Positions 1 to 64,000 of a stretch of 64,000 nt of DNA are shown piece by piece. The DNA lies in contig BPJO01000003.1 in the NCBI GenBank assembly GCA_026004655.1, forward strand, positions 122,254 through 186,253, read 5' to 3'. This DNA is from Phycisphaerae bacterium. Its GTDB lineage: Bacteria; Planctomycetota; Phycisphaerae; Tepidisphaerales; Tepidisphaeraceae. Position 1 is the stretch's first letter, and every line of letters begins with the position of its first letter. The notes below the pieces were generated by a model. That model made no database searches and was not told where the DNA came from. It was given only the letters and a program-made list of their open reading frames with translations. A program made the position numbers and the translations under genes.

Positions 1-1693
1 GTAAGTCGCAGCTTTCAAGACAGTACACAATCGGTCCACGCCGCAAGGCAGCCTGATGACGCGCTTCTTCAACATACGGATGAGCTTCAATAAGAATCGG
101 TGGCATAGATAAGCTCAGCTTGATCTGGTCACCTGATTTCCACTCCCGGTCCAGCGCTACAAAAGTTCCTGATTGGCATTCAACGGGTTCTCTTCGTCCG
201 TTTATGCTGACGGAGGCTTGATTGCACCACCCCGGTATTCTCAGCACGACCGAAAACCGGACCGGACACGAGCAATCAATTTTCAGACGGATCTGTCCTT
301 CCCAAGGATAGTCCGATTCCTGACGGATAGTGACGGGTTGGTCCTGAAACTGGAAACGGGCTTGATTGGTCCCATACAGAATCAAATAGACCGCCTGTTC
401 TGAACATAGATAGGCGTAATGGGAAGATTCAGCAACGGTTCGGACGACATTAGGCGGACAGCAGAAACAACTGATCGATTTCTGGCGATCCGTGCTCCAC
501 CGAAGTGATACAGGCATGGGATCGAGCTTGCGAAGCGTGTTGGTATACGTGTAACTCGACCCGTCCAGGCTCACGCCGGCAAGAACACTGTTGTAAAGGG
601 TCAGTTCAATGATGTCGGCATAACGAGGATCAGCCGTGATCTGAAGCATTCTCCAATTCCACAGCAGGTTTCCGATCGCGGCACAGGTTTCGTTGTGTGC
701 TGTGGATTGAGGCAATTGGTAACTACGTCCGAACGCTTGATGAACCCGTGTAATGTTTAACTGATCCGCACTCCCGTCTGGCGAAGCACCATCAAAAAGT
801 GCACCGCATCCGCCTGTCAGATACAGCTTTCGTGAAACCAGATCCTGCCAGACAGCCAGCAGCGGTTCGAGCAAAGACTCATCTCCGGTTTCGGCATAAA
901 TATCAGCCATTCCGGCATAAAGATAGGTCGCACGCACCGCGTGTCCGTGTGCGGTGGTGTGTTCACGAAACGGAATACGGTCCTGATTGTCGTCGTCCCC
1001 TTTTTCAACCAGATTTCTCATCTCCAACAGTCGGGAGGCCAAATCGCGGTACCGGATGTTTCGAGTTTCGCGGTACAACTCAATCAACCCCATCAAATGA
1101 GAAGGGCAAATACCGTGCCTGGCTTGATGAGGCTTAGGATGAGCAAACATCCGATCCAGAAAATCCGCAGCCCGGACCGCAATTTTCATCAAACTGTCGC
1201 TCCCGCTTGCCCTTCGGTGCACCACCGCCAGGGTCATTAAATGCCCCATGTTGTACATCTCAAAATCCATGGGATTTTCGAACTCCGTAACCTGTTCACC
1301 GGCTTTCTGTCGGATTTGAATATCCGTATGGATATAACCATCTTCGCGCTGAGCCGCAGCAATGAGCCGTGCCAAAGACTCGATTTCCTGAACCAGTGAT
1401 CTGTCCTCGTAGATACCTGCGATCGCGGTAGCTCCTTCAAGCCATTTGTAGAAATCTCCATCGTTCCAACGAGGACCTCGATGGCGGCCTTCGATCAATC
1501 CGGCAGCGACTTCGAAATTGCCTGCAAACTTGACCCGCTCGATCTCACACATGTGCCTCTTCATCAAAGGAACCATCTTCTGATGACACAGCTGCATGTA
1601 TCGACCCCAGAATCCTCCGGTCCATCGAGAGTCCTGCCAAGGCAGGCTTCGCAGTCTGACATACGGGCTTGAGCTGGTGTCAGTGATACTCAC
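1..1693 (-). CDS. GH127-like glycoside hydrolase (beta-L-arabinofuranosidase / DUF1680 family), C-terminus cut by left window edge
   Basis: Absent from the ORF track because it is open at the edge. My own minus-strand translation from GTG 1693 gives an uninterrupted ~564-codon frame: VSITDTSSSPYVRLRSLPWQDSRWTGGFWG...WNDGDFYKWLEG...HGHAVRATYLYAGMADIY...KLYLTGGCGA...HNETCAAIGN...SCFCCPPNVVRT. The Cys-rich CCPPN segment and the (alpha/alpha)6-type motifs match my memory of GH127/HypBA1. The GTG overlaps the stop of the upstream gene (GTGA). Confidence 0.8.
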   Translation of the reverse strand, partial: MSITDTSSSPYVRLRSLPWQDSRWTGGFWGRYMQLCHQKMVPLMKRHMCEIERVKFAGNFEVAAGLIEGRHRGPRWNDGDFYKWLEGATAIAGIYEDRSLVQEIESLARLIAAAQREDGYIHTDIQIRQKAGEQVTEFENPMDFEMYNMGHLMTLAVVHRRASGSDSLMKIAVRAADFLDRMFAHPKPHQARHGICPSHLMGLIELYRETRNIRYRDLASRLLEMRNLVEKGDDDNQDRIPFREHTTAHGHAVRATYLYAGMADIYAETGDESLLEPLLAVWQDLVSRKLYLTGGCGALFDGASPDGSADQLNITRVHQAFGRSYQLPQSTAHNETCAAIGNLLWNWRMLQITADPRYADIIELTLYNSVLAGVSLDGSSYTYTNTLRKLDPMPVSLRWSTDRQKSISCFCCPPNVVRTVAESSHYAYLCSEQAVYLILYGTNQARFQFQDQPVTIRQESDYPWEGQIRLKIDCSCPVRFSVVLRIPGWCNQASVSINGRREPVECQSGTFVALDREWKSGDQIKLSLSMPPILIEAHPYVEEARHQAALRRGPIVYCLESCDL

Positions 1694-4600
1694 GGAGCTT
1701 CCTCCATCCACAAAACATAAGGCGGTTCAGGACGCTCACTGCTGATCCACTGACCCGTCTTCGGATCGATGTATCGACGACGATATTGTTTAGATGAATC
1801 CGTCATCAGGGGAGTGGTCTGATCGCGAACATACATCAAATAAGAAGATGTTCCGTCGGCTAACATGTCTTCAGAAACCGGAGACATTCGGGCGATTGAT
1901 TTTGCCAGTTCGGGGTCTAATTTCAGTTGAGGAATCGACCCACCGGCTAGGAGGATTTGCCAATTCCCTTCCTTCAGATCATTTCCGAGATAAACAAAGG
2001 CTTTGTCCGGATAGCGTTTTTTGTATTCTCGGATCATTCGGACCACATCCGAAGTGCTAGCGTTACCGGGATTCAGTTGCCTTTGCCATTGTCGAGGGGC
2101 TAGGTTTTTGCCGCCCGGTGGGGCGTACAGGTTGTCTCCGTAATACCAGAAACCCGCATCACTTGAGTTGAACCGGCTGAAAATCAGATCGATCACCCCA
2201 GACCGCTGGGGGTCTTCCAGAATCGCGTCAGTGACATCTTTAGGAGCATATAAACCGACTTTCACATCCCGCCCAGTTTCCTGTTCCCATTCATGGATCA
2301 CATCGACCCAAAACTGCACGAATCGTAGCGAACCGGTGTACTCCTCGCCGGTCAGGTGTACGACGTTCGAGCAGTCCTTTAGTTCGTCCAGTTGGGTCCG
2401 AATGTAATTTCGGTGCAAGTCGCGTAGTCTGGGGTTGTTATCCACATCGTAGAAAGTTTCCCCGATATAAATGAGTTTATCTCCCGCGTACGCGATGGGT
2501 TCTGGCAGACCTGTGTCATTGACGTTATTGGCCGGACGCCAGGGAAAATCGGTGTAATGGGCGCCAGCTTCTAGAATGCTGTGCTGCATGTAATGTTCGT
2601 TGAAGAGGATCAGGCCTTTTTGTGATGCCAGACCTGCAAACTCACGCAAACGTAGGTAGTAGTATGGATTAGGTTTGGTTAGATCCCATTTGCTGAGTCC
2701 GTCATAGGCTTTACCTTGCCCGGATCGTGCGAACGGCCATTCATAAAATGGTGCAACGACTTCGGCATCGGAACGACGAACGCGTTGGTGATCATCGCGT
2801 CTTCGTTCATACCACAACGGAGGATGCTGGACAATTCCAGCAATACCCGACCGAGACATGGATTCAGCGACCTGTTGTAAATCATCGGTAAAGCCGTTTC
2901 CTGTTTTTCCGGGAACGAATCGGGTCAAAGCTGGCTGCTTGCTGACATGGGGCGGACGGACACGCATGTTCCACCAGGGAACACCGGTCACGGAACCACT
3001 TACGATCTGCTGACCTGCAACCAACCACCCGTTTTTTATTGAAAGAGTTTTTTGAACTCGTTCACTCAGAGGAGCGACGACGGCTTCGGCGCGGATCAGA
3101 TTGCCGGGATCATCTATGGGCAACGGATCTGACGCAATCGATTGATCGATGAGATTGCTGACGGTTTGCTGAGACCGACGGGTCTGACTGACGAGTTCGG
3201 ACGCTTCCTGGGGTGTACTGCGTCTGGAACCTTCGGGAAGAAACGTCAAAAGACGTGCTCTGTGAGCGACTTGTTCACCGACTCGCTGAGCTAACTGAGT
3301 GTAATATAGGCTGCGTATGGGTGAGCCGTCGTCGGTGGCCCACCAGATACCGTCGCCGTCGTATTCACCATTGGTCCCGACCGCATAATTGTTTCCCTGC
3401 GGTGGTCGGAAGCAATGGATGACACCCGCAGAGCTGTTCCAAAGGACGCTATTGACGCCGCTCCAGCCGGCACACTGTTTGCGGTATCCGAGGTTGCGAA
3501 GCGAAAGATCACCCCCATCGATATGAACATTTTCAAACAGTGCCCCAGCCGCCCAGGAGTCGATTGTTCCAGAATCTCCTAGGCTGTTTTGGGATTGACA
3601 GACGGAAAAAACGTTGGGGCCTGCCGCTGCGAATCCGACGGCAAAGTCGTGAACGGCGTTTTCGGACCAGAGACGCTGCATCAATACCTGCTGGCCTTCG
3701 ATGATGAATGCCTGTCTTCGCCAACCACCGATTTCGCCAATCGGTTCTAGTGATTTGCAATCTTCGACGGTTACCCTTTTGGCGTTATTCCAGACAGCGA
3801 TAGCGCCGCCTGTGAAATGTCTGGCCACGATTCGTCGTGCCCACACGTCTTGGGCATGATCGATGACCAGTCCGAACCACGCATGATCTTCGTCGAAAGG
3901 ATTATTCCGATCATACTCTGATTGGAGTGTCAGATTCTCGATCCCGGTTTGTTGGATACGACCGGGAAACGTATACCGTGTGATCGATCCTCCACCGAAC
4001 CGGCTGTCGAGTCCGAACGTAATTGGTGCGTCAACGGTGACCGAATCTCGATCGACCCGAGTAATCACACGATCCCACACCAGGACGCGTGAACCCGCAT
4101 TCCACCGCCAGCCATGACGGTCCCCACCGAAATCATCCATTTTCATGGAAACAATCCACTCTTCAGTGCAAGGACGGGTGATAAGAACTGTATCCCCTTG
4201 ATGAAACGTGTGTCCTGGAACGGTAAAGGTCATGGCCCCGGCAGGGACGTACGAACCTTGGATGACGACCGGCTTTTCGGTTGTTCGATCGTCAGTCCCG
4301 GACAGTTTTACCAGAGGACGACGATCATTCCCCGTGGCGAGCAAGATCGTTTGATCGACTCCACTTCCACGAAGGACAACGCCTGACGTGTTAAGCTTGA
4401 TTTGTCCACTGATCCGATAAGTCCCCGGCGCTAAGAGCACCGCTCCGCGAAATCCCTGTTCGTTAACAGGCAATCGGGCAACTTGCTCGATAGCCTGATT
4501 GATCATGTCTGTGGCATCGTTATCGATCGGATAGACCACTAATTTGGCAGGAATTGTAGGAATTCCCTTTCCACCTCCCTGATATCCTGCGGTTGAAAAA

Positions 4601-4755
4601 TCGACGATCCTGTCCCCATTTTCGTGAGCCCGAATGACGAGTTTACCGTCTTCTAGTGTGACAAGAGGCTGTTGCGGAGGACGCTTGGTGGATTGTCCCC
4701 ATACCAAGGCGGTCATCAAACCCACCAACTTAAAAACCAGCATCAGTCGATTCAT
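1690..4755 (-). CDS. Secreted two-domain glycan-active protein: N-terminal right-handed beta-helix (pectate_lyase_3/tailspike-like) plus a large C-terminal glycosidase-like domain
   Basis: Track ORF 1690..4869. I prefer the internal ATG at 4755 (MNRLMLVFKLVGLMTALVWGQ is signal-peptide-like), which overlaps the upstream stop by 1 nt. The segment DATDMINQAIEQVA...GAVLLAPGTYRISGQIKLNTSGVVLRGSG is typical of the start of pectate-lyase-3-type beta-helix domains. The C-terminal ~450 aa is rich in W/Y/D, as in TIM-barrel glycosidases. Confidence 0.6.
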   Translation of the reverse strand: MNRLMLVFKLVGLMTALVWGQSTKRPPQQPLVTLEDGKLVIRAHENGDRIVDFSTAGYQGGGKGIPTIPAKLVVYPIDNDATDMINQAIEQVARLPVNEQGFRGAVLLAPGTYRISGQIKLNTSGVVLRGSGVDQTILLATGNDRRPLVKLSGTDDRTTEKPVVIQGSYVPAGAMTFTVPGHTFHQGDTVLITRPCTEEWIVSMKMDDFGGDRHGWRWNAGSRVLVWDRVITRVDRDSVTVDAPITFGLDSRFGGGSITRYTFPGRIQQTGIENLTLQSEYDRNNPFDEDHAWFGLVIDHAQDVWARRIVARHFTGGAIAVWNNAKRVTVEDCKSLEPIGEIGGWRRQAFIIEGQQVLMQRLWSENAVHDFAVGFAAAGPNVFSVCQSQNSLGDSGTIDSWAAGALFENVHIDGGDLSLRNLGYRKQCAGWSGVNSVLWNSSAGVIHCFRPPQGNNYAVGTNGEYDGDGIWWATDDGSPIRSLYYTQLAQRVGEQVAHRARLLTFLPEGSRRSTPQEASELVSQTRRSQQTVSNLIDQSIASDPLPIDDPGNLIRAEAVVAPLSERVQKTLSIKNGWLVAGQQIVSGSVTGVPWWNMRVRPPHVSKQPALTRFVPGKTGNGFTDDLQQVAESMSRSGIAGIVQHPPLWYERRRDDHQRVRRSDAEVVAPFYEWPFARSGQGKAYDGLSKWDLTKPNPYYYLRLREFAGLASQKGLILFNEHYMQHSILEAGAHYTDFPWRPANNVNDTGLPEPIAYAGDKLIYIGETFYDVDNNPRLRDLHRNYIRTQLDELKDCSNVVHLTGEEYTGSLRFVQFWVDVIHEWEQETGRDVKVGLYAPKDVTDAILEDPQRSGVIDLIFSRFNSSDAGFWYYGDNLYAPPGGKNLAPRQWQRQLNPGNASTSDVVRMIREYKKRYPDKAFVYLGNDLKEGNWQILLAGGSIPQLKLDPELAKSIARMSPVSEDMLADGTSSYLMYVRDQTTPLMTDSSKQYRRRYIDPKTGQWISSERPEPPYVLWMEEAP

Positions 4756-6239
4756 CAAGGTCCTTCCTCCAATGTACGGGTGAGTTGTTCGGAATGAATT
4801 AGACGTTGATTTCCCTGCCAAACACTCAAGCCCGGCATCGTGCCAAAATGTGATCCGTCGCGATCCCAAATCACTTTGAGAGTTCGTCCCTGGTAATGGA
4901 TGTTATCCAGAATGAACCAATCCCACAGACCGGATGGCAAAAGCGGATCCAGTTCTACCAACCCGTCCTCTCTTGGTATGAACCCGACCAATCCGTGAAT
5001 GACCAGATCGGCGAAGGTCGAGTGGTTGTAATGGATGCTTCGCGGATTATCTCCTTTCAACCAGAGACCCATAATCTCGTCATGGTATTCGCCGATGTAC
5101 GGTTTATCGTACATCACATGGGAGGCAGTATAAGTCTGAAAGGCTTTGAACCAGGTTTCTCGGGTTAGACAACACGACGCGTAATTTCTCAAGGCGTTCG
5201 CCAACGCGATCAAGGTCTGCGACGTCGCAAAAGGCCAGACCGCGCCGTCCCACTCACACTGTCCGACACCATGTGACCGAAACATTGGATGACTACGATC
5301 GGCTGTGGTCAGACCTGCCGGAGCCCAGAAACATTTTTCGTCAACGAGATATTTCCATGCAGATTCGGTGCCTGAATAAGGCAGATTAAAACACCAGGGA
5401 ATATAACCAATCAGTTCTCGGGCATCGGATAGACCGTTCTCGTCTTTCTGGGCCTTGAAAAACGAATCCTTTTCATCCCAAAGATGCTCGTGCACCAGCT
5501 TACGGAGGGTTTGGGCTTTTTCTTCAAAACGCTCCACCAGATCTGCACGTCCTGCCAGCCTCGCGATACGTGCCAAGGCGATTGCGTTAGCATACATATA
5601 ACTGTTGATCGTCGGACGGGCATTTTTGTGAATACGTGATCCACTGATGGATTCTTCCATTCCATCGCGTACATCGTATTGCCAGAAAAGTCCGTTGGGC
5701 AGTCGTTTTTCCGCCTCCCACAATTCATAGTCCGCGACAAACCGATCGAATTGAGAGAGGATATAAGACCGATCGCCTGTCACCAGATAGCGTTGCCACT
5801 CCGCCCAGTGAAGCCAACTGCTGTAATTGTGAAACTTTCGAGCTAGCCCGCCGGTTTCACCGGCTGTGAACCAGAAGTTCACGTATTCGTTGAGTAATGT
5901 CTGATCCGCCAGCCAGCGTCCCTCGGCCAGGTGTAATCCCAGCGCACAGCTGATGGCGTTATATGACGATGCATGACTGACAGGCGTGATAAACTCTGTA
6001 ACGATTCTTCCGTGAGGCGTTCGTTTGATGTGTTTACGATACACCCACCATCGAAAATAGTAGATGGTGCGGATCTGCGGGTCCGGACAATCAAACAGAG
6101 GACACTGATCCAGAATCCAATCGAACGATTCTGAGTTGGGAATCAGGTTGATAACCGGGCAACGGTCATCCTGGTTGAACTCATCGACCAACCGGCGAAT
6201 GAGGTTGTGATCCACAGATGTTGGGGGCGTCAGGACCAT
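4755..6239 (-). CDS. (alpha/alpha)6-barrel glycoside hydrolase, GH63/MGH1-like (tentative)
   Basis: 494-aa ORF with no signal peptide. Motifs such as WQYDVRDGMEESISGSR and WDGAVWPFATSQ resemble the acid-residue and aromatic signatures of GH63/GH37-like six-hairpin hydrolases. The family assignment is from memory only. Confidence 0.5.
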   Translation of the reverse strand: MVLTPPTSVDHNLIRRLVDEFNQDDRCPVINLIPNSESFDWILDQCPLFDCPDPQIRTIYYFRWWVYRKHIKRTPHGRIVTEFITPVSHASSYNAISCALGLHLAEGRWLADQTLLNEYVNFWFTAGETGGLARKFHNYSSWLHWAEWQRYLVTGDRSYILSQFDRFVADYELWEAEKRLPNGLFWQYDVRDGMEESISGSRIHKNARPTINSYMYANAIALARIARLAGRADLVERFEEKAQTLRKLVHEHLWDEKDSFFKAQKDENGLSDARELIGYIPWCFNLPYSGTESAWKYLVDEKCFWAPAGLTTADRSHPMFRSHGVGQCEWDGAVWPFATSQTLIALANALRNYASCCLTRETWFKAFQTYTASHVMYDKPYIGEYHDEIMGLWLKGDNPRSIHYNHSTFADLVIHGLVGFIPREDGLVELDPLLPSGLWDWFILDNIHYQGRTLKVIWDRDGSHFGTMPGLSVWQGNQRLIHSEQLTRTLEEGP

Positions 6240-6244
6240 TGATA

Positions 6245-8842
6245 TTACTCGATATTTCCGCTGCGCATGGCGTCTCGCCGGGTTAATACCGTTGACTGCG
6301 GAACGAACCCGAGTACGAGAAAGCTTCCACTTCCCCTTAGATCAAGAGTTTGTCTGCCGGCATCGTATCGCAAGGCATGAATGTCCAACGACGGGCAACC
6401 GTCGATCGTGGCAGCATTATCGATGCATGGTTCGCATCCTCCCCGATGCGAAGCCATCGCATCCAGTTCCAAGTCGGGCGGGCGACGCCAGATCGGTTTG
6501 GGACTTTTAAAATATCCGATCAAAGCCAGCACCGGTTCGGGAGACTCAAACTCGATTAGTGGCAGGGTACCGGATTTGGCTTGGTCTTGTGAGAATCGGA
6601 TCCCTGTCAAACCGACCAGTTCTGGTGCGATCGATCGGATCGTGTATCCCCGGTCGGTAAAAACCTTAGCCCCGGGTCGGACGTCGTAGACTTCGGCATG
6701 GGGTGAAATGAGGCGGATTTTACTTTTTCTAAAGGGTTTGATGTGGCTTTCATCCGGCCCTTCCGGTTCGCCACGTTTCAGGCGTTCCACCCGATCACGG
6801 AACTCTCGCAACTCGGCTTCATAGATGGGTAAGAGATGTCGCCAGTGATAGTTGTCACGTTTGTCGCCGAGTCCTCCGGGGACAGGGATGCGCCGTTGTT
6901 CGGTCTGCATCGTGTTGGCGAAATGGTAAGTCGTTTCGGTCAATCGAGTGAGTTCACGAAAATATTCGAAACTTTCGTGAAGGTGTTGTTCGGCCTCGAT
7001 CATGTCTTGCAGATCGCGGGTATGTGAATACCGCAGCACTCCGATGGCGGCCCGGACTTTTGCGACATAATTTCGGCTCATCGCGGTGATGCAGGCGATA
7101 TCATTCGCGATACGCTCAAACTCCGGTTGGTTCTGAGTGACATAAGAACGGGCTCGAGCGATTGATTCGGAGGCCCGTTGTGCGAATTGCAACACTTCCT
7201 CACAGATCTGCGGGGGTGTTTCACCTTCATGAGGCAAGTTCTGGACTTCTTTTTCGACGAACTCCTGCAGGCGTTCTCCGGGAGGGGATTGCGATTCCCA
7301 TAACTCTTCGAATGGTCTGTACTTGGCCGGATTTACCAGTTGATCCAGAAGCATTCCCAGGGACATAGTTTGTCGGTTGCCTTCGGTGATACCGAATCGC
7401 CGCAGCAGACGCGGAGCACATTCTCCGATGTCATTCAGCGCGTCAAGGATATGTTCGGCTGCCTTGGTGCTTCCGTACAGGTCAGCCAGTTTCCGAACCC
7501 AGTAGGCGCGATCTTCGTCTTCATCAATATGAGGGTTCCAGGCATACCTAGCCCAAGACTCGAACCACATCCAATCGCGGTCGATCTGACGAAGGGGAGG
7601 CATCGCCACGTCCGGTGAATCCGGCCAGTTCCAATAGGCTAGCGGATACAAGTGAATCCCTTTGGCCCCCAATCGGTCAATGGCCGCCCGAACGCATTTT
7701 TTGATGAATCGCTGGGCGCCGTACCTGAAGGGTTCGAGATTAGCCAGGATGTGGACATTGATCAGATGGGTGGAACCTAATTGACTCATCGACAAGTGAA
7801 CATTCTGTCGGACGCCTCGTGGTTCCCAGGTGGTCAATGATTCGCCGTTGTATTTGGCTTCGGTATAGAGATTTTTGTGGACTTTTAACGCTTCGGGGAC
7901 TACTTTTTTGGCGTCGGTGGCATGGGTCCTAAGAACAACGGGTGGTTCGACTGTGATCCCTGCTCGTTTCATTCCATCGTGAATTCCCCCGAGACAAACG
8001 TCGCAACACCAGAGGATTTGGTTTTCGAGCCCTTGCAAGGCTTCTCCGAGACAGATCATCAGTCCCACACGCGGAAACTGTACGACAAACTCGGCAATAC
8101 ATTTGCGCATGTAGTCACGGGCTTCGGGGGTGGGGGCTGACAACTGTGTGTCACAGCCATGCCGTTCGGCAAACGGTTTGGGCAGGATAATGGAGTAAAA
8201 GTTCTGGACCAGCCAGATTCCCCGACGGTCACATTCCGAGGCCAGCCAATGAAACATTTCCACATTCTTATCAAAGATTTCCGGAGTGACCTCCACCGCA
8301 TACTCATACCCTTTTACTCTGACCAGCGATGCGAAGGGATGTCCTGACCACAGATAAAGCGTGTTGAATCGCCAATCGACCAGCCTGTCCAGATATTCGG
8401 TCCAATGGACTTTGTCATAAAAAAATGGGAACAAGTCGGGGGTGTAGGGGTATTCGTAAACTTTTCGACCCGGCAAGTAATAAGTCTTTTGCATCCCGAT
8501 ACAAGGCCCCCTCAGCACCCAGTTGGGTGCATCGGAGAAATGGATCTGGTCGGGAATGCGTCCTTGCGTGCGGATCAGGTCACATAACGCGAGGGCTCCG
8601 TACAGTAGCCCGGAATCAGAACCCGCTATCATAATCGACCCGTCTGATTCCGTCCGAATCTCGAAACCTTCCGGACAAGCCGATTGTTCGATACCGACAA
8701 ACCGGATCACACGCCCGTCATCGGGTAGCGCTGCCTGAAGTCGTCGAGCCGCGTATAAAACGCGCTCGGACGCATTGGACGGAAGGATCATACGCCCTTG
8801 AATTGCAGCATCACCTGGATACACGGGTTCATCCCTCCCCAT
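6245..8842 (-). CDS. Putative glycoside hydrolase with a GH20b/alpha-glucuronidase-like N-terminal domain and a TIM-barrel core
   Basis: 865-aa ORF. The N-terminus ([33 protein letters not shown]...DAPNWVLRG) resembles the zincin-like N-domain found in GH20/GH67/GH115 enzymes. An alternative start at 8791 (MILPSN) would remove the 14-nt overlap with the upstream gene. Confidence 0.45.
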
Positions 8843-10406
8843 AAACGATTTTGTTCAAATCGCGGTAAACGATTCCATCATTCGGATCACGTCGGATACG
8901 TAATGCAATCCATGGGCGTCCGGGAAGACGTACGACTGGTCCGTCCGCAACTGCTCGGTACGTGTCAGGTTCGCGCATGACATAGGAGTGTGGCAACGCC
9001 TCGATGGTCATGTTCCAGGTATCAATCACGTCCACAAAGAAACGCATCTTGGCGTTTAATCCGACTTGTGGAAGATCAAAGTTCCATTCGGTGCGTCGTT
9101 CTTTCCCGAAATAGATCAGGTAATACTGACCGGGTTGACCGACGGTGTACACGTCCTGCCATTTGTCGATGGGTTCGAGTCCCTCTTTAGGACCTTCTTC
9201 AAGGATTTTCCGTAAAAAAGCGATTCGGGAGGGGCTTTGACCGTACAACTGACCTCCCCGGGCCCACCAGATGATGTCTTGGGGATGCAAATAGGTTTCG
9301 CCGTGCCCGACATACGTTCCCGCAATGGTTCCCTGCCAAAAACGATGAACCATCTCCTCAGCGGTGAGGTTGCCCCATCGTTGGGGGATATTTCCCTCAT
9401 ACTTGACTTCATCAAAGACACAGGGTTTGCGATAGACATCCCGATAAAGGACGGCTCTACCAAAATCCTCTACAGCACTTCCGTTCTGAATGCTCGCGTG
9501 GGTGACCCACTTCTGATTGTGGTCGTAAATCAGACGACCGTTGTGAATCGAACGCAGATGGCCGTACGGGTCGGACTCGACCACGATACGGGCATATCGT
9601 TCCCAGTCCGCCGGTGTTTTGGTGGTCATGAAGTCGAACTCGTTGGCTAAAGACCACCAGACATTCCGATAAGCCGACAGACGGGCGATCACGTATTTGA
9701 GATAGCGGTCGTCCGAGGCTTCGTCCATCCGGTCGAATCCCCAGCGGCCCTTATCATATGGGTGGAATAAAATAATGTCGGCTTCGATCCCTAAATCCCG
9801 AAGTTGTCCGACCCGCTTCTCGAAATGCTGGAAAAAACGAGGGTTGAAACGCGTCGTATCCCACTGGTTCGGGGGAGTACCTTCAAACGGGTACAAGGGG
9901 GGCTCGTTTGAGTTGAACGCGTAATTCTTGGGAAATACGCACATCCGAATCTTATTGAACGGGGAATGCCTGAGCGTTTCGAGGGTTTGAGACTCGAGCT
10001 CTTCCCCTTGATGGGTCCAAGCGTAGGCAGTGGTTCCGATCTGACGATAAGGTGTACCGTCGGAGTAAGCAAAATGAAAAGTATGCGCTACCCGGACCGG
10101 TCCGTGATTATTCCCGGTCGGGGCAATGCAAGTGAATGATCCTGATTTGCCGGTTAAAGAAGGGTGATTCGAATGGGTTATATACGTCCATTCACCCTGA
10201 GATACAGGCATAAACCGAACCCGATAAACCCCTTGACCGTCGTAAAATCCGCTGACGTTGATCTGACGGTCCTGGCATCGAAAAGTTGCACTTAAGTCGA
10301 TATCAACAAAAGGATTGTTGCTGGAAGGCCCGTGGAGAACCAGCTCAAAAATATCCCACTGCTCGATGCGTTCAGGCACGTCGTCCTCCTCTGAGAACCT
10401 GACCAT
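8829..10406 (-). CDS. DUF5060/DUF4038-type glycoside hydrolase (GH5/GH140-like TIM barrel with C-terminal beta domain)
   Basis: 525-aa ORF. The N-terminal beta-sandwich ([26 protein letters not shown]...[25 protein letters not shown]) matches what I recall of DUF5060. It is followed by a cellulase-like core (WWSLANEFD...) and a C-terminal domain. Confidence 0.6.
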
Positions 10407-10448
10407 ATCTCCTGATCGTGGACAGGGTATCCGATCCTGCGGAAAATA

Positions 10449-10466
10449 TTTGCAAATTTGCGCAAA
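10449..10466. promoter_or_regulatory. Two abutting perfect palindromes (TTTGCAAA, TTTGCGCAAA) in a divergent promoter region; candidate operator
   Basis: Read directly at 10449-10456 and 10457-10466, within the 128-bp gap between the divergent genes ending at 10406 and starting at 10535. Confidence 0.25.
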
Positions 10467-10534
10467 GCCACACTCCGCTTTTTGTATTGTACGAATCTCC
10501 CAATCGGTTGTATCTCAGCCAATGACTGATTAGC

Positions 10535-13030
10535 GTGACCTTCATGTTACCAGCGTTAAGACAACGTCTGCGGATGGACCTGGATTGGCGATTTTGTTTA
10601 GGAGACCTCGAGACACCACTGGCCAACACACACATCGCAGCCTACATGAATAACAAAGCCGGTTGGGCAAGAGGTCCGGCTCGTGGGCCTTATGATGATT
10701 CCGACTGGCGACAAATCAGACTACCTCATGATTGGTCAGTTGAAGGACCGTTCTCTCCCGACCATCATCTCAACGCAGGCTATTTACCCCGCGGCAAGGC
10801 TTGGTACAGACGCCATTTTAAGCTGGATGAGCAGGACCGTGGGAAGCGTCTGATCCTTGAGTTTGACGGAGTCTCCACTTTCTGCATCGTTTACGTCAAT
10901 GGGCATCTGCTGCACCGGCAGTTTTGCGGATATACCCCGTTTTCAGTCGATTTTACGGATGTTGCTCACTTCGGAACTCAGCTCAACACCGTTGCCGTCA
11001 AGGTGGATGCGACTTATATGGAGGGGTGGTGGTACGAAGGAGCGGGCATCTATCGGCATGTTTACCTACACAAAAAACCGCCTGTTCATATTGACGATAT
11101 TCAAGTCATTTCAAACCCGACCTCACAAAACCAGGCAGAGATTGTCGTCAAGACCACCCTCATCAATACGACTGATCAGGACGTACCTATCTTTGTTCGG
11201 ACGAAGATTGGATCTCTCGTCACTGAGGATTCTGCGGTAATATCACTTTCTCGGTGCTCCACAGCGGTTGTCACTCAAACATTGCACTTATCCAACGTTC
11301 GGCGTTGGTCGGTCGATGAGCCGCATTTATATGGGTTGATGGCTGAGTTATATCAACCCAATCATACCCTTGTGGATCATTGTCAGACCCGTTTTGGTGT
11401 TCGGACGATTCGGTTCGATCCGCAGAGAGGTTTTTTCCTGAATGGGAATCATTTATTGTTGAAAGGGGTTTGCATTCACCAGGATCATGCCGGGGTGGGA
11501 GTGGCGGTACCGGATACGATTCAACGATTTCGTATTCAACGTTTGAAAGAAATGGGTTGCAACGCCATTCGGCCCGGCCATCACCCGCTGGCCCCGGAAG
11601 TCATGGACGCCTGCGACGAGGTCGGAATGCTGGTTTTGGGGGAAAATCGTAATTTCGGTTCGTCGCCCGAACATCTTCATCAGCTCCAAGCCATGATCCG
11701 ACGAGACAGAAATCGTCCGTGTGTGTTGGCTTGGTGTTTGTGCAATGAGGAACCGATCCAGACCACCCCGATCGCCAAAAACATCGCCCGAACGATGGCG
11801 CATCACGCACGGCAGCTCGATCCGACTCGTCCGATCACCGTCGCCATGAGCGGGGGATTGCTGAACGACGATTCCATGGCCGATGTCGTAGACGTCATGG
11901 GAATCAATTATCAGTTGTCTCAGCATGATGCGTTTCATGAAAAATACCCAGACCTGCCCGTTTTCCTCTCCGAAACCAACTGCACGTACGCCACTCGCGG
12001 CGAGGATCGGACGGACCCGGCTCATCACCGTTTTGCCGATCGAGATGTCGAGCACGCGCCTTGGGGAAGCACCGCTCGGACGGTCTGGGAGCACGTCCAG
12101 TCCCGTCCGTGGATTGCAGGGTATTTTGCGTGGACCGGGTTTGATTATCGGGGTGAACCTTCTCCCCATGAATGGCCGAGTGTTTTATCCCACTGGGGGA
12201 TCATGGATCTTTGCGGGTATCCCAAGCAGTCTTACTATCTCCACCGTCAGTGGTGGACCGGGGAATCCGGTTCTCCTCTACAGTTGCCAGAACGACTGAC
12301 GTTGGAAATCGATCCTGCCTTTAGCTCTCCCATCGTAGCCGACGGGCATTGCACCATTCCCGTCCGTGTTTCCAAGGCCGGGGACAATTCACTAATCCGG
12401 TTCGAAGTGACAGGACCCGCCCGGATTATTGGGGTAGGCAACGGGGACCCAACGTCTCACGAACCGGAACAAGCATCGGAACGGAAATTATTCCATGGTT
12501 TGGCGCAAGTCCTTGTGCAGACAACAGATACCCCAGGAGAGATCACAATCAAGGGGTACGGAAACGAAGTGGCCTGTTTGACAGTTGTTTCTCAGCCCAT
12601 TCCCGAATCGAATCAGGTCCCCCCAGCACCGGTGCGGTATCTGATCAGCGAATGGATGATGAGTCCGATCTTCTCAGCCAGGCCTGATCCTAACATGATT
12701 CCCGAAGCCTCGGACATGAACACGTGGGTGCGTGTCACCCCCGGTCCGAGTGCTTGTCAACCGTTCGAAAGGCAATCCGGATATGCGTTATACCGTGCGA
12801 CCGCCAAGTTACCGAAAAAGTTTCAACCGACCGGGGCCTTGCTCAAACTGCACGAAGTAACAGGGGATGTGGAAGTGTATATCGCAAATAACCTGGTTTC
12901 TGATCGACAGGGGCTTTACCCGATTCCACCCGGGGTTTCCCAAACCGTCGTATTGCTTGTTCGAGGCCGACACGGATGCGGTCTCAAACAGGCTGGCGAA
13001 ATTCTGTCGTTGGATTGCGCAGATTTATAA
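10535..13030 (+). CDS. Glycoside hydrolase family 2 (beta-galactosidase/beta-glucuronidase-like)
   Basis: 831-aa ORF with a GH2 sugar-binding N-domain (DWRFCLGD..., WRQIRLPHDW). The TIM barrel carries NAIRPGHHPLAPEVMDACDEVGMLVLGE and an acid/base-like WCLCNEEP motif. The start is GTG 10535 or ATG 10544. Confidence 0.8.
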   Translation: MTFMLPALRQRLRMDLDWRFCLGDLETPLANTHIAAYMNNKAGWARGPARGPYDDSDWRQIRLPHDWSVEGPFSPDHHLNAGYLPRGKAWYRRHFKLDEQDRGKRLILEFDGVSTFCIVYVNGHLLHRQFCGYTPFSVDFTDVAHFGTQLNTVAVKVDATYMEGWWYEGAGIYRHVYLHKKPPVHIDDIQVISNPTSQNQAEIVVKTTLINTTDQDVPIFVRTKIGSLVTEDSAVISLSRCSTAVVTQTLHLSNVRRWSVDEPHLYGLMAELYQPNHTLVDHCQTRFGVRTIRFDPQRGFFLNGNHLLLKGVCIHQDHAGVGVAVPDTIQRFRIQRLKEMGCNAIRPGHHPLAPEVMDACDEVGMLVLGENRNFGSSPEHLHQLQAMIRRDRNRPCVLAWCLCNEEPIQTTPIAKNIARTMAHHARQLDPTRPITVAMSGGLLNDDSMADVVDVMGINYQLSQHDAFHEKYPDLPVFLSETNCTYATRGEDRTDPAHHRFADRDVEHAPWGSTARTVWEHVQSRPWIAGYFAWTGFDYRGEPSPHEWPSVLSHWGIMDLCGYPKQSYYLHRQWWTGESGSPLQLPERLTLEIDPAFSSPIVADGHCTIPVRVSKAGDNSLIRFEVTGPARIIGVGNGDPTSHEPEQASERKLFHGLAQVLVQTTDTPGEITIKGYGNEVACLTVVSQPIPESNQVPPAPVRYLISEWMMSPIFSARPDPNMIPEASDMNTWVRVTPGPSACQPFERQSGYALYRATAKLPKKFQPTGALLKLHEVTGDVEVYIANNLVSDRQGLYPIPPGVSQTVVLLVRGRHGCGLKQAGEILSLDCADL

Positions 13031-13116
13031 AACTTTTACGCCCAATCGGACTGCTCTTTTGGGAGCCCCGGAGAAGATTAATCCGTACCGGTTTGAAAAC
13101 CGGAGGAGGCGCTATC

Positions 13117-14550
13117 GTGTCTGTAACGTTCTTTCCCAAAACACAACGTCCGATCACCTTGGGTGTCATTATCGGGAATCGGGATTTTTTCCCCGACGTT
13201 CTAGTCGGTGAAGCCAGGAACGACTTACAGAAACTCTTTTCCGAATTGGGAATACGATCTGTCATGTTGACCCCGGAGCAAACCAAACTCGGAGGAGTCG
13301 AAACATTTTCAGACGCCCGCAAGTGTGCAGAGCTGTTCATCGAAAATCGTTCGCTGATCGATGGTGTACTGGTCTGCCTGCCCAACTTCGGGGATGAAAA
13401 AGGGGTTACCGACACGTTAAAACTCAGCCGGTTGGATGTTCCGGTGTTGGTTCAAGGATACCCTGATGACCTGAGCTTGCTGGGTGTAGAACGTCGTCGC
13501 GACGCGTTTTGCGGGAAGATTTCAGTCTGCAACAATCTCAAACAGGCTCGTATCCCGTTTACGTTGACATCCCGTCATGTTGTGCACCCATCGGATCCGA
13601 CGTTTCGAGCAGATTTAAGTCGGTTTGTTGCGGTGTGTCGGACGGTCCGAGGGTTGCGTGGGGCAAGATTCGGCGCTGTCGGTGCAAGACCGGGGGCTTT
13701 TAATACGGTTCGATACAGCGAAAAAATTCTCGAATCATATGGGATTTCTGTTACGACGATCGATTTATCAGAGGTCTTGGGTCAAGCCGCCCGATTGAAA
13801 GAGTCCGATCCTCGACTGACTGCAAAGCTTTCTGAAATCAACGGTTATGCGCCCGCAGAGTCGGTTCCGAAGGACAAGCTGGTACAGATGGCGCGTCTGG
13901 GCGTAGTGCTCGATCAATTCGTTGAGGACAACGCTTTGGACGCCACTGCCATTCAGTGTTGGACCAGTCTCCAGGCCAACTGGGGTTGTAATGTCTGCAC
14001 GTGCATGAGCATGATGAGTGAGAAACTGTTGCCAAGCGCCTGTGAGGTGGACATCACCGGGGCGCTGAGCATGTATGCCTTGTCTTTGGCATCACAGCAA
14101 CCTAGTGCTCTGGTGGACTGGAACAACAATTATGGTTCGGACGAAGACAAGTGTGTCCTGTTTCACTGCGGGAATTGGCCCAAGGCATTTGCACCGGATA
14201 CGCGAATCGCCAACGCGCCGATTCTGGGTTCGACGTTGGGGGTTGAAAACACCTGGGGAGCGATGGAAGGTCGTACCCCGGCCGGGCCTTTGACGTACGC
14301 CCGTTTTACGACCGACGACACCCACGGGGTGATTCGCGGCTATGTCGGTGAAGGAAAGACCACGAATGACGAATTAAAAACCTTCGGACATCGTGCCGTT
14401 GCATACGTTCCACGGTTACAGTCACTGCTTCATTTCATTTGTGAAAACGGTTTTGAACACCACGTCGCGGTAAATCCGTCCGCCTGTAGCAAGATCATTG
14501 CCGAAGCCTGCGGGAAATATTTGGGGTGGCAAATGTATTCCCATGAGTAA
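13117..14550 (+). CDS. L-fucose/L-arabinose isomerase-family sugar isomerase
   Basis: Track ORF 12976..14550, trimmed to GTG 13117, which follows GGAGGAGG and removes the overlap with GH2. Features include ITLGVIIGNRDFFPD, SACEVDITGALSMYAL and FHCGNWP, with a size of ~477 aa. These are consistent with FucI-like isomerases as I remember them. Confidence 0.65.
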   Translation: MSVTFFPKTQRPITLGVIIGNRDFFPDVLVGEARNDLQKLFSELGIRSVMLTPEQTKLGGVETFSDARKCAELFIENRSLIDGVLVCLPNFGDEKGVTDTLKLSRLDVPVLVQGYPDDLSLLGVERRRDAFCGKISVCNNLKQARIPFTLTSRHVVHPSDPTFRADLSRFVAVCRTVRGLRGARFGAVGARPGAFNTVRYSEKILESYGISVTTIDLSEVLGQAARLKESDPRLTAKLSEINGYAPAESVPKDKLVQMARLGVVLDQFVEDNALDATAIQCWTSLQANWGCNVCTCMSMMSEKLLPSACEVDITGALSMYALSLASQQPSALVDWNNNYGSDEDKCVLFHCGNWPKAFAPDTRIANAPILGSTLGVENTWGAMEGRTPAGPLTYARFTTDDTHGVIRGYVGEGKTTNDELKTFGHRAVAYVPRLQSLLHFICENGFEHHVAVNPSACSKIIAEACGKYLGWQMYSHE

Positions 14551-14553
14551 TCT

Positions 14554-15393
14554 ATGACATACACGGACAAGCAACTGCAAATGAAATCGGTCGAGTACCG
14601 TCGCCGGATTCTCAAAGCTATCGCCCATGCCGGCGCAGGTCATACCGGAGGAAGTCTGTCCTGTGTAGATATTCTTAACGTCTTATACAATCGGGTTTTG
14701 CGGGTTGACCCTGCCAACCCCACCGACCCCACGCGAGACCGGTACATTCAAAGCAAAGGTCATTCGGTCGAAGCGTTGTTCGTGGTCCTGGCGGATCGCG
14801 GGTTTTATGACCAATCGCTTCTTGAGACCTTGTGTCAATACCGGTCGCATTTTGTCGGGCATCCGACACGAAAAGTACCCGGCGTGGAGTTCAATACCGG
14901 CGCTTTGGGTCACGGATTGTCGCTGGGGGTGGGATGCGCACTTGCGAGCAAAAAAGACCTTGCCGACTTCCGGACGTATGTCTTACTCGGGGACGGAGAA
15001 CTCGCAGAGGGATCCAACTGGGAAGCCGCCATGTCCGCTGCTCATTATCGACTGGATAACCTGATTGCTATCGTCGATCACAATACCCTTCAGATTACCG
15101 GTCGAACACGGGACGTTTGCAGTAATGAGCCTTTGGATGAAAAGTGGCAAGCCTTCGGCTGGGAGGTTCGAACCATCGACGGGCACTGCATTGCTCAAAT
15201 CACTGAAGCATTAACGCGACCTTCAAAAGGTTCGCCGGTGTGCATAATTGCCAACACCCGAAAAGGCAAAGGGGTCAGTTTCATGGAAGACGTCGGCAAA
15301 TGGCATCACGGGGTTCCGACTGACAAGGAATTACAGATGGCGTTACAGGAACTGGATCTGGCATTTGCTGAACTGGAATCGGGGGTGAACTGA
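14554..15393 (+). CDS. Transketolase, N-terminal (TPP-binding) subunit of a split transketolase
   Basis: 279 aa. Motifs: GHTGGSLSCVDIL, GHSVEALF and the TPP motif GDGELAEGSNWEA. Its stop overlaps the next start by 1 nt (TGATG). Confidence 0.85.
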   Translation: MTYTDKQLQMKSVEYRRRILKAIAHAGAGHTGGSLSCVDILNVLYNRVLRVDPANPTDPTRDRYIQSKGHSVEALFVVLADRGFYDQSLLETLCQYRSHFVGHPTRKVPGVEFNTGALGHGLSLGVGCALASKKDLADFRTYVLLGDGELAEGSNWEAAMSAAHYRLDNLIAIVDHNTLQITGRTRDVCSNEPLDEKWQAFGWEVRTIDGHCIAQITEALTRPSKGSPVCIIANTRKGKGVSFMEDVGKWHHGVPTDKELQMALQELDLAFAELESGVN

Positions 15394-16391
15394 TGAGTGC
15401 ACCTGCGCCTTCGATGTTCAGTCCCCAAGCGAGTGAAATGGCCAAATCACTGGGTTTGAAACCAGGAAAAGCCAATCTTGAACAATTCGCCGACACCTTG
15501 ACTCTTCTTGCCCGGAAAGACCGTCGTATTTTGGCGGTGACCAGCGACTCGCGGGGCAGCGGCAAGCTCGGACCTTACGGACAGGAGCTACCCGATCAGA
15601 TCGTCGAGGTGGGCATTGCTGAGCAAAACCTTGTCGGTGTGGCAGCCGGTCTGGCATCGTGCGGGAAAAAAGTCTTTGCGGTGTCGCCAGCCTGCTTTTT
15701 GGCAACCCGGGCACTGGAACAGATCAAAAACGACGTCTGCTACTCGGACATGCCTGTAGCCTTGATCGGAATCAGCGCGGGGGTGAGCTATGGTGCACTG
15801 GGAACGACGCACCATTCCCTCCACGATTTTGCCGCTCTTCGTGCGATCAATAACCTGTCTATCCTTGCTCCCGGAGATAATGCCGAATCCCGACTGGCCA
15901 TCGAATATGCCGCCCGGTCTGAGCATCCGGTATATGTCCGTTTCGGAAAAGCCCCGTTGTATGACCTTCCTGCGTCTGAATCTCTTCAAGTGGGTCAGGC
16001 CAGGGTTTTACGAAACGGATCGGATCTGGCTTTTATCGCTACCGGGGAAACGGTCATTCATGCTCTTTTGGCCGCGGAGCACCTTGCCGTGTTTCATCAG
16101 ATTCAGACCCGTGTAATCAGTCTACATACCCTTCGGCCGCTGGATAGCGAATCGATTCTACAGGCTGCCCGACAGTGCAGGGCCGTTATCACTGTCGAAG
16201 AACACATGGTTCATGGAGGATTGGGAGAAGCCGTTGCAGGGCTTGTGTTGCAAAGCGGACTTAAACCCCGATTCCGAATCGTTGGCATCCCTGACGAGTA
16301 TACGGTTACCGGTGCGCAGGCGGATATTTTCCGGCATTACGGGATCAGCATGGAAGGTTTGTCACAAACCGCCCGTCAACTGCTCGCCTGA
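15393..16391 (+). CDS. Transketolase, C-terminal (pyrimidine-binding) subunit
   Basis: 332 aa. Motifs: VEVGIAEQNLVGVAAGLA, GTTHHSLHDFAALRAINNL and TVEEHMVHGGLG. Confidence 0.85.
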   Translation: MSAPAPSMFSPQASEMAKSLGLKPGKANLEQFADTLTLLARKDRRILAVTSDSRGSGKLGPYGQELPDQIVEVGIAEQNLVGVAAGLASCGKKVFAVSPACFLATRALEQIKNDVCYSDMPVALIGISAGVSYGALGTTHHSLHDFAALRAINNLSILAPGDNAESRLAIEYAARSEHPVYVRFGKAPLYDLPASESLQVGQARVLRNGSDLAFIATGETVIHALLAAEHLAVFHQIQTRVISLHTLRPLDSESILQAARQCRAVITVEEHMVHGGLGEAVAGLVLQSGLKPRFRIVGIPDEYTVTGAQADIFRHYGISMEGLSQTARQLLA

Positions 16392-16399
16392 GGAGTGGC

Positions 16400-17872
16400 A
16401 TGTATCTTTCGATCGATCAAAGTACTTCGGGAACCAAAGCGATCCTGTTTGACGTTTCCGGACGGGCTGTTGCGCGGGCTTCACAGGAACACCGACAAAT
16501 CTACCCCCAGCCCGGATGGGTCGAACACGATCTTGAAGAAATATGGAGCAACCTTTTAACCATCGTTCGGGAGATTCGGGAGCAGTTTCCTGAAGCCGTG
16601 AAAAAACTGCAGACCGTGTCGATCACCAATCAGCGTGAAACGATCTGCGTTTTCGATAAAAAAACCGGCCGACCACTGCACCACGCGATGGTCTGGCAGT
16701 GCAGACGGGGTGAACTCATTTGCCAACAGTGGAAACACGACGGATTGGAAACCGAGATTCGGTCTAAAACCGGTTTGCGGGCGGATGCTTACTTCTCGGC
16801 ATCAAAGTTAGCGTGGTTGACCCGAAATCATTCTGCATTGAAAGAACAGCTCCATCACGGTGATGCGCTTGTCGGAACGATTGACACTTACCTGATTTAT
16901 CGTCTGACTCGTGGGAAGGTTTATGCGACCGATCACACCAACGCCAGTCGTACGTTGCTGTACGATATTTACAAACTCACATGGGACAAGACGTTGTGTG
17001 AGCTGGTGGGATTGAAAGCCGACTCACTACCGGGGGTGTACGATTCATCCGGGTATTACGGTACGACGGATATGGAAGGAATCTTGGATCAGCCCGTCCC
17101 GATCGTGGGAGTTATAGGGGATTCTCAGGCATCATTGTTTGCCGGGGGGTGTGAGAAACCGGGACAAACCAAAGCCACGCTGGGCACCGGTACTTCGGTG
17201 ATGACCACCGTGGGTTCGAACCCACCTTCGCGTTGCCGAGGAACAGTTGCAGCCTTGGCATGGACACACCAATCACAACCGACCTACGCGGTCGAAGGAA
17301 TCATTCACAGCTCGGCTGCTACAATCGAATGGTTGAAAAATCAGCTGGGACTTTTCAAATCGGCTGACGAGTGCGAAACCCTGGCCAAAACCGTTCCGGA
17401 CAACGGGGGGGTTTATTTGGTCCCAGCCTTTGGTGGTCTAGGAGCACCTCATTGGGTTCCCGAAGCCAGAGCAGCCATTGTGGGATTGTCAACCCACTCA
17501 ACCCGGGCACACGTGGCCAGAGCAGCAATCGAATCCATCGCGTATCAGATCGCCGATGTCTTAGATCTAATCCGAGTGGAATCCGGAGTAACACCTACAG
17601 TGCTAAGAATAGATGGTGGCGCTTCCAGAAACCGTATGCTGCTACAGATGATTGCCGATATCACAAACCTTCCCTTGACTGTCGCGGGAATGTCTGATGG
17701 ATCCGCATTGGGCGCAGCCATGATGGGAGCCTGGGGGACCGGCAAACCAATGGCTCATCCGGAGACGGATCAAACCATCATTTGCCCCTCCGAAAATCGG
17801 GACAAGACATCCCGGATTCGAGAAGGATGGTTCCGGGCAGTCAAACAGGTTCTGGTCGGTCAAGACGGATAA
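16400..17872 (+). CDS. FGGY-family carbohydrate kinase (glycerol-kinase-like)
   Basis: 490 aa. The N-terminus LSIDQSTSGTKAILFD, the segment ITNQRETICVFD and GGASRNRMLLQMIADI are typical FGGY signatures. Confidence 0.85.
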   Translation: MYLSIDQSTSGTKAILFDVSGRAVARASQEHRQIYPQPGWVEHDLEEIWSNLLTIVREIREQFPEAVKKLQTVSITNQRETICVFDKKTGRPLHHAMVWQCRRGELICQQWKHDGLETEIRSKTGLRADAYFSASKLAWLTRNHSALKEQLHHGDALVGTIDTYLIYRLTRGKVYATDHTNASRTLLYDIYKLTWDKTLCELVGLKADSLPGVYDSSGYYGTTDMEGILDQPVPIVGVIGDSQASLFAGGCEKPGQTKATLGTGTSVMTTVGSNPPSRCRGTVAALAWTHQSQPTYAVEGIIHSSAATIEWLKNQLGLFKSADECETLAKTVPDNGGVYLVPAFGGLGAPHWVPEARAAIVGLSTHSTRAHVARAAIESIAYQIADVLDLIRVESGVTPTVLRIDGGASRNRMLLQMIADITNLPLTVAGMSDGSALGAAMMGAWGTGKPMAHPETDQTIICPSENRDKTSRIREGWFRAVKQVLVGQDG

Positions 17873-17883
17873 GGGAATCAGAA

Positions 17884-18861
17884 ATGTCTATCACAGAATC
17901 GCAGATGCGGGCGGTTTATGAGCAAGCCAAAACCCCCTATAAACTGGGTGTGATCATCAAACCGGAAGGTCCGGATGATCTGGTGGATTGTCCGAGCGTG
18001 TTTCGACACGGACAGGCATGGTACATGATCTATGCCGCCAGTCGAGGGAAAATCGGTTATGAAACCAAACTAGCCCGAAGTCAGGACCTGATCCATTGGG
18101 AAACGCTCGGAACGATCCTTCCATTCCGACAGGGAGCCTGGGACTGTTGGCAGGCCGACGGGGGAGTGGCTTTGATCGATCCAGAATGGGGAGGAACTCA
18201 TCAACTCCAGAAACACAACGATCATTACTGGCTAAGCTATCTCGGGGGAGCACTTCAGGGGTATGAAACCGATCCCCTATCCATTGGTGTTGCCTATACG
18301 AATGATCCTACAACTGCTCAGGAATGGAATCGTTTCGATCGACCGGTCTTGTCTCGCGAAGACCCGGATGTACGAGATTTTGAAAAGGCCACTCTCTATA
18401 AAAGCAATATCATCCGCGATCCCAAACGACAATTGGGATATGAGTTTGTCATGTTTTACAACGGCAAACAGGCAGGGAAAGTAGGAACCGAACGGATCGG
18501 AATGGCTGTGAGCAACACGATGACCGAATGGAAGCGATTTGGTTCCGGTCCTGTTATTGATAACGGTCCGCGTGGAATCAGCGGTGACCCGCAAATCGTC
18601 CGAATGGGAAACCTGTGGGTGATGTTCTATTTCGGACATGTCTGGAAACCAAAGGCATTTGACACATTTGCGGTCTCTGAGGATCTGGTGAACTGGACAT
18701 TATGGCAGGGACCTCACCTGATCGAGCCCAGTGAACCGTATGACAACACCTTTGCTCATAAACCTTGGCTGATCAAGCATGACGGAGTGGTTTATCACTT
18801 CTATTGTGCAGTCGGGAATCAGGGACGGTGTATTGCCTTAGCCACGAGCAAGAAAATCTAA
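17884..18861 (+). CDS. Five-bladed beta-propeller glycosidase/phosphorylase-like protein (GH43/GH130 clan-like)
   Basis: Track ORF 17782..18861, trimmed to ATG 17884 (MSITESQ) to remove the overlap with the kinase. Repeated blade-like motifs (CPSVFRHGQAWYMIYAA, IGVAYTNDP, FVMFYNG, IGMAVSNTMTEWKR, WVMFYFG, VYHFYCAV) fit this clan. Confidence 0.55.
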   Translation: MSITESQMRAVYEQAKTPYKLGVIIKPEGPDDLVDCPSVFRHGQAWYMIYAASRGKIGYETKLARSQDLIHWETLGTILPFRQGAWDCWQADGGVALIDPEWGGTHQLQKHNDHYWLSYLGGALQGYETDPLSIGVAYTNDPTTAQEWNRFDRPVLSREDPDVRDFEKATLYKSNIIRDPKRQLGYEFVMFYNGKQAGKVGTERIGMAVSNTMTEWKRFGSGPVIDNGPRGISGDPQIVRMGNLWVMFYFGHVWKPKAFDTFAVSEDLVNWTLWQGPHLIEPSEPYDNTFAHKPWLIKHDGVVYHFYCAVGNQGRCIALATSKKI

Positions 18862-18864
18862 AAC

Positions 18865-21800
18865 ATGACAGCAACCGAGTTTTTATCGCAATTTGTTGAT
18901 CCTGATCCTCGATTCGGACCAATCCCGGCTTGGTGGTGGAGCGGCGATAAGCTGTCCTGGGATCGGATGCAATGGCAAATGGACCAGATGTTCGGGATGG
19001 GAATTCGCAATCTGGTCATCATTAACCTCGCTCCCAACGGTACCCTCTTTGCCTCCGAGCCGGATGACCCACCTTTCCTATCGGAATTGTGGTGGGATTA
19101 TTTTCGAAAAACCTGCGATTACGCAGCCCAAAAAGGGATGAAGATCCTTTTCTATGACCAGATCGGGTTCAGTGGTGCAAACTTTCAAGCGGATCTAATT
19201 GCATCGAATCCGCAGTTCTCCGCGTTGCAGCTCAAACGACTTTCGGTAGAGGGTCATGGTCGGTTATCTCTGCAATGTCCCGGGGCTGGGCAACCCCTGG
19301 CTGCGTATCTGGTAAAAGATTCTTCGGTACAATACGTGGAACTGGAAAAAGACAAATCGGTTGTCGTTCATACCGATGTTCATGCCAAGCTGTCATTGGT
19401 TTACACCGTCCGACAAGGATTTGATCTTTTTTCTGTTCCTGCCTGTCAGGCTTTGTTGGATACCGTGCACCGTCAATTCGAAAAACGCTTACCCGACCAT
19501 ATTGGAAAAACAATCATCGGGAGCTTCCAGGACGAACTTCCAGAATTACCCACATGGGGAGTTGATTTTGCAGAATCGTTCAAACAAACCTACGGTTACG
19601 ATTTGCCAAGTGTAATTCATCGTCTGTTCGAACCCGGCGATGATCAATCCCGACTTACCCGGATTCATTATCACTCACATCGGGCACAACGGGCAGAGAG
19701 ATCGTTTTTCAAGCCGTTTTATGAATGGCACGAATCCCACGGGATGGCTTGTGGGTTTGATCAACAAAGCCCCGCCCGGGAAGCCCGTGTTCTAGGATGT
19801 ACTCAGAAATATGCAGACTACATGCGTGTGCATCAATGGTACGGCATGCCGGGCTGTGATTTGCACGGGAACGGAAAACTGCATTCTTCTATTGCGCATC
19901 TGCATCGTCGCAAACGTGTCTGGTTGGAAGGATTTCATTCCACCGGATGGGGAGGCACGATCGCCGATACGTTTGACTGGCTTTTGCCTTATCTTCGGTC
20001 AGGATCCAATTTATATAACCCTCACGCGATTTATTATTCCACCCGAAAGGGATGGTGGGAGTGGGCACCTCCGAGCACCTGTTGGCGTCAACCTTATGCC
20101 ATGCATTACAAACCCTTTGCGGAGATGATCGCACGGCTATGCAAACTGCTTACCCAAGGAGTTCATCAAGCAACCGCGGGAGTTCTTTTCCCGACAACAA
20201 CGGTCCAGAGTGCACTCGGACCTTGGGAAGGATTTGATGAAGCTAAACAAACCGATCAGGTGCTTCATGAGACGATCGGTTCAATGCGCTGGCATCAGGA
20301 AAAGATCGGACCTTTAGACGAAATCGGAATCGACTACCATTTGCTAAACGATCAGGCTATTGCGTCGGCAACTCTCACCGGCGACCGGCTGGATGTCGCC
20401 GGAACGTTATTGCAAGTTATTATTTTACCAAAGGTTACAGCCATTGATGCCCGTGCAGCCGATAAGCTCATCGGGTTTGCCCGTCAAGGCGGAAAAATCA
20501 TTTCCATCAACAGCGCCCGTGCACTGACCACACAAGGACAATGGATCGAATGGTCTGACATCGGGACAGTCATTCAGCATGCAGACCAACTCAAAGACCT
20601 GCTACAGTCGATCGATCGACCCTTCCGGGCTCCGGTCCAAGTGATGCACCGTAAAATATCAGAAGACCTAGACCTGCTCTTTGTTCCTGCCATCACAGGA
20701 ATGGCCACGGTCGTCAAATGGCCCGGATGGTTTGAAAAAATGGAGCACACCACAATCGTCTCGGATCGTTACGCCAAAGAATTGCTCCTCCAGCTCCCTG
20801 AGCCTTGTCGGGTATTTCGTTTTGATCCGACGGACGGATCGATCCGATCATTGTCGGTCAATAACACACAGTTCACAATCGATTTCGAGGGTTGTCCCTT
20901 TGCGGTTTTGGTCGTTGAACGACAATCATCTTCGCAGACGGATGTCCGAATCCAACCTAAACCCCATCGAAACCTCCCCAATGAGTGGCAGGTTTTTTAT
21001 CATCCGACTTTACCTCAGGAATTTGTTGATACGCACGACCCTCTTCGTCCTGAGCTGTGTTGGCCTCACACAACCGAGTTTTCGTGGGAAATGACTCCCG
21101 AGGATCGGTCTGCCGGATTGCGTAAACCCGAAGCGGTTCTGTCCGGTTTTGGTGGACGTGCCTGGAAAAAATCGGACAAAACCGATCGCGAGCCGGTGAT
21201 CTATTCACCCGAGTTTGGTATTGCCCAGGATCGGCTGCACATTCATACCTTAGGTCCCAAGGGACATGTTCCGGAAGAGTTCATTGATCTGGGTAAGATT
21301 TCTCCGGATGATCCCGTGACGGTTCATGTTGCGATGGAAATTGAAAAGCCTCAAAAAGCCATTCTGATGGTCGGTTCGTCTGCGCGAAAGCATGCTCGTC
21401 TGAACGGGAAAGAGGTGGGGTCCTGTATTGACCGATATCAGTGGGTGACAGATCCATTATCACTCGAATCCGGGAGAAATGAATTACAACTCACCCTTGC
21501 AGTGGCGAAAGAACAGAATGTCCGTCTCTGGTGGTGTTGGGTTGATCCCCAACGAGTCACCGAATGTGTTCGTCCGGAACGGATCTGGTTGGATGCTACC
21601 CCCGTTTTCGGAACTAAAATCCTTTACCGAAGGGTCTTTGACTGTGCGACGACACTAACGGACGGACAGGTTAAGGTATCGGTTGCTGCCCTGGCCAAGG
21701 TGTGGTTGGACGGGAAACTGATTGGACAGCAAGGGGGATGTGACCCGTATCGCCCGATGATGCGGGGTAATGTTTACAAACTTCCGGAACTTTCTCCGGG

Positions 21801-22677
21801 AAATCATACGTTGGAAATTGAGTTACTGGATCCGGGCGCGCGTGCTGCGTTGATGGTCGATTTCCTGGCCAAGAACGAACAAGGAGATTCATTAGCTATT
21901 ATCAGTGACGACCGTTGGGAGGTGTCACGGGACGCAGGGCCTTGGCAGAAGGTTTCGATTTTATCCAAACCTGAACCGGAAAATGCCGCATGGGGGTTGT
22001 ATCGTCGTCCCCATCCTTTGCCGGCTTCGAGCTGGATTGAAGGTCCACAATCCGGTGCGGTGTTGGATATTCGTTTATGCCCTATTCTGGAAAAACCGTG
22101 CCGGCAATGGCTCGAGTGGGTGATTCCTCCCGGCGCTGTTGCCATGCGTTTGCCTCTGGCTGAGTATCATTCGTTGTCTCTGTGGATCGATGGTTTGAAA
22201 CACGATATCAGGGACACCGAGCGGATTTCACTGCCCGGCGGGCCTTGTCGACGAGCGATCCTGTCGGTTGATTCTGCCGAGTGGGGAGGGGGCCTGCTGA
22301 AGGCACCCGTGACCTACCAATGGGCTGAAGACGGAGGACTGCTGTATACCGGATCCTGGTTAAAACAAGGATTGCGATCTTATTCCGGTGCGATCCGGAT
22401 GCATCAACATCTGCAATTAACAGGTAACGAATCGATTTTGGATCTTGGTCGTGTTCGAGGTACGGTCCAAGCCTTGGTCAACGGGAAATCCGCCGGGGTA
22501 CGCTTTATGTCACCTTACCGGTTCGATATTTCCGCAGTAGTGACAAAAGGCGACAATCACCTGGAGCTGGTGGTTACCAATACGCTGGTAAATCACTTGT
22601 CCACATGGAGTCCGTCTGGGTGGTGGTCGGCGGATCAACTGGAATGCGGCGTGTTCGGACCGGTCAGAATCGGCTAA
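18865..22677 (+). CDS. Large GH106-like glycoside hydrolase (alpha-L-rhamnosidase-type family), 1270 aa
   Basis: The N-terminus FVDPDPRFGPIPAWWWSGDKLSWDRMQWQMDQMFGMGIRNLVI matches GH106-type proteins as I recall them. So does the C-terminal galactose-binding-like end (GTVQALVNGKSAGVRFMSPYRFDIS...GDNHLELVVTNTLVNHL). Confidence 0.55.
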   Translation: MTATEFLSQFVDPDPRFGPIPAWWWSGDKLSWDRMQWQMDQMFGMGIRNLVIINLAPNGTLFASEPDDPPFLSELWWDYFRKTCDYAAQKGMKILFYDQIGFSGANFQADLIASNPQFSALQLKRLSVEGHGRLSLQCPGAGQPLAAYLVKDSSVQYVELEKDKSVVVHTDVHAKLSLVYTVRQGFDLFSVPACQALLDTVHRQFEKRLPDHIGKTIIGSFQDELPELPTWGVDFAESFKQTYGYDLPSVIHRLFEPGDDQSRLTRIHYHSHRAQRAERSFFKPFYEWHESHGMACGFDQQSPAREARVLGCTQKYADYMRVHQWYGMPGCDLHGNGKLHSSIAHLHRRKRVWLEGFHSTGWGGTIADTFDWLLPYLRSGSNLYNPHAIYYSTRKGWWEWAPPSTCWRQPYAMHYKPFAEMIARLCKLLTQGVHQATAGVLFPTTTVQSALGPWEGFDEAKQTDQVLHETIGSMRWHQEKIGPLDEIGIDYHLLNDQAIASATLTGDRLDVAGTLLQVIILPKVTAIDARAADKLIGFARQGGKIISINSARALTTQGQWIEWSDIGTVIQHADQLKDLLQSIDRPFRAPVQVMHRKISEDLDLLFVPAITGMATVVKWPGWFEKMEHTTIVSDRYAKELLLQLPEPCRVFRFDPTDGSIRSLSVNNTQFTIDFEGCPFAVLVVERQSSSQTDVRIQPKPHRNLPNEWQVFYHPTLPQEFVDTHDPLRPELCWPHTTEFSWEMTPEDRSAGLRKPEAVLSGFGGRAWKKSDKTDREPVIYSPEFGIAQDRLHIHTLGPKGHVPEEFIDLGKISPDDPVTVHVAMEIEKPQKAILMVGSSARKHARLNGKEVGSCIDRYQWVTDPLSLESGRNELQLTLAVAKEQNVRLWWCWVDPQRVTECVRPERIWLDATPVFGTKILYRRVFDCATTLTDGQVKVSVAALAKVWLDGKLIGQQGGCDPYRPMMRGNVYKLPELSPGNHTLEIELLDPGARAALMVDFLAKNEQGDSLAIISDDRWEVSRDAGPWQKVSILSKPEPENAAWGLYRRPHPLPASSWIEGPQSGAVLDIRLCPILEKPCRQWLEWVIPPGAVAMRLPLAEYHSLSLWIDGLKHDIRDTERISLPGGPCRRAILSVDSAEWGGGLLKAPVTYQWAEDGGLLYTGSWLKQGLRSYSGAIRMHQHLQLTGNESILDLGRVRGTVQALVNGKSAGVRFMSPYRFDISAVVTKGDNHLELVVTNTLVNHLSTWSPSGWWSADQLECGVFGPVRIG

Positions 22678-23765
22678 GAATTCATTAAAAATTCCAAACC
22701 GTGTTCTGCTAAGATTGATCGGACAGTAACGGGTTTGCGGGTTTGCAGGCTGACTTCCATGGCTCGCATCACAGCAACAGTCCCGATGCCCTCAGCAATG
22801 TCCGGTTTTGGAGTTTTTCCTTCCGCCAGACATTTGGCAAAGTGTTCGATGTAATTCTGATATTCCCCGGCATGGTGGGATTTTCCCCCGAACCGAAAAT
22901 AATAACCGGCTAAGTGGTTGAAGTTGTATTGGACCATTCCCTCGCCGGTGAAATGAGTGCTGTACCTTAAGTCAGAATAATCCGCTTGGCTCGTGCCTTT
23001 GAGACCGCGGAGAATACAGCTCATGCTGCTATCACGGTCACTATTCCCATAGGGTCCTGAATAATGACCGCTGATACGGGCGATTTTGCCGCTGTCGGTG
23101 GTCAGTACAAAATGCATGGCATCGGGATCTGTCAACCCAAGCGACCGTCCGTTTTCGGTCAGAGTCCCGTAACCCATCACTTCGGCAATATCGGGCAAAT
23201 ACCATCGGACAAGATCGACCGGATGAGAAAGTCCTCCGTAAAGCCATTTCAATCCCCCGTTCCGAGCCCAGTCGCGCTTCATAAACCAACGATTATCGGC
23301 GTTGTAATAGGCTTCGACAGAATAGAGTTCCCCATGCCTTCCGGATTCATAATCGGCACGCTGACGGATCATCGGTTCAAAAAAACGGGTAGACTGACCG
23401 ACGTATACATATTTCCCCGACTTCTGGCCGATGTCCAGGAGGTCCTTCGCCGAATCCAGTCGATCTATGAGGGGTTTGGTGCAAATGACGTGTTTTCCTG
23501 CTTCCAGGCATTGCCTGATATGAGAAGCGTGCAACGGATCGGGGGTATAAATTCCGATCACATCGATCGTCCGGTCATTTAAAAGATCATCGAATCGGGT
23601 GGTGTAATGAGGGAAATTGAACTCGGCTGTACGTTGTTTGCACAGGTCTTCATTTATATCACAGATTCGGACAAGCTCCCACCATTCAGATTCGAGCGCT
23701 GCTGAGATGATCGAACGACCTTCACCGAGTCCTAAGACACCAAGTTTAAGTTTTTTCTGCGACAT
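22674..23765 (-). CDS. Gfo/Idh/MocA-family NAD(P)-dependent oxidoreductase
   Basis: 363 aa. The Rossmann N-terminus LKLGVLGLGEGRS and the motif HVICTKPL are present. Its stop overlaps the convergent GH106-like stop by 4 nt. Confidence 0.8.
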   Translation of the reverse strand: MSQKKLKLGVLGLGEGRSIISAALESEWWELVRICDINEDLCKQRTAEFNFPHYTTRFDDLLNDRTIDVIGIYTPDPLHASHIRQCLEAGKHVICTKPLIDRLDSAKDLLDIGQKSGKYVYVGQSTRFFEPMIRQRADYESGRHGELYSVEAYYNADNRWFMKRDWARNGGLKWLYGGLSHPVDLVRWYLPDIAEVMGYGTLTENGRSLGLTDPDAMHFVLTTDSGKIARISGHYSGPYGNSDRDSSMSCILRGLKGTSQADYSDLRYSTHFTGEGMVQYNFNHLAGYYFRFGGKSHHAGEYQNYIEHFAKCLAEGKTPKPDIAEGIGTVAVMRAMEVSLQTRKPVTVRSILAEHGLEFLMNS

Positions 23766-23791
23766 AAGTTTCTATTGACTATTTTTGATCT

Positions 23792-25975
23792 TTAGCGGTT
23801 ATTGCTGTTTACTTCCGAATGATCCTGATGAGGAGTGATCGAACCGTTTTCAACGATCCAGTTCAAATAATGTTCGAGATTGGTGTATCCGTCTTCACGA
23901 TACTCGGCCTGGTCTGCGGGGTTGTTCGGATCCGTTCCGAGTCGTTGTTCGAACCAATCGGGGATTCCGTCCATGTCCAGATCGGACGGGGCAGGACCGT
24001 TTTTTAGTTCGGGCCAACCACCGACGTCTTTTTGCGAGTCAATGATTCCGGGAGTATTTCCACGGCTTCCACTGAAGGTATGCGTTCGATGGGTGACGTC
24101 ATGAATGGCACGGAGGTCGACGGCATCGTGATGGGGAATATTCGCACCCACATCCGACAAAACGGTTTCCAAAAGCCGTTCGGTCGGGGTTGTTGTGACA
24201 TAAGAAGGAAACAGCTCGACCGCAGATCGTAATTTCTCTTGGGTGCCCGGAGGGACTTTAGAGAAATTGATCGCACCGCTGGTCCAATTATCGGGAAGGT
24301 ACTCTTGTCTGCCTTCCATAGCGTTGCCTTCGATGTAATAGAGCTGGGGATCATTCGGCCAGAAGTTTTCGGGCATCATGATGTGAAAGACACGGGTTGC
24401 CGGACCGGGAATGTAAAGATTATTGACGAAATTCATTCGTTTGACACCACCGTCGGTCGTTCGGTGCTGCCAGTTGTAAATGACGTTGTTTCGGATATCC
24501 AGTGAGCCGGCGATTTTACCGGCCCGATCCAAACCTCCTGCCAACGACCAGTTGCGTCCGGCACAATGAGTAACCAGATTATGATGAAAGCTACCGATTT
24601 CACCGGAAATGCTTCCGGCGAAGCTATGCCCCTTGCCCTGTGCGTATTTGGCATGACCGGCGATATTCAATGCTTCGGTCACGATGGATTTCTGAAAGGT
24701 GATATTGGCAGCTCCACGAGAGCTGACGGCTTCGTCGATACTCCAGCTGACCGAGCAATGATCTATGATGCTATGATCCGTGCTGGCAAACCCCGTTCCG
24801 TCCATGGTCTGTCCGGATTCATCTCCCACACGGATGCGCATGTACCGAATGATGGAATCATGTGTGCCGTAATTTCCGAAAGTGTATCCTCGGACTGCAA
24901 TCCCGTCGCCGGGGGCTGTTTGACCTGCGATGGTGATATAGGGGTTTCGGATAACCAGCTTGCTTTTGAGCTTAATGGTTCCTCCGACACGAAAGACCAC
25001 CGTGCGTGGGCCTTCGGCTTCGACAGCCTCACGCAGCGTACCGGGTCCGGAATCTTCCAAGCTCGTCACGTTATATACTTTCCCACCCCGTCCACCGATG
25101 GCGAAGCGTCCATACCCTTCAGCCCCGGGAAAGGCGAGTCTTCGGATGCGAAAACGCCACAAATCTCCGGGAACGACGGTTCCGTCACTTCTGAGAGTAT
25201 CGACTCGCCAGTAATACGCCGGAATCGCAACTGATAATCCGCTGGTCTGATACTTCGGCTCGGAAGTCTCAGCCACTTGTTTCAGTTGATCAGGGTCTGT
25301 TCCGAGGTAAACACGATACGAAGAACCGCTTTGCGAAGGAGCTTGCCAACTCAACAGCGGATTCTCTGGAGCGTGTTCGTCCCGGTCGTGAGGAAATGGA
25401 CGAGTGGCTTTCTGCGAGGGGTCTGAAACATCCAGTTCTAAACCGTTGAGGATGACCTGTCCGGATTCGGATACGAGTCGAATAGTGACATCTTGACCTT
25501 GTTCGGCCTGGAATGTGACGTAACCCGTAGCTGCATCGAACTGGTCAGAAACACGGATTGTCGGAGTCACAACCGTATGTGACGATTGTACCTGGATATG
25601 AATGGGGGTCGGGCTGATCTTGTCATCGGTCAGATTGTGATAGGTCACCAGGGAATGTCGGCCCGGCGGCAAACCCCGGAGGATGATTTGAATGCCAGGT
25701 GCCATGACTCCGTCACTCGTAACCGTTGCACGCGTATCGTAGCCAGCTTTCCACATCACGGTCGTGAGCGTTCCCTGAGTTGCCCGCAGAGTCAGGCGGA
25801 CCGAATCCACGTCCCGATCTACTTCGGTGACCGAATCCGGAACCCTCCAATTGGTCCAGCCCGTGGACAACTGGTCTTTTCGGTCATTGTCGGCATTGAG
25901 ATCGATCCGAAATGCCCAGACCGGAACGGTCGTCAATAAAACGATGAGCAACGGTTGAATCCAACGATTCTTCAT
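23792..25975 (-). CDS. Secreted pectate lyase (PL1-like) with N-terminal beta-sandwich/FN3-like modules and a C-terminal TSP3-like Asp-rich tail
   Basis: Track ORF 23792..26053, trimmed to ATG 25975 (MKNRWIQPLLIVLLTTVPVWAF signal peptide). The PL1-type core reads FPGAEGYGRFAIGGRGGKVYNVTSLEDSGPGTLREAVE...ITIAGQTAPGDGI. The tail reads DLDMDGIPDWFEQRLGTDPNNPAD. Confidence 0.75.
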   Translation of the reverse strand: MKNRWIQPLLIVLLTTVPVWAFRIDLNADNDRKDQLSTGWTNWRVPDSVTEVDRDVDSVRLTLRATQGTLTTVMWKAGYDTRATVTSDGVMAPGIQIILRGLPPGRHSLVTYHNLTDDKISPTPIHIQVQSSHTVVTPTIRVSDQFDAATGYVTFQAEQGQDVTIRLVSESGQVILNGLELDVSDPSQKATRPFPHDRDEHAPENPLLSWQAPSQSGSSYRVYLGTDPDQLKQVAETSEPKYQTSGLSVAIPAYYWRVDTLRSDGTVVPGDLWRFRIRRLAFPGAEGYGRFAIGGRGGKVYNVTSLEDSGPGTLREAVEAEGPRTVVFRVGGTIKLKSKLVIRNPYITIAGQTAPGDGIAVRGYTFGNYGTHDSIIRYMRIRVGDESGQTMDGTGFASTDHSIIDHCSVSWSIDEAVSSRGAANITFQKSIVTEALNIAGHAKYAQGKGHSFAGSISGEIGSFHHNLVTHCAGRNWSLAGGLDRAGKIAGSLDIRNNVIYNWQHRTTDGGVKRMNFVNNLYIPGPATRVFHIMMPENFWPNDPQLYYIEGNAMEGRQEYLPDNWTSGAINFSKVPPGTQEKLRSAVELFPSYVTTTPTERLLETVLSDVGANIPHHDAVDLRAIHDVTHRTHTFSGSRGNTPGIIDSQKDVGGWPELKNGPAPSDLDMDGIPDWFEQRLGTDPNNPADQAEYREDGYTNLEHYLNWIVENGSITPHQDHSEVNSNNR

Positions 25976-26049
25976 CCTCACACATCTCCTGCCGAAAAAG
26001 TAGGTTTCAGAATATCCGTGACGGGTGGTGGAAAGATTGCGTGATCGCG

Positions 26050-26724
26050 TCAACTTATTACACGATCGCGCAATATCTGAACGATTCTCTGTACCGCCAG
26101 TCTGGGGCTGGACAAAACAGGAATGTCCATCTGCCCGTTTGGTAGGGCGTCGATAGCCCGGGCCATCGATGCTTGAGCAAGAAGAACGACATCCACTTTT
26201 TCGGCCAATTGTCGTACAGCGTTGGCGACGAGTTGATCGTGTTTTTGGGTGTCCCCGTTCATGACCGCCGAAAAGGCACCCTCGATCACATTTGCAAAAA
26301 TTTGAACCTGTCTGGACTGTTGAACGGATTTTTGCTGAACGAGAGATCGCGTCGGGTCAAGGGTCGAAGGGAGTGTTGCGACGATCCCGATGCGTGTACC
26401 GATTGCAACTGCCTGGTCGACCATGGCTTCGTCAGCACGAAGAACCGTTGCGGGAACCAATACCCGGGATGCTTCTACGGCAGGACCCATCGACGAACAC
26501 GTGACCAGGATGACGCCGGCCCCGGCATCCGAAGCTGACAACACATGACCGCAAAGCCTTCGAGCCGTCCCAGGGGGACAGGTCCCGTGTTCGATAATAT
26601 CGCACAGGAGACTTTCATCCACCATGTTGAAAACCCTTGCCAAGGAACCGATTTGTTCATCGATCAGGGGTTTAAATACTGGAATCATGGAGGGGGATGT
26701 ATGAATCAATGCAACAACACTCAT
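26050..26724 (-). CDS. Asp/Glu/hydantoin-racemase-fold protein (single conserved Cys)
   Basis: 224 aa. The first active-site-like motif VILVTCSSMG places Cys at residue 76. The second motif position reads LLAQASMA, with Ser rather than Cys. A 4-nt start/stop overlap links it to the upstream kinase gene. Confidence 0.65.
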   Translation of the reverse strand: MSVVALIHTSPSMIPVFKPLIDEQIGSLARVFNMVDESLLCDIIEHGTCPPGTARRLCGHVLSASDAGAGVILVTCSSMGPAVEASRVLVPATVLRADEAMVDQAVAIGTRIGIVATLPSTLDPTRSLVQQKSVQQSRQVQIFANVIEGAFSAVMNGDTQKHDQLVANAVRQLAEKVDVVLLAQASMARAIDALPNGQMDIPVLSSPRLAVQRIVQILRDRVIS

Positions 26725-27944
26725 GATCTGGTTTCTCCTTGGAATGCACGGATAAAAAAATCCTTGGAACCGACTTGTCCACCTTTAAAGACCAGTTCCA
26801 AGCCGTCGGCGGGAGAGCCAGGGGCAGATGCCATGACAACCGGTGCACCGCGGACCAAAGGCGCGACCATCCTCAGAGAAGCAATTCTCAGATGGCGAGC
26901 AATCGCTCCGGACGTATCACCCCCAGCTATAACCAAACGGGAAATTTTCACATTCTCCAGAACCCGCAAGGCTGATTCTGCCATCAACCGACTGACTTCT
27001 CGTGCGTCGGTCCGATTTACAGAAGGGTTTGTATGAAGTACAACGTCCTGCCCACATCTTAAGAGATGGATTACGTCTTCGTGTGCCCGCTCGGTCAGAA
27101 CAACTTCCTTAAACCCACTCTGCAGGGCGAAACATGTTTGCCCGATCGAAACCGGAGAACAACTTCCACACATAACCAACCGGGGACCGATAGAAGGCTT
27201 GTAGGACAACGGTTTTGCAGAAAACGACCATCGAGTAAGCAAGGATGACTCCACTCCGGACGAACCTACGATGAATCGAGCTTCCTTCGGACGATCCAGA
27301 ATCAGACCCATAGCATGAAGGTCCTGATGAGTTAGAGTATCAAACAACGCAATATGTCCGGGAGAAATTGCTGGAGGCGAAAACAAAAAACGTACGTCGA
27401 TCAGCTCGATCGGACGACGCGTCTGCTTTGCTAAATGCTTCACCAAGTCGGCTTCGGTCATGGGGGTGATAGGATGTTGACTGACCGATGGATGACGGTC
27501 CAACCGATAAACCGACCCGTCGGAACCATATCGTGCAAACAGATTCCCAAAAACGCAGTATCGACCCAGCGACGGGGCGCCGGGCATGACCGGAATGTAG
27601 CGAGGTTTTAGTTGATCAAATGCAACATCAATGGCGCGTCCGATCGAACCGATATCCGGAGAAGAGTCAAAAGTGCTGCAAACCTTGTAATGAATCAGCC
27701 GAACAGGTAGCGCAGCTACCCGTGGTAGCAGATCTTTCAGAACATGCTCGATCTGATCGGCCGACTCGGATCGCAAATCCGTTGCAATACCAAACGCATC
27801 AAGACCCGCAATGTCTTGAACCGACGGAACATAAGTGAACAGAGATGTCCGAAGCCCTCCCAAGGTCAGCAGTTCAAGCGCATCGGTACTGCCTGTAAAA
27901 TCATCTCCGATGAAACAAAGCCATGAAGTGGGGGACATGCTCAA
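26721..27944 (-). CDS. Four-carbon acid-sugar kinase family protein (DUF1537)
   Basis: 407 aa. The N-terminus CFIGDDFTGSTDALELL and the C-terminal nucleotide-binding half (LVIAGGDTSGAI) are typical of DUF1537 kinases. It has 4-nt overlaps with both neighbours. Confidence 0.75.
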   Translation of the reverse strand: MSMSPTSWLCFIGDDFTGSTDALELLTLGGLRTSLFTYVPSVQDIAGLDAFGIATDLRSESADQIEHVLKDLLPRVAALPVRLIHYKVCSTFDSSPDIGSIGRAIDVAFDQLKPRYIPVMPGAPSLGRYCVFGNLFARYGSDGSVYRLDRHPSVSQHPITPMTEADLVKHLAKQTRRPIELIDVRFLFSPPAISPGHIALFDTLTHQDLHAMGLILDRPKEARFIVGSSGVESSLLTRWSFSAKPLSYKPSIGPRLVMCGSCSPVSIGQTCFALQSGFKEVVLTERAHEDVIHLLRCGQDVVLHTNPSVNRTDAREVSRLMAESALRVLENVKISRLVIAGGDTSGAIARHLRIASLRMVAPLVRGAPVVMASAPGSPADGLELVFKGGQVGSKDFFIRAFQGETRS

Positions 27945-29200
27945 TCCGACTTTTTGAACTTTTGCATGCTTTGACGCAATTCCGGATGAGTTTTGGCGTA
28001 CTCATCCAAGGATATTCCTGCAACAGCGGCTTCCCAGGCCTGTCGCAGAGCAGCGACCCCCGCAGCATGTCCGGACGGATGAGCGGCAATCCCCCCACCG
28101 GCCAAATATAACAGATCGGTTGTGGCAACTCTGCGATAGGTTTCAGGGGCTTGCAAACCCGTTTGCCCGCTGGAAATGACCGGGCAAATAGATTTCTGTT
28201 CTCCGAGTTTTTTTCGACAGGCTTTGATTGACGCTACCACCGAATCGTCCGGTTCCCAAAACTTGTTGGCAATCCCGTTCACATGGATCTGGTCCACCCC
28301 TGCCAAACGCCAGAGTTTCTGATAGGCGGCAAAATCTATCCCTAAAAGTGGATGGCGATTGAGCATACCCCATCCGTTGCGGTGACCATGGATGGCCAAC
28401 TCCCCACGGTCGCAGATATGTTTTACCGCTGACATCCCGACGGTGTTCAGGCTGATCATGGCACAGGTCCCCTCGAGTTCAACGATCCGGTCATAGTGAC
28501 GTTTCATCGCGTCCAGCTCGTCGCTGATGTTGCAAGCGTACATGACCTTTTTCCCGGTTTTTTGGGCATGATCATTGATGACGCGCATGACAGCCTCCAG
28601 ACGACGATCGAAAGGGGAATGAGGGCTGTTGGCTTGGAGTTCATCATCTTTGATGAAATCGATGTCTGCTTCGACGAGTTGTTTGACGACGCTGGCCGTT
28701 TGTTCGGGGGACAAACCAACACTGGGTTTGATGATGGTTCCGATGATCGGGCGGGAGGAACCGACACCGGTCAGAAGTCGCGTTCCTTCCACGCCGAATG
28801 CCGGTCCACGAAAATGACGCACGAAACCAGCCGGGGGGGTGAAATCCATCAGCTTCAGACCTGAAAACTGTGCCAGTTCGTAAAGATTACCCTGTAGCGT
28901 ACTGATTAGAACGGGCAGATTTGTCCCAAAATTATGGACCGGCCAGGAAATGGTGATCCGTCCGCGAGTGTAATGGGCAGGACGAACGGGACTCCGTGAA
29001 CCGGGTAGGGATGGTTCGGAGACCGTTTCAAGCTCTTCGACGGATTCTACCCTCGCAGCATAGGCGGCTTTGAGTTCTTCTGTTTCGCCAGGAACTGCGA
29101 CAAAAGTCCCCGAAGACTGCTCGCCAGCCAATATTTCTGCTGCGTCACTCAAAGAAAGCGGTGTCTCAACATAATAGGTGGCAGTTAGACGTTCCGACAC
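27941..29200 (-). CDS. RuBisCO-like protein (RLP, form IV RuBisCO large-subunit family)
   Basis: 419 aa. Motifs: IIKPSVGLSPEQ, DIDFIKDDELQ (equivalent to the carbamylated-Lys KDDE motif), HGHRNGWG and GGGIAAHP. The protein is too short and too divergent for a bona fide form I-III enzyme, and no small-subunit or CBB genes are nearby. Confidence 0.8.
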   Translation of the reverse strand: MSERLTATYYVETPLSLSDAAEILAGEQSSGTFVAVPGETEELKAAYAARVESVEELETVSEPSLPGSRSPVRPAHYTRGRITISWPVHNFGTNLPVLISTLQGNLYELAQFSGLKLMDFTPPAGFVRHFRGPAFGVEGTRLLTGVGSSRPIIGTIIKPSVGLSPEQTASVVKQLVEADIDFIKDDELQANSPHSPFDRRLEAVMRVINDHAQKTGKKVMYACNISDELDAMKRHYDRIVELEGTCAMISLNTVGMSAVKHICDRGELAIHGHRNGWGMLNRHPLLGIDFAAYQKLWRLAGVDQIHVNGIANKFWEPDDSVVASIKACRKKLGEQKSICPVISSGQTGLQAPETYRRVATTDLLYLAGGGIAAHPSGHAAGVAALRQAWEAAVAGISLDEYAKTHPELRQSMQKFKKSD

Positions 29201-29365
29201 GTCATTTTCTCCTTCTTATTCATCCGTTGGCTCGATCCAATTTATCACCTTTGATAATCCTGTACCGGTAATACCAGAAAGTCATTGCACGAGTGCACGT
29301 GTGGTTTGGAGATTCTGCCGATTCGATGTTGGAAACGGGTTTATCTACGTTAGTCTAGTGGGTTC

Positions 29366-31543
29366 ATGACGGAACGCTTGGACAGTTATAACGTCACATG
29401 GACTTCACCCAGTCAGGATGTCAGCGGATCAATGCCACTGGGCAATGGTGATCTGGCAGCCAATGTTTGGGTCGAACCGTCCGGAGACCTATTACTTCTA
29501 CTGGCAAAGTCCGATGCTTGGGACGAAAACAGTTCCTTGCTGAAGTTAGGCCGCGTGAGACTCAAACTGGATCCGATTCCTGACCTCAGCGAAGGTCGGT
29601 TCGAACAAACGCTCAGACTCGAGCAAAGCGATATCCTCATCCGAATCGACTCGATCTGCCTGAAAATCTGGGTTGAGGCACAAACTCCCGTCTTGTGGAT
29701 CGAGATCGATTCGTCCACACCGGTAACTTGCCGGGCAACATTGGAAACTTGGCGAAATCAGCCGCGTACCGTAAAGACACAGACGGGCGATCTGTTCAAG
29801 AATCTGACAGGCCCTGATCCATATCCCACAATCGTTCACCCGGATCAGTTTCTGGAAGATCCGGATTGCATCATTTGTTGTCATCACAACGGCACGGATG
29901 AGCCTGATCCGTACGTTGTCAACATGCGACTTCAGGGCCTCGGTTCGCTGATTTCGTCTTTACCTCACCCGTTGAAGGCAAGAACATTCGGAACATGTAT
30001 CACGGGAGAAGGGTTCTCCAAAACGGGTCAAGACACCCTGATTTCCAGAACACGAACCCGGCACCAGCTTCGGATCCTGGGTTTAACCCAACACCCCTCA
30101 ACGGTGGATCAATGGCGTACTTCCATTAAAGATCTGACCCGCAGACACGCGACTCCGGACCGAAAATCTCATGAACAATGGTGGAAATATTTCTGGGAAA
30201 AGAGTCATATTTTCATTTCTTCTCCGAGTAAAATTCCCCGTTTTTCCGAACCCCCTCAGGTCGTCACGCGGGCCTATCTTCTGCACCGATGGATGACCGC
30301 TTGCTGTGGGCGTGGCAAACAGCCGATCAAATTTAATGGTGGATTATTTTCTTATGGAACGGCAGAAGATCCCGATTTTCGAAGATGGGGGGGGCCCGGT
30401 TTCTGGTTTCAAAACCAACGTCTGATTTACTGGCCGATGCTGGCCAACGGGGATTTCGACCTGTTTGAACCCTTCGTTCGGATGTATCGTGACCAGCTCG
30501 ACTTACAAAAATACCGAACCGAGCAATTTTATCACCACTCCGGCGCCCATTACCCCGAAACGGTCACTTTCTGGGGCTCCGAAATCAGTGCCCACTATGG
30601 TTGGACACCGTTTGAACAACGTTCGTCTCCCGAAGCGGAGTCCAAATATGTTCGTTATCATTTCAACAGCGGGATCGAATTGTGTCTGATGATCAGTTGT
30701 TGGTACGAGATGACCGAAAATGCTTCGATCCTTCATGAATATCTGATTCCGATCGCACGCGAAGTAATTGAGTTTTACATTCAACATTATCCGAAAGATT
30801 CGACCGGAAAAATCAGGATCGAGCCTTCTCAAGCTCTGGAATCCTGGCAAAATGTGACCAACCCTTTGCCGGATATCGCAGGACTGCGTTATTTGTTGCC
30901 CCGGTTGATAAAACTTCCTGAGATTGAACCTGCCCTCAAAACCCGTTGTTCGGGGCTTTTGGAATCCCTTCCTTCTTTACCGTTCCGAGAAGAACTGGGA
31001 ATCCGCGTCCTTGCACCGGGTGAACAGTACTCCGAACTGAAGAATACCGAAAACCCGGAACTATACTCGATTTTTCCTTATCGGTTGCACGGGGTAGGCA
31101 AACCCGATCTCGAACTGGCCCGTCAAACGTTCGTAGCCCGTCGAAATGTCAATCACACGTGTTGGCATCAGGACGATATTCATGCCGCCTATTTGGGGCT
31201 GACCTACACCGCCAAAGCCCATGTCGTTCGTAGAGCCTCCTCAGATTGCCATAGTGACAGCCGATTCCCGGTATTTTGGAATGCTTTTAACGACTGGATC
31301 CCGGATATGGACCACGGCGGGGTACTGCAACTAGCGATCCAAGCCATGCTGATGCAATGTGAGGAGGATCAGATCCTGCTTTTCCCTGCCTGGCCTACCG
31401 AATGGGATGTGGACTTTAAACTCTATGCTCCCCGGAATACGACCGTCTCAGCCAAGCTTCAGGGAGGGAAAATCGTCTCATTGAAAATCTTGCCCGAATC
31501 CCGAATCAAGGATGTTGTCTGCATGCTCAGACTTCCGGAATAA
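29366..31543 (+). CDS. GH95-like / DUF5703-type glycoside hydrolase
   Basis: 725 aa. The N-terminus YNVTWTSPSQDVSGSMPLGNGDLAANVWVEPSGDLLLLLAKSDAWDE resembles the GH95/DUF5703 N-domain signature (MPLGNG). The C-terminal part is (alpha/alpha)6-like. Confidence 0.55.
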   Translation: MTERLDSYNVTWTSPSQDVSGSMPLGNGDLAANVWVEPSGDLLLLLAKSDAWDENSSLLKLGRVRLKLDPIPDLSEGRFEQTLRLEQSDILIRIDSICLKIWVEAQTPVLWIEIDSSTPVTCRATLETWRNQPRTVKTQTGDLFKNLTGPDPYPTIVHPDQFLEDPDCIICCHHNGTDEPDPYVVNMRLQGLGSLISSLPHPLKARTFGTCITGEGFSKTGQDTLISRTRTRHQLRILGLTQHPSTVDQWRTSIKDLTRRHATPDRKSHEQWWKYFWEKSHIFISSPSKIPRFSEPPQVVTRAYLLHRWMTACCGRGKQPIKFNGGLFSYGTAEDPDFRRWGGPGFWFQNQRLIYWPMLANGDFDLFEPFVRMYRDQLDLQKYRTEQFYHHSGAHYPETVTFWGSEISAHYGWTPFEQRSSPEAESKYVRYHFNSGIELCLMISCWYEMTENASILHEYLIPIAREVIEFYIQHYPKDSTGKIRIEPSQALESWQNVTNPLPDIAGLRYLLPRLIKLPEIEPALKTRCSGLLESLPSLPFREELGIRVLAPGEQYSELKNTENPELYSIFPYRLHGVGKPDLELARQTFVARRNVNHTCWHQDDIHAAYLGLTYTAKAHVVRRASSDCHSDSRFPVFWNAFNDWIPDMDHGGVLQLAIQAMLMQCEEDQILLFPAWPTEWDVDFKLYAPRNTTVSAKLQGGKIVSLKILPESRIKDVVCMLRLPE

Positions 31544-31559
31544 AATAGAAGAATGAATT

Positions 31560-33056
31560 ATGAACACCATGACATTACAGATTCATCCACTTGACAATGT
31601 GGTAGTGGCCCTGCGTCCGCTTCGAGCGGGAGAAACGGTGGGGCAAATCGTCCTGAAGAATGATATCCCCCTTGGACACAAGATCGCTTCACGAGACATC
31701 AAGATGGGAGAACCGGTGATCAAATATGGTTATCCCATCGGGATCGCTGCTGTTAACATTCGACAGGGCGAACACGTCGACGAGAAAAACATCAAAAGTA
31801 CGCTGCGTGGCAAGCTTGAATCGGCCACTTTCAACCCGCAGGTCAAATCTCAGGCTTGCATGCAGCTTCGTCAATTCGAGTATGACGGATACGTCAGACC
31901 TAACGGACAGGTCGGATCCCGAAACGAAATCTGGATCATTAACACTGTCGGATGCGTCAATCATGCGTCCACTCGTATTGCCGAGACGGCTGCCAAGGCG
32001 CTTGTAGGAAAAGGGATTGACGGTGTGCACGCCTTCCCGCACCCGTACGGGTGTTCTCAGCTAGGGGATGACCTGAACTATACACAAAAGGTCCTAGCGG
32101 GTCTGGTCAATCATCCGAATGCCGGAGGCGTTTTGATCCTCGGACTGGGATGTGAAAACAATCAGATGAAACTATTCCTGGAGCAGCTGGGACCGCAGAA
32201 CAGGGATCGGGTTCGTTATTTCAATGCCCAGGAGGTGAGTGACGAAATCGAATCCGGTTTGGATGCTGTGCAGGCTTTAGCCGAGTATGCTCAACAGTTC
32301 AAGCGGCAGAGGGTTGACGCCAGACATCTGATCCCCGCGATGAAGTGTGGAGGAAGCGACGGATTAAGCGGTATTACGGCCAATCCGTTGGTCGGACGAG
32401 TTGCCGATCGATTTACCGCGGGGGGGGCTACTGTTCTGTTGAGTGAAGTGCCCGAAATGTTCGGCGCCGAACAGGTGTTGTTGGACCGCGCTTGCAACCG
32501 CGAAGTGTTCGAAGACACCATCCGATTGGTCAACGATTTTCGAAGTTATTTCGAACGATACAACCAACCCATCGACGAGAACCCCTCTCCGGGCAATAAA
32601 GCCGGAGGAATATCCACCCTGGCCGAGAAATCGTTGGGTTGTGTTCAGAAAGGAGGGGATGCGCCGGTGAAACAGGTTCTGGGTTATGGACAGCCTGCCC
32701 GAGCAGGACTCGGGGGATTGGCGTTGGTCAACGCGCCGGGAAATGACGGGGTATCCTGCACCGCCATGACGGTTGCCGGGGCCCACGTCATCCTGTTTAC
32801 GACCGGACGAGGCACCCCCATGGGATTTCCCGTTCCCACACTCAAAATCTCCACCAATACCGATTTGGCAACCCGAAAACCTCAATGGATCGACTTTGAT
32901 GCAGGTCGACTCATCAGCGAAGGTATTTCTGCAGAGGAATTGGCAGACCAGCTCACCCAACTTGTCCTGGATGTAGCGTCGGGGCGCAAACAGACCCGAA
33001 ACGAACAGCACGGTTACCGAGAAATCGCCATCTGGAAAGACGGTGTCACTGTATAA
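31560..33056 (+). CDS. uxaA: Altronate dehydratase (UxaA family hydro-lyase)
   Basis: 498 aa with an N-terminal SAF domain (IHPLDNVVVAL...GHKIA). The core carries GYVRPNGQVGSRNEIWIINTVGCVN, KCGGSDGLSGITANP and VILFTTGRGTP. Confidence 0.8.
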   Translation: MNTMTLQIHPLDNVVVALRPLRAGETVGQIVLKNDIPLGHKIASRDIKMGEPVIKYGYPIGIAAVNIRQGEHVDEKNIKSTLRGKLESATFNPQVKSQACMQLRQFEYDGYVRPNGQVGSRNEIWIINTVGCVNHASTRIAETAAKALVGKGIDGVHAFPHPYGCSQLGDDLNYTQKVLAGLVNHPNAGGVLILGLGCENNQMKLFLEQLGPQNRDRVRYFNAQEVSDEIESGLDAVQALAEYAQQFKRQRVDARHLIPAMKCGGSDGLSGITANPLVGRVADRFTAGGATVLLSEVPEMFGAEQVLLDRACNREVFEDTIRLVNDFRSYFERYNQPIDENPSPGNKAGGISTLAEKSLGCVQKGGDAPVKQVLGYGQPARAGLGGLALVNAPGNDGVSCTAMTVAGAHVILFTTGRGTPMGFPVPTLKISTNTDLATRKPQWIDFDAGRLISEGISAEELADQLTQLVLDVASGRKQTRNEQHGYREIAIWKDGVTV

Positions 33057-33077
33057 CTTCTGGTACTATCCGACTTT

Positions 33078-34511
33078 ATGAAAAATCTACCCCGACTGAA
33101 CCGGTCATTGTTACTTTCCAATGCCTTTCCACAAGACTTGTCTTTACCTTCTTACGATGTGGGCCAGTTGCCCATAAAGGTGCTGCAGATCGGCGAAGGG
33201 GTTTTCTTGCGTGCTTTTGTTGATCCGATCCTGCACGAACTTAATCAATCCGCTGGATTCAACGGTGGAGTGGTCGTAGCCCAGCCTCGAACCGGAGGAC
33301 ATGCCCGAAAGTTGAACGAACAGGACGGACTCTACACCGTAATTTTGCGAGGCAATTTGCGTGGCAACCTCGTTCACAAACGACAAATCATCGGATGTAT
33401 CCAAGAAGGGCTTGATCCGTATTCCCAGTATGATCGGTGGTGCCAGCTCGCTCGGGAAAGACATCTTAGGTTTGTCTTCTCGAATACGACCGAAGCCGGA
33501 ATCGCATTGAATCCTCAAGACCAGGCCGACGCACGACCGACGGTCTCATTCCCCGGAAAGATCGCGCAGTTTTTGAAAATGCGTTTCGAATATTTCCAAG
33601 GTGATCCTTCGACTGGTCTTATCTTCATTCCTTGTGAATTGATTGAAGACAACGGAGCGACCCTTCGGTCATTGATCCTTCAGGCGGCCGGGCAATGGAA
33701 CTATGAACCTGAATGCGTCCGTTGGATCGAACAAAATTGCCTTTTTGTGAACACGTTGGTCGATCGAATCGTCACCGGTCATCCCGGCCCTGAGGCTGAG
33801 TCCATCGAGCAATCTCTGGGATATCACGATACTCATTTAAACACCGCTGAACCGTACATGGCGTGGGTCCTCGAAGCACCTGCAAGAGTTCGGGACGAAA
33901 TTCCCCTTCATTCTGTCGCTGACAACGTCATCTGGACCGATCACGTCAAACCCTATCGGGAACGCAAAGTCCGACTCTTGAATGGTGCTCATACGATGAT
34001 GACACCGGTTTCCCTGCTTCTGGGTATTCAGACCGTCCGACAAGCCATTGAAGAACCGTTGATTCGTCGATTTGTCCGAAAGGGACTCTTTGAAGAGATT
34101 ATTCCCACTATCCCCCAGCCAAAAAACGAATTGGAACAATTCGCCAACGACGTGATCGAGCGATTTTCTAATCCGTTTATCGCTCATCAGCTCAAGAGCA
34201 TTGCTTTAAACAGCGTGTCGAAGTTCAAAGCACGCCTTTTGCCCGTTTTGATCAATTTCATCGTCGAGAAAGGACATGCTCCGGACTGCATCAGCCTTGC
34301 AGCTGCGTCTTTAATCGAGTTGTATCGCACCGTGGAAGATGTTTCAGACGATCCTTCCGCCATTGAAGCAGCCCGTACCGGTGATTTACTGGCTCAGCAG
34401 TGGCCCGTGCCAGAATCCGTTCGTTCGATCATTGGCCATTCGATTCGAACATGGCTTGAAATGATCGATGAACACGGAATTGAACAGGCCGTCCGTCAGG
34501 CAAGCTCGTAG
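33078..34511 (+). CDS. uxaB: Tagaturonate reductase (altronate oxidoreductase), mannitol dehydrogenase family
   Basis: 477 aa. It aligns by eye with E. coli UxaB as I remember it: IGEGVFLRAFVD, FVFSNTTEAGI, IPCELIEDNG, TLVDRIVTG, LGYHD...TAEPY, VKPYRERKVRLLNGAHT, EEIIP and NPFIAHQLKSIALNSVSKF. Confidence 0.8.
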   Translation: MKNLPRLNRSLLLSNAFPQDLSLPSYDVGQLPIKVLQIGEGVFLRAFVDPILHELNQSAGFNGGVVVAQPRTGGHARKLNEQDGLYTVILRGNLRGNLVHKRQIIGCIQEGLDPYSQYDRWCQLARERHLRFVFSNTTEAGIALNPQDQADARPTVSFPGKIAQFLKMRFEYFQGDPSTGLIFIPCELIEDNGATLRSLILQAAGQWNYEPECVRWIEQNCLFVNTLVDRIVTGHPGPEAESIEQSLGYHDTHLNTAEPYMAWVLEAPARVRDEIPLHSVADNVIWTDHVKPYRERKVRLLNGAHTMMTPVSLLLGIQTVRQAIEEPLIRRFVRKGLFEEIIPTIPQPKNELEQFANDVIERFSNPFIAHQLKSIALNSVSKFKARLLPVLINFIVEKGHAPDCISLAAASLIELYRTVEDVSDDPSAIEAARTGDLLAQQWPVPESVRSIIGHSIRTWLEMIDEHGIEQAVRQASS

Positions 34512-34567
34512 CCACCATGTACGTGATGACATATGATGCCTGACAGCTCGGACGCATCAGGAATCAC

Positions 34568-36142
34568 ATGCTTCAACCTGCGGTCGAACCAGCTTCTTCC
34601 ACAACACAATCTGCCTGTCGTAGGATCTCCCCTTGGTTTTGGGTACCTGTGATCTATGGGATGCAGGCCATTCCCGTCACAATGGTCAGCGAAGTCAGCA
34701 CCCTGACTCTGAAAGATCTAGGATTTGAGAACCTGTTGATCGTTACCTGGACCAGTCTGGTGACACTCCCATGGACATTGAAGCTGTTCTGGGCACCGTT
34801 GGTGGATTTGAACTTCACCAAACGGGGATGGGTGGTGGCAATGCAGACAGCGTTAACCCTAGCGTTGATAGCGTGGGCAGGTTGTGTTGCGGTGGGAGGA
34901 TCGTTTGGGATTCTGATCCTTTTGCTACTTTTTCTGGCGATTTTGTCTGCGACCCACGATATCAGCTGTGATGGACTGTACCTGATGTCTCTGGACCGTC
35001 GTCAACAGGCGTTTTTTTGCGGGGTCCAGACGACTTGTTACCGTTTGGGACGACTGTTTTGTACCGGTGTACTGGTCTGGTTGGCAGGGGCATTGATGGG
35101 ACGAATCGGATGGTCCGCCTCACACGCGTGGGGTTGTGCCTTAGGGACAGCCGGGGTCTTATACGGTGTTGCTGCTGTCTGGAACCGGTACGCACTCCCG
35201 GCCCCGTCGGAAGACCGACCGAAGTTACGACTTTTTGATCCGACCAATTTGTCCAACCTGGGACGAACTCTGCTTGTGGTCATCATCGGTCTAGGAAGCT
35301 ACTTTTTTGTCCGATCGGGGCTTTTTCTTCTAGGAGCGATGTTCCACCGACTGACCGGGGTTTACGACATCGCCTGGGTGCCCCCGAGCTGGGAAATGTC
35401 TCGCAACGATGTTCATCACTATGCGAGCATCGCCATGGTTTCCGGTTCGGGGATCGTTTTTTTGATATGGCTGGCGCGTCGTTGGTTGCAAGGTACGGAA
35501 ATGGGTACGGCTTTTTCGAGTTTCGTCCATCAATCCGGGTTCTTTGCGATCCTCGGTTTCATTGTTTTTTACCGGTTCGGCGAAGCGATGATTTCAAAAA
35601 TGAGTCCACTTTTTTACCGGGATTCGATCGAAAAGGGGGGATTGGGGATCAGTACCGAGGTTATTGGTCTGATCAATGGGGTCGCGGGGGTAGGGGGGAT
35701 CCTTCTCGGTGGGATTGTCGGGGCTTGGTTCATCAGTCGAAGGGGACTTCGAAAAAGCTTGGTCCCCCTGATTTTAAGCATGTCTGTTCCCAATTTGCTG
35801 TACGTCTGGGCGTCGGTATCACATCCGCCGGTCTGGATGATCTTCGGGGTGGCATTTGTGGATCAGTTCGGGTACGGGTTTGGGTTTGCAGGGTATATCA
35901 TTTATCTGATGTACGTCGCCCAACGGGGCAATTTTCAAACAACCCACTATGCCATCGGGACCGGATTGGGGATGTTAACGATTATCCTGGCTGGGATCGT
36001 TAGTGGAATTGTCCAACAGGTTTTTGGTTACACGGGCATGTTTATTGTTGCTTGTTTGGCAGCGATCCCGGGAATGCTGATCCTATGGGTAATTCCTATG
36101 GATAACGAACAAACCCGAACCTTGAAGCCTATAGTAGAATAA
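34568..36142 (+). CDS. MFS transporter (AmpG-like, ~12-14 TM)
   Basis: 524 aa and highly hydrophobic with repeated TM segments. The motif PWTLKLFWAPLVD is typical of the AmpG/PAT-type MFS loop. Confidence 0.7.
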   Translation: MLQPAVEPASSTTQSACRRISPWFWVPVIYGMQAIPVTMVSEVSTLTLKDLGFENLLIVTWTSLVTLPWTLKLFWAPLVDLNFTKRGWVVAMQTALTLALIAWAGCVAVGGSFGILILLLLFLAILSATHDISCDGLYLMSLDRRQQAFFCGVQTTCYRLGRLFCTGVLVWLAGALMGRIGWSASHAWGCALGTAGVLYGVAAVWNRYALPAPSEDRPKLRLFDPTNLSNLGRTLLVVIIGLGSYFFVRSGLFLLGAMFHRLTGVYDIAWVPPSWEMSRNDVHHYASIAMVSGSGIVFLIWLARRWLQGTEMGTAFSSFVHQSGFFAILGFIVFYRFGEAMISKMSPLFYRDSIEKGGLGISTEVIGLINGVAGVGGILLGGIVGAWFISRRGLRKSLVPLILSMSVPNLLYVWASVSHPPVWMIFGVAFVDQFGYGFGFAGYIIYLMYVAQRGNFQTTHYAIGTGLGMLTIILAGIVSGIVQQVFGYTGMFIVACLAAIPGMLILWVIPMDNEQTRTLKPIVE

Positions 36143-36189
36143 CCTGTGGAGCTGCTTGCCTGTTGAGACATATTGCGTACAACAGAGCC

Positions 36190-36921
36190 ATGCGGTTTAC
36201 CATTGTACCGTCGATCGACCTTCGTCAGGGTCAGGTAATTCGTCTCCAACAAGGCGATTATGCCCAGCAGATCAATTATGACGTGGATCCGATTCACACA
36301 GCCCGGCAATTCAAAACCGAAGGGGCAGAATGGCTTCACATTGTCGATCTGGATGGGGCCAAGGAAGGTCGCTGTGTCCAGACCGACCTGATTTCCCGGA
36401 TTATTTCCGCATCTGGACTGAAAGTTCAGGTCGGGGGTGGGGTACGATCGACGGCTGATGTCGATCGGTTAATCGAATGCGGCGCCCAGCGGGTGGTGGT
36501 CGGAACCAAAGCCATCGAAGACTGGTCATGGTTTGAGTCCTTGGTTGAGCAATCTCAATACGCACAAAAACTGGTTCTCGCCATTGATGCCAAAAACGGA
36601 ATGGTTGCGACCCGCGGTTGGACGCAAACGAGTCAGATTCGAGCAGTGGATATTGCTTGTCGAGTCAGCGATTGGCCCTTGGCAGGACTTTTATATACCG
36701 ATGTTTCCCGCGACGGAATGATGGGTGGGCCTAATTTGGAACAGACTCGACATTTGGCAGAGGCAGGTCGGGTACCGGTCATTGCGTCAGGAGGAGTGGG
36801 AACTTTGGATCACATCCGGTCGTTACTGACTTTGCCAATTTGGGGGGTTATCGTCGGTCGATCGTTGTACGAACGCAGAATCTCCCTTCATCAAGCAATC
36901 AAACTAATCCGAACCGATTGA
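36190..36921 (+). CDS. hisA: 1-(5-phosphoribosyl)-5-[(5-phosphoribosylamino)methylideneamino]imidazole-4-carboxamide isomerase
   Basis: Track ORF 36163..36921, trimmed to ATG 36190 (MRFTIVPSIDLRQGQVIRLQQGDY). Motifs: LHIVDLDGA, VQVGGGVRS, LLYTDVSRDGMMGGPN and VIASGGVG. Confidence 0.85.
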   Translation: MRFTIVPSIDLRQGQVIRLQQGDYAQQINYDVDPIHTARQFKTEGAEWLHIVDLDGAKEGRCVQTDLISRIISASGLKVQVGGGVRSTADVDRLIECGAQRVVVGTKAIEDWSWFESLVEQSQYAQKLVLAIDAKNGMVATRGWTQTSQIRAVDIACRVSDWPLAGLLYTDVSRDGMMGGPNLEQTRHLAEAGRVPVIASGGVGTLDHIRSLLTLPIWGVIVGRSLYERRISLHQAIKLIRTD

Positions 36922-37024
36922 TCGTGTCAAAAACGGTAAGTCATGTGGGTTGGAGAGAACATGGACGAGGGATATACCCGTCTAAAACGGACCAATTCAT
37001 TCAGTCTTATCTAGATTTCTTATT

Positions 37025-37059
37025 TGATACAATCGATACAAATTACCCATTTTGTATCA
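37025..37059. promoter_or_regulatory. 8-bp inverted repeat TGATACAA-N19-TTGTATCA with an internal GATACAA direct repeat; candidate operator
   Basis: Read directly at 37025-37032 and 37052-37059. The GATACAA direct repeat is at 37026-37032 and 37035-37041. The site lies in an AT-rich gap about 170 bp upstream of the 37230 start. Confidence 0.25.
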
Positions 37060-37229
37060 TGGACCAATTATAGGACCTTTAAAAAAGTAGACTATAAGAG
37101 GAATGGTTGCCGATATTGGTAACCTGATTTGAAAGCAAACGAGTCCGGTGGATTTCGGATTCAGCTGCTTACATCGCCAAGGAAGGCTACGCCGGATGTG
37201 AGTTGTTTAGCATCGGAAGTAGGCCAAAC

Positions 37230-37925
37230 ATGAATATCAAGAGCCTCTCGGCAGCGACAATCGGAATGTCGCTTGGGGTTTCGACCCCGTTACACGCTGA
37301 TCTAACTTCCCTGAACCCCAATGTCGAGGAAGCTTCGCCTGCCGACGTTTTCTCGCATCTGTACGGAGGCTCTTTTACTCAATCGGGGTTGGATTACACC
37401 AATCAGACCGTAACCCTCCGGCGGGTCTCGGACGACAAAGACCAATTCTGGACCGGTACGTTTAACGCCCGGATCGTGGGTCGGTTCAGCGATTTCAGCC
37501 AGTCTCTCGGAAGCTTATCTCGTGGGAAATATCAGGACCTTCTGGAAGCCTCCGGATTCGGTTTTGATCAGACGGATGAAGAAAAAATCGTTACTCTGGA
37601 CCAAGGCGTCTGGGTGAGGTTCGGAGATAGTGGTACTCACTCAAGTGCCCCACAATACAACGAAGACGGACGTGATCATATGATCACCTATTATGTTGAA
37701 CGCACCGATGCTTCCCCGGTCTGGATCCTGTTCTGGGAAGATCTAGACCTGGACTCATCTTTGACCAAAGGACGATCGGTCAGCGATTTCAACGATCTAG
37801 TGGTAATGGTCCGTGAAACCGAGCTTCCGGGCCCACCAATTGCAGTTCCATTACCTGGCGCTTTTCTGGTCGGTCTAGCAGCTTTGGGGATCAGCGGTTG
37901 GGCCATTCGCAAACGCCTGATATGA
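37230..37925 (+). CDS. Secreted DUF4114-like protein with a C-terminal PEP-CTERM-type sorting tail
   Basis: Trimmed to ATG 37230 (MNIKSLSAATIGMSLGVSTPLHA signal peptide). WILFWEDLDLD...SDFNDLVVMV is a DUF4114-like motif. The C-terminus VPLPGAFLVGLAALGISGWAIRKRLI has the form of a P-rich box, a TM segment and a basic tail. Confidence 0.6.
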   Translation: MNIKSLSAATIGMSLGVSTPLHADLTSLNPNVEEASPADVFSHLYGGSFTQSGLDYTNQTVTLRRVSDDKDQFWTGTFNARIVGRFSDFSQSLGSLSRGKYQDLLEASGFGFDQTDEEKIVTLDQGVWVRFGDSGTHSSAPQYNEDGRDHMITYYVERTDASPVWILFWEDLDLDSSLTKGRSVSDFNDLVVMVRETELPGPPIAVPLPGAFLVGLAALGISGWAIRKRLI

Positions 37926-38075
37926 TTCTGTCCGGATCTTGCATAATCTGATCATTCGATCGTTGGGATGGGATTGGCGCGTGAATCCCTTTACGGGTAG
38001 CATACTTCCATGCCATCAACGCCTCAGATTCTCACCAATCGACCGAAGATCGGAACCCATGCCGGGCGACAACCG

Positions 38076-38519
38076 ATGAACGCTTACGAACCGGTGTGCG
38101 CCGTTTTTCGTAAGTACCTTCGTGGTCAACATTTAAAGTTCACACCCGAACGCGCGATGATTCTGGACGCAGCCCTGCGTCGCGAAGGACTTTTTGAAGC
38201 CGAAGCACTCATAGCCGATCTGAAACAGATGGGACACCGTGTCAGTCGGGCGACCGTTTATCGCACATTGAACCACTTGCAGGACGCCGGGATCCTCAAG
38301 CAGGTTTTTTTTGATAACCGGCAAAGTTACTTCGAAGTGATTGCCGGGCGAACCACTCACGATTACCTGATCTGCGTGGAAACCGGTGAAGTGATCGAAT
38401 TTCATTCCGAAAAATTGCGCAATCTACGAGATCAGATCTGCAAAGAGCATGGGTATGAACCCATTTCTCACCAGTTCCATATTTTCGGACTTTCTCCCAA
38501 AGCGCAGAAAAACAAATGA
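38076..38519 (+). CDS. Fur-family transcriptional regulator
   Basis: 147 aa from ATG 38076 (the track ORF starts at 38010). The winged-helix part reads LKFTPERAMILDAAL...HRVSRATVYRTLNHLQDAGIL. The dimerisation/metal part reads HDYLICVETGEVIEFHS...HQFHIFG. Confidence 0.75.
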   Translation: MNAYEPVCAVFRKYLRGQHLKFTPERAMILDAALRREGLFEAEALIADLKQMGHRVSRATVYRTLNHLQDAGILKQVFFDNRQSYFEVIAGRTTHDYLICVETGEVIEFHSEKLRNLRDQICKEHGYEPISHQFHIFGLSPKAQKNK

Positions 38520-38579
38520 AATAAAGAATCATTTTCGGTATTGACGCTCAAATCCGACATTGTTCAGGGATTGTTGACT

Positions 38580-39017
38580 ATGTGGACCATTCTTTTGTTG
38601 ATTCTATCGAATGTTTTCATGACCTTTGCCTGGTATGGGCATCTCAAATGGTTTAAGGGTGATTCTCATGCCTTGTGGATGATCATCTTGATCAGCTGGT
38701 CGATTGCTTTGCTGGAATACTGTTTCATGGTGCCTGCTAACCGACTGGGCAAGGAGTTGTACAAGTTTGATTTTGCACAGCTTAAAACAATTCAGGAGAT
38801 CATTACGCTGGTCGTTTTCGCCGGATTTTCGATCTGGTTCTTGAACTTCAAGCTGGGGTGGAATCATGTTGTCGCGTTTGCCTGTATCGCAGCTGCAGGT
38901 TTTTTTGTTTTTCATGACTTTTCAGGTGCGACAAAAAGGCCGCTGGAGCATTCCGCTGCAACAGCCTACAGTCCAGCGATAGACACGGGTAAGGAGTCTT
39001 CACCATGGCCAAAGTGA
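38580..39017 (+). CDS. DMT-superfamily small membrane protein (DUF486)
   Basis: SNVFMTFAWYGHLK, EYCFMVPANRLG and QLKTIQEIITLVVF match the DUF486 signature as I recall it. The start is set at ATG 38580 (the track start is 38541). Confidence 0.65.
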   Translation: MWTILLLILSNVFMTFAWYGHLKWFKGDSHALWMIILISWSIALLEYCFMVPANRLGKELYKFDFAQLKTIQEIITLVVFAGFSIWFLNFKLGWNHVVAFACIAAAGFFVFHDFSGATKRPLEHSAATAYSPAIDTGKESSPWPK

Positions 39018-39424
39018 CGATCATTTACGGGGTCATCCTTGTTCTTTTGGGTTTCGGAGCCTACGGATTGGGGCTGGCAGGTTTGATGGGAAACAAAGCC
39101 AGTCCCACCGCGCTGATCCCTTCAGTATTCGGATTGATCCTTGTCCTGTTGGGGCTTGTTGGACAATTCAAACCCTCCATCAACATGCATGTCATGCACG
39201 CAGCGGTGCTTATAGCCTTGTTGGGTTGTCTGGCTTCTGCGGGGATGGGGATCCCGAAACTGATCCGATACGCTACGGATTCTCTCCCTCCTGAGGCGCC
39301 CGTTCGAGTTGGTGCATGGGTCACACAAACCCTGATGGCATTTATCCTAGCGGTCTATGTTGCACAGTGTGTAAAAAGTTTTATTTCCGCCCGTCGGCAA
39401 CGACGTCTGCAGTCACAGGCCTGA
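39005..39424 (+). CDS. Small integral membrane protein (4 predicted TM), unknown function
   Basis: 139-aa ORF with four hydrophobic stretches and a basic C-terminus. It overlaps the previous gene by 13 nt. Confidence 0.4.
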   Translation: MAKVTIIYGVILVLLGFGAYGLGLAGLMGNKASPTALIPSVFGLILVLLGLVGQFKPSINMHVMHAAVLIALLGCLASAGMGIPKLIRYATDSLPPEAPVRVGAWVTQTLMAFILAVYVAQCVKSFISARRQRRLQSQA

Positions 39425-39471
39425 ATCTACCCGATCAGGCCAATTTCGGTGATCATTCTCCGGACTTGGTT

Positions 39472-40720
39472 TCATTGAGCGTTTGTTTTTCCGGTCGGAC
39501 TCACAAGTGGACTCAACTTTTTGATCATGATCCGAGCATCCGGGGCAGGGGACCAAGGCGTGTTCAACGGTATTCCCGAAAGATCCACTCTGCCAAACAA
39601 CTTGATCTGTAAAAATGCTCGGCCTTTGGCGAATGTTCCGGTCGAAGCGTGTTCGGCGATCAGATCGTTGGGAAGCGAATAAACCAGGTCCACTTTGCGG
39701 TTCTGCTGTTTCATCGAAATCAGGATCTGGTCGTCCAGTCGATACAACGCCAGGGCAGCGTCAGTCATGGCGCCAATCGGATAAAAGATCTGCCCGTTCA
39801 CGATCATCGGAGCCGCTGCAGGGGTCAGACGGACGTATCCGTCAGGGTCCGCAGCCTGGTCCTCGAACCGGAGTCGCACTACCAACAGTTGATGAGTGCT
39901 GTCCTTAGAAAGTGTCAAGGACTCTTCGTTCGGTCTGAACCGTTTGATTTCCATATCTCCGGCCGGGAATTGCCGGAGGTATTCAAGGTCATCAACCCTT
40001 TTTCGTCCAGAGTCACCTGCTGAACGGTAGGGGTGTTGATGATTGTCCGTTTTCCTCCGAGATCGGCTCCTAGACGGTTTCCAAATGCTACTGTTAGGAG
40101 ATCGGGGTGAACCTGTGAAAACGCAACCTCTCCTGAAAACGCACCCTGTACTAGCGGTTGAGACAATATTCAGAACGATGGAATCCAAGGTTAACGTCGA
40201 TCCCTGACCTTCAGGCAATTCATTTTTCTCCAGCTGGTTGAATACAAACGCGTCCTGATCCCTTCGAGAATTGGTCGAGGCATCGCGTGGAATGATCACA
40301 TTCCGATCGACCAGAGGAAAATTGGCATGCATTCCGATTGAAGGACCGGACGGAAGCAGTCTGGGCTGCTAACCAGAAATGTACCAACACCCAACACTGC
40401 GGCGATTAACCCCAAAACCGATGGCACACCCACGATCCACCCAAAGAGGAAGTCGGATATTTCCCGGGACCATCGTGTCAAAAATCACTCGCAAGACAAT
40501 GTAGCCTAAACCCATATAACGCGACCAATAACATTCCGCCGGAATAGTCCGCCATCCTTCCGGGAGGAAACATTCCCATCACAGGCTCGTAATATCCGAA
40601 TGCCAGCAACATCGCGATCAGGGCACAGATTGCACTGATCACAGCAGTGAAACCGCCTTGCAAGTAATGATAATACGTTACCCCGGCGACCAGAACGAGT
40701 GAGATGGACAGCAATATCAT
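39472..40720 (-). pseudogene. Frameshifted membrane protein gene (CvpA-like N-terminal TM region plus a soluble C-terminal domain)
   Basis: Protein-like segments are spread over at least 4 minus-strand ORFs in different frames: 40478..40810, 40296..40481, 39915..40166 and 39472..40332. Each is plausible only over part of its length. Confidence 0.5.
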
Positions 40721-40754
40721 GATAACCTTTTTACTTATCTTAACAGGTTCCTCG

Positions 40755-42168
40755 TCACACCTGAGGGGAAGTTGATGACACCGGGCGCGTCGCTGATGAG
40801 GTCTCTCCACCCGTTGAAGGACCTCGCAGAACCCTCAACACCTCTTCCACGCTCGTATCCCCCAATTCAACCCTAGCCAAAGCCGATTCCTGCAAATAAC
40901 GCTGACGCTGTTTTCGGAACAGGGCTTTGAGCTGATTGATTGTTCCTCCCTCAACAATCACTTTGCGAACCTCATCGTCGATGCTGAACAATTCGAACAC
41001 CGCCCGTTCTGCCCTTGTAACCGAGTCCCTGACAGAATGGGCAGATCACTTCATTGCCTTTTTGATCGCGAAGAGGTTCTTTGCGGGGCCTGGTACAACT
41101 TGTCCACCCGTTCAGGGGACATGTTCATCTTTTTTCAGGGCTTCGGGGTCGGGCAGGTACGCCACCTTACAGGCCTTGCACAAAAGACGAACTAATCGCT
41201 CCGCGACGATCAGCTTCAGACTGTCCGTGGCTAGGGAATCGTCACCGATCAGCTTTCCTCCATCGGGTCAGAGCATCAAACGCGGTAGGACCTTCTCATG
41301 GCCACGTAAACACGTTTACCGGTCAACCGCGAACTTTGCCAGGCTGACTGCAGTGCGAGGATCTTCGATCCAGTCGATATAAATGACGTCCGGTTCCTGC
41401 GAAATCAGCCAGTCGATCTGCTTTAATTCCTCGTTCACGGACGCCGATGCCGGCAAAATATTGTGTCGGATACCCTCCAGATCAGATTGAGGATCACGCT
41501 CCAGTGTCTGAATATGCGTAAGAAACGCGTCATGCTTCTTCAGAACGGCGTAGCACAGGTTTGTCAATCCCTGACCTTTCGGGGCACAAAGAAGAACAAC
41601 ACCGCGACGGATCTGCGATAACATTCGTCAGTGATTCTAACTGATCCGGTAAAAGCCCGAGCGTATCGACGGTGAAGTCAAGTTGCTTCTTGCTGTCGAT
41701 CGAAACATCGCATTAGTTCCCCGGCCGTTGATCCGGCAGTGTAAACATCGACTTCGTGCCGGGACTGATCGGTTTTGATCGTCATTTTTCCGGTTTGAGG
41801 CTTTCGACGGTCATTCTTGTCCATTCCGGCCAGAGACTTGATCATCGCGATCATTTCGCTTGCCAGTTCTTGGTAAAGGTTTGACCTTCAAAAACGATTC
41901 CATCGACCGTATAGCACTGGACCATCGCTCCATCCATCGGACGCAGTTCGATTCTCTGGGCATTCAGTTTAACGGGTTGTTGCAAGAATGACTGAAGTCC
42001 GTCATATGCCGGACGAAATGGGTCTTCTTCGGCTGGCGGGGGCATAGGTTTGCCCGATTTATCCACAAGCACCGTTGTGTCATGTGATGCTTTGATCTCC
42101 TTGGGCTTGCGACGACCAAAACTGCTGAAAAAGTCTTTGATCTCGTCAGAAAGATCTTTCAACCCCAC
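40755..42168 (-). pseudogene. Frameshifted GspE/PilB-family secretion ATPase-like gene
   Basis: There are three in-order fragments in different frames. The N-terminal fragment is 41851..42168. The P-loop region is 41316..41624 (VVLLCAPKGQGLTN...DPRTAVSLAKFA). The C-terminus is 40755..41000 (FELFSIDDEVRKVIVEGGTINQL...LGDTSVEEVLRVL). Confidence 0.6.
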
Positions 42169-42529
42169 CCGTCTGATTTCGCCAGATCAGGTAGTATCCG
42201 ATTTCGGATAAAAAAAATGAACAGAAAAACTGCCAGTGCTGCCCAGTAATTGGGGATTAGCAGCAATCTGTCCCACGGCAACGACCAATCCACCGAGATT
42301 GATCATATTAATCACTTCACGCGGTAGATGAGATTTGGGGGCATCCTTGTCCCGCCCAAGTCATTAACCGAAGCCATACCAGAGAAATAACGACTAACCG
42401 GCAAAAACTTAAAAACCATTAATGTAATTGGCTAACTCAGCCACGGACAAAAACGGATGGTCCATTGAATCTCCTCACAGCACCCCGTCCGATCAAGCTT
42501 CACGACCGGTTCAAAGGATTGGATTGTAT

Positions 42530-43807
42530 TCATCGTCTCAAGATTGTCGATCCATTGTTGGCGTCTGTCAGTAACCCAGTTCTCGGGCGATTTCGGGCGG
42601 CATAACGAAGCAGATTCTGGTCCTCGGCTTCCAGGGTTCGAGATCGACGTATCAACATCCGTCCGGCAATTTCAATCGCTTTGGAAACATCCATTGATGT
42701 CTTCTCTGAATCGGTCCAGAAACTGAAAACTGGGAACCACGTGCGGCACCCTCTGGCTGAGGGTTACCAGTGATGACACCCCCGATGTAGCTCCCAGGCC
42801 AACAATTGAGTATGCCGTGGCCGTTTTGGCGTGATCCCCGATCGCACATCCCAGCAAGACCCGTTCGCTTTGGACCGTATGAGACCCCAAATGTAATTTG
42901 AATCAGTCCATAAGTGCTTTTGAGATTGCTTGTTGTAGTCCCAGCCCCGAGATTCACCCACTCCCCCACGTAGCTGTCACCCACAAAACCGTCGTGACTC
43001 TTATTTGAATAAGACTGAAAGATGGAGTTGTTGACTTCTCCCCCGATCCGACAACATGGCCCTAGACTCGTTCCCGGTCGGATTAATGTTAGAGGCGTAA
43101 TTCGACACCCCATTCCGATATAGCAAGGCCCTTCAATTATTGAACTAGCTCCGATGGAAACACCTTTATCAATCAGGATCGGGCCTTTACTTGCATCCAA
43201 AACCACTTGCGGACCGATATGAACGTCTGGTTCCGCATGAATGTTTTCCGAATCGATCAGGCAGATACGCCGATCCTCAGGGCGCGGGCTGAGTCCAATA
43301 GATCGAGTCGGCCATAATGGCTTCTTCGTTCCAAGCAACCAAGTCTGCCCAATGGCGTGGAAACCTTGCCTGGGGGCATCGATTGAGGTAATTCACGAAG
43401 CCCAAGCCATCGGAGGCTCCGCTGGAGGACATCTTCGTGGGTCAACCCCGGACAACGCACATACGCCATTCGGATCAGGTGATCCTCTTCTTCGAGCACA
43501 ACACATTCGTTTTCAGGCCGTTCTACTGTTGCGAAGTGAACAGTCCTGGCCGAAAAGATCATCGCAGGTTCATCGTCTAGGGGGGTGTTGACCTGACAGG
43601 GAATTGGACAATTCGGGTCGAATGTATCTTTCGACGAAAGGCTCCATTTCCGGCCGAACCCAGAGAGTTACACGGGTTGGACGGGTAGCTCGGATTTGCT
43701 TCTGTAATAGTGTGACCTGCCCCAACGCGGAGAGAAAAAACCGGACGGGTCAGCGAAAAGGGGACGAAATCCGTCCACTGCGAACCCTCAAAGATGACTA
43801 CATGCAT
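42530..43807 (-). pseudogene. Frameshifted putative sugar nucleotidyltransferase (N-terminal NTP-transferase plus left-handed beta-helix)
   Basis: The fragments are 43577..43807 (MHVVIFEGSQWTDFVPFSLTRPVFSLRVGAG), 43257..43562, 42652..43338 (hexapeptide-repeat region) and 42672..42890 (GCAIGDHAKTATAYSIVGLGA). The 3' end is approximate. Confidence 0.6.
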
Positions 43808-43906
43808 ACCGGTTCATTGTAAGACCAAACCGATCGAAAAGCGATCAATAAAAGAGGCGAATGACACAACTTCGTCTCTTACGTAAAAAAAATGTGACTC
43901 GTTTCT

Positions 43907-44533
43907 TTAACGTTCAGCCCGAGGAGAATCCCAAATTGATTTGATAGCAGGACCGGACGAGTTTAATGAATTAACAACTTCGGTCACCGACAACATCCAC
44001 GAGGGTTGTGACAGTAACGTTCGTCCCCGGATGACTCCTGAAGGATCCACCACGATAAGGGTCGGACTATTGACACGGTATGCACGGGCTACAGTCCCAT
44101 CAAAATCTTTCGCTGTATGCAACAGCGGACAGTTAATTTCCAGTTGAGAGGCGTCCTCGGGCATATCCGCCCAAAACACTTGGTTCGTAAACGTACGATA
44201 TACCCAAGATCCGAACATTAGGGATGTTGCGATAAGTGTTGACCAGTAAAATTGATCTGGTTGGCGCACTGGACAATTTCCTCTGATCCGTGTTCGGCGA
44301 AGATTAATACCTGAATTGGATTATTTGCAGCTCGGACATCAAACTCGATGGTGTTCTGGCGCAACATCCTTTAAAATCGACAACACCAGCTGCCTTGGAT
44401 CCGGGTAATCCGGTAATCGCTCACCTGCTCACGAGATGCGCCCAAAACCAGAATGGTCAGACACATCGAAAAAAATGACTACCGCACAGATCAGACCTGT
44501 ATGAACCCATCGTTGTGTGACTGGCATTTTCAT
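43907..44533 (-). pseudogene. Frameshifted TlpA/ResA-like membrane-anchored thioredoxin-fold gene
   Basis: ATG 44533 follows GAGGA and opens MKMPVTQRWVHTGLICAVVIFF, a TM anchor. The frame is lost at the A7/T7 run at 44469-44475 and resumes as CLTILVFWAH in another frame. The C-terminal part lies in ORF 43907..44269 (ARAYRVNSPTLIVVDPSGVIRG). Confidence 0.5.
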
Positions 44534-44800
44534 TCCTCGCGATCAGTACGGGTGGGCTTTGAACATCCATCTGTCGGTTCACAGAAATGACTGCATCCCG
44601 TACAATATATCTGTTCTCCAATACAAAATATAAATCTCCGTTGTAACCCTGCAACATCAATTTGCACGATTTGCCAAAAAATATGTAAATATTATTTGTG
44701 TTAAGTCATTGTAGCCTCGATTATTATGAAAATAGTCCGGGAACAATTAAGTCTGTGTAACTCTTTGTACCGTGGAAAATAAAAGGCATTTTACCGACGA

Positions 44801-47400
44801 ATGATTCGGGGATTTTATAATGTGGCAAAATGCGCTTCTCGGTCCATCATTCACGGGAAAACGGTTTGGATTTGGTTTTCTCGCTTCCTTGTACAGACCC
44901 AGAAACCCCCATTTGACTATCAGAGTCCAAGCTTGGCGGGCATACTTAGATGGCGAATCCGGACTGATTCATGCCCCCACGGGGTCCGGGAAGACCTTGG
45001 CTGTGATCGGTGGACCTGTCATCGAGTGTCACACCGAATCGACATCCCGGACGGGTCCTTGTTCCCGAAATCATTCGGACCCTTTTCGGATCATCTGGAT
45101 CACGCCCATGCGGGCTTTGGCCACCGATACCGCCCATGCCATTTCTGAACTGGCCCGAAATCTTGATCTTTCCTGGTCGGTTGAAGTTCGCTCGTCTGAC
45201 ACCCCCTAGCAGTCTTCGGAAAAAACAACGAGATCGACTTCCCACCGTTCTGGTTACCACTCCTCGAAAGCCTTTCTCTGCTGATCAGTTATCCACATTT
45301 TCGGGATTCACTGGTCGGACTCCGTGCAGCCGTGGTGGATGAGTGGCACGAATTATTGTCCACAAAGAGGGGGGGTTCAGACCGAACTGGGGTTGGCCAG
45401 GCTGCGGGGATTGAATCACGGGCTTCGGATCTGGGGGCTTTCGGCAACCCTAGGCAATCTTGAACAAGCCAAACAGGCTCTGTTGGGACCACACCGTACC
45501 GGAAGGTTGATTCATGCCGACCTTTCAAAGCAGACCGTTGTAGAAACCCTGATTCCAGATTCGATTGAACGGTTCGCTTGGCAGGGGCATTTGGGTCTGA
45601 AAATGCTCCTTCCGGTGATTTCGTGAAATCGAAAAACCGGGCACGGACACTGTTGTTTGCCAATACCCGGGCTCAAACGGAAATCTGGTTCCGCGCGATT
45701 CTGGATCATCGTCCCGAATGGTTAGGGCAAATCGCCATTCATCACGGTTCGCTCGATCGAAAATTGCGACTTCAGGTTGAAAGGATGCTTCGAGAAGGCA
45801 GCATCCGGGCGGTGGTGTGCACGAGCAGCCTGGATTTGGGGGTCGATTTCAGTGCAGTGGACCGTGTTTTGCAGGTCGGAAGTCCCAAGGGTATCGCCAG
45901 GCTCATGCAACGGGCGGGTCGAAGCGGACATCGACCGGGACAAATCAGCCGGGTCATTTGCGTGCCGACACATGCCTTTGAACTAGTCGAGTTTTCTGCA
46001 GCACGTCAAGGCGTTCAGGATCGTCGAATCGAATCACGATACCCGATGAAAAAACCTTTGGACGTTCTGGTCCAACACGTAGTGACCGTTGCCAGCGGGG
46101 GGGGATTCGAACAATCTTCCTTAAAGTCCTGAAATACAATCGACTTATGCTTATTCAGACCTGACCGATGAGGAATGGGGTTGGGTCATGGATTTTGTCA
46201 CCCGGGGCGGTCCGACCTTAACAGCCTATCCACAATTCAAAAAAGTCGTCTGTGATGAACAAAGCCGCTGGTCGATTGCCAACGACAAACTTGCAAGGAT
46301 GCATCGGTTCGGTATTGGTACGATCACCTCGGACGGGGTCGTTTCTCTTGTCACGACGGGAAACAAAACCCTCGGCACGATCGAAGAACAGTTCGTCGGA
46401 AAACTAAAACCGGGTGATGTCTTTGTTTTTTGCCGGGAGACCGCTGGAACTGGTCAGCGTACGCCAGATGACCGCCAAAGTTCGAATCGCAACCAACCGT
46501 CGGGGGACCGTCGCCGTCTGGGGAGGTGGACGATTCCCCATGTCAACACTTCTAGCTGATGCGGTACGTCACCGAATCAACCAGGCCCGGCAAGGAATCT
46601 TTGTGGATGATGAAATGAAACGTGTGGCGCCACTGCTTCAGATCCAACAACAATGGTCGACCTTGCCCGCACCCGATGAATTACTGATCGAGTTTCATCA
46701 GACCCGTGAAGGATATCATTATTTCTTGTTCGGTTTTCTCGGTAGACTCGTTCATGAAGGGCTAGGCGCCCTGATCGGATACCGACTCCAGCAACGGTTT
46801 GATATTCCTGTGGTTGCAACCTACACCGATTATGGACTGGAACTGCTTTGTCCCAAGCCTGTTCAATCCGAGGAATCTGATTGGCGACAGCTTCTGTCAA
46901 CCCAAAACCTGTTGGAAGACCTTGTCGCCTGTCTCAATGCTGGGCAACTCGCTCGACGACAGTTTCGAGACATCGCCCGTGTTGCTGGTCTGGTCTTGGC
47001 CTCTTCACCGGGTGCACCCCGATCCAACCGACATCTCCAGGCCTCGGCCGAACTGTTTTTTGACGTATTCATGGATTTTGATCCCCAGAACCTCCTTCTC
47101 GAACAAGCCCGACGGGAAGTGCTTGAACAACAACTGGAGTTCATGAGATTACAACAGGCTCTGCAAACGCTGGACCGGCAACGTCTGATCCTTAAATCTC
47201 CTCCCAGACTGACTCCTATGGCCTTTCCGATCTGGGCCCAGCGAATCAGCAGCCAGACCATTCGGATCGAAGAAGCCGGAAAACGTATCGAACGAATGAT
47301 CGCCCGGCTTGAAGCCGCTGCGGACAAAACCGCTGAATCGTCTTGCTCTGTCCACCCGAAAGACGTCGTCGAACAAACTACCGGTGGAAACCTTCTGTGA
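44801..47400 (+). pseudogene. Frameshifted ligase-associated DEXH-box helicase (Lhr-like)
   Basis: Helicase motifs appear in order but in changing frames: GLIHAPTGSGKT (44820 ORF), LPTVLVTTPESLSLL/VVDEWHEL (two further frames), IWGLSATLGN (45324 ORF), and [12 protein letters not shown]...HHGSL...[13 protein letters not shown]...QRAGRSGH (45578 ORF). The C-terminal domain lies in the 46188 and 46414 ORFs. At least 7 frame breaks are present, including C5 at 45202-45206 and G7 at 45369-45375. Confidence 0.75.
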
Positions 47401-47467
47401 AATCTTAGGACCAGGAGTGTGGCGATTTCGGTTCGGACCGACCTACAATTTGACGTCAAGGACGACG

Positions 47468-48127
47468 ATGCCAAGCTTCAATCTGGATTTTCTTGGACAG
47501 AGGTTGGAATTACTCCCGGATCGGGCAATCTGGTGGGGGAGCTGTCGGACACTGATCATTGCCGACCTGCATTTGGGAAAAGCTGCCACCTTTCGAGCCA
47601 GTGGTCTTCCCGTCCCGGTCGGGAATACCACACGAGACCTTCAAAGGCTGTCCAAGCTGATTCAGGACCACAACCCGCATCACTTGTTCATTCTTGGCGA
47701 TTTGATCCATGCCCCGGAATCCGAAGAAGCGCTGCAAACCTTTCTCCGATGGCGTCAACAATACCCCGACTTAACCGTATCAGCCGTTCTGGGAAATCAT
47801 GACCAATATTTGCCTAAAGAAATCCTCTCCCGGGCAGTCGAGGTGTACGAATCAACTTTTCAACAAGCCGGATTCGAGTTCATACATCAACCAGTGGATT
47901 TTCCGACTGTCCCGACATTGGCAGGGCACTTGCATCCGGTCGTTCGACTGACCGATTTTGATGGTTCCGGGATTTATTTGCCCTGTTTTGCCGTGCGAGA
48001 CCGACTGATAATCCTACCTGCATTTAGTCGGTTCACGGGGGGATCCAGAATCGAACCACAATCGGGAATGATTTGTTATGTCGCCGGCGCAGGACGGGTC
48101 GTACCACTCAAAAATGATAAGTCATGA
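47468..48127 (+). CDS. pdeM: Ligase-associated DNA damage response metallophosphoesterase (PdeM-like)
   Basis: Trimmed to ATG 47468 (MPSFNLDFLGQRLELLPDRAIWW). The motifs TLIIADLHLGKAATFRASGLPVP, LFILGDLIHA and VLGNHD are calcineurin-like phosphoesterase motifs in the PdeM arrangement. The gene is intact, unlike the helicase upstream. Confidence 0.75.
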   Translation: MPSFNLDFLGQRLELLPDRAIWWGSCRTLIIADLHLGKAATFRASGLPVPVGNTTRDLQRLSKLIQDHNPHHLFILGDLIHAPESEEALQTFLRWRQQYPDLTVSAVLGNHDQYLPKEILSRAVEVYESTFQQAGFEFIHQPVDFPTVPTLAGHLHPVVRLTDFDGSGIYLPCFAVRDRLIILPAFSRFTGGSRIEPQSGMICYVAGAGRVVPLKNDKS

Positions 48128-48210
48128 AAACAGAAATACTTACGATGCAAGAGGTGTTTTAGCGTCACCACCGGCATTTCAATAAACCGATTCAGTTCAG
48201 ATACAGATAA

Positions 48211-48239
48211 TTGAAAACCCGGGCGTATCGATATAGTAT
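48211..48239 (+). promoter_or_regulatory. Candidate sigma70-type promoter for ssrA (TTGAAA-N17-TAGTAT)
   Basis: The -35 element TTGAAA is at 48211-48216 and the -10 element TAGTAT at 48234-48239, with a 17-nt spacer. The mature 5' end at 48254 would require RNase P trimming of a short leader. Confidence 0.3.
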
Positions 48240-48253
48240 ATGATAATCACACC

Positions 48254-48642
48254 GGGGGCGACCGGTTTCGACTGGATGGCTACGGTGATGGTGGCATGCC
48301 CCGGAAGTCTGCTTGGCCGGGTTAACAATGCGGACAAACATTAACTGCCAATGACAATGCTGCAGTCGCTGGTCGCGTCGGTTTCGGCGCTCCGGCGTTC
48401 GTAATGGCTGCCTAATAAAAGGCGGTCTCGGGATGACGACGATGCTCGCTGATCGTCACCCGAAACAAGCGAGCTGGCTCACCAAGACAGGTCTTTCGAG
48501 GTGAGTGAGATTCAGTAGACCTGGAATCGTCCGAAGGCTGTCGGTGGCCGGCGGATGGTTCGACAACAAATCACCAGACTACGCATGTAGAAGCCATCAT
48601 TCGAGTTGTCTCAGGACGGGGGTTCAATTCCCCCCGCCTCCA
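48254..48642 (+). ncRNA. ssrA: tmRNA (SsrA), one-piece; predicted tag ANDNAAVAGRVGFGAPAFVMAA
   Basis: The 5' end GGGGGCGACCGGTTTCGAC pairs with the 3' CGCCTCC (48635-48641), including a G3:U wobble. The T-arm is GGGGG-TTCAATT-CCCCC (48618-48634) and the discriminator is A48642. The tag ORF runs from GCC 48347 to the double stop TAATAA at 48413-48418 and ends in ...VMAA. CCA is not encoded (the following bases are CTC). Confidence 0.9.
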
Positions 48643-48717
48643 CTCAGCGGGACGAGATTTTCGTCCTGCAGCAAATTGAATGGTTTTCTTGGGGTAAACT
48701 CAAGATTTCCAGAGTTC

Positions 48718-48758
48718 AAACGCACGGTTTCGAGCATGATGCTCAAAATCGTGCGTTT
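48718..48758. repeat. 41-bp nested inverted repeat: AAACGCACG...CGTGCGTTT enclosing GAGCAT-G-ATGCTC
   Basis: The outer 9-bp arms are at 48718-48726 and 48750-48758. The inner palindrome is at 48732-48744. The repeat straddles the recombinase stop codon (48743-48745). Confidence 0.6.
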
Positions 48759-50117
48759 TGCGTTGTAGTCAGCTGCAACCCAATTCTCCGCAAGGTTTTT
48801 GAAAGCTCAACCGCCTTGATCGCCAGGTCGGCGACTTCGTCGTTGTCGTGGTCGAGGCATTCGAGTTGGAGCCGAATCGCCGACTGCCGGTCTTGCATCT
48901 GGGCACGCTTGGCGGCGAACTCCTCCTGCGTGATCTCGCCCTCGATCCGCAGGTCAAGCACCGACTGCATCTTCGCGGCGAGTTGATCGTGCTGCCGGAG
49001 CAGATCGACGCGCCGCTGCTTGTTGTCGGCCTGCCCGCTCTTGGCCCGAGCCTTGATGACCTCGACGAACCATGCCTGCGTCTCGGCGTCCAGCTTGATC
49101 GTGGCGAAGAAGGCGAGGAGTTGCTGGTCGATCTGGCGCTCGTTCAGCCGGTGCTTCGGGTGTCCGTCGGTCGCGTAACCGCTGCAGCGGTAGTAGTAAT
49201 AGTCTCGCTTCGTTCCGCCGGGCGACTTCTTGATCTTGTGCTCGCCGGTGACGACCCGCCCGCAATGAGCACAGGTGATCAGTCCGCCGGCAAAGGTCAG
49301 TTGGGGCTGGTGGTAGACCTTGAAGTCCGTGCCGAATCTCTCACGCACACGCTCGAAGGTCGCCAGGTCGATCAGGGGCTCGAAAGATCCGTCATACCAG
49401 ACGCCCTGATACTGCACTTTGCCGACGTAGATCTTGTTGTGCAGGATTCGGTGCAACGTCGACTTGGTGAAGCGCGGCTGGCGGTCGGTGTAGATGATGC
49501 CTTGACGGGCCAGGGTATCGGCGAGCGTCTCCAGCGTGTGGGGACCGTACGCGAAGAGTTCGAAGATGCGCCGCACCTTCGGGGCTTGAATCGGATCATG
49601 CTCGACGATGCTGCGGCCGTTGACGCGGACGAGCCGTAGGCCGTACTGACGACCCAGCGGCAGGCCGCTTTCGATCCGACGTCTCTGGCCTGATCGAATA
49701 TCGGTCGCCTGCTGGTCCGTCTGATACGAAGCGAATACCGCTGACATCCGTCGCTGCATCCGCCCGGCGGGCGTCTCGCCGGTGGGCTGGTCGGGGAAGA
49801 ACAGAGGCACGCCGGTCGATTCGCTCAGCGCTTCCAGGTCGGCCCAGTCCCGTAGATTGCGGGCAGCGCGATCGACTTTGACGAACAGCATCCCCCGCGA
49901 GGCGGCGGTGGTTCTGCTTTACGTACGCAGTGAACTCGCGGAAGGACTGCCGCTCCTCTCGCTTGCTCGCGGTCTCGGCCAGCTTGAACAGCTTCACGAC
50001 CGACCCGCCGAGCCGCCGCGCGAACTCTCTCAGCCGCGACTCCTGATCGTCCAGCGAGAACCCCTCGTTCTTCTGCCGTTGCGAGCTGACTCTTGCCCAA
50101 GCCACGAACTGCTTCAT
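48743..50117 (-). pseudogene. Large serine recombinase, interrupted by one frameshift in a C5/G5 run (49892-49896)
   Basis: The N-terminal resolvase domain starts at ATG 50117 after AGGAG (MKQFVAWARVSSQRQKNEGFSLDDQ, with the catalytic Ser motif). It reads ...AYVKQNHRRLAG and then leaves frame. The frame of ORF 48743..49891 continues MLFVKVDRAARNLRDW..., followed by the recombinase domain, a zinc ribbon (CAHCGRVVTGE...YYYRCSG) and a coiled coil. Removing one G restores a single ~457-aa ORF. Confidence 0.8.
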
Positions 50118-50226
50118 CACGCAAGCTCCTGTTGAATCCTTTCCGCATGGAGCCACGTTTTTCGACGACTTCAATAGGCCCGACTCGGCGGTTGTTGGAA
50201 ACGGTTGGCTGGCGACAATTGGCGAT

Positions 50227-52020
50227 GTGAACGGAAGCTTGGCGATCAGGAACCAGCAAATCTCTGCAATAGTTCCCGATGGCACTGCTGGCATTTATCG
50301 TCCTTTGGATTTCAGCGGACCGGTCCAAGTCACTGCGACTCTGAAGGAGATGAATGGGTTCAATGGACGGTTTCGTCGATACGATCACAGCTTGTTAGTG
50401 CGCAACAATGGGAGCTTGAACACTGGTTACGGCCTGCATTTCACTCGCGGCGATGATCATTTTTCCGATTCAGCGATTCGGGTGGTTGATGGCGTGACGG
50501 AAGTCGCGAGTGTTTCCATTCCATTGCAGTTCGGCTCGTCGATCAGAGTTTCCGCTACTTTTGAGTCGAACGGTCGCATTTCGGGACGGATCGATAGCGG
50601 TGGTGGAAGCCATGACTTTTCATTTGGTCCAAGAAGCGTTGTCAGTTCCGGAAGCAACTTCGCATACCAAAGCAGCTTCGCTGATGGCCGCGCAGACTCG
50701 TATACGTTCGCTCGCATGGATGACGTTAGTCTGTCGACCGCACCAGCACCCCCGGCGCCGCCAACGCGTGCAGTACCAACTCCGATGCCACCGCGAGAAG
50801 GGGCAAAGAATCTCATCTTGGTAACGCATGGCTGGCGAGGTGGGGGCGAAGACTCGGCGAGTGCTGTTCAGCGTATGGTTCACGCGCTGAGCGATCATGT
50901 TGACACGTCCGAGTGGCAGATCGTTCCGTATGACTGGTCTTCGGACGCGGACACTGTATCGCCCGGTGTTGCGGGGACTCGTGCGATCGGCATCGGCCGG
51001 CAGAGGGGGTTGGAGATCGTCGCCGCAGGGTATGAGAAGGTGCATCTGATTGGGCATAGCGCGGGGAGTTGGCTGATCGATGGTATTGCCGATCAGTTGA
51101 ACAAGGAGACGGAGGTTCAACTCACTTTTTTGGACGCATACGTGCCGAATGGCCACGCGTTACTCGGAGACACCGCAGATTGGGCTGAACACTATGTCGA
51201 CAATCGGCTGGTCCCCGGTACGAATGAGACTTTAACCCATGCGTTCAACGTGGATGTGACCGAACTTGATGTGCGTGATCTTTCCGTGAATCCGAAGACA
51301 CGGGTCGAACAGGTTCACGGCTGGCCGGTTGAATGGTACATAGACTCGATTCGTACACCATCAGGCACAGGCTCCACTGCCTATGGCTTCGGCCATGCTC
51401 TCGCTATCGAGGCCACTGGTCATCTTCCGAGTGAAGCCGTGTATCCGGCCAATGTACGAGTATCACTACCGGTGGATGCGGCATCTTCCTCCGCGATTGT
51501 TCACGGCGCGACACTGTTGGTAGAGGCACCGGCGTCTCAACAGGCCGAAGTGGCGACAGTGTGGCATGCCCCTGTCGCTCTCTCGATGCTTACGCAACAA
51601 GTAAGTAGCTTAGACGACGTTACGTTTCCCACGGATGAGGCTGTAGAGCTGAATACGACTTCCAGTGCGTGGATGTCCGGACTCTTGGAAGTGTCTGAGC
51701 CAGCAAACATGCTCTCCATGCGGACAATCCTTCCCGCTGGGGCGGACGGCATCCTGACGGTCTATCTGGATGAGGTTTTGGTAGCCGAGTTGGATCCGAC
51801 CGTGCTGTTTGGTGAGTATTATGTCACGTATCTGGGGTTTGATTTAATCCCCGGTATCCATTCGTTGGCTTTGAGGCTTGACTCGCCGACCGGGTTTGAA
51901 ACTAGTGTGGAGATCAGCCAATTCCAACTGGGCATGATACCGGAACCCACATCTTTACTGGGTGCATGGTTGTTGGCTTGGTACCCGTCAGCTCGTCGTC
52001 GCCGCGTGGCGAACTTTTGA
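50227..52020 (+). CDS. Alpha/beta-hydrolase (lipase/esterase-like) with an N-terminal lectin-like domain and a C-terminal PEP-CTERM tail; possibly 5'-truncated
   Basis: 597 aa. The hydrolase motifs are LILVTHGW and the nucleophile elbow GHSAGS. The C-terminus is IPEPTSLLGAWLLAWYPSARRRR. There is no signal peptide. The frame is open upstream to 50047 without a start codon and runs antisense into the recombinase gene. Confidence 0.6.
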   Translation: MNGSLAIRNQQISAIVPDGTAGIYRPLDFSGPVQVTATLKEMNGFNGRFRRYDHSLLVRNNGSLNTGYGLHFTRGDDHFSDSAIRVVDGVTEVASVSIPLQFGSSIRVSATFESNGRISGRIDSGGGSHDFSFGPRSVVSSGSNFAYQSSFADGRADSYTFARMDDVSLSTAPAPPAPPTRAVPTPMPPREGAKNLILVTHGWRGGGEDSASAVQRMVHALSDHVDTSEWQIVPYDWSSDADTVSPGVAGTRAIGIGRQRGLEIVAAGYEKVHLIGHSAGSWLIDGIADQLNKETEVQLTFLDAYVPNGHALLGDTADWAEHYVDNRLVPGTNETLTHAFNVDVTELDVRDLSVNPKTRVEQVHGWPVEWYIDSIRTPSGTGSTAYGFGHALAIEATGHLPSEAVYPANVRVSLPVDAASSSAIVHGATLLVEAPASQQAEVATVWHAPVALSMLTQQVSSLDDVTFPTDEAVELNTTSSAWMSGLLEVSEPANMLSMRTILPAGADGILTVYLDEVLVAELDPTVLFGEYYVTYLGFDLIPGIHSLALRLDSPTGFETSVEISQFQLGMIPEPTSLLGAWLLAWYPSARRRRVANF

Positions 52021-52299
52021 GACGAGTTTGGAGCCGATGACAAACAAAAAGACATACGCTCCAACATTGACTGTCCATAGCGTCGCGATGTAGGCGAGTC
52101 CAGCCCACGAATCTCCGGCACTCCATGCTAGGTACATGGCAACAAATGCGGGCATGACGCCAGGCATCAGGATTAATGCAACTTGATTCGCGAGTTCAGA
52201 CTTACCGTTGTCCATCATCATCAGCCCCAACCCGAGAATTGTAATTATTGTGCCAACCAGCAATCCCATCCTGGCTGGTCGAAATCTGATGAAATTCAT
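51988..52299 (-). CDS. Small membrane protein (3 TM), unknown function
   Basis: 103-aa ORF with three clear hydrophobic segments. Its 3' end overlaps the convergent hydrolase gene by 33 nt. Confidence 0.35.
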   Translation of the reverse strand: MNFIRFRPARMGLLVGTIITILGLGLMMMDNGKSELANQVALILMPGVMPAFVAMYLAWSAGDSWAGLAYIATLWTVNVGAYVFLFVIGSKLVSKVRHAATTS

Positions 52300-52631
52300 T
52301 TTTCTATTATAGAACGATCGCTTTGCCTGCGCAACACTTCGTGGTGCTTCTCCGTTCAGATGCAGTTGCGATAGTCGCGATTGCTGTCGGTTTGAGTTTA
52401 AGCTTGAGAGAATGGCTGTGGTTTAATCTGCTCCTCAACCCGTTTCAATCGACATGGCGTCAGTTCTGATTCTCGCGGTGGTGTGAGTGCGACTAGAGTG
52501 GTCGCGGCTACGAGGATTGTGCGGCAGATGCTTTTCGGACTGTCTGATACGGCAATGACTGATACAATCGACCCCCACTCGGCATGGACTGGCGGATGTC
52601 GCCACTGCCGCGTGAAGTCGAAGACAAAGGG

Positions 52632-53306
52632 ATGGTTATGAGTGACGAAACGCGTGAATCCGCCGTGCGTGAACTAAATGCAAACTGGACCGCTGCACTG
52701 AATCAGATTTTTTCTGGGAACGTGCCCGAGACCGCGCGGTGGGACGGTCCGGAAGCCATTGCGAATGTGTTGAATAAACTTGGCCAGCGGGCGAACTCTA
52801 ATCACATGTTCATCCCGACCGGCGGCGGTCTTGATGTTCGCGGGGCCGCTCCGTCGCCTGAGCCTGGATGTGTTGAACTCGACGTGGGTGCCGTTGCTGT
52901 GGTGAAGCCGAACGAGCTGGCTTTTCACGCGATTAGCGGTCCAGAGTGGTCGTACTTTCGGCTGGAATGTGATGAACTGGATGCGGTCGACGGGGATGGT
53001 AAATACGGATCCGAGGAACTGACCGAGTTGCAACCGGGCCGCTATGTCGATCGCAGTGCATGGGATGCTGGGTTCCATGGGTACGACGACAACGGCTTCG
53101 AACTGAAGCTCCCGCGATCGGCCCGCCTGGTTGTTCGGTATCTCCGCGGCGCATTCGTGCTCTTCTCGAAGGGATCGGTGTACAACCAGGTTTCGGAAAC
53201 CTATGACGGTCGGCACGCGAAGATGTCTGCTGAAGAATTTCGGCGATACATCCAACGATCCGCGAATTGTGACATCACGGAGCCAAATCGACCGCGACAC
53301 AAGTGA
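52632..53306 (+). CDS. Hypothetical acidic cytoplasmic protein, no recognisable domain
   Basis: Track ORF 52584..53306. ATG 52632 (MVMSDETRES) is the likely start. The composition is protein-like, whereas the antisense ORF 52674..53414 is Arg-rich and artefact-like. Confidence 0.45.
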   Translation: MVMSDETRESAVRELNANWTAALNQIFSGNVPETARWDGPEAIANVLNKLGQRANSNHMFIPTGGGLDVRGAAPSPEPGCVELDVGAVAVVKPNELAFHAISGPEWSYFRLECDELDAVDGDGKYGSEELTELQPGRYVDRSAWDAGFHGYDDNGFELKLPRSARLVVRYLRGAFVLFSKGSVYNQVSETYDGRHAKMSAEEFRRYIQRSANCDITEPNRPRHK

Positions 53307-53360
53307 GTCGCTCGCAGTCACGTACGCCTGCTCTGCGATGTATTTGGCGAGGAGATTTCG

Positions 53361-54011
53361 ATGGCCATTCCCGATGTTGTTGTGACGAAGATTCTTGTCG
53401 CGTGCGCGAGACATTGCTGCATCTGCCGGCGGTTCAAGCCGCTACATTTACATGTCCACCACATTGTCGAGAAGAGTGAAGGCGGAACCGACGACGAACA
53501 AAATCTGATTGCGACCTGCATGACTTGTCACTCGGACGTCCACACGCAGACCAAACTCACGCGTCGGTTTACGCCAGCCGAATTGAGGATGCACCGTGAC
53601 GCTGTCTACGCACTCGTGCGCGAAGGGAAGCTCCCCTCAGCGGAAGTCCACGGTGCGATCGAAAACGCCGCGGGAAGCGTTGCGCGGCAAATCATTGTGA
53701 CTCCGACAGCAGCCGGCTTGATGGCGGAGTCGGTTGAGATGTTGCTAGCGGCAGCGTGCATTCCTGATGATCAAGGGAACGGGCCGACACTTGCAGTGCA
53801 TTGGAAAGACCCATTCTTCGTCCGAGTCGGTGCCCGCAACTTTGGATCCGAAGATGCTCGCGTTGCGGCAAAGTACTCCAAGGCATTTCAATTGCTGCTT
53901 GACGGTGGATTCATCGAAAACGAGGCTGGCGTGCTGCACCGACTTACCCATGAAGGCTGGATCCTCGCCGATGAACTGCTCGCAGCAGGCGCAAAGGAAG
54001 CAGGTGGATGA
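53361..54011 (+). CDS. HNH endonuclease fused to an uncharacterised C-terminal domain
   Basis: 216 aa. The HNH/zinc-finger signature is CCICRRF...HVHHIVEKSEGGTDDEQNLIATCMTCHSDVH. The remaining ~140 aa show no motif I recognise. Confidence 0.7.
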   Translation: MAIPDVVVTKILVACARHCCICRRFKPLHLHVHHIVEKSEGGTDDEQNLIATCMTCHSDVHTQTKLTRRFTPAELRMHRDAVYALVREGKLPSAEVHGAIENAAGSVARQIIVTPTAAGLMAESVEMLLAAACIPDDQGNGPTLAVHWKDPFFVRVGARNFGSEDARVAAKYSKAFQLLLDGGFIENEAGVLHRLTHEGWILADELLAAGAKEAGG

Positions 54012-54152
54012 TTGGCCGGCGATTTGGCGACAGCATTCTTGGGTATGACAATTCGCGGGCAATTCATTTTCCGGATCGGTTCGTGTTGCCGATCCGCCCT
54101 CAACTAGCCCAACCGATCAGTACCGGACGATGAGCTCTGTTCGCTGCAATCC

Positions 54153-54659
54153 TCACGTTCGCTCAACGCCGAACATATGGTTTGGGTCGCTGATGAGCTT
54201 GATCTGGTGGTCCAGTAGTAAGTCATGCTTCCTTTGCTGTGTGCGCCACGACTGCAGACCATAGCCGAAGCATATCAGGCCGAACACAATGATGACGCTT
54301 GCGCCCAGAATTACGCGTGACTCCATCTGTACCAATTCTTCGAGAGATTTTCGCTGAGCACTCAGCCGACCGCTTGTTCTTACGAGTTCAAGGGGCAGAT
54401 CGGTGAGTGGCACCGATTTGATTTGCTCCAGACTCTTGCCTGCCTTAGCGGCATGCCACTTAAGTTCTTGATCAATTTCTCCGATCGCGACGTTCAGATT
54501 GGCACTGCGTTCAACCAAATCGACGATCAGATTGGCGGAAATGACCAGCGAACTTACCACCAGTGCGAGTCCAGCAAATGCGACAAATTTGTGCAAGTTG
54601 TCTGAAGGCAGATTGATATCGTTCATCCGTTCAAGTTTAGCGTCAAACGGATGACTCAA
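54153..54659 (-). CDS. Two-TM membrane protein with a central coiled-coil/helical loop
   Basis: 168 aa. The TM segments are FVAFAGLALVVSSLVISANLIV and VILGASVIIVFGLICFGYGL. The ~80-aa region between them is charged and helical. Confidence 0.5.
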   Translation of the reverse strand: MSHPFDAKLERMNDINLPSDNLHKFVAFAGLALVVSSLVISANLIVDLVERSANLNVAIGEIDQELKWHAAKAGKSLEQIKSVPLTDLPLELVRTSGRLSAQRKSLEELVQMESRVILGASVIIVFGLICFGYGLQSWRTQQRKHDLLLDHQIKLISDPNHMFGVERT

Positions 54660-54747
54660 AAAGTAGGAAGATACGGCAGGTTTCTAGTTGGGGGCTGGTA
54701 TTGCTTACCAACCGCTTAGGTGAGCCGTTCTGCGGAGTCCGGCACGC

Positions 54748-56661
54748 CTAATCCCAATCTTCGTAAAAATCGGGATCGCTCAGCAAATGTTTCAATATAG
54801 CCGCCATCCGATCTGCATCTTTAGTCTTTCGCCCATCAAGATCGCCAAGCATGGCGTTGAGGTATCTAAGGCCGCCGGACTTGCGGTAGATTCGCTTAAA
54901 AACCTTACGGAAGAGTGTTTGGGGTTCTGCTGACGCGAGGGCTAAGTCACCCGGGGGCCAGCCCGACCCCATGAACGTGTCAATGAGCGTTTTGCGCAAC
55001 TCTTTTCCCTTGTCCCAATCCCATATCCCGAACAGCTGTGTCGTCTCGTACGGCAGCGTGCTAGAACTGGTGACAGCTAGGTAAATATCCTTGAATGTTT
55101 CGATCACAACTTCGCTCAGCGGATATTTGGAATTGTAGATCGCGTAGCGAAACGCTTGAACTTGGAGCGCAAGTGTCGAAGAAGGACACTCGATCCTAGC
55201 TCTTTGAAGTACGGCGACCCACGTTCGAGCAACGGAAGCGTACCAAGGGGGACAATAGACCCTTAGCAGCATGTCAATCGAGTTGAGCACAACGGGCGGG
55301 GCTCGTTTGTAGACCGACGAAGGCAGCAGCAGCATCAGCTTCCACGAGTTTAGCCAGTTTTCCTTCTGCTTCCATGCTTGGTGAGTCAAAAGTGAGGCAA
55401 CGCTTGAGTACTCTTTGGTACCTAGCCACTCGTGCATTGTTTGGCTTTGTAAGTGTGGCAAACAAGCGGATTCCGGGACGCTTCCGTCGACATACCCCTT
55501 GAGTAAATCGCTAAATGTCAAGTCGACCAGAACAGAGTAATACGAACGCTCTTTGTGAAGCGCAAGGGTCGCTAGGCGGCGAGAAGAGTGTACAAAGCGG
55601 AGTCCATCGCAATCTCGAAGAACTTGAAGGATCACTTCATCCGTCCCCGGTGCCGACGGTGGACCTTCAGCCGACATTAGGAGGTCTAGAACCCGCTCAT
55701 CTTCTTCGAGGGCCTGACGAAGCCATGCCGGAAAATGTCCCAGCGAAAGCGGTTTGAGGTATTCAATAAGCACAGACGCCTTTTGCTGGTCCGGTAGCGG
55801 CTCCCCTAACAGTTTAGAAAAACCATCGGGGTCAGCGTGATAGGTCGCCGCCGCGATAGCCGCATTGTCAGCCGACCAGGAAGAATCCGCGATCGCCCAT
55901 CGTCGTACTTCGCTTGGAAAGCCCCTGACCAGGCAATCTCGAACGATCTTTTTGACCTTTTCGTTAGTTAAGTGGGGAACGATTGCGTGCATGGTGGATG
56001 GAATCTCGTCCTTGTCGATGCGCGATGTTAAGTCATCGAGCAAATCAATATCGAGCACTTCAAAGCCCTTCAGAATCGACTGTCGCAACAGTGTCGATTG
56101 CGTGGAGTGATCTCTAAGAATGGCGCGGACGGACTCTCGAATAGCCGATTCGCCCCTTCTCGCTGCGAGCACGCCGACAAACTTTCGTTCCGCTACCGGG
56201 TCATTTGCAAAAAGAAGGGAAGACACGTTGGGTAGCAAGCGAAGCGCCGCCGCTCGGCTGTCATCTGCTGCCAGCAAGTTACGGAAGCCATCGACTATTC
56301 CTTTCAAGAACCAGGAGGGTCTATCGCTGCTTCCAGGATCGTAAGAGTCATGCGGTAGCCGCGTGACGACCTCGGGATTGGTTTCGGTTCGTTTCGCGAC
56401 AGCGACCGCGATTCGAGAGCCGACAGTTTCTGCGACAGCAGTGAAGGCCGGTCGCTTCAACCGTTCTTCGATCAGGCGAAGACACTCCATGCTGTCGCTG
56501 TCGCTTGCCGTTTCGCTTGCTATTGTTACCGCTCTTTTGGCAACCTGCGCTTTGGCGGTTACACCATTCTGTGGCGAACGCGCCACTGACTCGACCAAAT
56601 CCATCGCGCCGACGGCGGCCTGCGGGGTACCTGCTTGGGCGCGAAAAGCGGTATCGATCAA
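54748..56661 (-). CDS. Large all-helical protein; probably the C-terminal 637 aa of a GAP1-like conflict-system protein (see 56893..57489)
   Basis: The ORF is predicted helical-repeat throughout. Its frame is open upstream to about 56760 without a good start. It is co-oriented with the 198-aa ORF 232 nt upstream, and an intervening third-frame ORF (56718..57200) bridges the two. Confidence 0.5.
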   Translation of the reverse strand: MIDTAFRAQAGTPQAAVGAMDLVESVARSPQNGVTAKAQVAKRAVTIASETASDSDSMECLRLIEERLKRPAFTAVAETVGSRIAVAVAKRTETNPEVVTRLPHDSYDPGSSDRPSWFLKGIVDGFRNLLAADDSRAAALRLLPNVSSLLFANDPVAERKFVGVLAARRGESAIRESVRAILRDHSTQSTLLRQSILKGFEVLDIDLLDDLTSRIDKDEIPSTMHAIVPHLTNEKVKKIVRDCLVRGFPSEVRRWAIADSSWSADNAAIAAATYHADPDGFSKLLGEPLPDQQKASVLIEYLKPLSLGHFPAWLRQALEEDERVLDLLMSAEGPPSAPGTDEVILQVLRDCDGLRFVHSSRRLATLALHKERSYYSVLVDLTFSDLLKGYVDGSVPESACLPHLQSQTMHEWLGTKEYSSVASLLTHQAWKQKENWLNSWKLMLLLPSSVYKRAPPVVLNSIDMLLRVYCPPWYASVARTWVAVLQRARIECPSSTLALQVQAFRYAIYNSKYPLSEVVIETFKDIYLAVTSSSTLPYETTQLFGIWDWDKGKELRKTLIDTFMGSGWPPGDLALASAEPQTLFRKVFKRIYRKSGGLRYLNAMLGDLDGRKTKDADRMAAILKHLLSDPDFYEDWD

Positions 56662-56892
56662 ATACAGACGGCGGATGGCAGTAGGATCATCGTCGAGATC
56701 AGCAAACAGTTCCGGTTCTAACCCATCGGTGACTGGGTTCGGATCAAAAATGCGAGCAGACCATCTGCTACACCCATTCGTCCGGGGTTACCGTGGATGG
56801 ATCTGCTGTACCCCAGATGAACTTGTCGCGATCGAGCTTTAAAAAACCGTGACATTACCTCCGCATCGGCGAACATCAGGTCAAAAGGCCGG

Positions 56893-57489
56893 TCATCGAG
56901 CGTTCGGGGCTGAAGACAGTGCGTACAGACGGAAAATCGCGCACGGAGAGCTGGCCACCACCGCGCACAATATTCGCCAGGCTGCGTGCTCGGCGGTCGG
57001 ATGATCGAACCACACAACAGGGCGCTTCCCGCGCGCGAAGAAGAGCAGTACGAACTGGTGGGTCTGTTCGACGGGAATCGGCGGAAACCTTTTGTTGGTT
57101 CGCCGTTCCGTCGCGTTCCACTCGATAGGGTTGAGGTACCATGCTGTGTCATCGCTGCCCTGCGGCTCACGATGGAGAGCGGCAAGGCCCTGCGGATCAT
57201 TTATCGTCCGCCAACTGTGCATCGGTACCAACAAAGTGTGAGTCAGCACGCATCCAGCTCTCGACGCGTGTACGTCAGACCAAGTTTTGGCAACAGCGAA
57301 GTGGGTGTTGCCGGGCAAGGGGTATGCCGTTAGGTAAGGCGTAAAAGTGGCGCTGCCGGTTGGAGTGCCCGACAGATCGCTCAAACGAGCAACCAACTCC
57401 GCGTCCTTTGCAGCCAAGCGCGTGCTTCCGGCAAGCTGCTCATGTCCACGTCGGTAACCATGTAGTAACTGATCGACCCTAATGTTCAA
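56893..57489 (-). CDS. GAP1-N2-like N-terminal domain protein (GTPase-associated-protein-1-related), possibly the 5' part of a frameshifted larger gene
   Basis: TTG 57489 lies 8 nt after AAGGAG. MNIRVDQLLHGYRRGHEQLAGS...LSDLSG...YLTAYPLPGNTHFAVAKTWSD...RAGCVLTHTLLVP matches the motif pattern (HGY..GH.LL, LSDLSG, YPLP, TW.D, R.GCV.THTLL) that I recall for GAP1-N2 domains. This is from memory and unverified. Confidence 0.5.
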   Translation of the reverse strand: MNIRVDQLLHGYRRGHEQLAGSTRLAAKDAELVARLSDLSGTPTGSATFTPYLTAYPLPGNTHFAVAKTWSDVHASRAGCVLTHTLLVPMHSWRTINDPQGLAALHREPQGSDDTAWYLNPIEWNATERRTNKRFPPIPVEQTHQFVLLFFARGKRPVVWFDHPTAEHAAWRILCAVVASSPCAIFRLYALSSAPNAR

Positions 57490-57652
57490 GCTATCGACTC
57501 CTTAGTCGGATTCTCCGTATGCCAACCAAGTGCCCAAGCAACGGGAATAGTGACGTCATTTGCTTTCTGACGCTTTCCAGACAGCGAGTGGATCACATAA
57601 CCGTATTCGTTAGGCTTACCGTGCATGGGTTCTTCGACAAGTACGTGACCCG

Positions 57653-58393
57653 TTGTTGATCAGCTTCTGGGAAGATGAGTTCGCGAGTTACGAGAAGCGG
57701 CTAGTCGCCGAGATCATCTCACCCATCCAGAACAAGGTGGGTCGCCTGCTGCTGGCACCGGTGATCCGCAATGTACTATGTCAAGTCACGAGCCGGATCG
57801 ACTTCCGGTTCATGATGGACCGGCGTCGCATCTTTGTCGCCAACCTCTCCAAGGGAAAACTTGGCGACGATCAGGCAAACTTTCTGGGGGCGATCCTAAT
57901 CACGCAATTCCGTTTAGCGTCCATGTCTCGTGCCAATTTATCTGAGCAAGCCCGCGTGCCCTTCAATCTGGTGGTGGACGAGTTCCACAACTTCACGACC
58001 GACTCGTTCGCGACGATTCTGGCGGAGTCCCGTAAGTACGGCCTGCATTTGACGCTTTCGCACCAGCACTTGGCTCAACTGCCGTCAGACCTCGCCGCCG
58101 CGGTTCTGGGCAACGTCGGGACGATCATCGCATTTCGCACGGGAGAGGCCGATGCCGAGCGGCTTGCGCGGGAGTTCGGCAACGATTATCGCGCCGGACA
58201 CTTTACGGATTTGGCGAACCACGAGATTCGACTCAAATCTCAGGGCGATGCCGCCGAACCCGTCTTCGTGCGGACCTTGCCGCCGCTTCCGGCCAAGCGA
58301 AAAAACGGCGACACACTCATTCGACGATCACGTGAAAAGTATGCGGCCAAACGGGCGGTGGTCGAGGACAAGATCGCGCGATGGCTGGCATGA
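57653..58393 (+). pseudogene. 5'-truncated type IV coupling protein / TraD-VirD4-like ATPase fragment
   Basis: Only the C-terminal ~246 aa are present: Walker B-like FNLVVDEFHNF, then SRKYGLHLTLSHQHLAQL and GNVGTIIAFRTG. There is no Walker A or TM region. The frame opens only at 57614. Confidence 0.65.
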
Positions 58394-59175
58394 GCGATCT
58401 CTCAAGTCGTGTGCGCATCCAGCCCCGCGATCTGGAACTGTTGTCGGGGCTGCTCGAGTTGAGAGTGATGACGCTCGCGCAGGTAAGGAATATCCATTTC
58501 GCCGGCAAGCATGCCGCCGCCCGACGGCGAATTCGCTTACTCAAGGACGCGGGCATCGTGCGGGAGTTACCGCGTCACCGCTTCGAGACGTCCGTGCTGA
58601 CACTAACGCCTCACGCGATCCGTCTACTACGGCACAAAGGTCGATTGGCACAGTTCGTTATGCATACCGATCGATGGATTCTTCGGCGAACCATCGTCAG
58701 TCATCGGCTACTGTGCCACGAACTGATGGTGTCTGAATCCAAAGCGATGCTTCATCAGGCCGAACGTCGGGACGGCCACTTCAGCGTGGAATCATTCCAT
58801 GCTTGGCCCGGACACACCCGAATCAGCGCACAGGTGCGTCGTCGCGGGGGACTGGCAGTTCGATGGATCGACATCCGGCCCGACGCGATCGCCACACTCC
58901 GATTCACGGGGGAACCGCCGACGACAGTCTTTATCGAGGCCGATCGTTCGACCGAAACCTGGGCCGTGCTGCGGGACAAAGTAGATGCATACCACGAGTT
59001 GTTTCGATCCCAAACGATAATGCGGTTCCGTGGACCGCTGTTGCTCATGGTGTTTTCGTCCCGTCGTCGTGCCTGTCGGTGCACACGTTGGCTGGCGATA
59101 CGGAGTAGAAATGCAACACAAGGTACGATCCCTGTGGTAGTGGTGCACGCTGGTCTCGTAGTACGCTCCAAATGA
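58381..59175 (+). CDS. Replication-relaxation family protein
   Basis: 264 aa. IQPRDLELLSGLLELRVMTLAQVRNIHF...AARRRIRLLKDAGIV resembles the winged-helix N-terminus of the replication-relaxation family. It overlaps the coupling-protein fragment by 13 nt. Confidence 0.6.
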   Translation: MAGMSDLSSRVRIQPRDLELLSGLLELRVMTLAQVRNIHFAGKHAAARRRIRLLKDAGIVRELPRHRFETSVLTLTPHAIRLLRHKGRLAQFVMHTDRWILRRTIVSHRLLCHELMVSESKAMLHQAERRDGHFSVESFHAWPGHTRISAQVRRRGGLAVRWIDIRPDAIATLRFTGEPPTTVFIEADRSTETWAVLRDKVDAYHELFRSQTIMRFRGPLLLMVFSSRRRACRCTRWLAIRSRNATQGTIPVVVVHAGLVVRSK

Positions 59176-59243
59176 AAACGGGCGGCCAGTCCAAAGTCTG
59201 GTCGCCCGTGTTGCTCGCAGGATCGTCTCCAGTTGAGCGACTG

Positions 59244-60335
59244 CTATCTGCCAACGCCTGATTCAACGAAGTCATGCAGCAGTGCTGACAGCTCTTCGCC
59301 GTCGAGGTCCGTTGGTTGGCGGTCGTCATCAATGCGCAACCATCGGCACGCCCGATACGGCGAGACGCGTTGGAGTAATTCCGCCGCACACCGCTCACCG
59401 GCGTCGTCACCGTCCGTGAATACGATCGCGACACCGTCCGGGGACAACGCCTGCACGATCAGATTCGCCTGATCCGGCGAGCAGTCCGCGCCCATTACCG
59501 CCACGACATTCGAATGCCCGTGCTGCCACAGCCACCAGACCGATGGGTATCCTTCCACGAGGATGAGGCTGCGGGTCGGTGTGGTGAGGCGGTGGAGGTT
59601 ATACAGGAGTCTGGACTTCTCAAATCGGTGCCGAACGCCGTTGCGCTCGCGCTCGCCGGGCAGCTTGTACTTCGGTTCCGCATCGGTGAAACCCTCGTCA
59701 CGCGTCAGTCGTCCTGCGTAACCAACGAGGTGACCCAGTGAGTCGTGGATTGGGATCGCGACGCGGCCTTTCATCGCACCGCGATTGCAGTACCCCAGGC
59801 CGAAGTGCGCGATCGTCTCGGCTAGAAATCCACGCTCCAACAGATACGGGTGTTCGGCGTCGAGATCCTTCAGCGAGAAATCCAAGGGTTCGTTGACCTT
59901 GACCGGCGAAGTATTGACGTGCGTTTCATTCGTGTGAGTGTCCGATGCTGTTGCGGTCGGTACTGTTCGAGGAATGGACGCTCGCGTTGCTGGTGGTCGC
60001 CTCTCGGTAGCGCGGTCGACTCCAGCGATGCCGAAGACTTCTCTCACGCGAAGCGCGCCGCGTCGGAAGTCCGCTGTATCGGTCGGATCAAACCCCTCCA
60101 TCCGCACCGCCAGATCCAAGGCGTTCCCACCGACATGACAACCGAAACAGTTCCACAGACCCCGTGTCAGATGAGCGGAGAATGAGGCGGATCGGCCTGT
60201 GCCAGGATGCTTCGGCAGTGGGCACGGACCGGTGCCGCGATCACCACGCTCCTTAAGATCAATGCCATACCGAGACAAGACGGCACGAAGCGTCAAGCTA
60301 GCGCGTAGCGATTTGTAGTCAATCCAGTCAGACAT
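59244..60335 (-). CDS. DNA primase (CHC2 zinc finger plus Toprim)
   Basis: Trimmed to ATG 60335, which follows AAGGAG (MSDWIDYKSL). The CHC2 finger reads CPLPKHPGTGRSASFSAHLTRGLWNCFGCHVGGNALDL. The Toprim domain reads LILVEGYPSV...VFTDGDDAG. Confidence 0.8.
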   Translation of the reverse strand: MSDWIDYKSLRASLTLRAVLSRYGIDLKERGDRGTGPCPLPKHPGTGRSASFSAHLTRGLWNCFGCHVGGNALDLAVRMEGFDPTDTADFRRGALRVREVFGIAGVDRATERRPPATRASIPRTVPTATASDTHTNETHVNTSPVKVNEPLDFSLKDLDAEHPYLLERGFLAETIAHFGLGYCNRGAMKGRVAIPIHDSLGHLVGYAGRLTRDEGFTDAEPKYKLPGERERNGVRHRFEKSRLLYNLHRLTTPTRSLILVEGYPSVWWLWQHGHSNVVAVMGADCSPDQANLIVQALSPDGVAIVFTDGDDAGERCAAELLQRVSPYRACRWLRIDDDRQPTDLDGEELSALLHDFVESGVGR

Positions 60336-60720
60336 GGACAGCTCCTTTGAAGAAGTGGTGTGTAAGGTGACGCGGTGTACATCACTCAGGTGATTGGGTT
60401 GGAAAGAACAAGGTAACTCTGTTCTCAGTGAAGCACAGCGAAGGCACGTGGCGCAAGTCGATCCTGTGGAGATCAAGTGCTGCCGGTCTGTGTCAAGCCG
60501 CCCGGTGTCGTTGTGGAGACTGGCTTAGAGAAAACCGTTAGCGTGCGATGTGATTCCTCTCACCTGTACGACATCGTCGTTCAACGATCGAGGGCGAAGT
60601 GACTTTCCGAGACGACCCATTAGTGTGCAAAGAAGCTCCGAGTGTCGGCGTCGGAACGCTGCCAGTCACCAAACGGCCCGCTAACTCCCTGTAAGTCAAA
60701 GAATAATCCCTGAAAACTGT

Positions 60721-60749
60721 TTGACACGAAACGGACCGGTCGCTCTAAT
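60721..60749 (+). promoter_or_regulatory. Candidate sigma70-type promoter (TTGACA-N17-TCTAAT) upstream of the RHS gene
   Basis: TTGACA is at 60721-60726 and TCTAAT at 60744-60749. This leaves a ~100-nt leader before ATG 60855. Confidence 0.3.
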
Positions 60750-60854
60750 CCACATAGGTGGAATAATCCGACCGGGGGACGGTACTCCGGCACATCATCT
60801 TGCAGGTGCTTATCGAATCAGTTGTACGCGACTGATTAATTCAGGGAGCGGTCT

Positions 60855-63800
60855 ATGGTCAAGGGACGACTTTCGGCGGCGATTCATCGTGCAGTTTCCT
60901 CCGTAATGGGAGGCATCGGTGCGCAATCGCGCATCTTGGGCCGATCGCCGATGGAGAAGCTGGAAGAGAGGCGTCTATTCGCGACTTACGTTGTCGAAAT
61001 CGATCCCTACCTCACTCAGGGCAACGCCGGAAACGCCAACACCGGCACGCTGACGCTGAAAGACGACAACCGCATCGAGAACCCCTCCGGCGCTACCGAG
61101 GACGATCGCATCAAGACGGCCATCGATGCCGCCGTCCAGTCCGCCAGTGCGACCACCACACCGCCAGGGACGACGTACAACTACCCGAACACGTCGCGGT
61201 TCAAGATCGGTAAGTTTTCGGACATCGCCGGCCTGACCATCCCCTCCGGTTACACGTCAGACGATTGGGTCATCGGGTTCGAGGACTTGACCGACAACGA
61301 TTTCAACGACGGGTTCTGGGCGGTGAAGGTCGAAGTCGACGATGGCTATGATGACGACGAAAGCGAGTCCGAGGATGATGTCAGCAACTGCTGCAACGAT
61401 TGTGGTTGTGCAGTAATCGAGGATGACAGCGGCGGGACGAATGGTGAATCCAAGGACACCGACTGTCCGATCAGCTATCACGATGGCACCGTCAACATCT
61501 CTGAGACCGACTTCGCCGGCAACGGCTTTGGCGTCAACTGGAGCACCACCCGCAACTGGTCGAACGAACTGACGCTTGAAGGCGATAAAGCGATCGGTAA
61601 CGGCTGGATGCTCGGAAGTCGGCCGTTCCTGCAGCAATCCGGTGATGACATTAAGTTTGTGACCAATGGGCGTGATGCCAAGTGGTTCGAGGGTTCGGGT
61701 GGCAGTTACACGCCCCGGTTCCATACGACCGGCAGTTTTGTCACCTCCGGCTCGGACTTTATCTACCGCGATTCCAGTGGCCAGACCTTTACGTTCTGGG
61801 GCTTCGGCAGCGCACAGCCCGGTCAGTTGAAAGAGATGACCACCCGCGGTGGCGTCACCACGTCCCTCACATACACATCGGGCCAGTTGACCGAAGTGAA
61901 CCGCAGCCAGGTCGTGGGGTCCGACACGATCTACGAGCGGTACGTCTACACGTATCTGACCAGCGGCGACAACACCGGCAAGATCTCCAATATCGACCAA
62001 CAACGAAAGATCAATGCAGGCAGTTGGTCTACGGTGCGAGAAGCGGATTACACCTACTACAACATCAAGAACGGTGCCGGCACTGCGGACGATCCGGGCG
62101 GCAATGTCGGTGATCTCAAGCGCGTCGTCGTCAAGGACGGCAGCGGCAACACGATCACGACCAGCTACTACCGCTACTGGGAACACGTCATCGACGGCAG
62201 CGGCAAGTTCACCCAGCCAGCCAACGGTTACGTCGGCGGCCTGAAGTATGTTGTCACCGACGCCTCCTACAACCGGCTTGTCGAGGCGGTGGGCGCTTCC
62301 AATGTCGATTCGACTTCCGACACCACGTTGGCGACCTACGCCAACCACTACTTCGAGTACAACAAGGACCGCGAGGCGACCAAGGAGATTGCCCAGGGCG
62401 AAGGGTGCTCAACCTGCACCGGCGGGCTCGGGAGTTTCACGTACTCGCGCACAAAGAGCGCACACGCCAAGTCGTTCAACAACTGGGTCGTCAAGACGAT
62501 CGAGACGCTCCCGGACGGCAACCAGAACATCGTCTACACCAACGGCTACGGCAAGATCATGCTCAAGGCGTACAAGGAGACTGCCACGGGCAACCAGTGG
62601 ATCGAGTACTGGCGGTACGACGCGAACGGTCGCGTGATCCGCCGCGCCGCACCGTCGGCGGTGACCGGTTACGACGATGCGAACTATGCCGACCTGGTCA
62701 ACTACAACACCGGCAGCAATACGGCCCAGTACCTCAGTGATTCCAGCGGGTTGATCGAGATTTTCGAGTACGGGACAAGCACGACGGCCACCAGTTCCGT
62801 CGCCGGGGACGTCACCGGATACCTCAAATCCACCAGTCTCCAGAACGGCGACACCGGCACGGCGGTGCTTCAGGTGTCGCGCACCTACATCGCCCGCACG
62901 GGCGGCAGCAACACTATCTACCCAGTCGCGTCTGAGACGATCTACCGCAACACCGGCGGCGGAGGCGGTCAGACGACCAACTACACGTACACGTGGATCG
63001 GCAGCACGACGCAGATGGCAACACGGACCGTCAGCCTGCCGGCCGCCACGACAGCGCAGAACGGATCGAACGCTGTCGTCACTGCGGTGACCCACTTCGA
63101 CACGTATGGTCGCGCCATCTGGGTTGTCGACGGCGACGGCTACATCACCTACAACGAGTACGACCAGAACACCGGGGCGATGACCAAGCAGGTCGTGGAT
63201 GCCAATCCTGGCAGCATCAGTGGCGCGCCGGTCAGCGGGCCGACCCGCAGCGGTTCGCTGCCGACCGCACTGGGTCTTACCACGACGATGGTCGTGGATA
63301 ACCTTGGCCGGGTGACGAAGGTCACCGATCCCAACGGCAACGTCACGATTGGCACCGCGGGCACAGATTACCTGCGTACTGAACTTGGCTACGATGATCG
63401 CGGCCGTCAGGCACGGGTGAAACGCGCGGACGGCACGTGGACACACACGGTCTACGACGGCTTGGGCCGGGTCGTCAGCACGTGGAAGGGGACCGACAAC
63501 ACAGGCTGGACCCAGACCAACCCCGCCGGTTCCGGTGGCAGCAACAACATGGTCAAAGTGTCGGAGAACATCTACGACAACGGCGGTATTGGCGACTCGA
63601 ACGTCACCGAGTCCCGCAGCGTCTTCGGTTCAGGCGGCAGCGACTTCTACGCCACCAAGTATCAATATGACTTCCGCAATCGCATGACCGACATGCGAAG
63701 CGCGGACAAGGTGGGGACCAAGTACACCCTGGACAACCTTGGCCAGCTAACAACGATCGAGTACTACGCGGATGCCGACACCGACTTCGTGATCGACTCA

Positions 63801-64000
63801 ACCGAGCTACGCGGCAAAACCATCAGCTCGTTCGACGAGCGCGGCCAGGTCTTCGACTCGACGGTCTATGAGGTCGATCCGTCCACGGGCAGCAATCCGG
63901 GTACTATCCGTGACGGGATGAAGACCTTGTTCTGGTACGACGCCCGCGGCAACGTCGCAAAGACCCGTGACGCGAACGGACTGCAGAACAAGAACGTTTA
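60855..64000 (+). CDS. RHS/YD-repeat protein with an N-terminal LEERRLF motif and a DUF4114-like module; open at the right window edge
   Basis: Not in the ORF track because it has no stop in the window. Frame 0 is open from ATG 60855 (GGGAG lies 8 nt upstream, in-frame stop at 60837) to 64000, as I verified at several points. The N-terminus contains MEKLEERRLFATYVV, then WVIGFEDLTDNDFNDGFWAVKV, an acidic/Cys-rich linker and many YD-type repeats (YTYD.., YDGLGRVV, FDERGQVFDS, WYDARGNV). Confidence 0.85.
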   Translation, partial: MVKGRLSAAIHRAVSSVMGGIGAQSRILGRSPMEKLEERRLFATYVVEIDPYLTQGNAGNANTGTLTLKDDNRIENPSGATEDDRIKTAIDAAVQSASATTTPPGTTYNYPNTSRFKIGKFSDIAGLTIPSGYTSDDWVIGFEDLTDNDFNDGFWAVKVEVDDGYDDDESESEDDVSNCCNDCGCAVIEDDSGGTNGESKDTDCPISYHDGTVNISETDFAGNGFGVNWSTTRNWSNELTLEGDKAIGNGWMLGSRPFLQQSGDDIKFVTNGRDAKWFEGSGGSYTPRFHTTGSFVTSGSDFIYRDSSGQTFTFWGFGSAQPGQLKEMTTRGGVTTSLTYTSGQLTEVNRSQVVGSDTIYERYVYTYLTSGDNTGKISNIDQQRKINAGSWSTVREADYTYYNIKNGAGTADDPGGNVGDLKRVVVKDGSGNTITTSYYRYWEHVIDGSGKFTQPANGYVGGLKYVVTDASYNRLVEAVGASNVDSTSDTTLATYANHYFEYNKDREATKEIAQGEGCSTCTGGLGSFTYSRTKSAHAKSFNNWVVKTIETLPDGNQNIVYTNGYGKIMLKAYKETATGNQWIEYWRYDANGRVIRRAAPSAVTGYDDANYADLVNYNTGSNTAQYLSDSSGLIEIFEYGTSTTATSSVAGDVTGYLKSTSLQNGDTGTAVLQVSRTYIARTGGSNTIYPVASETIYRNTGGGGGQTTNYTYTWIGSTTQMATRTVSLPAATTAQNGSNAVVTAVTHFDTYGRAIWVVDGDGYITYNEYDQNTGAMTKQVVDANPGSISGAPVSGPTRSGSLPTALGLTTTMVVDNLGRVTKVTDPNGNVTIGTAGTDYLRTELGYDDRGRQARVKRADGTWTHTVYDGLGRVVSTWKGTDNTGWTQTNPAGSGGSNNMVKVSENIYDNGGIGDSNVTESRSVFGSGGSDFYATKYQYDFRNRMTDMRSADKVGTKYTLDNLGQLTTIEYYADADTDFVIDSTELRGKTISSFDERGQVFDSTVYEVDPSTGSNPGTIRDGMKTLFWYDARGNVAKTRDANGLQNKNV

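What the first reader, a model, noticed from the sequence alone, without database searches (positions are those of the whole stretch)
13117..17872. Isomerase, split transketolase and FGGY kinase cassette embedded in the GH operon: candidate ketose-phosphate cleavage route for a rare (apiose-like) sugar
Four contiguous, tightly spaced genes encode a FucI-family aldose-ketose isomerase, a two-subunit transketolase and a glycerol-kinase-like FGGY kinase. They are flanked by GH2 upstream and by GH-like and GH106-like genes downstream.

A dedicated split transketolase next to a sugar kinase is the logic of the transketolase branch of D-apiose catabolism. In that branch apulose kinase acts with apulose-4-phosphate transketolase AptA/AptB (Carter et al. 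2018, from memory). As far as I recall, the isomerase in that pathway belongs to a different fold. A FucI-like isomerase here would therefore be a non-orthologous variant, or a pathway for a different branched or rare RG-II sugar.
Basis: partly seen in the sequence, partly recalled or inferred. Interest (0 to 1): 0.6.

Follow-up and report, generated by a model that had tools for sequence, protein, structure and literature searches.

The report
Apiose breakdown operon, substitute isomerase
Four adjacent genes inside a pectin (rhamnogalacturonan-II) degradation locus of a hot-spring Planctomycete most likely burn the branched plant sugar D-apiose by the already known transketolase route, but the first step is done by an uncharacterised, widely conserved enzyme family of a different fold from the known apiose isomerase.

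Summary
Four co-directional, tightly packed genes occupy 13117-17872: a FucI/AraA-fold isomerase, a split transketolase and a glycerol-kinase-like FGGY kinase. They sit in an RG-II-type glycosidase operon.

- **Transketolase.** Concatenated subunits fall in a 100/100-supported clade with E. coli and Pectobacterium AptA/AptB. They share its active-site changes (D469L, H461S/N, F434P/A, loss of R358).
- **Kinase.** It is not a true GlpK (516 bits; kin GlpKs score 647-744). It shares Q246S and F270S with apulose kinase AplK.
- **Isomerase.** The canonical ApsI, a PF01261 TIM barrel in Pectobacterium, is absent. The isomerase here folds like L-arabinose or L-fucose isomerase at about 13% identity.
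- **Conservation.** Isomerase, both transketolase subunits and kinase recur in 56 of 64 informative related loci across Planctomycetota, Verrucomicrobiota and Bacteroidota. They often lie beside an apiose-cluster-type ABC importer or RG-II genes.
- **Mosaic cluster.** A Paludibaculum locus joins an E. coli-type apt set to this isomerase.

No enzyme activity was tested. This is a new variant of a known pathway. The scan has noted the same cassette many times on other DNA. One point stays unexplained: this split enzyme is the only transketolase found in the genome.

The parts
13117..14550 (+). Isomerase with a FucI/AraA fold (477 aa). Predicted to convert D-apiose to D-apulose, replacing ApsI non-orthologously.
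   Evidence: Pfam matches Fucose_iso_C only, and the only NCBIfam hit is weak (SftI, 87 bits). The AF2 model has pLDDT 85.7. Foldseek top hits are L-arabinose isomerases (TM 0.80) and FucI or D-arabinose isomerase (TM 0.75), at 12-14% identity. There is no PDB sequence hit, even with a profile. Identity is 61-79% across phyla, and the gene lies next to the transketolase genes in 60 of 64 loci.
14554..15393 (+). Split transketolase, ThDP-binding N subunit (AptA-like, 279 aa).
   Evidence: It is 48% identical to E. coli SE15 AptA. Pfam Transketolase_N. It carries the clade membership and site signature described.
15393..16391 (+). Split transketolase, pyrimidine-binding/C-terminal subunit (AptB-like, 332 aa).
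   Evidence: It is 41% identical to E. coli AptB. It has L358, P434, S461, L469 and K520 where canonical transketolases have R, F/Y, H, D and R.
16400..17872 (+). GlpK-like FGGY kinase (490 aa). Predicted apulose kinase.
   Evidence: It scores 515.8 bits on TIGR01311, below the 590 cut-off. E. coli AplK scores 495 and Pectobacterium AplK 469, while true GlpKs of kin score 647-744. It has S246 and S270 like AplK, where GlpK has Q246 and F270.
8829..10406 (-). DUF5060 / apiosidase-like / DUF5605 hydrolase without an evident signal peptide. Candidate apiose-releasing enzyme of the locus (context only).
   Evidence: Pfam Apiosidase, 65.5 bits. Orthologs at 47-58% identity lie beside the isomerase or cassette in L045, L054, L068, L072, L088 and L098. 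N-terminus shown.
10535..13030 (+). GH2 (GalA-like beta-galactosidase type), first gene of the same rightward operon (context only).
   Evidence: Pfam GH2 domains; NCBIfam GalA at 800 bits, below the cut-off.

Best explanation
The cassette is a cytoplasmic D-apiose catabolic module of the transketolase type, in three steps.

1. The FucI/AraA-fold isomerase converts D-apiose to the ketose D-apulose. D-apiose would be released from RG-II-type oligosaccharides by the surrounding glycosidases, most of which show no signal peptide.
2. The GlpK-like kinase phosphorylates one hydroxymethyl arm of apulose's glycerol-like C(OH)(CH2OH)2 group, giving apulose-4-phosphate.
3. The AptA/AptB-like split transketolase moves the C1-C2 ketol unit onto glyceraldehyde-3-phosphate. 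This gives xylulose-5-phosphate and DHAP.

**Shown here:** gene order, homology, clade membership, shared active-site substitutions, the fold of the isomerase, and conservation of the cassette and its contexts.

**Inferred:** the substrate of each enzyme, the metal ligands of the isomerase (invariant E310, D334, H350 and H448/H449, by analogy with AraA), the cytoplasmic site of apiose release, and co-transcription with the glycosidase genes.
For: **Transketolase**
- The N and C subunits are 48% and 41% identical to E. coli SE15 AptA and AptB. The paper PMC13001218 names these genes and reports that strains carrying the cluster grow on apiose.
- In a tree of concatenated subunits, a 19-row clade with 100/100 support holds four groups. 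They are E. coli and Pectobacterium AptAB, the Paludibaculum and Chloroflexaceae pairs, the L111-type pair, and the whole cassette clade. Eight of the nine generic fused transketolases sampled lie outside it.
- All 19 rows of that clade have L or M at TktA position 469, S or N at 461 and P or A at 434. The seven fused enzymes with canonical residues keep D469, H461 and F/Y434.

**Kinase**
- It scores below the GlpK cut-off, as AplK does. Genome G006 carries both a true GlpK and a cassette kinase.
- All 25 transketolase-linked kinases, AplK included, have S246 and S270. All 10 true GlpKs have Q246 and F270.
- The maximum-likelihood tree places those 25 on one side of a branch.

**Isomerase slot**
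- The Pectobacterium cluster has a PF01261 TIM-barrel protein there.
- No homolog of it occurs in the window or in the 80 related loci.

**Context**
- 60 of 64 loci have both transketolase subunits downstream of the isomerase, and 56 of 64 also have the kinase.
- Many loci carry an SBP-DUF2291-ATPase-permease importer with the same architecture as the E. coli and Pectobacterium apiose clusters.
- Paludibaculum L080 runs AptA-like, AptB-like, AplK-like (45%), SorC regulator, ABC importer and then this isomerase (65%) on one strand.
- Apiosidase-like genes abut the isomerase in L068, L072 and L098.

**Not housekeeping**
- The cassette is patchy among kin: 4 of 19 genomes in the family, always with isomerase and transketolase adjacent.
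- Canonical AraA, AraB and XylB lie elsewhere in the genome.
Against: - No member of this isomerase family has a tested activity. The sequence libraries offer only a weak sulfoquinovose-isomerase match.
- In the N-subunit-only tree of 161 representatives, the group joining AptA and the cassette has only SH-aLRT 84. Generic split transketolases are also 43-54% identical to the window protein, so percent identity alone does not discriminate.
- The kinase tree does not resolve a sister relation to AplK (support 64/56). The window kinase is slightly closer overall to E. coli GlpK (38%) than to AplK (34%).
- The residue roles I assign come from my knowledge of E. coli and yeast transketolase and E. 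coli GlpK structures, not from an AptAB or AplK structure.
- The generic transketolases in the concatenated tree were limited to fused proteins among the top 150 hits.
- This genome has no DUF2291-type importer.
- The split enzyme is the only transketolase found in the genome, so a wider role cannot be excluded.
- An OiaK/OiaX-like RuBisCO-like-protein cassette lies 9 kb downstream and could also be an apiose route.
Confidence: 0.75

Rival explanations
1. The enzyme logic is the same (isomerase, kinase, ketol-cleaving transketolase), but the substrate is a different rare or branched sugar rather than D-apiose. It could be another RG-II component, or an apiose-like sugar from a microbial glycan in hot-spring mats.
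For: - The isomerase is of a different fold from ApsI and has no characterised close relative.
- The cassette transketolase differs from AptAB at positions 358 (L versus A), 461 (S versus N) and 520 (K versus G).
- The cassette kinases form their own clade.
- The DNA is found in hot-spring and microbial-mat metagenomes, where plant pectin is not an obvious substrate.
- A second, RuBisCO-like-protein cassette resembling the oxidative apiose route lies nearby.
Against: - The kinase keeps the GlpK residues that hold a glycerol-like triol (R83, E84, W103, Y135, D245) and shares AplK's two substitutions. This fits apulose and few other RG-II-derived ketoses.
- Mosaic clusters (L080, L098) combine this isomerase with AplK-clade kinases, AptAB-near transketolases and SorC regulators like those of the enterobacterial apiose cluster.
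- Most other RG-II sugars are poor candidates. 2-O-methyl sugars cannot undergo a 1,2-isomerisation. From my own stereochemical reasoning, L-fuculose, L-tagatose and L-rhamnulose lack the configuration transketolases accept.
Confidence: 0.13
2. The transketolase and kinase are the organism's housekeeping transketolase and glycerol kinase. They merely sit in a sugar operon next to an L-fucose or D-arabinose-type isomerase.
For: - The split enzyme is the only transketolase found in the genome, which is 93% complete, and the kinase is the only GlpK-like gene.
- No phosphoketolase was found, although XylB and AraA/AraB are present and make pentulose phosphates.
Against: - The four-gene unit is conserved as a block across at least three phyla.
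- It is absent from three of four other genomes of the genus and from most of the family. Several of those kin show no transketolase at all.
- Canonical substrate-binding residues R358, H461, D469 and R520 are all replaced.
- The kinase fails the GlpK equivalog cut-off and lacks Q246 and F270.
- G006 has both a true GlpK and the cassette kinase.
- No fucK, fucA, araB or araD lies in the cassette.
Confidence: 0.05
3. The isomerase belongs functionally with the nearby RuBisCO-like-protein / DUF1537-kinase cassette. It would isomerise L-aceric acid to its 2-ketose, a close analogue of 3-oxo-isoapionate. The transketolase and kinase would serve another step.
For: - The RLP, OiaK-like and racemase-fold genes directly follow the kinase in L040, L041 and L064 and lie within 10 kb in several other loci. 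An aceric-acid-hydrolase homolog directly follows the kinase in many Opitutaceae.
- By my own chemical reasoning, the 2-ketose of aceric acid differs from 3-oxo-isoapionate only by one methyl group.
Against: - The isomerase is linked to the transketolase in 60 of 64 loci. The RLP cassette is linked in only 9 of 80 loci.
- Many cassette loci have no RLP genes at all. These include the Bacteroidota loci with an ABC importer and L111-L113.
Confidence: 0.05

Closest known systems
Transketolase-type D-apiose pathway: ApsI, AplK, AptA/AptB (Carter et al. 2018, Nat Chem Biol 14:696, cited from memory and via PMC13001218 and PMC13753588; MetaCyc PWY-8089)
   Same: - The logic is the same: three steps and four genes.
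- The split transketolase lies in the same strongly supported clade and has the same D469L, H461S/N and F434P/A signature.
- The kinase is a near-GlpK FGGY enzyme with the same S246/S270 pocket as AplK.
- Related loci carry the same SBP-DUF2291-ABC importer architecture and SorC or DeoR regulators.
   Different: - The isomerase is not ApsI. ApsI is a PF01261 xylose-isomerase-like TIM barrel of 332 aa in Pectobacterium. Here it is a 477-aa FucI/AraA-fold protein.
- The kinase and transketolase form their own subclades at 34-48% identity to the enterobacterial enzymes.
- In this genome the module is embedded in an RG-II glycosidase operon without a monosaccharide importer.
E. coli / E. fergusonii apiose cluster (PMC13001218)
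   Same: It is another natural case in which the ApsI step is filled by something else while AplK and AptAB are kept.
   Different: E. coli carries two SDR oxidoreductases, which that paper hypothesises replace ApsI. Here a single isomerase of the FucI/AraA fold fills the slot. No SDR pair is conserved in the cassette loci.
L-arabinose isomerase AraA and L-fucose / D-arabinose isomerase FucI
   Same: The predicted three-domain fold is the same (TM 0.74-0.81). A Pfam Fucose_iso_C match covers the C-terminal part. Invariant acidic and histidine residues lie at positions similar to the AraA metal ligands.
   Different: Identity is 12-14%. There is no sequence-level hit to any solved AraA or FucI, even with a profile. 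The protein is about 115 aa shorter than FucI. Its gene partners differ, and the genome has its own canonical AraA.
Sulfoquinovose isomerase SftI (NCBIfam NF048012)
   Same: It is the only named family hit, and it is also a short FucI-like isomerase.
   Different: The score is 87 bits against a cut-off of 700. There are no sulfoglycolysis genes in the context.
Glycerol kinase GlpK
   Same: It is the best structural and sequence relative (Thermus GlpK, 420 bits). R83, E84, W103, Y135 and D245 are conserved.
   Different: The score falls below the equivalog cut-off. Q246S and F270S remove two residues of the glycerol pocket. The protein forms a separate clade from the true GlpKs of the same family of organisms.

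Membership tests
Transketolase-type D-apiose pathway (ApsI-AplK-AptA/AptB) | Two-subunit transketolase orthologous to AptA/AptB | tested here: met
   48% and 41% identity to E. coli AptA and AptB. The concatenated-subunit tree gives a 100/100 clade with E. coli and Pectobacterium AptAB that excludes eight of the nine generic fused transketolases sampled. The N-subunit-only tree is weaker (SH-aLRT 84).
Transketolase-type D-apiose pathway (ApsI-AplK-AptA/AptB) | AptAB-type active site rather than canonical transketolase substrate residues | tested here: met
   The window has L469, S461 and P434, and AptAB has L469, N461 and A434. TktA and seven generic fused transketolases have D469, H461 and F/Y434. 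Residue roles are taken from my knowledge of TktA and yeast transketolase.
Transketolase-type D-apiose pathway (ApsI-AplK-AptA/AptB) | FGGY kinase of the AplK kind | tested here: inconclusive
   It shares S246 and S270 with AplK and a sub-cut-off GlpK score. Identity to AplK is only 34%, and the common clade has weak support (64/56).
Transketolase-type D-apiose pathway (ApsI-AplK-AptA/AptB) | ApsI, a PF01261 TIM-barrel D-apiose isomerase | tested here: not met
   No homolog occurs in the window or in the 80 cassette loci. The best match in the genome is 24% identical on another contig. The slot is filled by a FucI/AraA-fold protein.
Transketolase-type D-apiose pathway (ApsI-AplK-AptA/AptB) | Activity on D-apiose, apulose and apulose-4-phosphate | not testable with these tools
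   This needs enzyme assays or genetics.
L-fucose isomerase / L-arabinose isomerase superfamily | Three-domain AraA/FucI fold | tested here: met
   AF2 model with pLDDT 85.7 and pTM 0.90. Foldseek E 1e-24 to AraA (TM 0.80) and E 1e-17 to 1e-20 to FucI and D-arabinose isomerase.
L-fucose isomerase / L-arabinose isomerase superfamily | Sequence-level membership of FucI or AraA proper, with their partner genes | tested here: not met
   Only Pfam Fucose_iso_C matches, and no FucI or AraA NCBIfam model hits. There is no PDB sequence hit. No fucK/fucA or araB/araD lies adjacent, and canonical AraA-AraB lie on contig C1.
L-fucose isomerase / L-arabinose isomerase superfamily | Mn2+ ligands and catalytic acids in place | tested here: inconclusive
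   E310, D334, H350, E447, H448 and H449 are invariant in 20 sequences from five phyla. Their positions parallel AraA E306, E333, H350 and H450. No residue-level structural alignment was available to me.
Glycerol kinase GlpK (TIGR01311 equivalog) | Score over the curated cut-off and an intact glycerol pocket | tested here: not met
   515.8 bits against a cut-off of 590.35, while kin GlpKs score 647-744. Q246S and F270S are present.
Housekeeping transketolase | Canonical sugar-phosphate binding residues R358, H461, D469 and R520 | tested here: not met
   They are replaced by L, S, L and K. Even so, this is the only transketolase found in the genome.

The most novel reading that the evidence does not exclude
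The cassette could be more than an apiose module. In this genus no canonical transketolase and no phosphoketolase were found, yet XylB and AraA/AraB are present. The remodelled AptAB-type enzyme may therefore double as the cell's only link between pentose phosphates and glycolysis. Alternatively, these bacteria may route pentose phosphates by an undescribed path. A second possibility is that the FucI/AraA-fold isomerase serves both branched RG-II sugars. It would feed apiose to the transketolase arm and aceric acid, as its 2-ketose, to the adjacent RuBisCO-like-protein arm.
Probability: 0.1. Interest if true: 0.75.

Novelty: new variant of a known kind. Interest (0 to 1): 0.5.

Why it matters
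- **Ecology.** D-apiose is a signature sugar of rhamnogalacturonan-II, apiogalacturonan and many plant glycosides. Knowing which bacteria can use it helps explain who profits from pectin breakdown in soils, guts and mats.
- **Annotation.** The word-filtered search scored 8000 relatives of this isomerase, the cap of the search. Databases label them 'L-fucose isomerase-like', their partners 'transketolase' and 'glycerol kinase', and no curated model names any of them.
- **What one experiment would buy.** A single biochemical assignment would correct thousands of annotations across Planctomycetota, Verrucomicrobiota and Bacteroidota, with variants in Chloroflexota and Acidobacteriota. It would add a second, non-orthologous fold to EC 5.3.1.38.
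- **Ready-made rules.** The site signatures give testable sequence rules for telling these enzymes from their housekeeping look-alikes. For the transketolase they are L469, S/N461 and P/A434. For the kinase they are S246 and S270.

Tried and rejected
- **Literature.** Full-text searches found nothing linking this isomerase family to apiose. The term sets were 'apulose' plus transketolase, 'apiose isomerase', apiose plus 'fucose isomerase', apiose plus transketolase plus RG-II, and transketolase plus fucose isomerase plus 6-deoxy. Carter et al. 2018 (PMC6435334) is not held, so its content is cited from memory and through two papers that cite it.
- **Percent identity to AptA.** I rejected it as a discriminator, because generic split transketolases are equally similar.
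- **Sequence-level comparisons of the isomerase.** Comparison of the isomerase alignment with E. coli FucI gave nothing usable (hhalign probability 0.5). A profile search of PDB sequences found only a chance hit.
- **Reaching Pectobacterium.** I used the search for homologous proteins plus look-up of encoding contigs instead.
- **GH140 (PF13204) among kin.** All four cassette genomes have it, but so do eight genomes without the cassette. It is therefore not discriminating.
- **Isomerase paralogs.** Paralogs at 38-54% identity in kin are not linked to a transketolase, so they were left out of the orthologous group.
- **Expression.** No RNA holder is listed among public runs.
- **Not run.** I did not run read laying or complex prediction. 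The two transketolase halves are a textbook pair.

Full report
**What is there.** ORF listing and domain scans confirm four co-directional genes on the + strand.
- An isomerase at 13117-14550. Pfam matches Fucose_iso_C only. The sole NCBIfam hit is a weak 87-bit match to sulfoquinovose isomerase SftI.
- A transketolase N subunit at 14554-15393.
- A transketolase C subunit at 15393-16391.
- An FGGY kinase at 16400-17872.

The isomerase start at GTG 13117 is preceded by GGAGGAGG and matches the roughly 470-aa length of homologs. Gaps between the four genes are 3, -1 and 8 nt. The next gene starts at 17884.

**The surrounding locus.** It looks like an RG-II degradation locus.
- An aceric-acid-hydrolase-like gene at 2-1711.
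- An alpha-galacturonidase-like gene at 6245-8842 (996 bits on the BT0997-type model).
- An apiosidase-like DUF5060/DUF5605 hydrolase at 8829-10406.
- A GH2 gene at 10535-13030.
- A homolog of the N-terminal part of BT0996 after the kinase.
- Further right, a Gfo/Idh/MocA oxidoreductase, a PL1 lyase, and an OiaK-like plus OiaX-like RuBisCO-like-protein cassette.

Homolog names and related loci point to a Tepidisphaeraceae-type Planctomycete. The DNA occurs in hot-spring and microbial-mat metagenomes.

**Is the transketolase generic or AptAB-like?** I fetched the E. coli SE15 apiose cluster named in PMC13001218: aplK, aptA and aptB, plus SBP, DUF2291, ATPase, permease, two SDRs and a SorC regulator. 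The window subunits are 48% and 41% identical to AptA and AptB.

That figure alone means little. An exhaustive search shows that many split transketolase N subunits are 43-54% identical to the window protein. In a 161-row N-subunit tree the cassette clade (100) sits with the AptA clade in a 36-row group of only moderate support (SH-aLRT 84).

Concatenating both subunits gives a clear answer. A 19-row clade with 100/100 support contains:
- E. coli and Pectobacterium AptAB;
- the pairs from Paludibaculum (L080) and a Chloroflexaceae MAG (L098);
- the L111-type pair;
- three fused representatives (P0124, P0134, P0135);
- the whole cassette clade.

Eight of the nine generic fused transketolases sampled, and E. 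coli TktA, fall outside it.

Site mapping onto E. coli TktA numbering agrees.

| TktA position | TktA and seven generic fused enzymes | AptAB | Window and cassette |
|---|---|---|---|
| 358 | R | A | L |
| 434 | F/Y | A | P |
| 461 | H | N | S |
| 469 | D | L | L |
| 520 | R | G | K |

In TktA these residues bind the sugar phosphate and the C4 hydroxyl of the donor (my knowledge of the E. coli and yeast structures). Their joint replacement fits a donor with a quaternary C3 and a phosphate only one carbon away, as in apulose-4-phosphate.

**Is the kinase a glycerol kinase?** Its best solved relatives are all GlpKs, but it scores 516 bits on TIGR01311, below the 590 cut-off. E. coli AplK scores 495 and Pectobacterium AplK 469.

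Among 30 relatives the scores are bimodal. True GlpKs score 647-744 and the cassette kinases 516-537. One genome (G006, unpublished) carries both kinds.

An alignment numbered on E. coli GlpK shows R83, E84, W103 and D245 conserved throughout. All 10 true GlpKs have Q246 and F270. All 25 transketolase-linked kinases have S246 and S270. Those 25 include both AplKs, the L080, L109 and L111 kinases, and the Planctomycete/Verrucomicrobial and Bacteroidota cassette clades (first seen).

F270 packs against glycerol in GlpK. A serine there would make room for the glycoloyl substituent that distinguishes apulose from glycerol (inference). The maximum-likelihood tree puts the 25 on one side of a branch, but weakly (64/56).

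**What is the isomerase?** The AF2 model (pLDDT 85.7, pTM 0.90) matches L-arabinose isomerases (TM 0.80) and FucI or D-arabinose isomerase (TM about 0.75) at 12-14% identity. Neither phmmer nor a family profile finds any solved structure by sequence.

The family is very conserved, at 61-79% identity from Planctomycetota to Bacteroidota. It has invariant E310, D334, H350 and H448/H449, which recall the AraA metal ligands. I could not verify this in three dimensions.

**Is it different from the known apiose isomerase?** I located a Pectobacterium carotovorum AptA and read its neighbourhood. The order is SBP, DUF2291, ATPase, permease, AptA, AptB, FGGY kinase, a 332-aa PF01261 TIM-barrel protein, and a SorC regulator. 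The TIM-barrel protein gives weak xylose and rhamnose isomerase hits.

It is the gene that PMC13001218 says is missing from E. coli, namely apsI. No homolog of it occurs in the window or in any of the 80 related loci. The genome's best match is 24% identical on another contig. The FucI/AraA-fold protein is therefore a non-orthologous occupant of the isomerase slot.

For the characterised enterobacterial cluster that is not so.

**Conservation and context.** Of the 80 best loci encoding this isomerase, 64 have at least 5 kb downstream. Sixty of those carry both transketolase subunits on the same strand, and 56 also carry the kinase: 32 Verrucomicrobiota, 12 Planctomycetota, 10 Bacteroidota and 2 Pseudomonadota MAGs. 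Twenty-six of the 80 have at least one RG-II-type neighbour.
- An aceric-acid-hydrolase homolog directly follows the kinase in many Opitutaceae.
- The RLP/OiaK-like cassette directly follows it in L040, L041 and L064.
- The apiosidase-like hydrolase abuts the isomerase in L068, L072 and L098.

Many loci also carry an SBP-DUF2291-ATPase-permease importer (Pfam check on L087). This is the architecture of the E. coli and Pectobacterium apiose clusters.

The most telling locus is Paludibaculum L080. On one strand it reads:
- AptA-like (50%);
- AptB-like (40%);
- AplK-clade kinase (45%);
- SorC regulator (41%);
- DUF2291, ATPase, permease and SBP;
- this isomerase (65% to the window).

A further clade (P0125, L111-L113) has the order transketolase N, transketolase C, FGGY kinase, isomerase (50%) with no glycosidases nearby.

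**Housekeeping rival.** The split enzyme is the only transketolase, and the kinase the only GlpK-like gene, found in this 3.45-Mb, 93%-complete genome.

Several findings argue against a housekeeping role.
- The cassette is patchy: G000, G003, G006 and G011 among 19 genomes of the family, always with isomerase and transketolase adjacent.
- Several kin show no transketolase at all.
- Other kin have a fused short-type or canonical enzyme.
- The active sites are remodelled, as described above.
- Canonical AraA and AraB (ribulokinase, 674 bits) and XylB (600 bits) lie elsewhere, so the isomerase is not needed for L-arabinose.

No phosphoketolase was found in the genus either. How these bacteria connect xylulose-5-phosphate to glycolysis is therefore unexplained.

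**Mechanism proposed.**
1. D-apiose is freed from imported RG-II-type fragments. Most glycosidases of the locus show no signal peptide, and no DUF2291-type importer was found in this genome.
2. The isomerase converts it to apulose.
3. The kinase phosphorylates apulose to apulose-4-phosphate.
4. The transketolase splits this with GAP into Xu5P and DHAP.

All substrate assignments are inferences from homology, shared site signatures and context.

**Novelty.** The pathway is known. The isomerase family in this role is not described in any paper I could search, and no curated model names any of the four proteins. The scan has noted the same cassette repeatedly on other DNA; those are unchecked AI notes, which I did not use as evidence.

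- a direct check of the canonical ApsI fold;
- the strongly supported AptAB clade;
- the two residue signatures.

I rate it a new variant of a known kind, with interest 0.5.

Claims resting partly on the unpublished genome G006: that a true GlpK and a cassette kinase co-exist in one genome, and one of the four cassette-bearing kin.

Noticed in passing
whole genome G000 and genus g1 (G001-G004); window 14554-16391: No canonical or short fused transketolase and no phosphoketolase was found in any of the five genomes of this genus (84-95% complete). XylB and AraA/AraB are nevertheless present in G000. G001 and G002 show only DXS-level matches (47-49 bits), and G004 shows no match at the threshold. 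How pentose phosphates reach glycolysis here is unexplained.
   Followed up: partly
window 22674-29200: A Gfo/Idh/MocA oxidoreductase, a PL1 lyase, a racemase-fold protein, an OiaK-like kinase (294 bits against a cut-off of 700) and an OiaX-like RuBisCO-like protein (487 against 700). All are below the equivalog cut-offs of the oxidative apiose route. In L040, L041 and L064 the RLP and OiaK-like genes directly follow the cassette kinase. By my reasoning, the 2-ketose of aceric acid is a methyl analogue of 3-oxo-isoapionate.
   Followed up: partly
window 8829-10406 (-): The 'GH140-like' gene matches the Pfam Apiosidase model only weakly (65.5 bits) and has DUF5060 and DUF5605 ends. Its orthologs sit right next to the isomerase in three phyla. 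The genome's strong GH140 match (375 bits) lies on contig C14. This may be a separate, uncharacterised apiosidase-related family.
   Followed up: partly
window 13117-17872: The stretch is held at 61-100% of sampled words by 20 runs from 12 studies of hot-spring and microbial-mat metagenomes, many of them possible sources of the assembly. An RG-II/apiose locus in that habitat raises the question of where the substrate comes from.
   Followed up: no
window 6245-13030 and 17884-22677: The glycosidases of the locus (alpha-galacturonidase-like, apiosidase-like, GH2 and the 1270-aa protein) show no obvious N-terminal signal peptide, whereas the beta-helix protein at 1690-4869 does. This suggests that imported oligosaccharides are trimmed inside the cell.
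   Followed up: no
L083, L084, L086, L087, L088, L093 (Bacteroidota loci): Bacteroidota versions of the cassette insert a CUT2 ABC importer (SBP, DUF2291, ATPase, permease) between the transketolase and the kinase, under a DeoR regulator. This is an unusual transporter type for that phylum and hints at horizontal transfer of the whole unit.
   Followed up: partly
G020:C254:3961-7124: A distant paralog of the isomerase (30% identity) lies next to a fused 634-aa transketolase-like gene in a related Phycisphaerae genome. This may be another isomerase-transketolase pairing with a different substrate.
   Followed up: no
G000:C11:43549-44848 and C12:12666-13155: The DXS-like and E1-beta-like genes appear split over two frames, one with an in-frame TGA. 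This is in line with the frameshift patches that other notes report for this assembly.
   Followed up: no

Follow-up and report, generated by a model that had tools for sequence, protein, structure and literature searches.

A conserved gene trio for a RuBisCO-like protein, a DUF1537 kinase and a racemase-fold protein in a Phycisphaerae rhamnogalacturonan-II locus: a possible module for L-aceric acid catabolism

The systems closest to the gene cassette analysed here are the D-apionate pathway enzymes OiaK and OiaC/OiaX, said to have been described by Carter et al. in Nat Chem Biol in 2018, and a 3-oxo-tetronate route for four-carbon acid sugars (OtnK/OtnC), reportedly from Zhang et al. in PNAS in 2016. 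The OtnK/OtnC route resembles our proposal in that a 3-oxo acid is the substrate of a DUF1537 kinase and a beta-keto acid phosphate is then decarboxylated, but there a member of the class II aldolase family carries out the decarboxylation, where our cassette has a RuBisCO-like protein (RLP), and the enzymes upstream, dehydrogenases and an isomerase, come from other families. In the apionate system (activities summarised in PMC6302742; reference models NCBIfam NF042436 and NF042437), the DUF1537 kinase adjoins a form IV RLP, as in our cassette. A third point of comparison is the rhamnogalacturonan-II (RG-II) polysaccharide utilisation locus (PUL) of Bacteroides thetaiotaomicron with the GH127 enzyme BT1003, the GH140 enzyme BT1012, the GH138 enzyme BT0997 and the PL1 enzyme BT1023 (Ndeh et al., 2017, as summarised in PMC13501991), of which BT1003 is an aceric acid hydrolase (PMC13501991, PMC10850190). 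Reviews present this PUL as a depolymerisation system, and a cytoplasmic module of RLP, kinase and racemase-fold protein is absent from those descriptions.

The window, that is the whole stretch of 64,000 nucleotides analysed here (contig BPJO01000003.1 of a Phycisphaerae bacterium), is by its gene content an RG-II utilisation locus, so that the pectin-type locus of an earlier note on this DNA is borne out. It carries a glycosidase set homologous to that of B. thetaiotaomicron, which argues for the same polysaccharide target. On the minus strand lie a BT1003-type GH127 aceric acid hydrolase (1..1711), cut by the window edge, which matches NF049879 (AcerHdlse) with 778.8 bits and covers 570 of its roughly 657 positions, a GH138-type alpha-galacturonidase (6245..8842; NF049878, 996 bits) and a GH140 apiosidase-like protein (8829..10406; Pfam Apiosidase, DUF5060, DUF5605). 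The plus strand encodes a fucose-isomerase-family isomerase (12976..14550), a split transketolase (14554..15393 and 15393..16391) and an FGGY/GlpK-like kinase (16400..17872), all assigned with Pfam and NCBIfam. This block (12976-17872) matches the apulose route for apiose reported by Carter et al. 2018, and we regard it as a candidate for a separate apiose (apulose-4-phosphate transketolase) route. Its genes recur near the trio described below in 5-11 loci. Also on the plus strand, and divergent from the cassette, are genes for a DUF5703 protein (29366..31543; Pfam; PDB 9HMB and 9HYQ, "DUF5703 domain-containing protein"), whose orthologues occur near the trio in 18 loci, and, again by Pfam and NCBIfam, for a UxaA-like member of the altronate/galactarate-dehydratase family (31560..33056) and the tagaturonate reductase UxaB (33078..34511), the latter two belonging to galacturonate catabolism.

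The cassette itself consists of five minus-strand genes, whose coordinates and families agree with the earlier note: a form IV RLP (27941..29200; 419 aa, GTG start; Pfam), a kinase of the DUF1537 (four-carbon acid sugar kinase) family (26721..27944; Pfam SBD_N and NBD_C), an Asp/Glu/hydantoin-racemase-fold protein (26050..26724; PF01177), a secreted PL1-type pectate lyase with an N-terminal extension (23792..26053; PelZ model, PDB 9BUJ) and a Gfo/Idh/MocA NAD(P) oxidoreductase (22674..23765; Pfam). The chain of 4-nt overlaps described earlier for the first three genes, hereafter the trio, holds between kinase and racemase-fold gene, where a true ATGA overlap is preceded by AAGGAG; between RLP and kinase it holds only if a TTG start is used, and an alternative ATG start of the kinase at 27938 lies 2 nt past the RLP stop codon. 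The ORF-called 4-nt overlap between racemase-fold and PL1 genes rests on a mechanical TTG start and is probably an ORF-calling artefact. The likely true PL1 start is the better ATG at 25975, which has an upstream Shine-Dalgarno sequence (GGAG), opens a signal peptide (MKNRWIQPLLIVLLTTVPVWA) and puts about 72 nt between the two genes. A gap of 26 nt separates PL1 from the Gfo/Idh/MocA gene. Since no terminator-like sites were found on the minus strand between 22300 and 29500, co-transcription of the five genes is plausible; within the RG-II locus, the trio has the same orientation as the PL1 and Gfo/Idh/MocA genes and is probably co-transcribed with them.

Comparison across 59 adequately flanked loci from Bacteroidota, Verrucomicrobiota and Planctomycetota revealed the order RLP, kinase, racemase-fold gene on the same strand in 49 of them, in all three phyla. 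This arrangement is far beyond chance, and the earlier proviso that the trio might not be conserved in other genomes thus fails. The kinase directly follows the RLP on the same strand wherever both were called (68/68 loci), and the racemase-fold gene is found in 52/59. In 48 of the 59 loci the trio is accompanied by an SBF organic-anion symporter that is most similar to PanS, a transporter of pantoate/ketopantoate (209 bits). Such a symporter suits the uptake of a branched hydroxy acid and not of a neutral sugar such as apiose. No SBF gene is present in the window; PL1 is a locus-specific insertion at the place where most genomes have this transporter. The PL1 protein has no Pfam match, but matches the PelZ model (115.7 bits) and, over residues 265-676, the "Pectate lyase" of PDB 9BUJ (E 1.2e-47), and homologues accompany the trio in only 2 further loci. 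The Gfo/Idh/MocA protein, only weakly similar to IolG, levoglucosan-DH and DgpA, is a recurring accessory partner: in 13/83 loci an orthologue with 53-72% identity is found no further than 10 kb from the trio, in Phycisphaerales L079 directly after the racemase-fold gene, and a second Gfo family is found near the trio in 15 loci.

L-Aceric acid (AceA; 3-C-carboxy-5-deoxy-L-xylose) is a branched acidic sugar of RG-II side chain B, and GH127 aceric acid hydrolase is the commonest glycosidase neighbour of the trio. Of the 59 loci, 35 have it no more than 10 kb away and 24 have none in that range. It immediately precedes the trio on the same strand in 27 loci, and a further 11 carry it at a distance of up to 6.5 kb. 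All but one of 40 trio-linked GH127 proteins hit NCBI's equivalog model for aceric acid hydrolase with E<=1e-250, and the representative reaches 1158.9 bits (cutoff 950). GH140-, GH143- and GH138-like genes are found in only 4 loci each. In the window, the GH127 gene is 26 kb away from the trio, and its product clusters with the GH127 proteins whose genes immediately precede the RLP gene in other genomes. From this genomic association and from chemical analogy with the apionate enzymes, the best explanation, to which we give about an even chance, is that the trio forms a self-contained L-aceric acid catabolic module.

The earlier family assignments of RLP and kinase are right, and their best curated matches are indeed OiaX (487.5 bits) and OiaK (293.9 bits), both well below the equivalog cutoff of 700 bits. 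The kinase (Pfam SBD_N 151 bits, NBD_C 76 bits) next matches 3-oxo-tetronate kinase (NF043035; 152.9 bits, cutoff 350) and D-threonate kinase (58.9 bits), also sub-cutoff; on these scores it fits the 3-oxo-acid kinases, OiaK and then OtnK, better than threonate kinase, and we propose that it is a 3-oxo-acid gamma-hydroxyl kinase. The RLP (Pfam RuBisCO_large, 233.8 bits, and RuBisCO_large_N) keeps the catalytic residues E60, T65, N123, K175, K201, D203, E204, H294, R295, H327, K334, S379 and GG403/404 together with S177 and W298, a set present in 79/79 members of the trio clade with the exception of W298 (78/79). It thus retains the full carboxylate-handling residue set of RuBisCO, including the carboxylate-binding E60, N123 and K334, and we propose that it acts as a decarboxylase, or as a transcarboxylase with cleavage, of a phosphorylated branched 3-oxo acid. 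Its closest solved structure (PDB 3NWR, "a rubisco-like protein"; 394 bits, full length), a structural-genomics entry without assigned function, has the same overall catalytic set, but carries N177/Y298 in place of S177/W298 and branches outside the trio clade. In a neighbour-joining tree this clade is monophyletic (93% bootstrap) with OiaX as its sister group. PGAP-annotated OiaX proteins, 46-49% identical to the RLP, fall into a clade of their own, and four of their catalytic residues are different (E60/N123/S177/H327 in the trio RLP, D60/G123/A177/Q327 in OiaX).

These relationships bear on the link to D-apionate and apiose drawn in the earlier note, by which the trio would serve a variant route from apiose through apionate to 3-oxo-isoapionate, with the Gfo/Idh/MocA protein as upstream oxidoreductase, the racemase-fold protein as an extra step, an OiaK-like kinase and an OiaC/OiaX-like RLP cleavage. 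The curated matches, the sister position of OiaX, the presence of apiose in RG-II, the GH140 gene of the window and the recurrent Gfo genes, one of them in the same putative operon, all speak for it. However, besides the low scores and the catalytic differences, the conversion of apionate to 3-oxo-isoapionate is an oxidation, and about 70% of the cassettes are without a nearby oxidoreductase; the conserved core of the trio loci includes no NAD-dependent oxidoisomerase, no apiose dehydrogenase and no lactonase, unlike the apionate system. Linkage to apiosidase-like genes is seen in 4 loci versus 35-41 for aceric acid hydrolase, apiose is neutral while the conserved transporter is an anion symporter, and the window has its own candidate apiose route. 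The racemase-fold gene, placed outside the published schemes already in the earlier note, never occurs in the OiaX-type clusters examined. The earlier note places a Gfo/Idh/MocA oxidoisomerase, ApnO, upstream in the apionate routes; in the OiaX/RLP-kinase clusters that we retrieved, the oxidoreductase that recurs next to the kinase belongs to the SDR family. The apionate system, moreover, is tied to apiose-binding ABC systems and found in rhizobia and other Proteobacteria, unlike the trio with its aceric acid hydrolase, its SBF symporter and its three phyla. We therefore consider a variant apionate route decidedly unlikely: the suspicion of a new RLP-dependent variant holds, but its substrate was probably misjudged, aceric acid being favoured.

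For aceric acid, the following sequence of steps can be drawn up. GH127 aceric acid hydrolase, with the function known for BT1003, would free AceA, which would be imported by the SBF transporter in most lineages and by another transporter in this Phycisphaerae genome. The racemase-fold enzyme, with Cys76 as single base, may isomerise the aldose to the 2-ketose, predicted to be 2-(1-hydroxyethyl)-2,4-dihydroxy-3-oxobutanoate, the methyl homologue of 3-oxo-isoapionate. As AceA is without a primary hydroxyl before this step, an isomerase is logically required and an NAD enzyme is not needed. The DUF1537 kinase would then phosphorylate the new primary hydroxyl beside the ketone, as OiaK and OtnK do, and the RLP, with its intact carbamyl-Lys/Mg2+ site, would break the branched beta-keto acid phosphate. 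This could occur either by decarboxylation to 5-deoxypentulose-1-phosphate, giving DHAP and acetaldehyde through an aldolase encoded elsewhere, or by transcarboxylation and hydrolysis to 3-phosphoglycerate and lactate. The decarboxylase branch would need an aldolase, and none is conserved in the cassette. The scheme shares with the apionate system the predicted substrate class (2-substituted 2,4-dihydroxy-3-oxobutanoate), the predicted order of O4 phosphorylation and RLP cleavage or decarboxylation, and RG-II as the source polysaccharide.

The isomerase role of the racemase-fold protein (PF01177, 66.2 bits; no match in the NCBIfam search) is a proposal reached by elimination, and aldose-ketose isomerisation is not known from the Asp/Glu-racemase superfamily. 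The protein has the fold of the PF01177 racemases (Asp/Glu/hydantoin/allantoin) and of arylmalonate decarboxylase and conserves the first catalytic Cys with its surrounding TCSS motif, which is invariant like the motifs HTS, DES and LAQASM. Aligned to allantoin racemase, C76 falls on Cys1, whereas Cys2 is replaced by the invariant Gln184, which makes a two-base racemase mechanism unlikely. Its AF2 model (pLDDT 94.1) retrieved racemases as top Foldseek matches (TM 0.68-0.79, only 12-19% identity) and also arylmalonate decarboxylase (TM 0.52), in which the other Cys is the one retained (G74/C188). In Bacteroidota and Verrucomicrobiota the racemase-fold gene is the neighbour of the transporter gene, and in Croceibacterium it overlaps with one for an MFS protein, as would fit a first intracellular step. 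Rhizobial homologues (41-43% identical, same motifs) lie beside FAD oxidoreductases and peptide-type ABC transporters without an RLP, so that the chemistry of the family is not specific to the proposed pathway.

Alternatively, aceric acid could be the substrate with the roles distributed otherwise: the racemase-fold protein might act after the RLP, for example as C3 epimerase of 5-deoxypentulose-1-phosphate for a fuculose- or rhamnulose-phosphate aldolase, or as an arylmalonate decarboxylase-like enzyme with the RLP as enolase/isomerase. The superfamily does contain this one-Cys decarboxylase, and RLPs are known as enolases and isomerases, MtnW-type models matching ours weakly. Yet the kinase needs the primary hydroxyl missing in aceric acid before isomerisation, a single-Cys site is a poor basis for two-base epimerisation, the RLP retains its carboxylate-binding residues, and arylmalonate decarboxylase is a far weaker match than the racemases. 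Such a division of labour appears very improbable to us.

RG-II loci hold many genes, so that the neighbourhood alone would also accommodate Dha (3-deoxy-D-lyxo-heptulosaric acid), Kdo or other RG-II acids. The trio might, for instance, handle a tetruronate from aldol cleavage of Dha, converted by the racemase-fold enzyme to a 3-oxo-tetronate, phosphorylated by the kinase and decarboxylated by the RLP to DHAP, or, with equal likelihood, some other, unrecognised acid sugar. In line with this, 3-oxo-tetronate kinase is the second-best curated match of the kinase, a Flectobacillus locus has a BT1020-like (Dha-hydrolase family) gene between the RLP and racemase-fold genes, and RLP/DUF1537 pairs occur in many unrelated contexts, which implies a wide substrate range of the enzyme pair. 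BT1020-like genes are, however, linked in only 4 loci, aceric acid hydrolase adjacency being about ten times more frequent, and the cassette conserves no Dha/Kdo-type aldolase, so that a different acid seems unlikely, though not far-fetched.

No report of an AceA catabolic pathway was found in the literature searched, and a 2026 RG-II preprint cites only the apiose enzymes as known rare-sugar catabolism. If the reading of the trio as an aceric acid module is true, the cassette would mark the breakdown pathway of this rare plant sugar.

The putative operon consists of five minus-strand ORFs, whose coordinates had been proposed exactly in an earlier note on this DNA and whose families could be confirmed with Pfam and NCBIfam or, for the pectate lyase, by its match to PDB 9BUJ and PelZ. 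They encode a RuBisCO large-subunit-family protein (RuBisCO-like protein, RLP; 29200-27941), a two-domain DUF1537 kinase (27944-26721), a PF01177 Asp/Glu/hydantoin-racemase-family protein (26724-26050), a 753-aa pectate lyase and a Gfo/Idh/MocA oxidoreductase (23765-22674). The chain of 4-nt overlaps suggested for the first three genes holds for the kinase/racemase junction, a true ATGA overlap, but the RLP and kinase genes are joined either by a 4-nt overlap (TTG start) or by a 2-nt gap (ATG start). The racemase-fold and pectate lyase genes only seem to overlap, most probably because the longest-ORF rule sets the start too early: 78 nt downstream lies an ATG that has a Shine-Dalgarno sequence as well as a classic signal peptide. 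A scan of the operon region revealed no terminator-like site interrupting the minus strand; apart from this absence the scan was uninformative, as promoter and terminator counts were lower than the shuffled expectation. The pectate lyase ORF matched the solved enzyme 9BUJ with an E-value of 1.2e-47 over residues 265-676 (the beta-helix region) and, weakly, Jun a 1, and contains no Pfam domain. Because it missed the PelZ equivalog (115.7 bits vs 840), its assignment to PL1 is at family level only.

The RLP carries the RuBisCO_large (233.8 bits) and N-terminal (32.2 bits) Pfam domains and retains the carbamyl-Lys/metal ligands K201, D203 and E204 in a conserved KDDE motif, but departs from true RuBisCO in substrate-binding residues (K177 to Ser, H298 to Trp, W66 to Phe), as expected of an enzyme that does not fix CO2. 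Judged by its sequence, it is a form IV member of the RuBisCO large-subunit superfamily. No RuBisCO small-subunit or Calvin-cycle genes were found in the locus. A bona fide RuBisCO was rejected (form II and III models far below cutoff, K177 and H298 replaced), as was a methionine-salvage RLP (MtnW models at 124-167 bits vs cutoffs above 400, no Mtn genes in the context).

The same earlier note had interpreted the RLP and kinase as a D-apionate-type module. This stands insofar as OiaX and OiaK are the closest curated families of the RLP and the kinase, respectively, but with 487.5 bits to the OiaX equivalog NF042437 and 293.9 bits to OiaK (NF042436) both fall short of cutoffs of 700. OiaC decarboxylates a branched beta-keto acid phosphate which OiaX transcarboxylates and hydrolyses, the decarboxylase being the Agrobacterium K84 enzyme and the transcarboxylase/hydrolase that of Xanthobacter (PMC6302742); the product name of NF042437 may have these roles swapped. 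PGAP-annotated OiaX proteins on rhizobial plasmids share 46-49% identity with the RLP of the window, and in their clusters a DUF1537 kinase is accompanied by ABC transporters, aldo/keto reductases and an SDR, with no racemase-fold gene and no glycosidases. An unannotated racemase gene was also sought in proteobacterial RLP-kinase clusters, and none was present.

Contrary to a placement with the apionate enzymes, RLPs encoded together with the kinase and the racemase-fold protein (the trio) formed a clade of their own (93% bootstrap) separate from the OiaX clade (100%), in a tree built by neighbour joining only, with few outgroups and without a verified OiaC sequence. When RuBisCO catalytic positions were mapped onto 79 RLPs of the trio clade, E60, T65, N123, K175, K201, D203 and E204 as well as H294, R295, H327, K334, S379 and GG403/404 were found to be kept in all 79, with S177 (79/79) and W298 (78/79) as replacements. 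The four annotated OiaX proteins differ in having D60, G123, A177 and Q327, where all 79 trio-clade proteins have E60, N123, S177 and H327. The trio signature is shared by two further RLPs with 52-56% identity, one from R. etli in a cluster with a kinase, an SDR and a permease (locus L084) and one from Croceibacterium with an adjoining GH127-like gene (L087). Pairs of RLP and DUF1537 genes (L084, L087 and the plasmid matches H18, H37, H38, H48 and H51) cover a far wider range than the two published apionate enzymes, and most are annotated only as "family protein". In rhizobia they stand beside SDR and KDG-permease genes, in Sphingomonadales beside a GH127-like gene, and on haloarchaeal megaplasmids they occur at 50-53% identity.

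The kinase combines an N-terminal sugar-binding domain (PF07005, 151.3 bits) with a C-terminal nucleotide-binding domain (PF17042, 76.3 bits), both above cutoff, and has PDB relatives in 5DMH, 3DQQ and 1YZY. Its best stretch against the OiaK model covers profile positions 8-298 of 451, and OiaK ranks above 3-oxo-tetronate kinase and far above threonate kinase. A PdxA2-type threonate/erythronate route was rejected: D-threonate kinase scored lowest among the kinase matches (58.9 bits), and no PdxA family was seen among the annotated recurrent neighbour gene families.

The racemase-fold protein matched PF01177 with 66.2 bits (cutoff 31) and no other curated family. By sequence its closest solved relatives are allantoin/hydantoin racemases (E ~1e-4), and its AlphaFold (AF2) model (pLDDT 94.1), which has the two-domain alpha/beta fold of racemases, was aligned by Foldseek to Asp, Glu and hydantoin racemases with TM-scores of 0.68-0.79 at 12-19% identity. 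In the alignment to allantoin racemase, C76 falls on the first catalytic Cys, and Q184, within a LAQASM motif, takes the place of the second. This glutamine is invariant across sets of 44 and 67 homologues, so that the catalytic Cys pair is absent. A single predicted base fits a suprafacial proton shift, as in an isomerase, better than two-base racemisation. Rhizobial homologues with the same motifs (VTCSS...LAQASMA) occur with no RLP nearby (L091 8971-9654, on R. etli CFN42 p42f, and L092), which implies that the chemistry of the family is more general than the aceric acid pathway considered below. These homologues adjoin genes for FAD-binding oxidoreductases, a 2Fe-2S protein, an aldehyde dehydrogenase and a peptide/opine-type ABC transporter.

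The refuting point that the earlier note had named, a lack of trio conservation in other genomes, was decisively answered in favour of the trio. RLP relatives with 60-70% identity occur in Planctomycetota, Bacteroidota and Verrucomicrobiota, and contigs of Fontivita, Echinicola and Nibricoccus show the order RLP, kinase, racemase unchanged. When one genome per species was scanned, more than 517 RLP relatives (E<=1e-3) came up; the best 80 of these, 60-69% identical, were taken together with the three contigs just named (83 loci), and the ORFs next to them were grouped by unbiased clustering. The DUF1537 kinase was found in 73 of the 83 loci, always downstream of the RLP and on the same strand, the racemase-fold gene downstream of the kinase in 67, an SBF (PF01758) symporter directly after the racemase gene in 61, and a GH127 in 43, with a median position directly upstream of the RLP. 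Among the 59 loci with adequate flanks, kinase and racemase were each present in 52, the SBF in 50, the trio in 49, trio plus SBF in 48 and GH127 in 35. Further recurrent neighbours were enzymes for rhamnogalacturonan-II (RG-II), namely GH78, GH106, GH141, GH2, SASA esterase, GH88/105 and DUF5703, and two Gfo/Idh/MocA families recurred near the RLP in 13 and 15 loci. With high confidence, we see in the cassette an acid-sugar module that is conserved and linked to RG-II.

Some lineages show arrangements of their own. In about 12-15 Bacteroidota loci (clusters c8, c10 and c13; L002 2470-9682) a block upstream encodes a MaoC-like hydratase, an SBP_bac_1 protein, two family-III CoA-transferases, an Amidohydro_2 protein, a RhaT transporter and a second Gfo/Idh/MocA family; this block may stand for another, unassigned RG-II sugar pathway or for the downstream processing of the RLP product. 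Two loci (Flectobacillus L077 11345-13195, and L080) have a BT1020-like beta-propeller protein of the Dha-hydrolase family and a GH43 between RLP and racemase, and no DUF1537 kinase within 10 kb. An SBF gene was searched for within the 64-kb Phycisphaerae window and was absent; here the racemase gene is followed first by the PL1 lyase and then by the Gfo/Idh/MocA gene.

The identity of the GH127 neighbours points to a particular substrate. Of 40 GH127 proteins adjoining the trio, 39 matched the aceric acid hydrolase model NF049879 (cutoff 950) at E<=1e-250, with the full-length representative (L035) reaching 1158.9 bits and L003, just below the cutoff, 919.6; the copy of the window (1-1711), cut by the window edge, scored 778.8 bits over 570 of 657 positions. 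By these model scores the trio-adjoining GH127 would not be a generic beta-L-arabinofuranosidase. RG-II chain B carries the aceric acid linkage that BT1003, the founding member, cleaves (PMC13501991; PMC10850190); the structure of this chain and the ΔBT1003 phenotype have been reported (bioRxiv 10.64898/2026.03.13.711244). In 27 loci GH127 immediately precedes the RLP on the same strand, and in 11 more it lies within 6.5 kb. Genes of the GH140 apiosidase-like, BT1020-family Dha-hydrolase-like and GH138-like types show linkage in just 4 loci each. The conserved SBF is a Na+/organic-anion symporter closest to the pantoate/ketopantoate transporter PanS, and as such would suit a branched hydroxy acid, not neutral apiose. 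In Croceibacterium the racemase-fold gene overlaps an MFS transporter gene, with a GH140-like gene adjoining, which echoes the racemase-SBF pairing.

L-Aceric acid is 3-C-carboxy-5-deoxy-L-xylose. Its 1,2 aldose-ketose isomerisation would yield -OOC-C(OH)(CHOH-CH3)-C(=O)-CH2OH, which differs from 3-oxo-isoapionate in having CH(OH)CH3 instead of CH2OH. A primary hydroxyl would thereby be created gamma to the carboxylate and beside the ketone, as phosphorylated by OiaK/OtnK-type kinases, and phosphorylation there would give a branched beta-keto acid of the type on which OiaC/OiaX act. Whereas apionate needs an oxidation to reach this type of intermediate, aceric acid would need only an isomerase, and this would explain the presence of a cofactor-independent enzyme, not a dehydrogenase, in the conserved core. 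We consider aceric acid somewhat favoured as the substrate of the cassette, and put forward the specific three-step mechanism (isomerase, kinase, RLP), which is deduced by analogy, more tentatively. The role of the racemase-fold protein is the weakest link of the model, as the isomerase step was given to it by elimination.

Three other readings were weighed. That the cassette acts on apionate keeps some probability, given that the Oia enzymes are the nearest curated families and that an oxidoreductase is present in this particular operon. That oxidoreductase matched only generic Gfo/Idh/MocA models (IolG 95 bits, DgpA 70 bits), with DgpA-type glycoside 3-oxidoreductases as nearest solved relatives (about 70 bits), and its placement in related Phycisphaerales loci, directly after the racemase gene in L079 and after an inserted GH2 in L004, indicates a lineage-specific accessory. 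A Dha-derived tetruronate/3-oxo-tetronate route is chemically possible, with a weak hint from one Flectobacillus arrangement, and the roles of the racemase-fold protein and the RLP may be swapped. None of the three explains the tenfold neighbour preference for the aceric acid hydrolase.

Judged by gene content, the window as a whole is an RG-II utilisation locus. Besides the GH127 it encodes a GH138-type alpha-galacturonidase, a GH140 apiosidase-like protein, a GH2, a protein with a rhamnosidase-type jelly-roll domain and UxaA/UxaB for galacturonate catabolism. A tight plus-strand block (12976-17872) comprises a fucose-isomerase-family isomerase, a transketolase whose N and C halves are separate genes, and an FGGY (GlpK-like) kinase. 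The apulose-4-phosphate transketolase route for apiose reportedly has an isomerase/transketolase/kinase composition, which this block would match; if so, separate routes for two branched sugars of RG-II would lie in one locus. A DUF5703 protein (29366-31543, plus strand) is encoded divergently from the RLP, has orthologues within 10 kb of the trio in 18 loci (among them L021, L023 and L024) and may be an uncharacterised RG-II glycosidase; the solved structures 9HMB and 9HYQ carry only the name "DUF5703 domain-containing protein". Inside the RG-II locus, two very large, poorly annotated proteins (1690-4869, minus strand, and 18865-22677, plus strand), one of 1059 aa with DUF6298 and the other of 1270 aa with a C-terminal rhamnosidase-type jelly-roll as its sole domain, are candidate novel carbohydrate-active enzymes. 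Over the last 16 kb (48000-64000) the G+C content climbs to 0.55-0.61 from about 0.50-0.53, a rise that points to a border between the polysaccharide locus and a region of another composition.

No plant polysaccharide is regarded as more complex than RG-II, whose depolymerisation is well mapped. To our knowledge, aceric acid occurs in RG-II alone. In the literature searched, apiose was the only rare sugar of RG-II with a bacterial catabolic route, no RLP, DUF1537 kinase or catabolic pathway of any kind was linked with aceric acid, and nothing relevant joined RuBisCO-like proteins with rhamnogalacturonan or a DUF1537-type kinase with a racemase. A recent RG-II preprint (March 2026; bioRxiv 10.64898/2026.03.13.711244) likewise cites the apiose enzymes alone as known rare-sugar catabolism. 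We regard the cassette as an acid-sugar pathway of the RLP/DUF1537 kind in which the partner enzyme family and the transporter are new, and very probably the substrate as well. It is conceivable, if still rather uncertain, that it represents the first L-aceric acid pathway, with a new RLP substrate and a new reaction for an uncharacterised one-Cys branch within the Asp/Glu racemase superfamily, a cofactor-free aldose-ketose isomerisation on an acidic sugar. The new RLP substrate would be a six-carbon branched beta-keto acid phosphate mimicking the carboxylated intermediate of RuBisCO. The hypothesis is directly testable with the three soluble enzymes and aceric acid released from RG-II oligosaccharides by BT1003. 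If true, it would close one remaining gap in the flow of pectin carbon through the Bacteroidota, Verrucomicrobiota and Planctomycetota of soil, freshwater and gut, and would assign functions to the orphan one-Cys racemase-fold family and to a large, highly conserved RLP clade, with a relative (E<=1e-3) in more than 500 species-level genomes. RuBisCO-like reactions on branched 3-oxo acids would then number three, with a bearing on the evolution of RuBisCO chemistry.

Follow-up and report, generated by a model that had tools for sequence, protein, structure and literature searches.

A GAP1-N1 gene of a Phycisphaerae bacterium as the probable deletion remnant of a DO-GTPase conflict system

The 64,000-nucleotide stretch of a Phycisphaerae genome analysed here (the window) raises the question of whether a GTPase-centred conflict system can persist without its NTPase. 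Between positions 54153 and 57626, a GAP1-like protein encoded in three frames is preceded by a short ORF and followed by a gene for a small protein with two predicted transmembrane (TM) helices, and the initial annotation suggested that this ensemble might be an NTPase-less, poorly understood defence-type module. Here, we present evidence that the locus is very probably the 3' deletion remnant of a known GAP1-N1-type DO-GTPase system, and that its three-frame appearance results from assembly errors.

The GAP1 gene, delimited by Pfam, tblastn and collinearity with homologues, extends over 54748-57489 on the minus strand. Its three annotated ORFs are found in the ORF list at the coordinates first given: an N-terminal ORF of 198 amino acids (57489-56893), one of 160 amino acids (57200-56718), and one of 637 amino acids (56661-54748), whose frame is open up to 56787. 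The N-terminal ORF matches Pfam GAP1-N1 (PF20012) over residues 5-105, with an E value of 9.6e-32 and 109.7 bits (gathering cut-off 27 bits; profile positions 2-100 of 101), and this match was reproduced in a search of the genome. Assignment to the GAP1 family of GTPase-centred conflict systems (Kaur et al. 2020), proposed from the letters alone, is thus borne out by the Pfam match, but the proposed GAP1-N2 domain gave no match on the 198-residue ORF at E<=0.1. Hence, on sequence grounds, the protein belongs to the GAP1 family, N1 type, of DO-GTPase conflict systems. Profile searches with GAP1-N2, GAP1-M and GAP1-C, suggested at the outset as a check, returned none of these three, the GAP1-type domain present being GAP1-N1. 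GAP1-M and GAP1-C remained without a match even at E<=10, both on the window's 679-residue frame and on the intact homologues P0003, P0004 and P0007; these models do not cover this GAP1 subfamily, and their silence says little on membership. Pfam GASH models had no match on the C-terminal 679 residues, and PADLOC models had none for GAP1 or the 2-TM ORF. A weak match of the C-terminal part to DUF5691 (E 0.017) did not recur in a repeat search and was dropped. The protein ends at the conserved end of the family, with no fused effector domain.

As had been considered one possibility, the pieces represent one gene of about 900 codons. Full-length GAP1 homologues comprise 913-924 amino acids, and those of 914-924 amino acids cover 57501-54751 collinearly in tblastn. 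The 198- and 637-residue ORFs lie in a common frame, the coding part of the 160-residue "bridging ORF" is confined to about 56957-56842, and a further coding piece in the third frame, absent from the initial ORF set, is located at about 56841-56774. Compared to homologues, the gene follows the frame path 1>2>3>1, that is, three +1 shifts. The extra bases were assigned to position 56958 in a CC run (frame 1 to 2), position 56841 in an A6 run that reads T6 on the coding strand (frame 2 to 3), and position 56773 in a CCC run (frame 3 back to 1), all runs being given for the plus strand; their omission restores the motifs W..L...WPALRARF, RFLK(V/L)D and (E/D)(E/Q)W..RW, respectively. Without them, a single 912-codon ORF is obtained, collinear with the family, 56% identical to P0003 over amino acids 13-924 and alignable to amino acids 1-914 of P0004, which speaks against the genuinely split gene that had been considered.

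A contig built independently by a k-mer-based procedure at about fourfold word depth from run X1, the probable source run, omits precisely these bases. Over 54100-57700, it shows 0 substitutions in 3,601 nt and differs from the window only at 56773, 56841 and 56958, with one base fewer at each, a comparison whose two assemblies stem from one and the same sample if run X1 is the source of the window's DNA, and in which the contig attests presence and not absence, so that a frameshifted variant could coexist. All three extra bases are +1, all are situated in homopolymers, and all fall within 190 nt. The same signature was detected genome-wide: of 65 long housekeeping genes with orthologues in a genome of the same genus, 8 undergo frame changes in this assembly, 11 of the 13 changes being +1 and for the most part located at homopolymers. 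The recombinase gene of the surrounding island is likewise split. RpoB, RpoC and large tRNA synthetases are unbroken, and the assembly errors are therefore patchy. Because the bases are absent from the independent contig and share the genome-wide +1 homopolymer signature, the three-frame split is an assembly artefact consisting of three one-base homopolymer insertions, and the GAP1 gene is intact in the organism with 912 codons. The two frameshifts postulated initially do exist in the deposited sequence, yet they number three and are missing from the run X1 contig. Near-identical fragments of 200-470 nt from run X2, a soil metagenome, cover neither the three sites nor the deletion junction described below and were left out of every claim.

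The 46-codon "micro-ORF" upstream of GAP1 (57486-57626, minus strand) is where the lost partner can still be traced. The ORF list and the registers of two homologies reveal it as chimeric, its ATG and the next codon being antisense coupling-protein DNA and its remainder a 3' stump of DO-GTPase1, with the last ~44 codons and the stop (57486-57620, minus strand). This stump, the sole DO-GTPase1 similarity in the genome, has a weak Pfam match to DO-GTPase1 positions 244-271 of 271, and its frame matches the DO-GTPase1 3' end in 28 related loci (best 76% identity, E 3e-19). Its TGA overlaps the TTG start of GAP1 (TTGA), as initially reported, and in a comparison covering 16 of the 45 related loci, 5 relatives have an NTGA overlap in the corresponding position, which in L034 likewise reads TTGA. 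In the TTGA overlap, the stop/start junction of the ancestral operon is preserved. Thus, what had been described as a coupled micro-ORF is the C-terminal remainder of DO-GTPase1, preceded by coupling-protein DNA in antisense.

The two sequences meet head to head at 57617-57620, where coupling-protein homology begins at 57617 and DO-GTPase1 homology to the closest relative begins at 57620, leaving an overlap of at most 4 nt. This agrees with the initial observation that the cassette adjoins the site at which the coupling-protein gene is truncated. The 9,300-nt run X1 contig spans the junction without a joint or loose end. On the far side lies a 5'-truncated type IV coupling-protein gene (57617-58393, plus strand) that matches only the C-terminal parts of Pfam TraG-D_C and TrwB_AAD_bind. 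It corresponds to residues ~230-490 of its relatives, whose full-length open frames comprise 453-495 amino acids, and has lost the Walker A half. The locus hence lacks a complete TraD/VirD4/TrwB-like type IV coupling protein with its N-terminal Walker A half, and elsewhere in the genome the 5' half was found only in a paralogue on contig C9.

Relatives of the locus, which include Phycisphaerae, Tepidisphaerales and Gemmataceae assemblies, indicate what may have been lost. In Pfam terms, their intact operons read Metallophos-GAAD effector, GASH, DO-GTPase2, DO-GTPase1 and GAP1, and DO-GTPase1 is directly upstream of GAP1 in all 42 loci informative for the upstream gene (45 related loci in total). 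This five-gene GAP1-N1 system of constant gene order occurs in Phycisphaerae, Gemmataceae, Nannocystaceae and many metagenome contigs; the literature searched contained no experimental test of it. Apart from the stump, neither DO-GTPase1 or DO-GTPase2 nor GASH or Metallophos-GAAD was detected on the 31 contigs of the genome, which is 93% complete, so that missing components could lie on unbinned contigs. Three GASH proteins of relatives had no tblastn match in the genome, and no Metallophos-GAAD homologue was found there. Accordingly, the hallmarks of a complete system, intact DO-GTPases, a GASH protein and a variable effector (GAAD, EAD1 or a GAP1 fusion), are absent here. The initial statement that no NTPase partner is present holds in that the genome has no intact gene for one, but the micro-ORF itself is the stump of a GTPase gene. 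Because DO-GTPase1 immediately precedes GAP1 in every one of the 42 loci with upstream sequence, the proposed "NTPase-less conflict system" is better interpreted as what a deletion has left of a known five-gene, GTPase-based system.

In the passages of Kaur, Burroughs, Iyer and Aravind (2020, PMC7159879) that deal with these systems, GAP1-N1 systems are described mainly in proteobacteria, bacteroidetes and spirochaetes. The present gene shares with them the GAP1-N1 domain, a length of about 910 amino acids, and a start that overlaps the stop of the DO-GTPase1 sequence immediately upstream. The set described in those passages is present in close relatives of the locus: GASH, a calcineurin-type phosphoesterase effector equipped with a GAAD adaptor, and a pair of DO-GTPases, of which one bears a Cys-rich part at its N-terminus. 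Here, by contrast, GAP1 and ~44 DO-GTPase1 codons are all that survives, the two GTPases, GASH and the effector having been lost by deletion. With GAP1-N2-type systems, the locus has in common the GAP1 concept, an N-terminal domain co-evolving with GTPases followed by middle and C-terminal parts. However, GAP1-N2 has no match here, and relatives of the locus possess GASH and not the FNIII-repeat component that defines N2 systems in the same passages of PMC7159879.

In an AlphaFold model of the GAP1 family (P0003 and five homologues), residues ~300-920 are predicted with confidence to form an all-helical repeat body. Foldseek matched it best to HEAT/ARM alpha-solenoids (karyopherin-beta, CAND1, PP2A-A), but with TM-scores of 0.11-0.21 and ~11% identity, and no PDB sequence scored below E 0.2 when searched with the family profile. 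The modelled resemblance would be one of fold class and is no evidence of homology; these matches being generic, a function by analogy to karyopherin/Ran was dropped.

The second suggested partner, the 168-residue ORF at 54153-54659, is indeed situated 88 nt downstream of GAP1 on the same strand, with two predicted TM helices about 70 residues apart and a helical hairpin between them. It does not qualify as a conserved partner, being found in 0 of 45 related loci and retrieving only itself among 5.8 billion clusters; relatives have no conserved 2-TM gene downstream of GAP1. An Atlas search returned generic helical proteins only. Small size, two predicted TM helices and a position beside GAP1 are reminiscent of the 2-TM pore-forming SLATT effectors, which the passages on GAP1-N1 systems in Kaur et al. 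(PMC7159879) place in some of these systems. In contrast to these, the ORF has its helices widely spaced, lacks homologues, never adjoins GAP1 in relatives, and gave no SLATT or other Pfam match at E<=0.1, a sequence comparison that could miss very divergent SLATT proteins. It is an unrelated orphan neighbour rather than a conserved part of the GAP1 system.

Other readings of the locus have to be weighed against a deletion remnant. If the three +1 insertions were real, GAP1 would be a true pseudogene decaying after the loss of its partners, and the intact run X1 form a co-existing variant. The island is clearly decayed, with truncated coupling-protein and DO-GTPase1 genes, and contigs drop rare variants at a depth of only ~4. 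Still, three indels within 190 nt, each of them +1 and situated in a homopolymer, against 0 substitutions in 3.6 kb, are hard to reconcile with decay, the same bias affects 11 of 13 changes in housekeeping orthologues, and real bacterial pseudogenes tend towards deletions. We therefore regard a real pseudogene as improbable. A slimmer chance still attaches to the junction at 57617-57620 being a product of chimeric assembly or a deletion carried by a minority of cells, with all five genes of the system and a full-length coupling-protein gene retained in most of the population. Either is conceivable in a 93%-complete metagenome-style assembly of 31 contigs, the more so as heterogeneity and poor binning are common in mobile islands, but the independently built 9.3-kb contig crosses the junction and the missing genes have left no trace on any of the contigs.

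The intact run X1 form of GAP1, the 2-TM ORF close by on the same strand and the SLATT proteins of some GAP1-N1 systems (Kaur et al., in the passages of PMC7159879 on these systems) could also suggest a functional minimal, GTPase-independent module, in which GAP1 acts alone or as a sensor-effector pair with the 2-TM protein and a coupled leader peptide. This is very unlikely, given that DO-GTPase1 adjoins GAP1 in 42 of 42 informative loci, that the 2-TM ORF is absent from all 45 loci and has neither a homologue nor a SLATT match, and that the "leader" consists of a gene stump with coupling-protein DNA in antisense at its front. A scan of 54-58 kb for sigma-70-like promoters, which did not extend to the promoter types of the host, found no site and adds weak evidence against such a module.

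The locus belongs to an island that adjoins the tmRNA gene (48254-48643) and carries a serine recombinase, a Replic_Relax protein and a primase in addition to the coupling protein; this island is decayed. An HNH cassette is among the neighbours of GAP1. GAP1-N1 was found in none of 60 relatives, and consequently the locus was acquired horizontally; no relative shows the undeleted arrangement. We propose that the DO-GTPase system was carried as cargo on the island and that one deletion, estimated from gene sizes in relatives at 5 kb or more, would have eliminated DO-GTPase2, GASH and the effector gene entirely, the initial ~290 codons of DO-GTPase1 and, in the coupling-protein gene with its divergent orientation, the initial ~230 codons. 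By chance, the DO-GTPase1 stump would then have gained an ATG from antisense coupling-protein DNA, creating the "micro-ORF." A single deletion event is the simplest history, which we infer rather than observe. Deprived of its GTPases, GASH and effector, the module has most probably lost its activity.

Our analysis calls for caution, as three one-base errors and one deletion were sufficient to make this locus resemble an "NTPase-less" defence system with a split gene and a coupled leader peptide. There is a faint prospect that, after losing the GTPases, GASH and effector, the orphan intact GAP1 was kept for a role alone or with new neighbours such as the 2-TM ORF or the HNH cassette; if true, this would amount to a GTPase-independent use of the GAP1 sensor scaffold. 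For experiments on this family, intact relatives such as L002 and L011 are better candidates than the remnant.

The GAP1 family was recognized correctly in the initial annotation of this locus, and all of its ORFs are present, each on the minus strand: the N-terminal GAP1 piece of 198 aa with a TTG start (57489-56893), a bridging ORF of 160 aa (57200-56718), a 637-aa ORF (56661-54748, frame open to 56787), a 46-codon micro-ORF (57626-57486) whose TGA overlaps the TTG start, and a 168-aa 2-TM ORF (54659-54153), 88 nt downstream of the 637-aa ORF. Its assignment to GAP1-N2 has to be revised, since in Pfam searches the 198-aa ORF matched GAP1-N1 (PF20012, 109.7 bits, E 9.6e-32) and gave no GAP1-N2 match. 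Homologues found with the long frame as query are full-length proteins of 913-924 aa (31-54% identity), all with a GAP1-N1 N-terminus, and three such homologues each covered 57501-54751 as a single tblastn match, in agreement with the suggested single gene of ~900 aa. The N-terminal and 637-aa ORFs share one frame, separated by 36 codons with four stops. In alignments to the homologues, the conserved block WPALRARF..C.QPRTL.DRPFDLMFA sits in the second frame and the following block FLK.D....(D/E)EW in the third, after which the first frame returns. Thus, the gene undergoes +1 shifts at three points within 190 nt, instead of the two originally supposed.

A genuinely split gene had been considered as an alternative. 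Of the words sampled from 54100-57700, 98% occur in a public hot-springs metagenome run (X1), possibly the source of this DNA. An independently built X1 contig (9300 nt) differed from 54100-57700 by no substitutions and exactly three gaps of one base each, at the three shift sites 56773, 56841, and 56958 (plus-strand homopolymers CCC, AAAAAA, and CC, respectively). Dropping the three bases produces a single GAP1 ORF of 912 codons, collinear end to end with the full-length homologue P0003 (56% identity, aa 13-924) and other homologues. Because random errors could not bring back collinearity at three places, the real gene is the one lacking the extra bases, and the GAP1 frameshifts are assembly artefacts. 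Elsewhere in this genome, no breaks were found in RpoB, RpoC, or the large tRNA synthetases; frame changes affected 8 of 65 long housekeeping orthologues (105 kb) compared with a same-genus genome (for example, C3:76399-78322, C19:46885-48227, C12:11705-13659, and C2:67467-68552), some of the 8 two or three times. Eleven of the 13 changes were of the +1 type, mostly beside homopolymers. Real gene decay in bacteria favours deletions, and the excess of insertions (11:2) therefore indicates sequencing or polishing errors. For any split gene or frameshift reported from this genome, an assembly artefact has to be considered. The large serine recombinase (48630-50120, minus strand) is also split, with frames changing near 49900, probably through the same kind of assembly error, and probably contains a second break near 48800.

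We collected 45 GAP1-related loci, 9 from reference genomes and 36 from metagenomes. In those with long flanks, Pfam identified a constant upstream gene set: a calcineurin-type phosphoesterase with a C-terminal GAAD domain (PF00149 and PF19976), a GASH protein (PF19994), DO-GTPase2 (PF19993), and DO-GTPase1 (PF19975), followed by GAP1 as the fifth gene. In its components, this operon equals the GAP1-N1 subsystem as set out in sections 27-28 of Kaur et al. 2020 (PMC7159879), comprising two DO-GTPases, GASH, GAP1, and a GAAD adaptor, with an effector most commonly of the calcineurin superfamily. DO-GTPase1 directly precedes GAP1 in 42/45 loci; L008, L010, and L029 begin inside or at GAP1 and are uninformative on the upstream gene. 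In L009 (Bradyrhizobium sp. TZ2, complete genome, CP170752.1, 6317117-6335645), the operon apparently consists of many short ORFs, with the phosphoesterase, GASH, both GTPases, and GAP1 each in pieces, and may be a genuinely decayed copy. In L043 (SXGS01400666.1), L044 (SXGT01443897.1), and L038, only the first ~200-320 GAP1 residues were matched although the contigs run on; these may encode GAP1-N1 proteins whose middle and C-terminal parts are built differently.

The micro-ORF had been described as coupled to GAP1 from upstream. In Pfam, its frame weakly matched the final 28 positions of DO-GTPase1 (E 0.033), and it aligned with the DO-GTPase1 C-terminus in 28 related loci, at best with 76% (E 3e-19) and 69% (E 2e-15) identity and with the common motif GYV(I/V)H.L....D.T.PVAWAL. 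Homology to the closest relative starts at GKPNE (57620), and the ATG (57626) and second codon are DNA encoding the coupling protein on the opposite strand. Rather than encoding a leader peptide, the micro-ORF is thus a gene stump within a chimeric frame that arose by accident. The TGA/TTG overlap itself is present. Among the 16 of 45 loci in which this junction was read, five have an NTGA overlap, and L034 shares with the window both TTGA and the distance of 23 nt to the conserved HGY codon; by this comparison the overlap is inherited.

On the other side of the stump, the coupling-protein gene (57653-58393, plus strand) matched the TraG-D_C and TrwB models in their C-terminal parts only. In its relatives the open frames are 453-495 aa long; one of these relatives is a paralogue carried by the same genome on contig C9. 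The alignment begins at 57617 (YRAWVLRQV), corresponding to residue 189-234 of full-length relatives, and four codons before this point the window has a stop codon. Judged by where homology ends, 57617-57620 is thus the meeting point of the two truncated divergent genes, which share no more than 4 nt, and the independent X1 contig spans this junction with no joint or loose end. In the genome assembly (3.45 Mb, 93% complete), we detected no DO-GTPase1 similarity beyond the stump and no match to DO-GTPase2, GASH, or Metallophos-GAAD queries; for the coupling-protein gene's 5' half, the C9 paralogue was the sole match. The simplest history would be a single deletion from codon ~290 of DO-GTPase1 to codon ~230 of the coupling-protein gene, removing at least about 5 kb as estimated from gene sizes in relatives. 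Since its partner genes are gone from the genome, GAP1 has most likely been left behind without function by a recent deletion. With DO-GTPase1 preceding GAP1 in relatives and its stump left here, the suggested NTPase-less conflict system is what a deletion left of a five-gene system already known.

The C9 paralogue (99647-101125) is apparently intact (495-aa open frame, 43% identical), pointing to another conjugative or mobilisable element in this genome.

Kaur et al. 2020 (PMC7159879) mention that some N1 systems include 2-TM SLATT proteins, and the 2-TM ORF, previously counted as part of the system, was therefore put to the test. It gave no SLATT or other significant Pfam match and no noteworthy PADLOC match, had no homologue except itself among 5.8 billion clusters, and was absent from 45/45 related loci (tblastn); its Atlas neighbours were generic helical proteins. 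In relatives, the genes that follow GAP1 are mutually unrelated and do not encode 2-TM proteins. The 2-TM ORF is not conserved as a partner of GAP1 but is an orphan that lies beside it. Convergent with it, 52584-54011 (plus strand) carries a 240-aa acidic ORF and an HNH-domain ORF (PF01844, E 1.6e-10), both without counterparts in the 45 GAP1 loci; these are separate island cargo.

The serine recombinase lies next after the tmRNA gene (48254-48643), and beyond it the island encodes a Replic_Relax protein, whose gene overlaps the coupling-protein fragment, and a primase of the DnaG type. A GAP1-N1 gene was found in none of 60 relatives of the same genus, family, or class. Together with the mobile-element genes by the tmRNA gene, this places the remnant on a horizontally acquired, now defective mobile island. 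A 2024 soil-metagenome run (X2) contains short contigs 99-100% identical to 54278-54488, 55957-56163, and 57186-57422, and hence the same element or organism was in the sample of a second study.

The AlphaFold model of the GAP1 family (six sequences, mean pLDDT 72.8) shows residues ~300-920 with confidence as an all-helical repeat body; its N-terminal third is modelled poorly. No PDB sequence relatives were found, and Foldseek returned only HEAT/ARM solenoids (among them karyopherins, CAND1, and PP2A-A; TM 0.11-0.21). In P0003, P0004, P0007, and L002:8004-10763 (~920 aa), the Pfam match is limited to the first ~100 residues (GAP1-N1); the other ~800 form a well-conserved alpha-solenoid with a conserved ...EEWD C-terminus and without a Pfam model. 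The predicted alpha-solenoid fits the proposal of Kaur et al. 2020 (PMC7159879) that GAP1 is a non-enzymatic scaffold linking sensing, GTPase switch, and effector, and adds no proof to it. The literature searched contained no experimental work on these GAP1-N1 systems; worthwhile targets are the intact relatives, rather than the locus described here.
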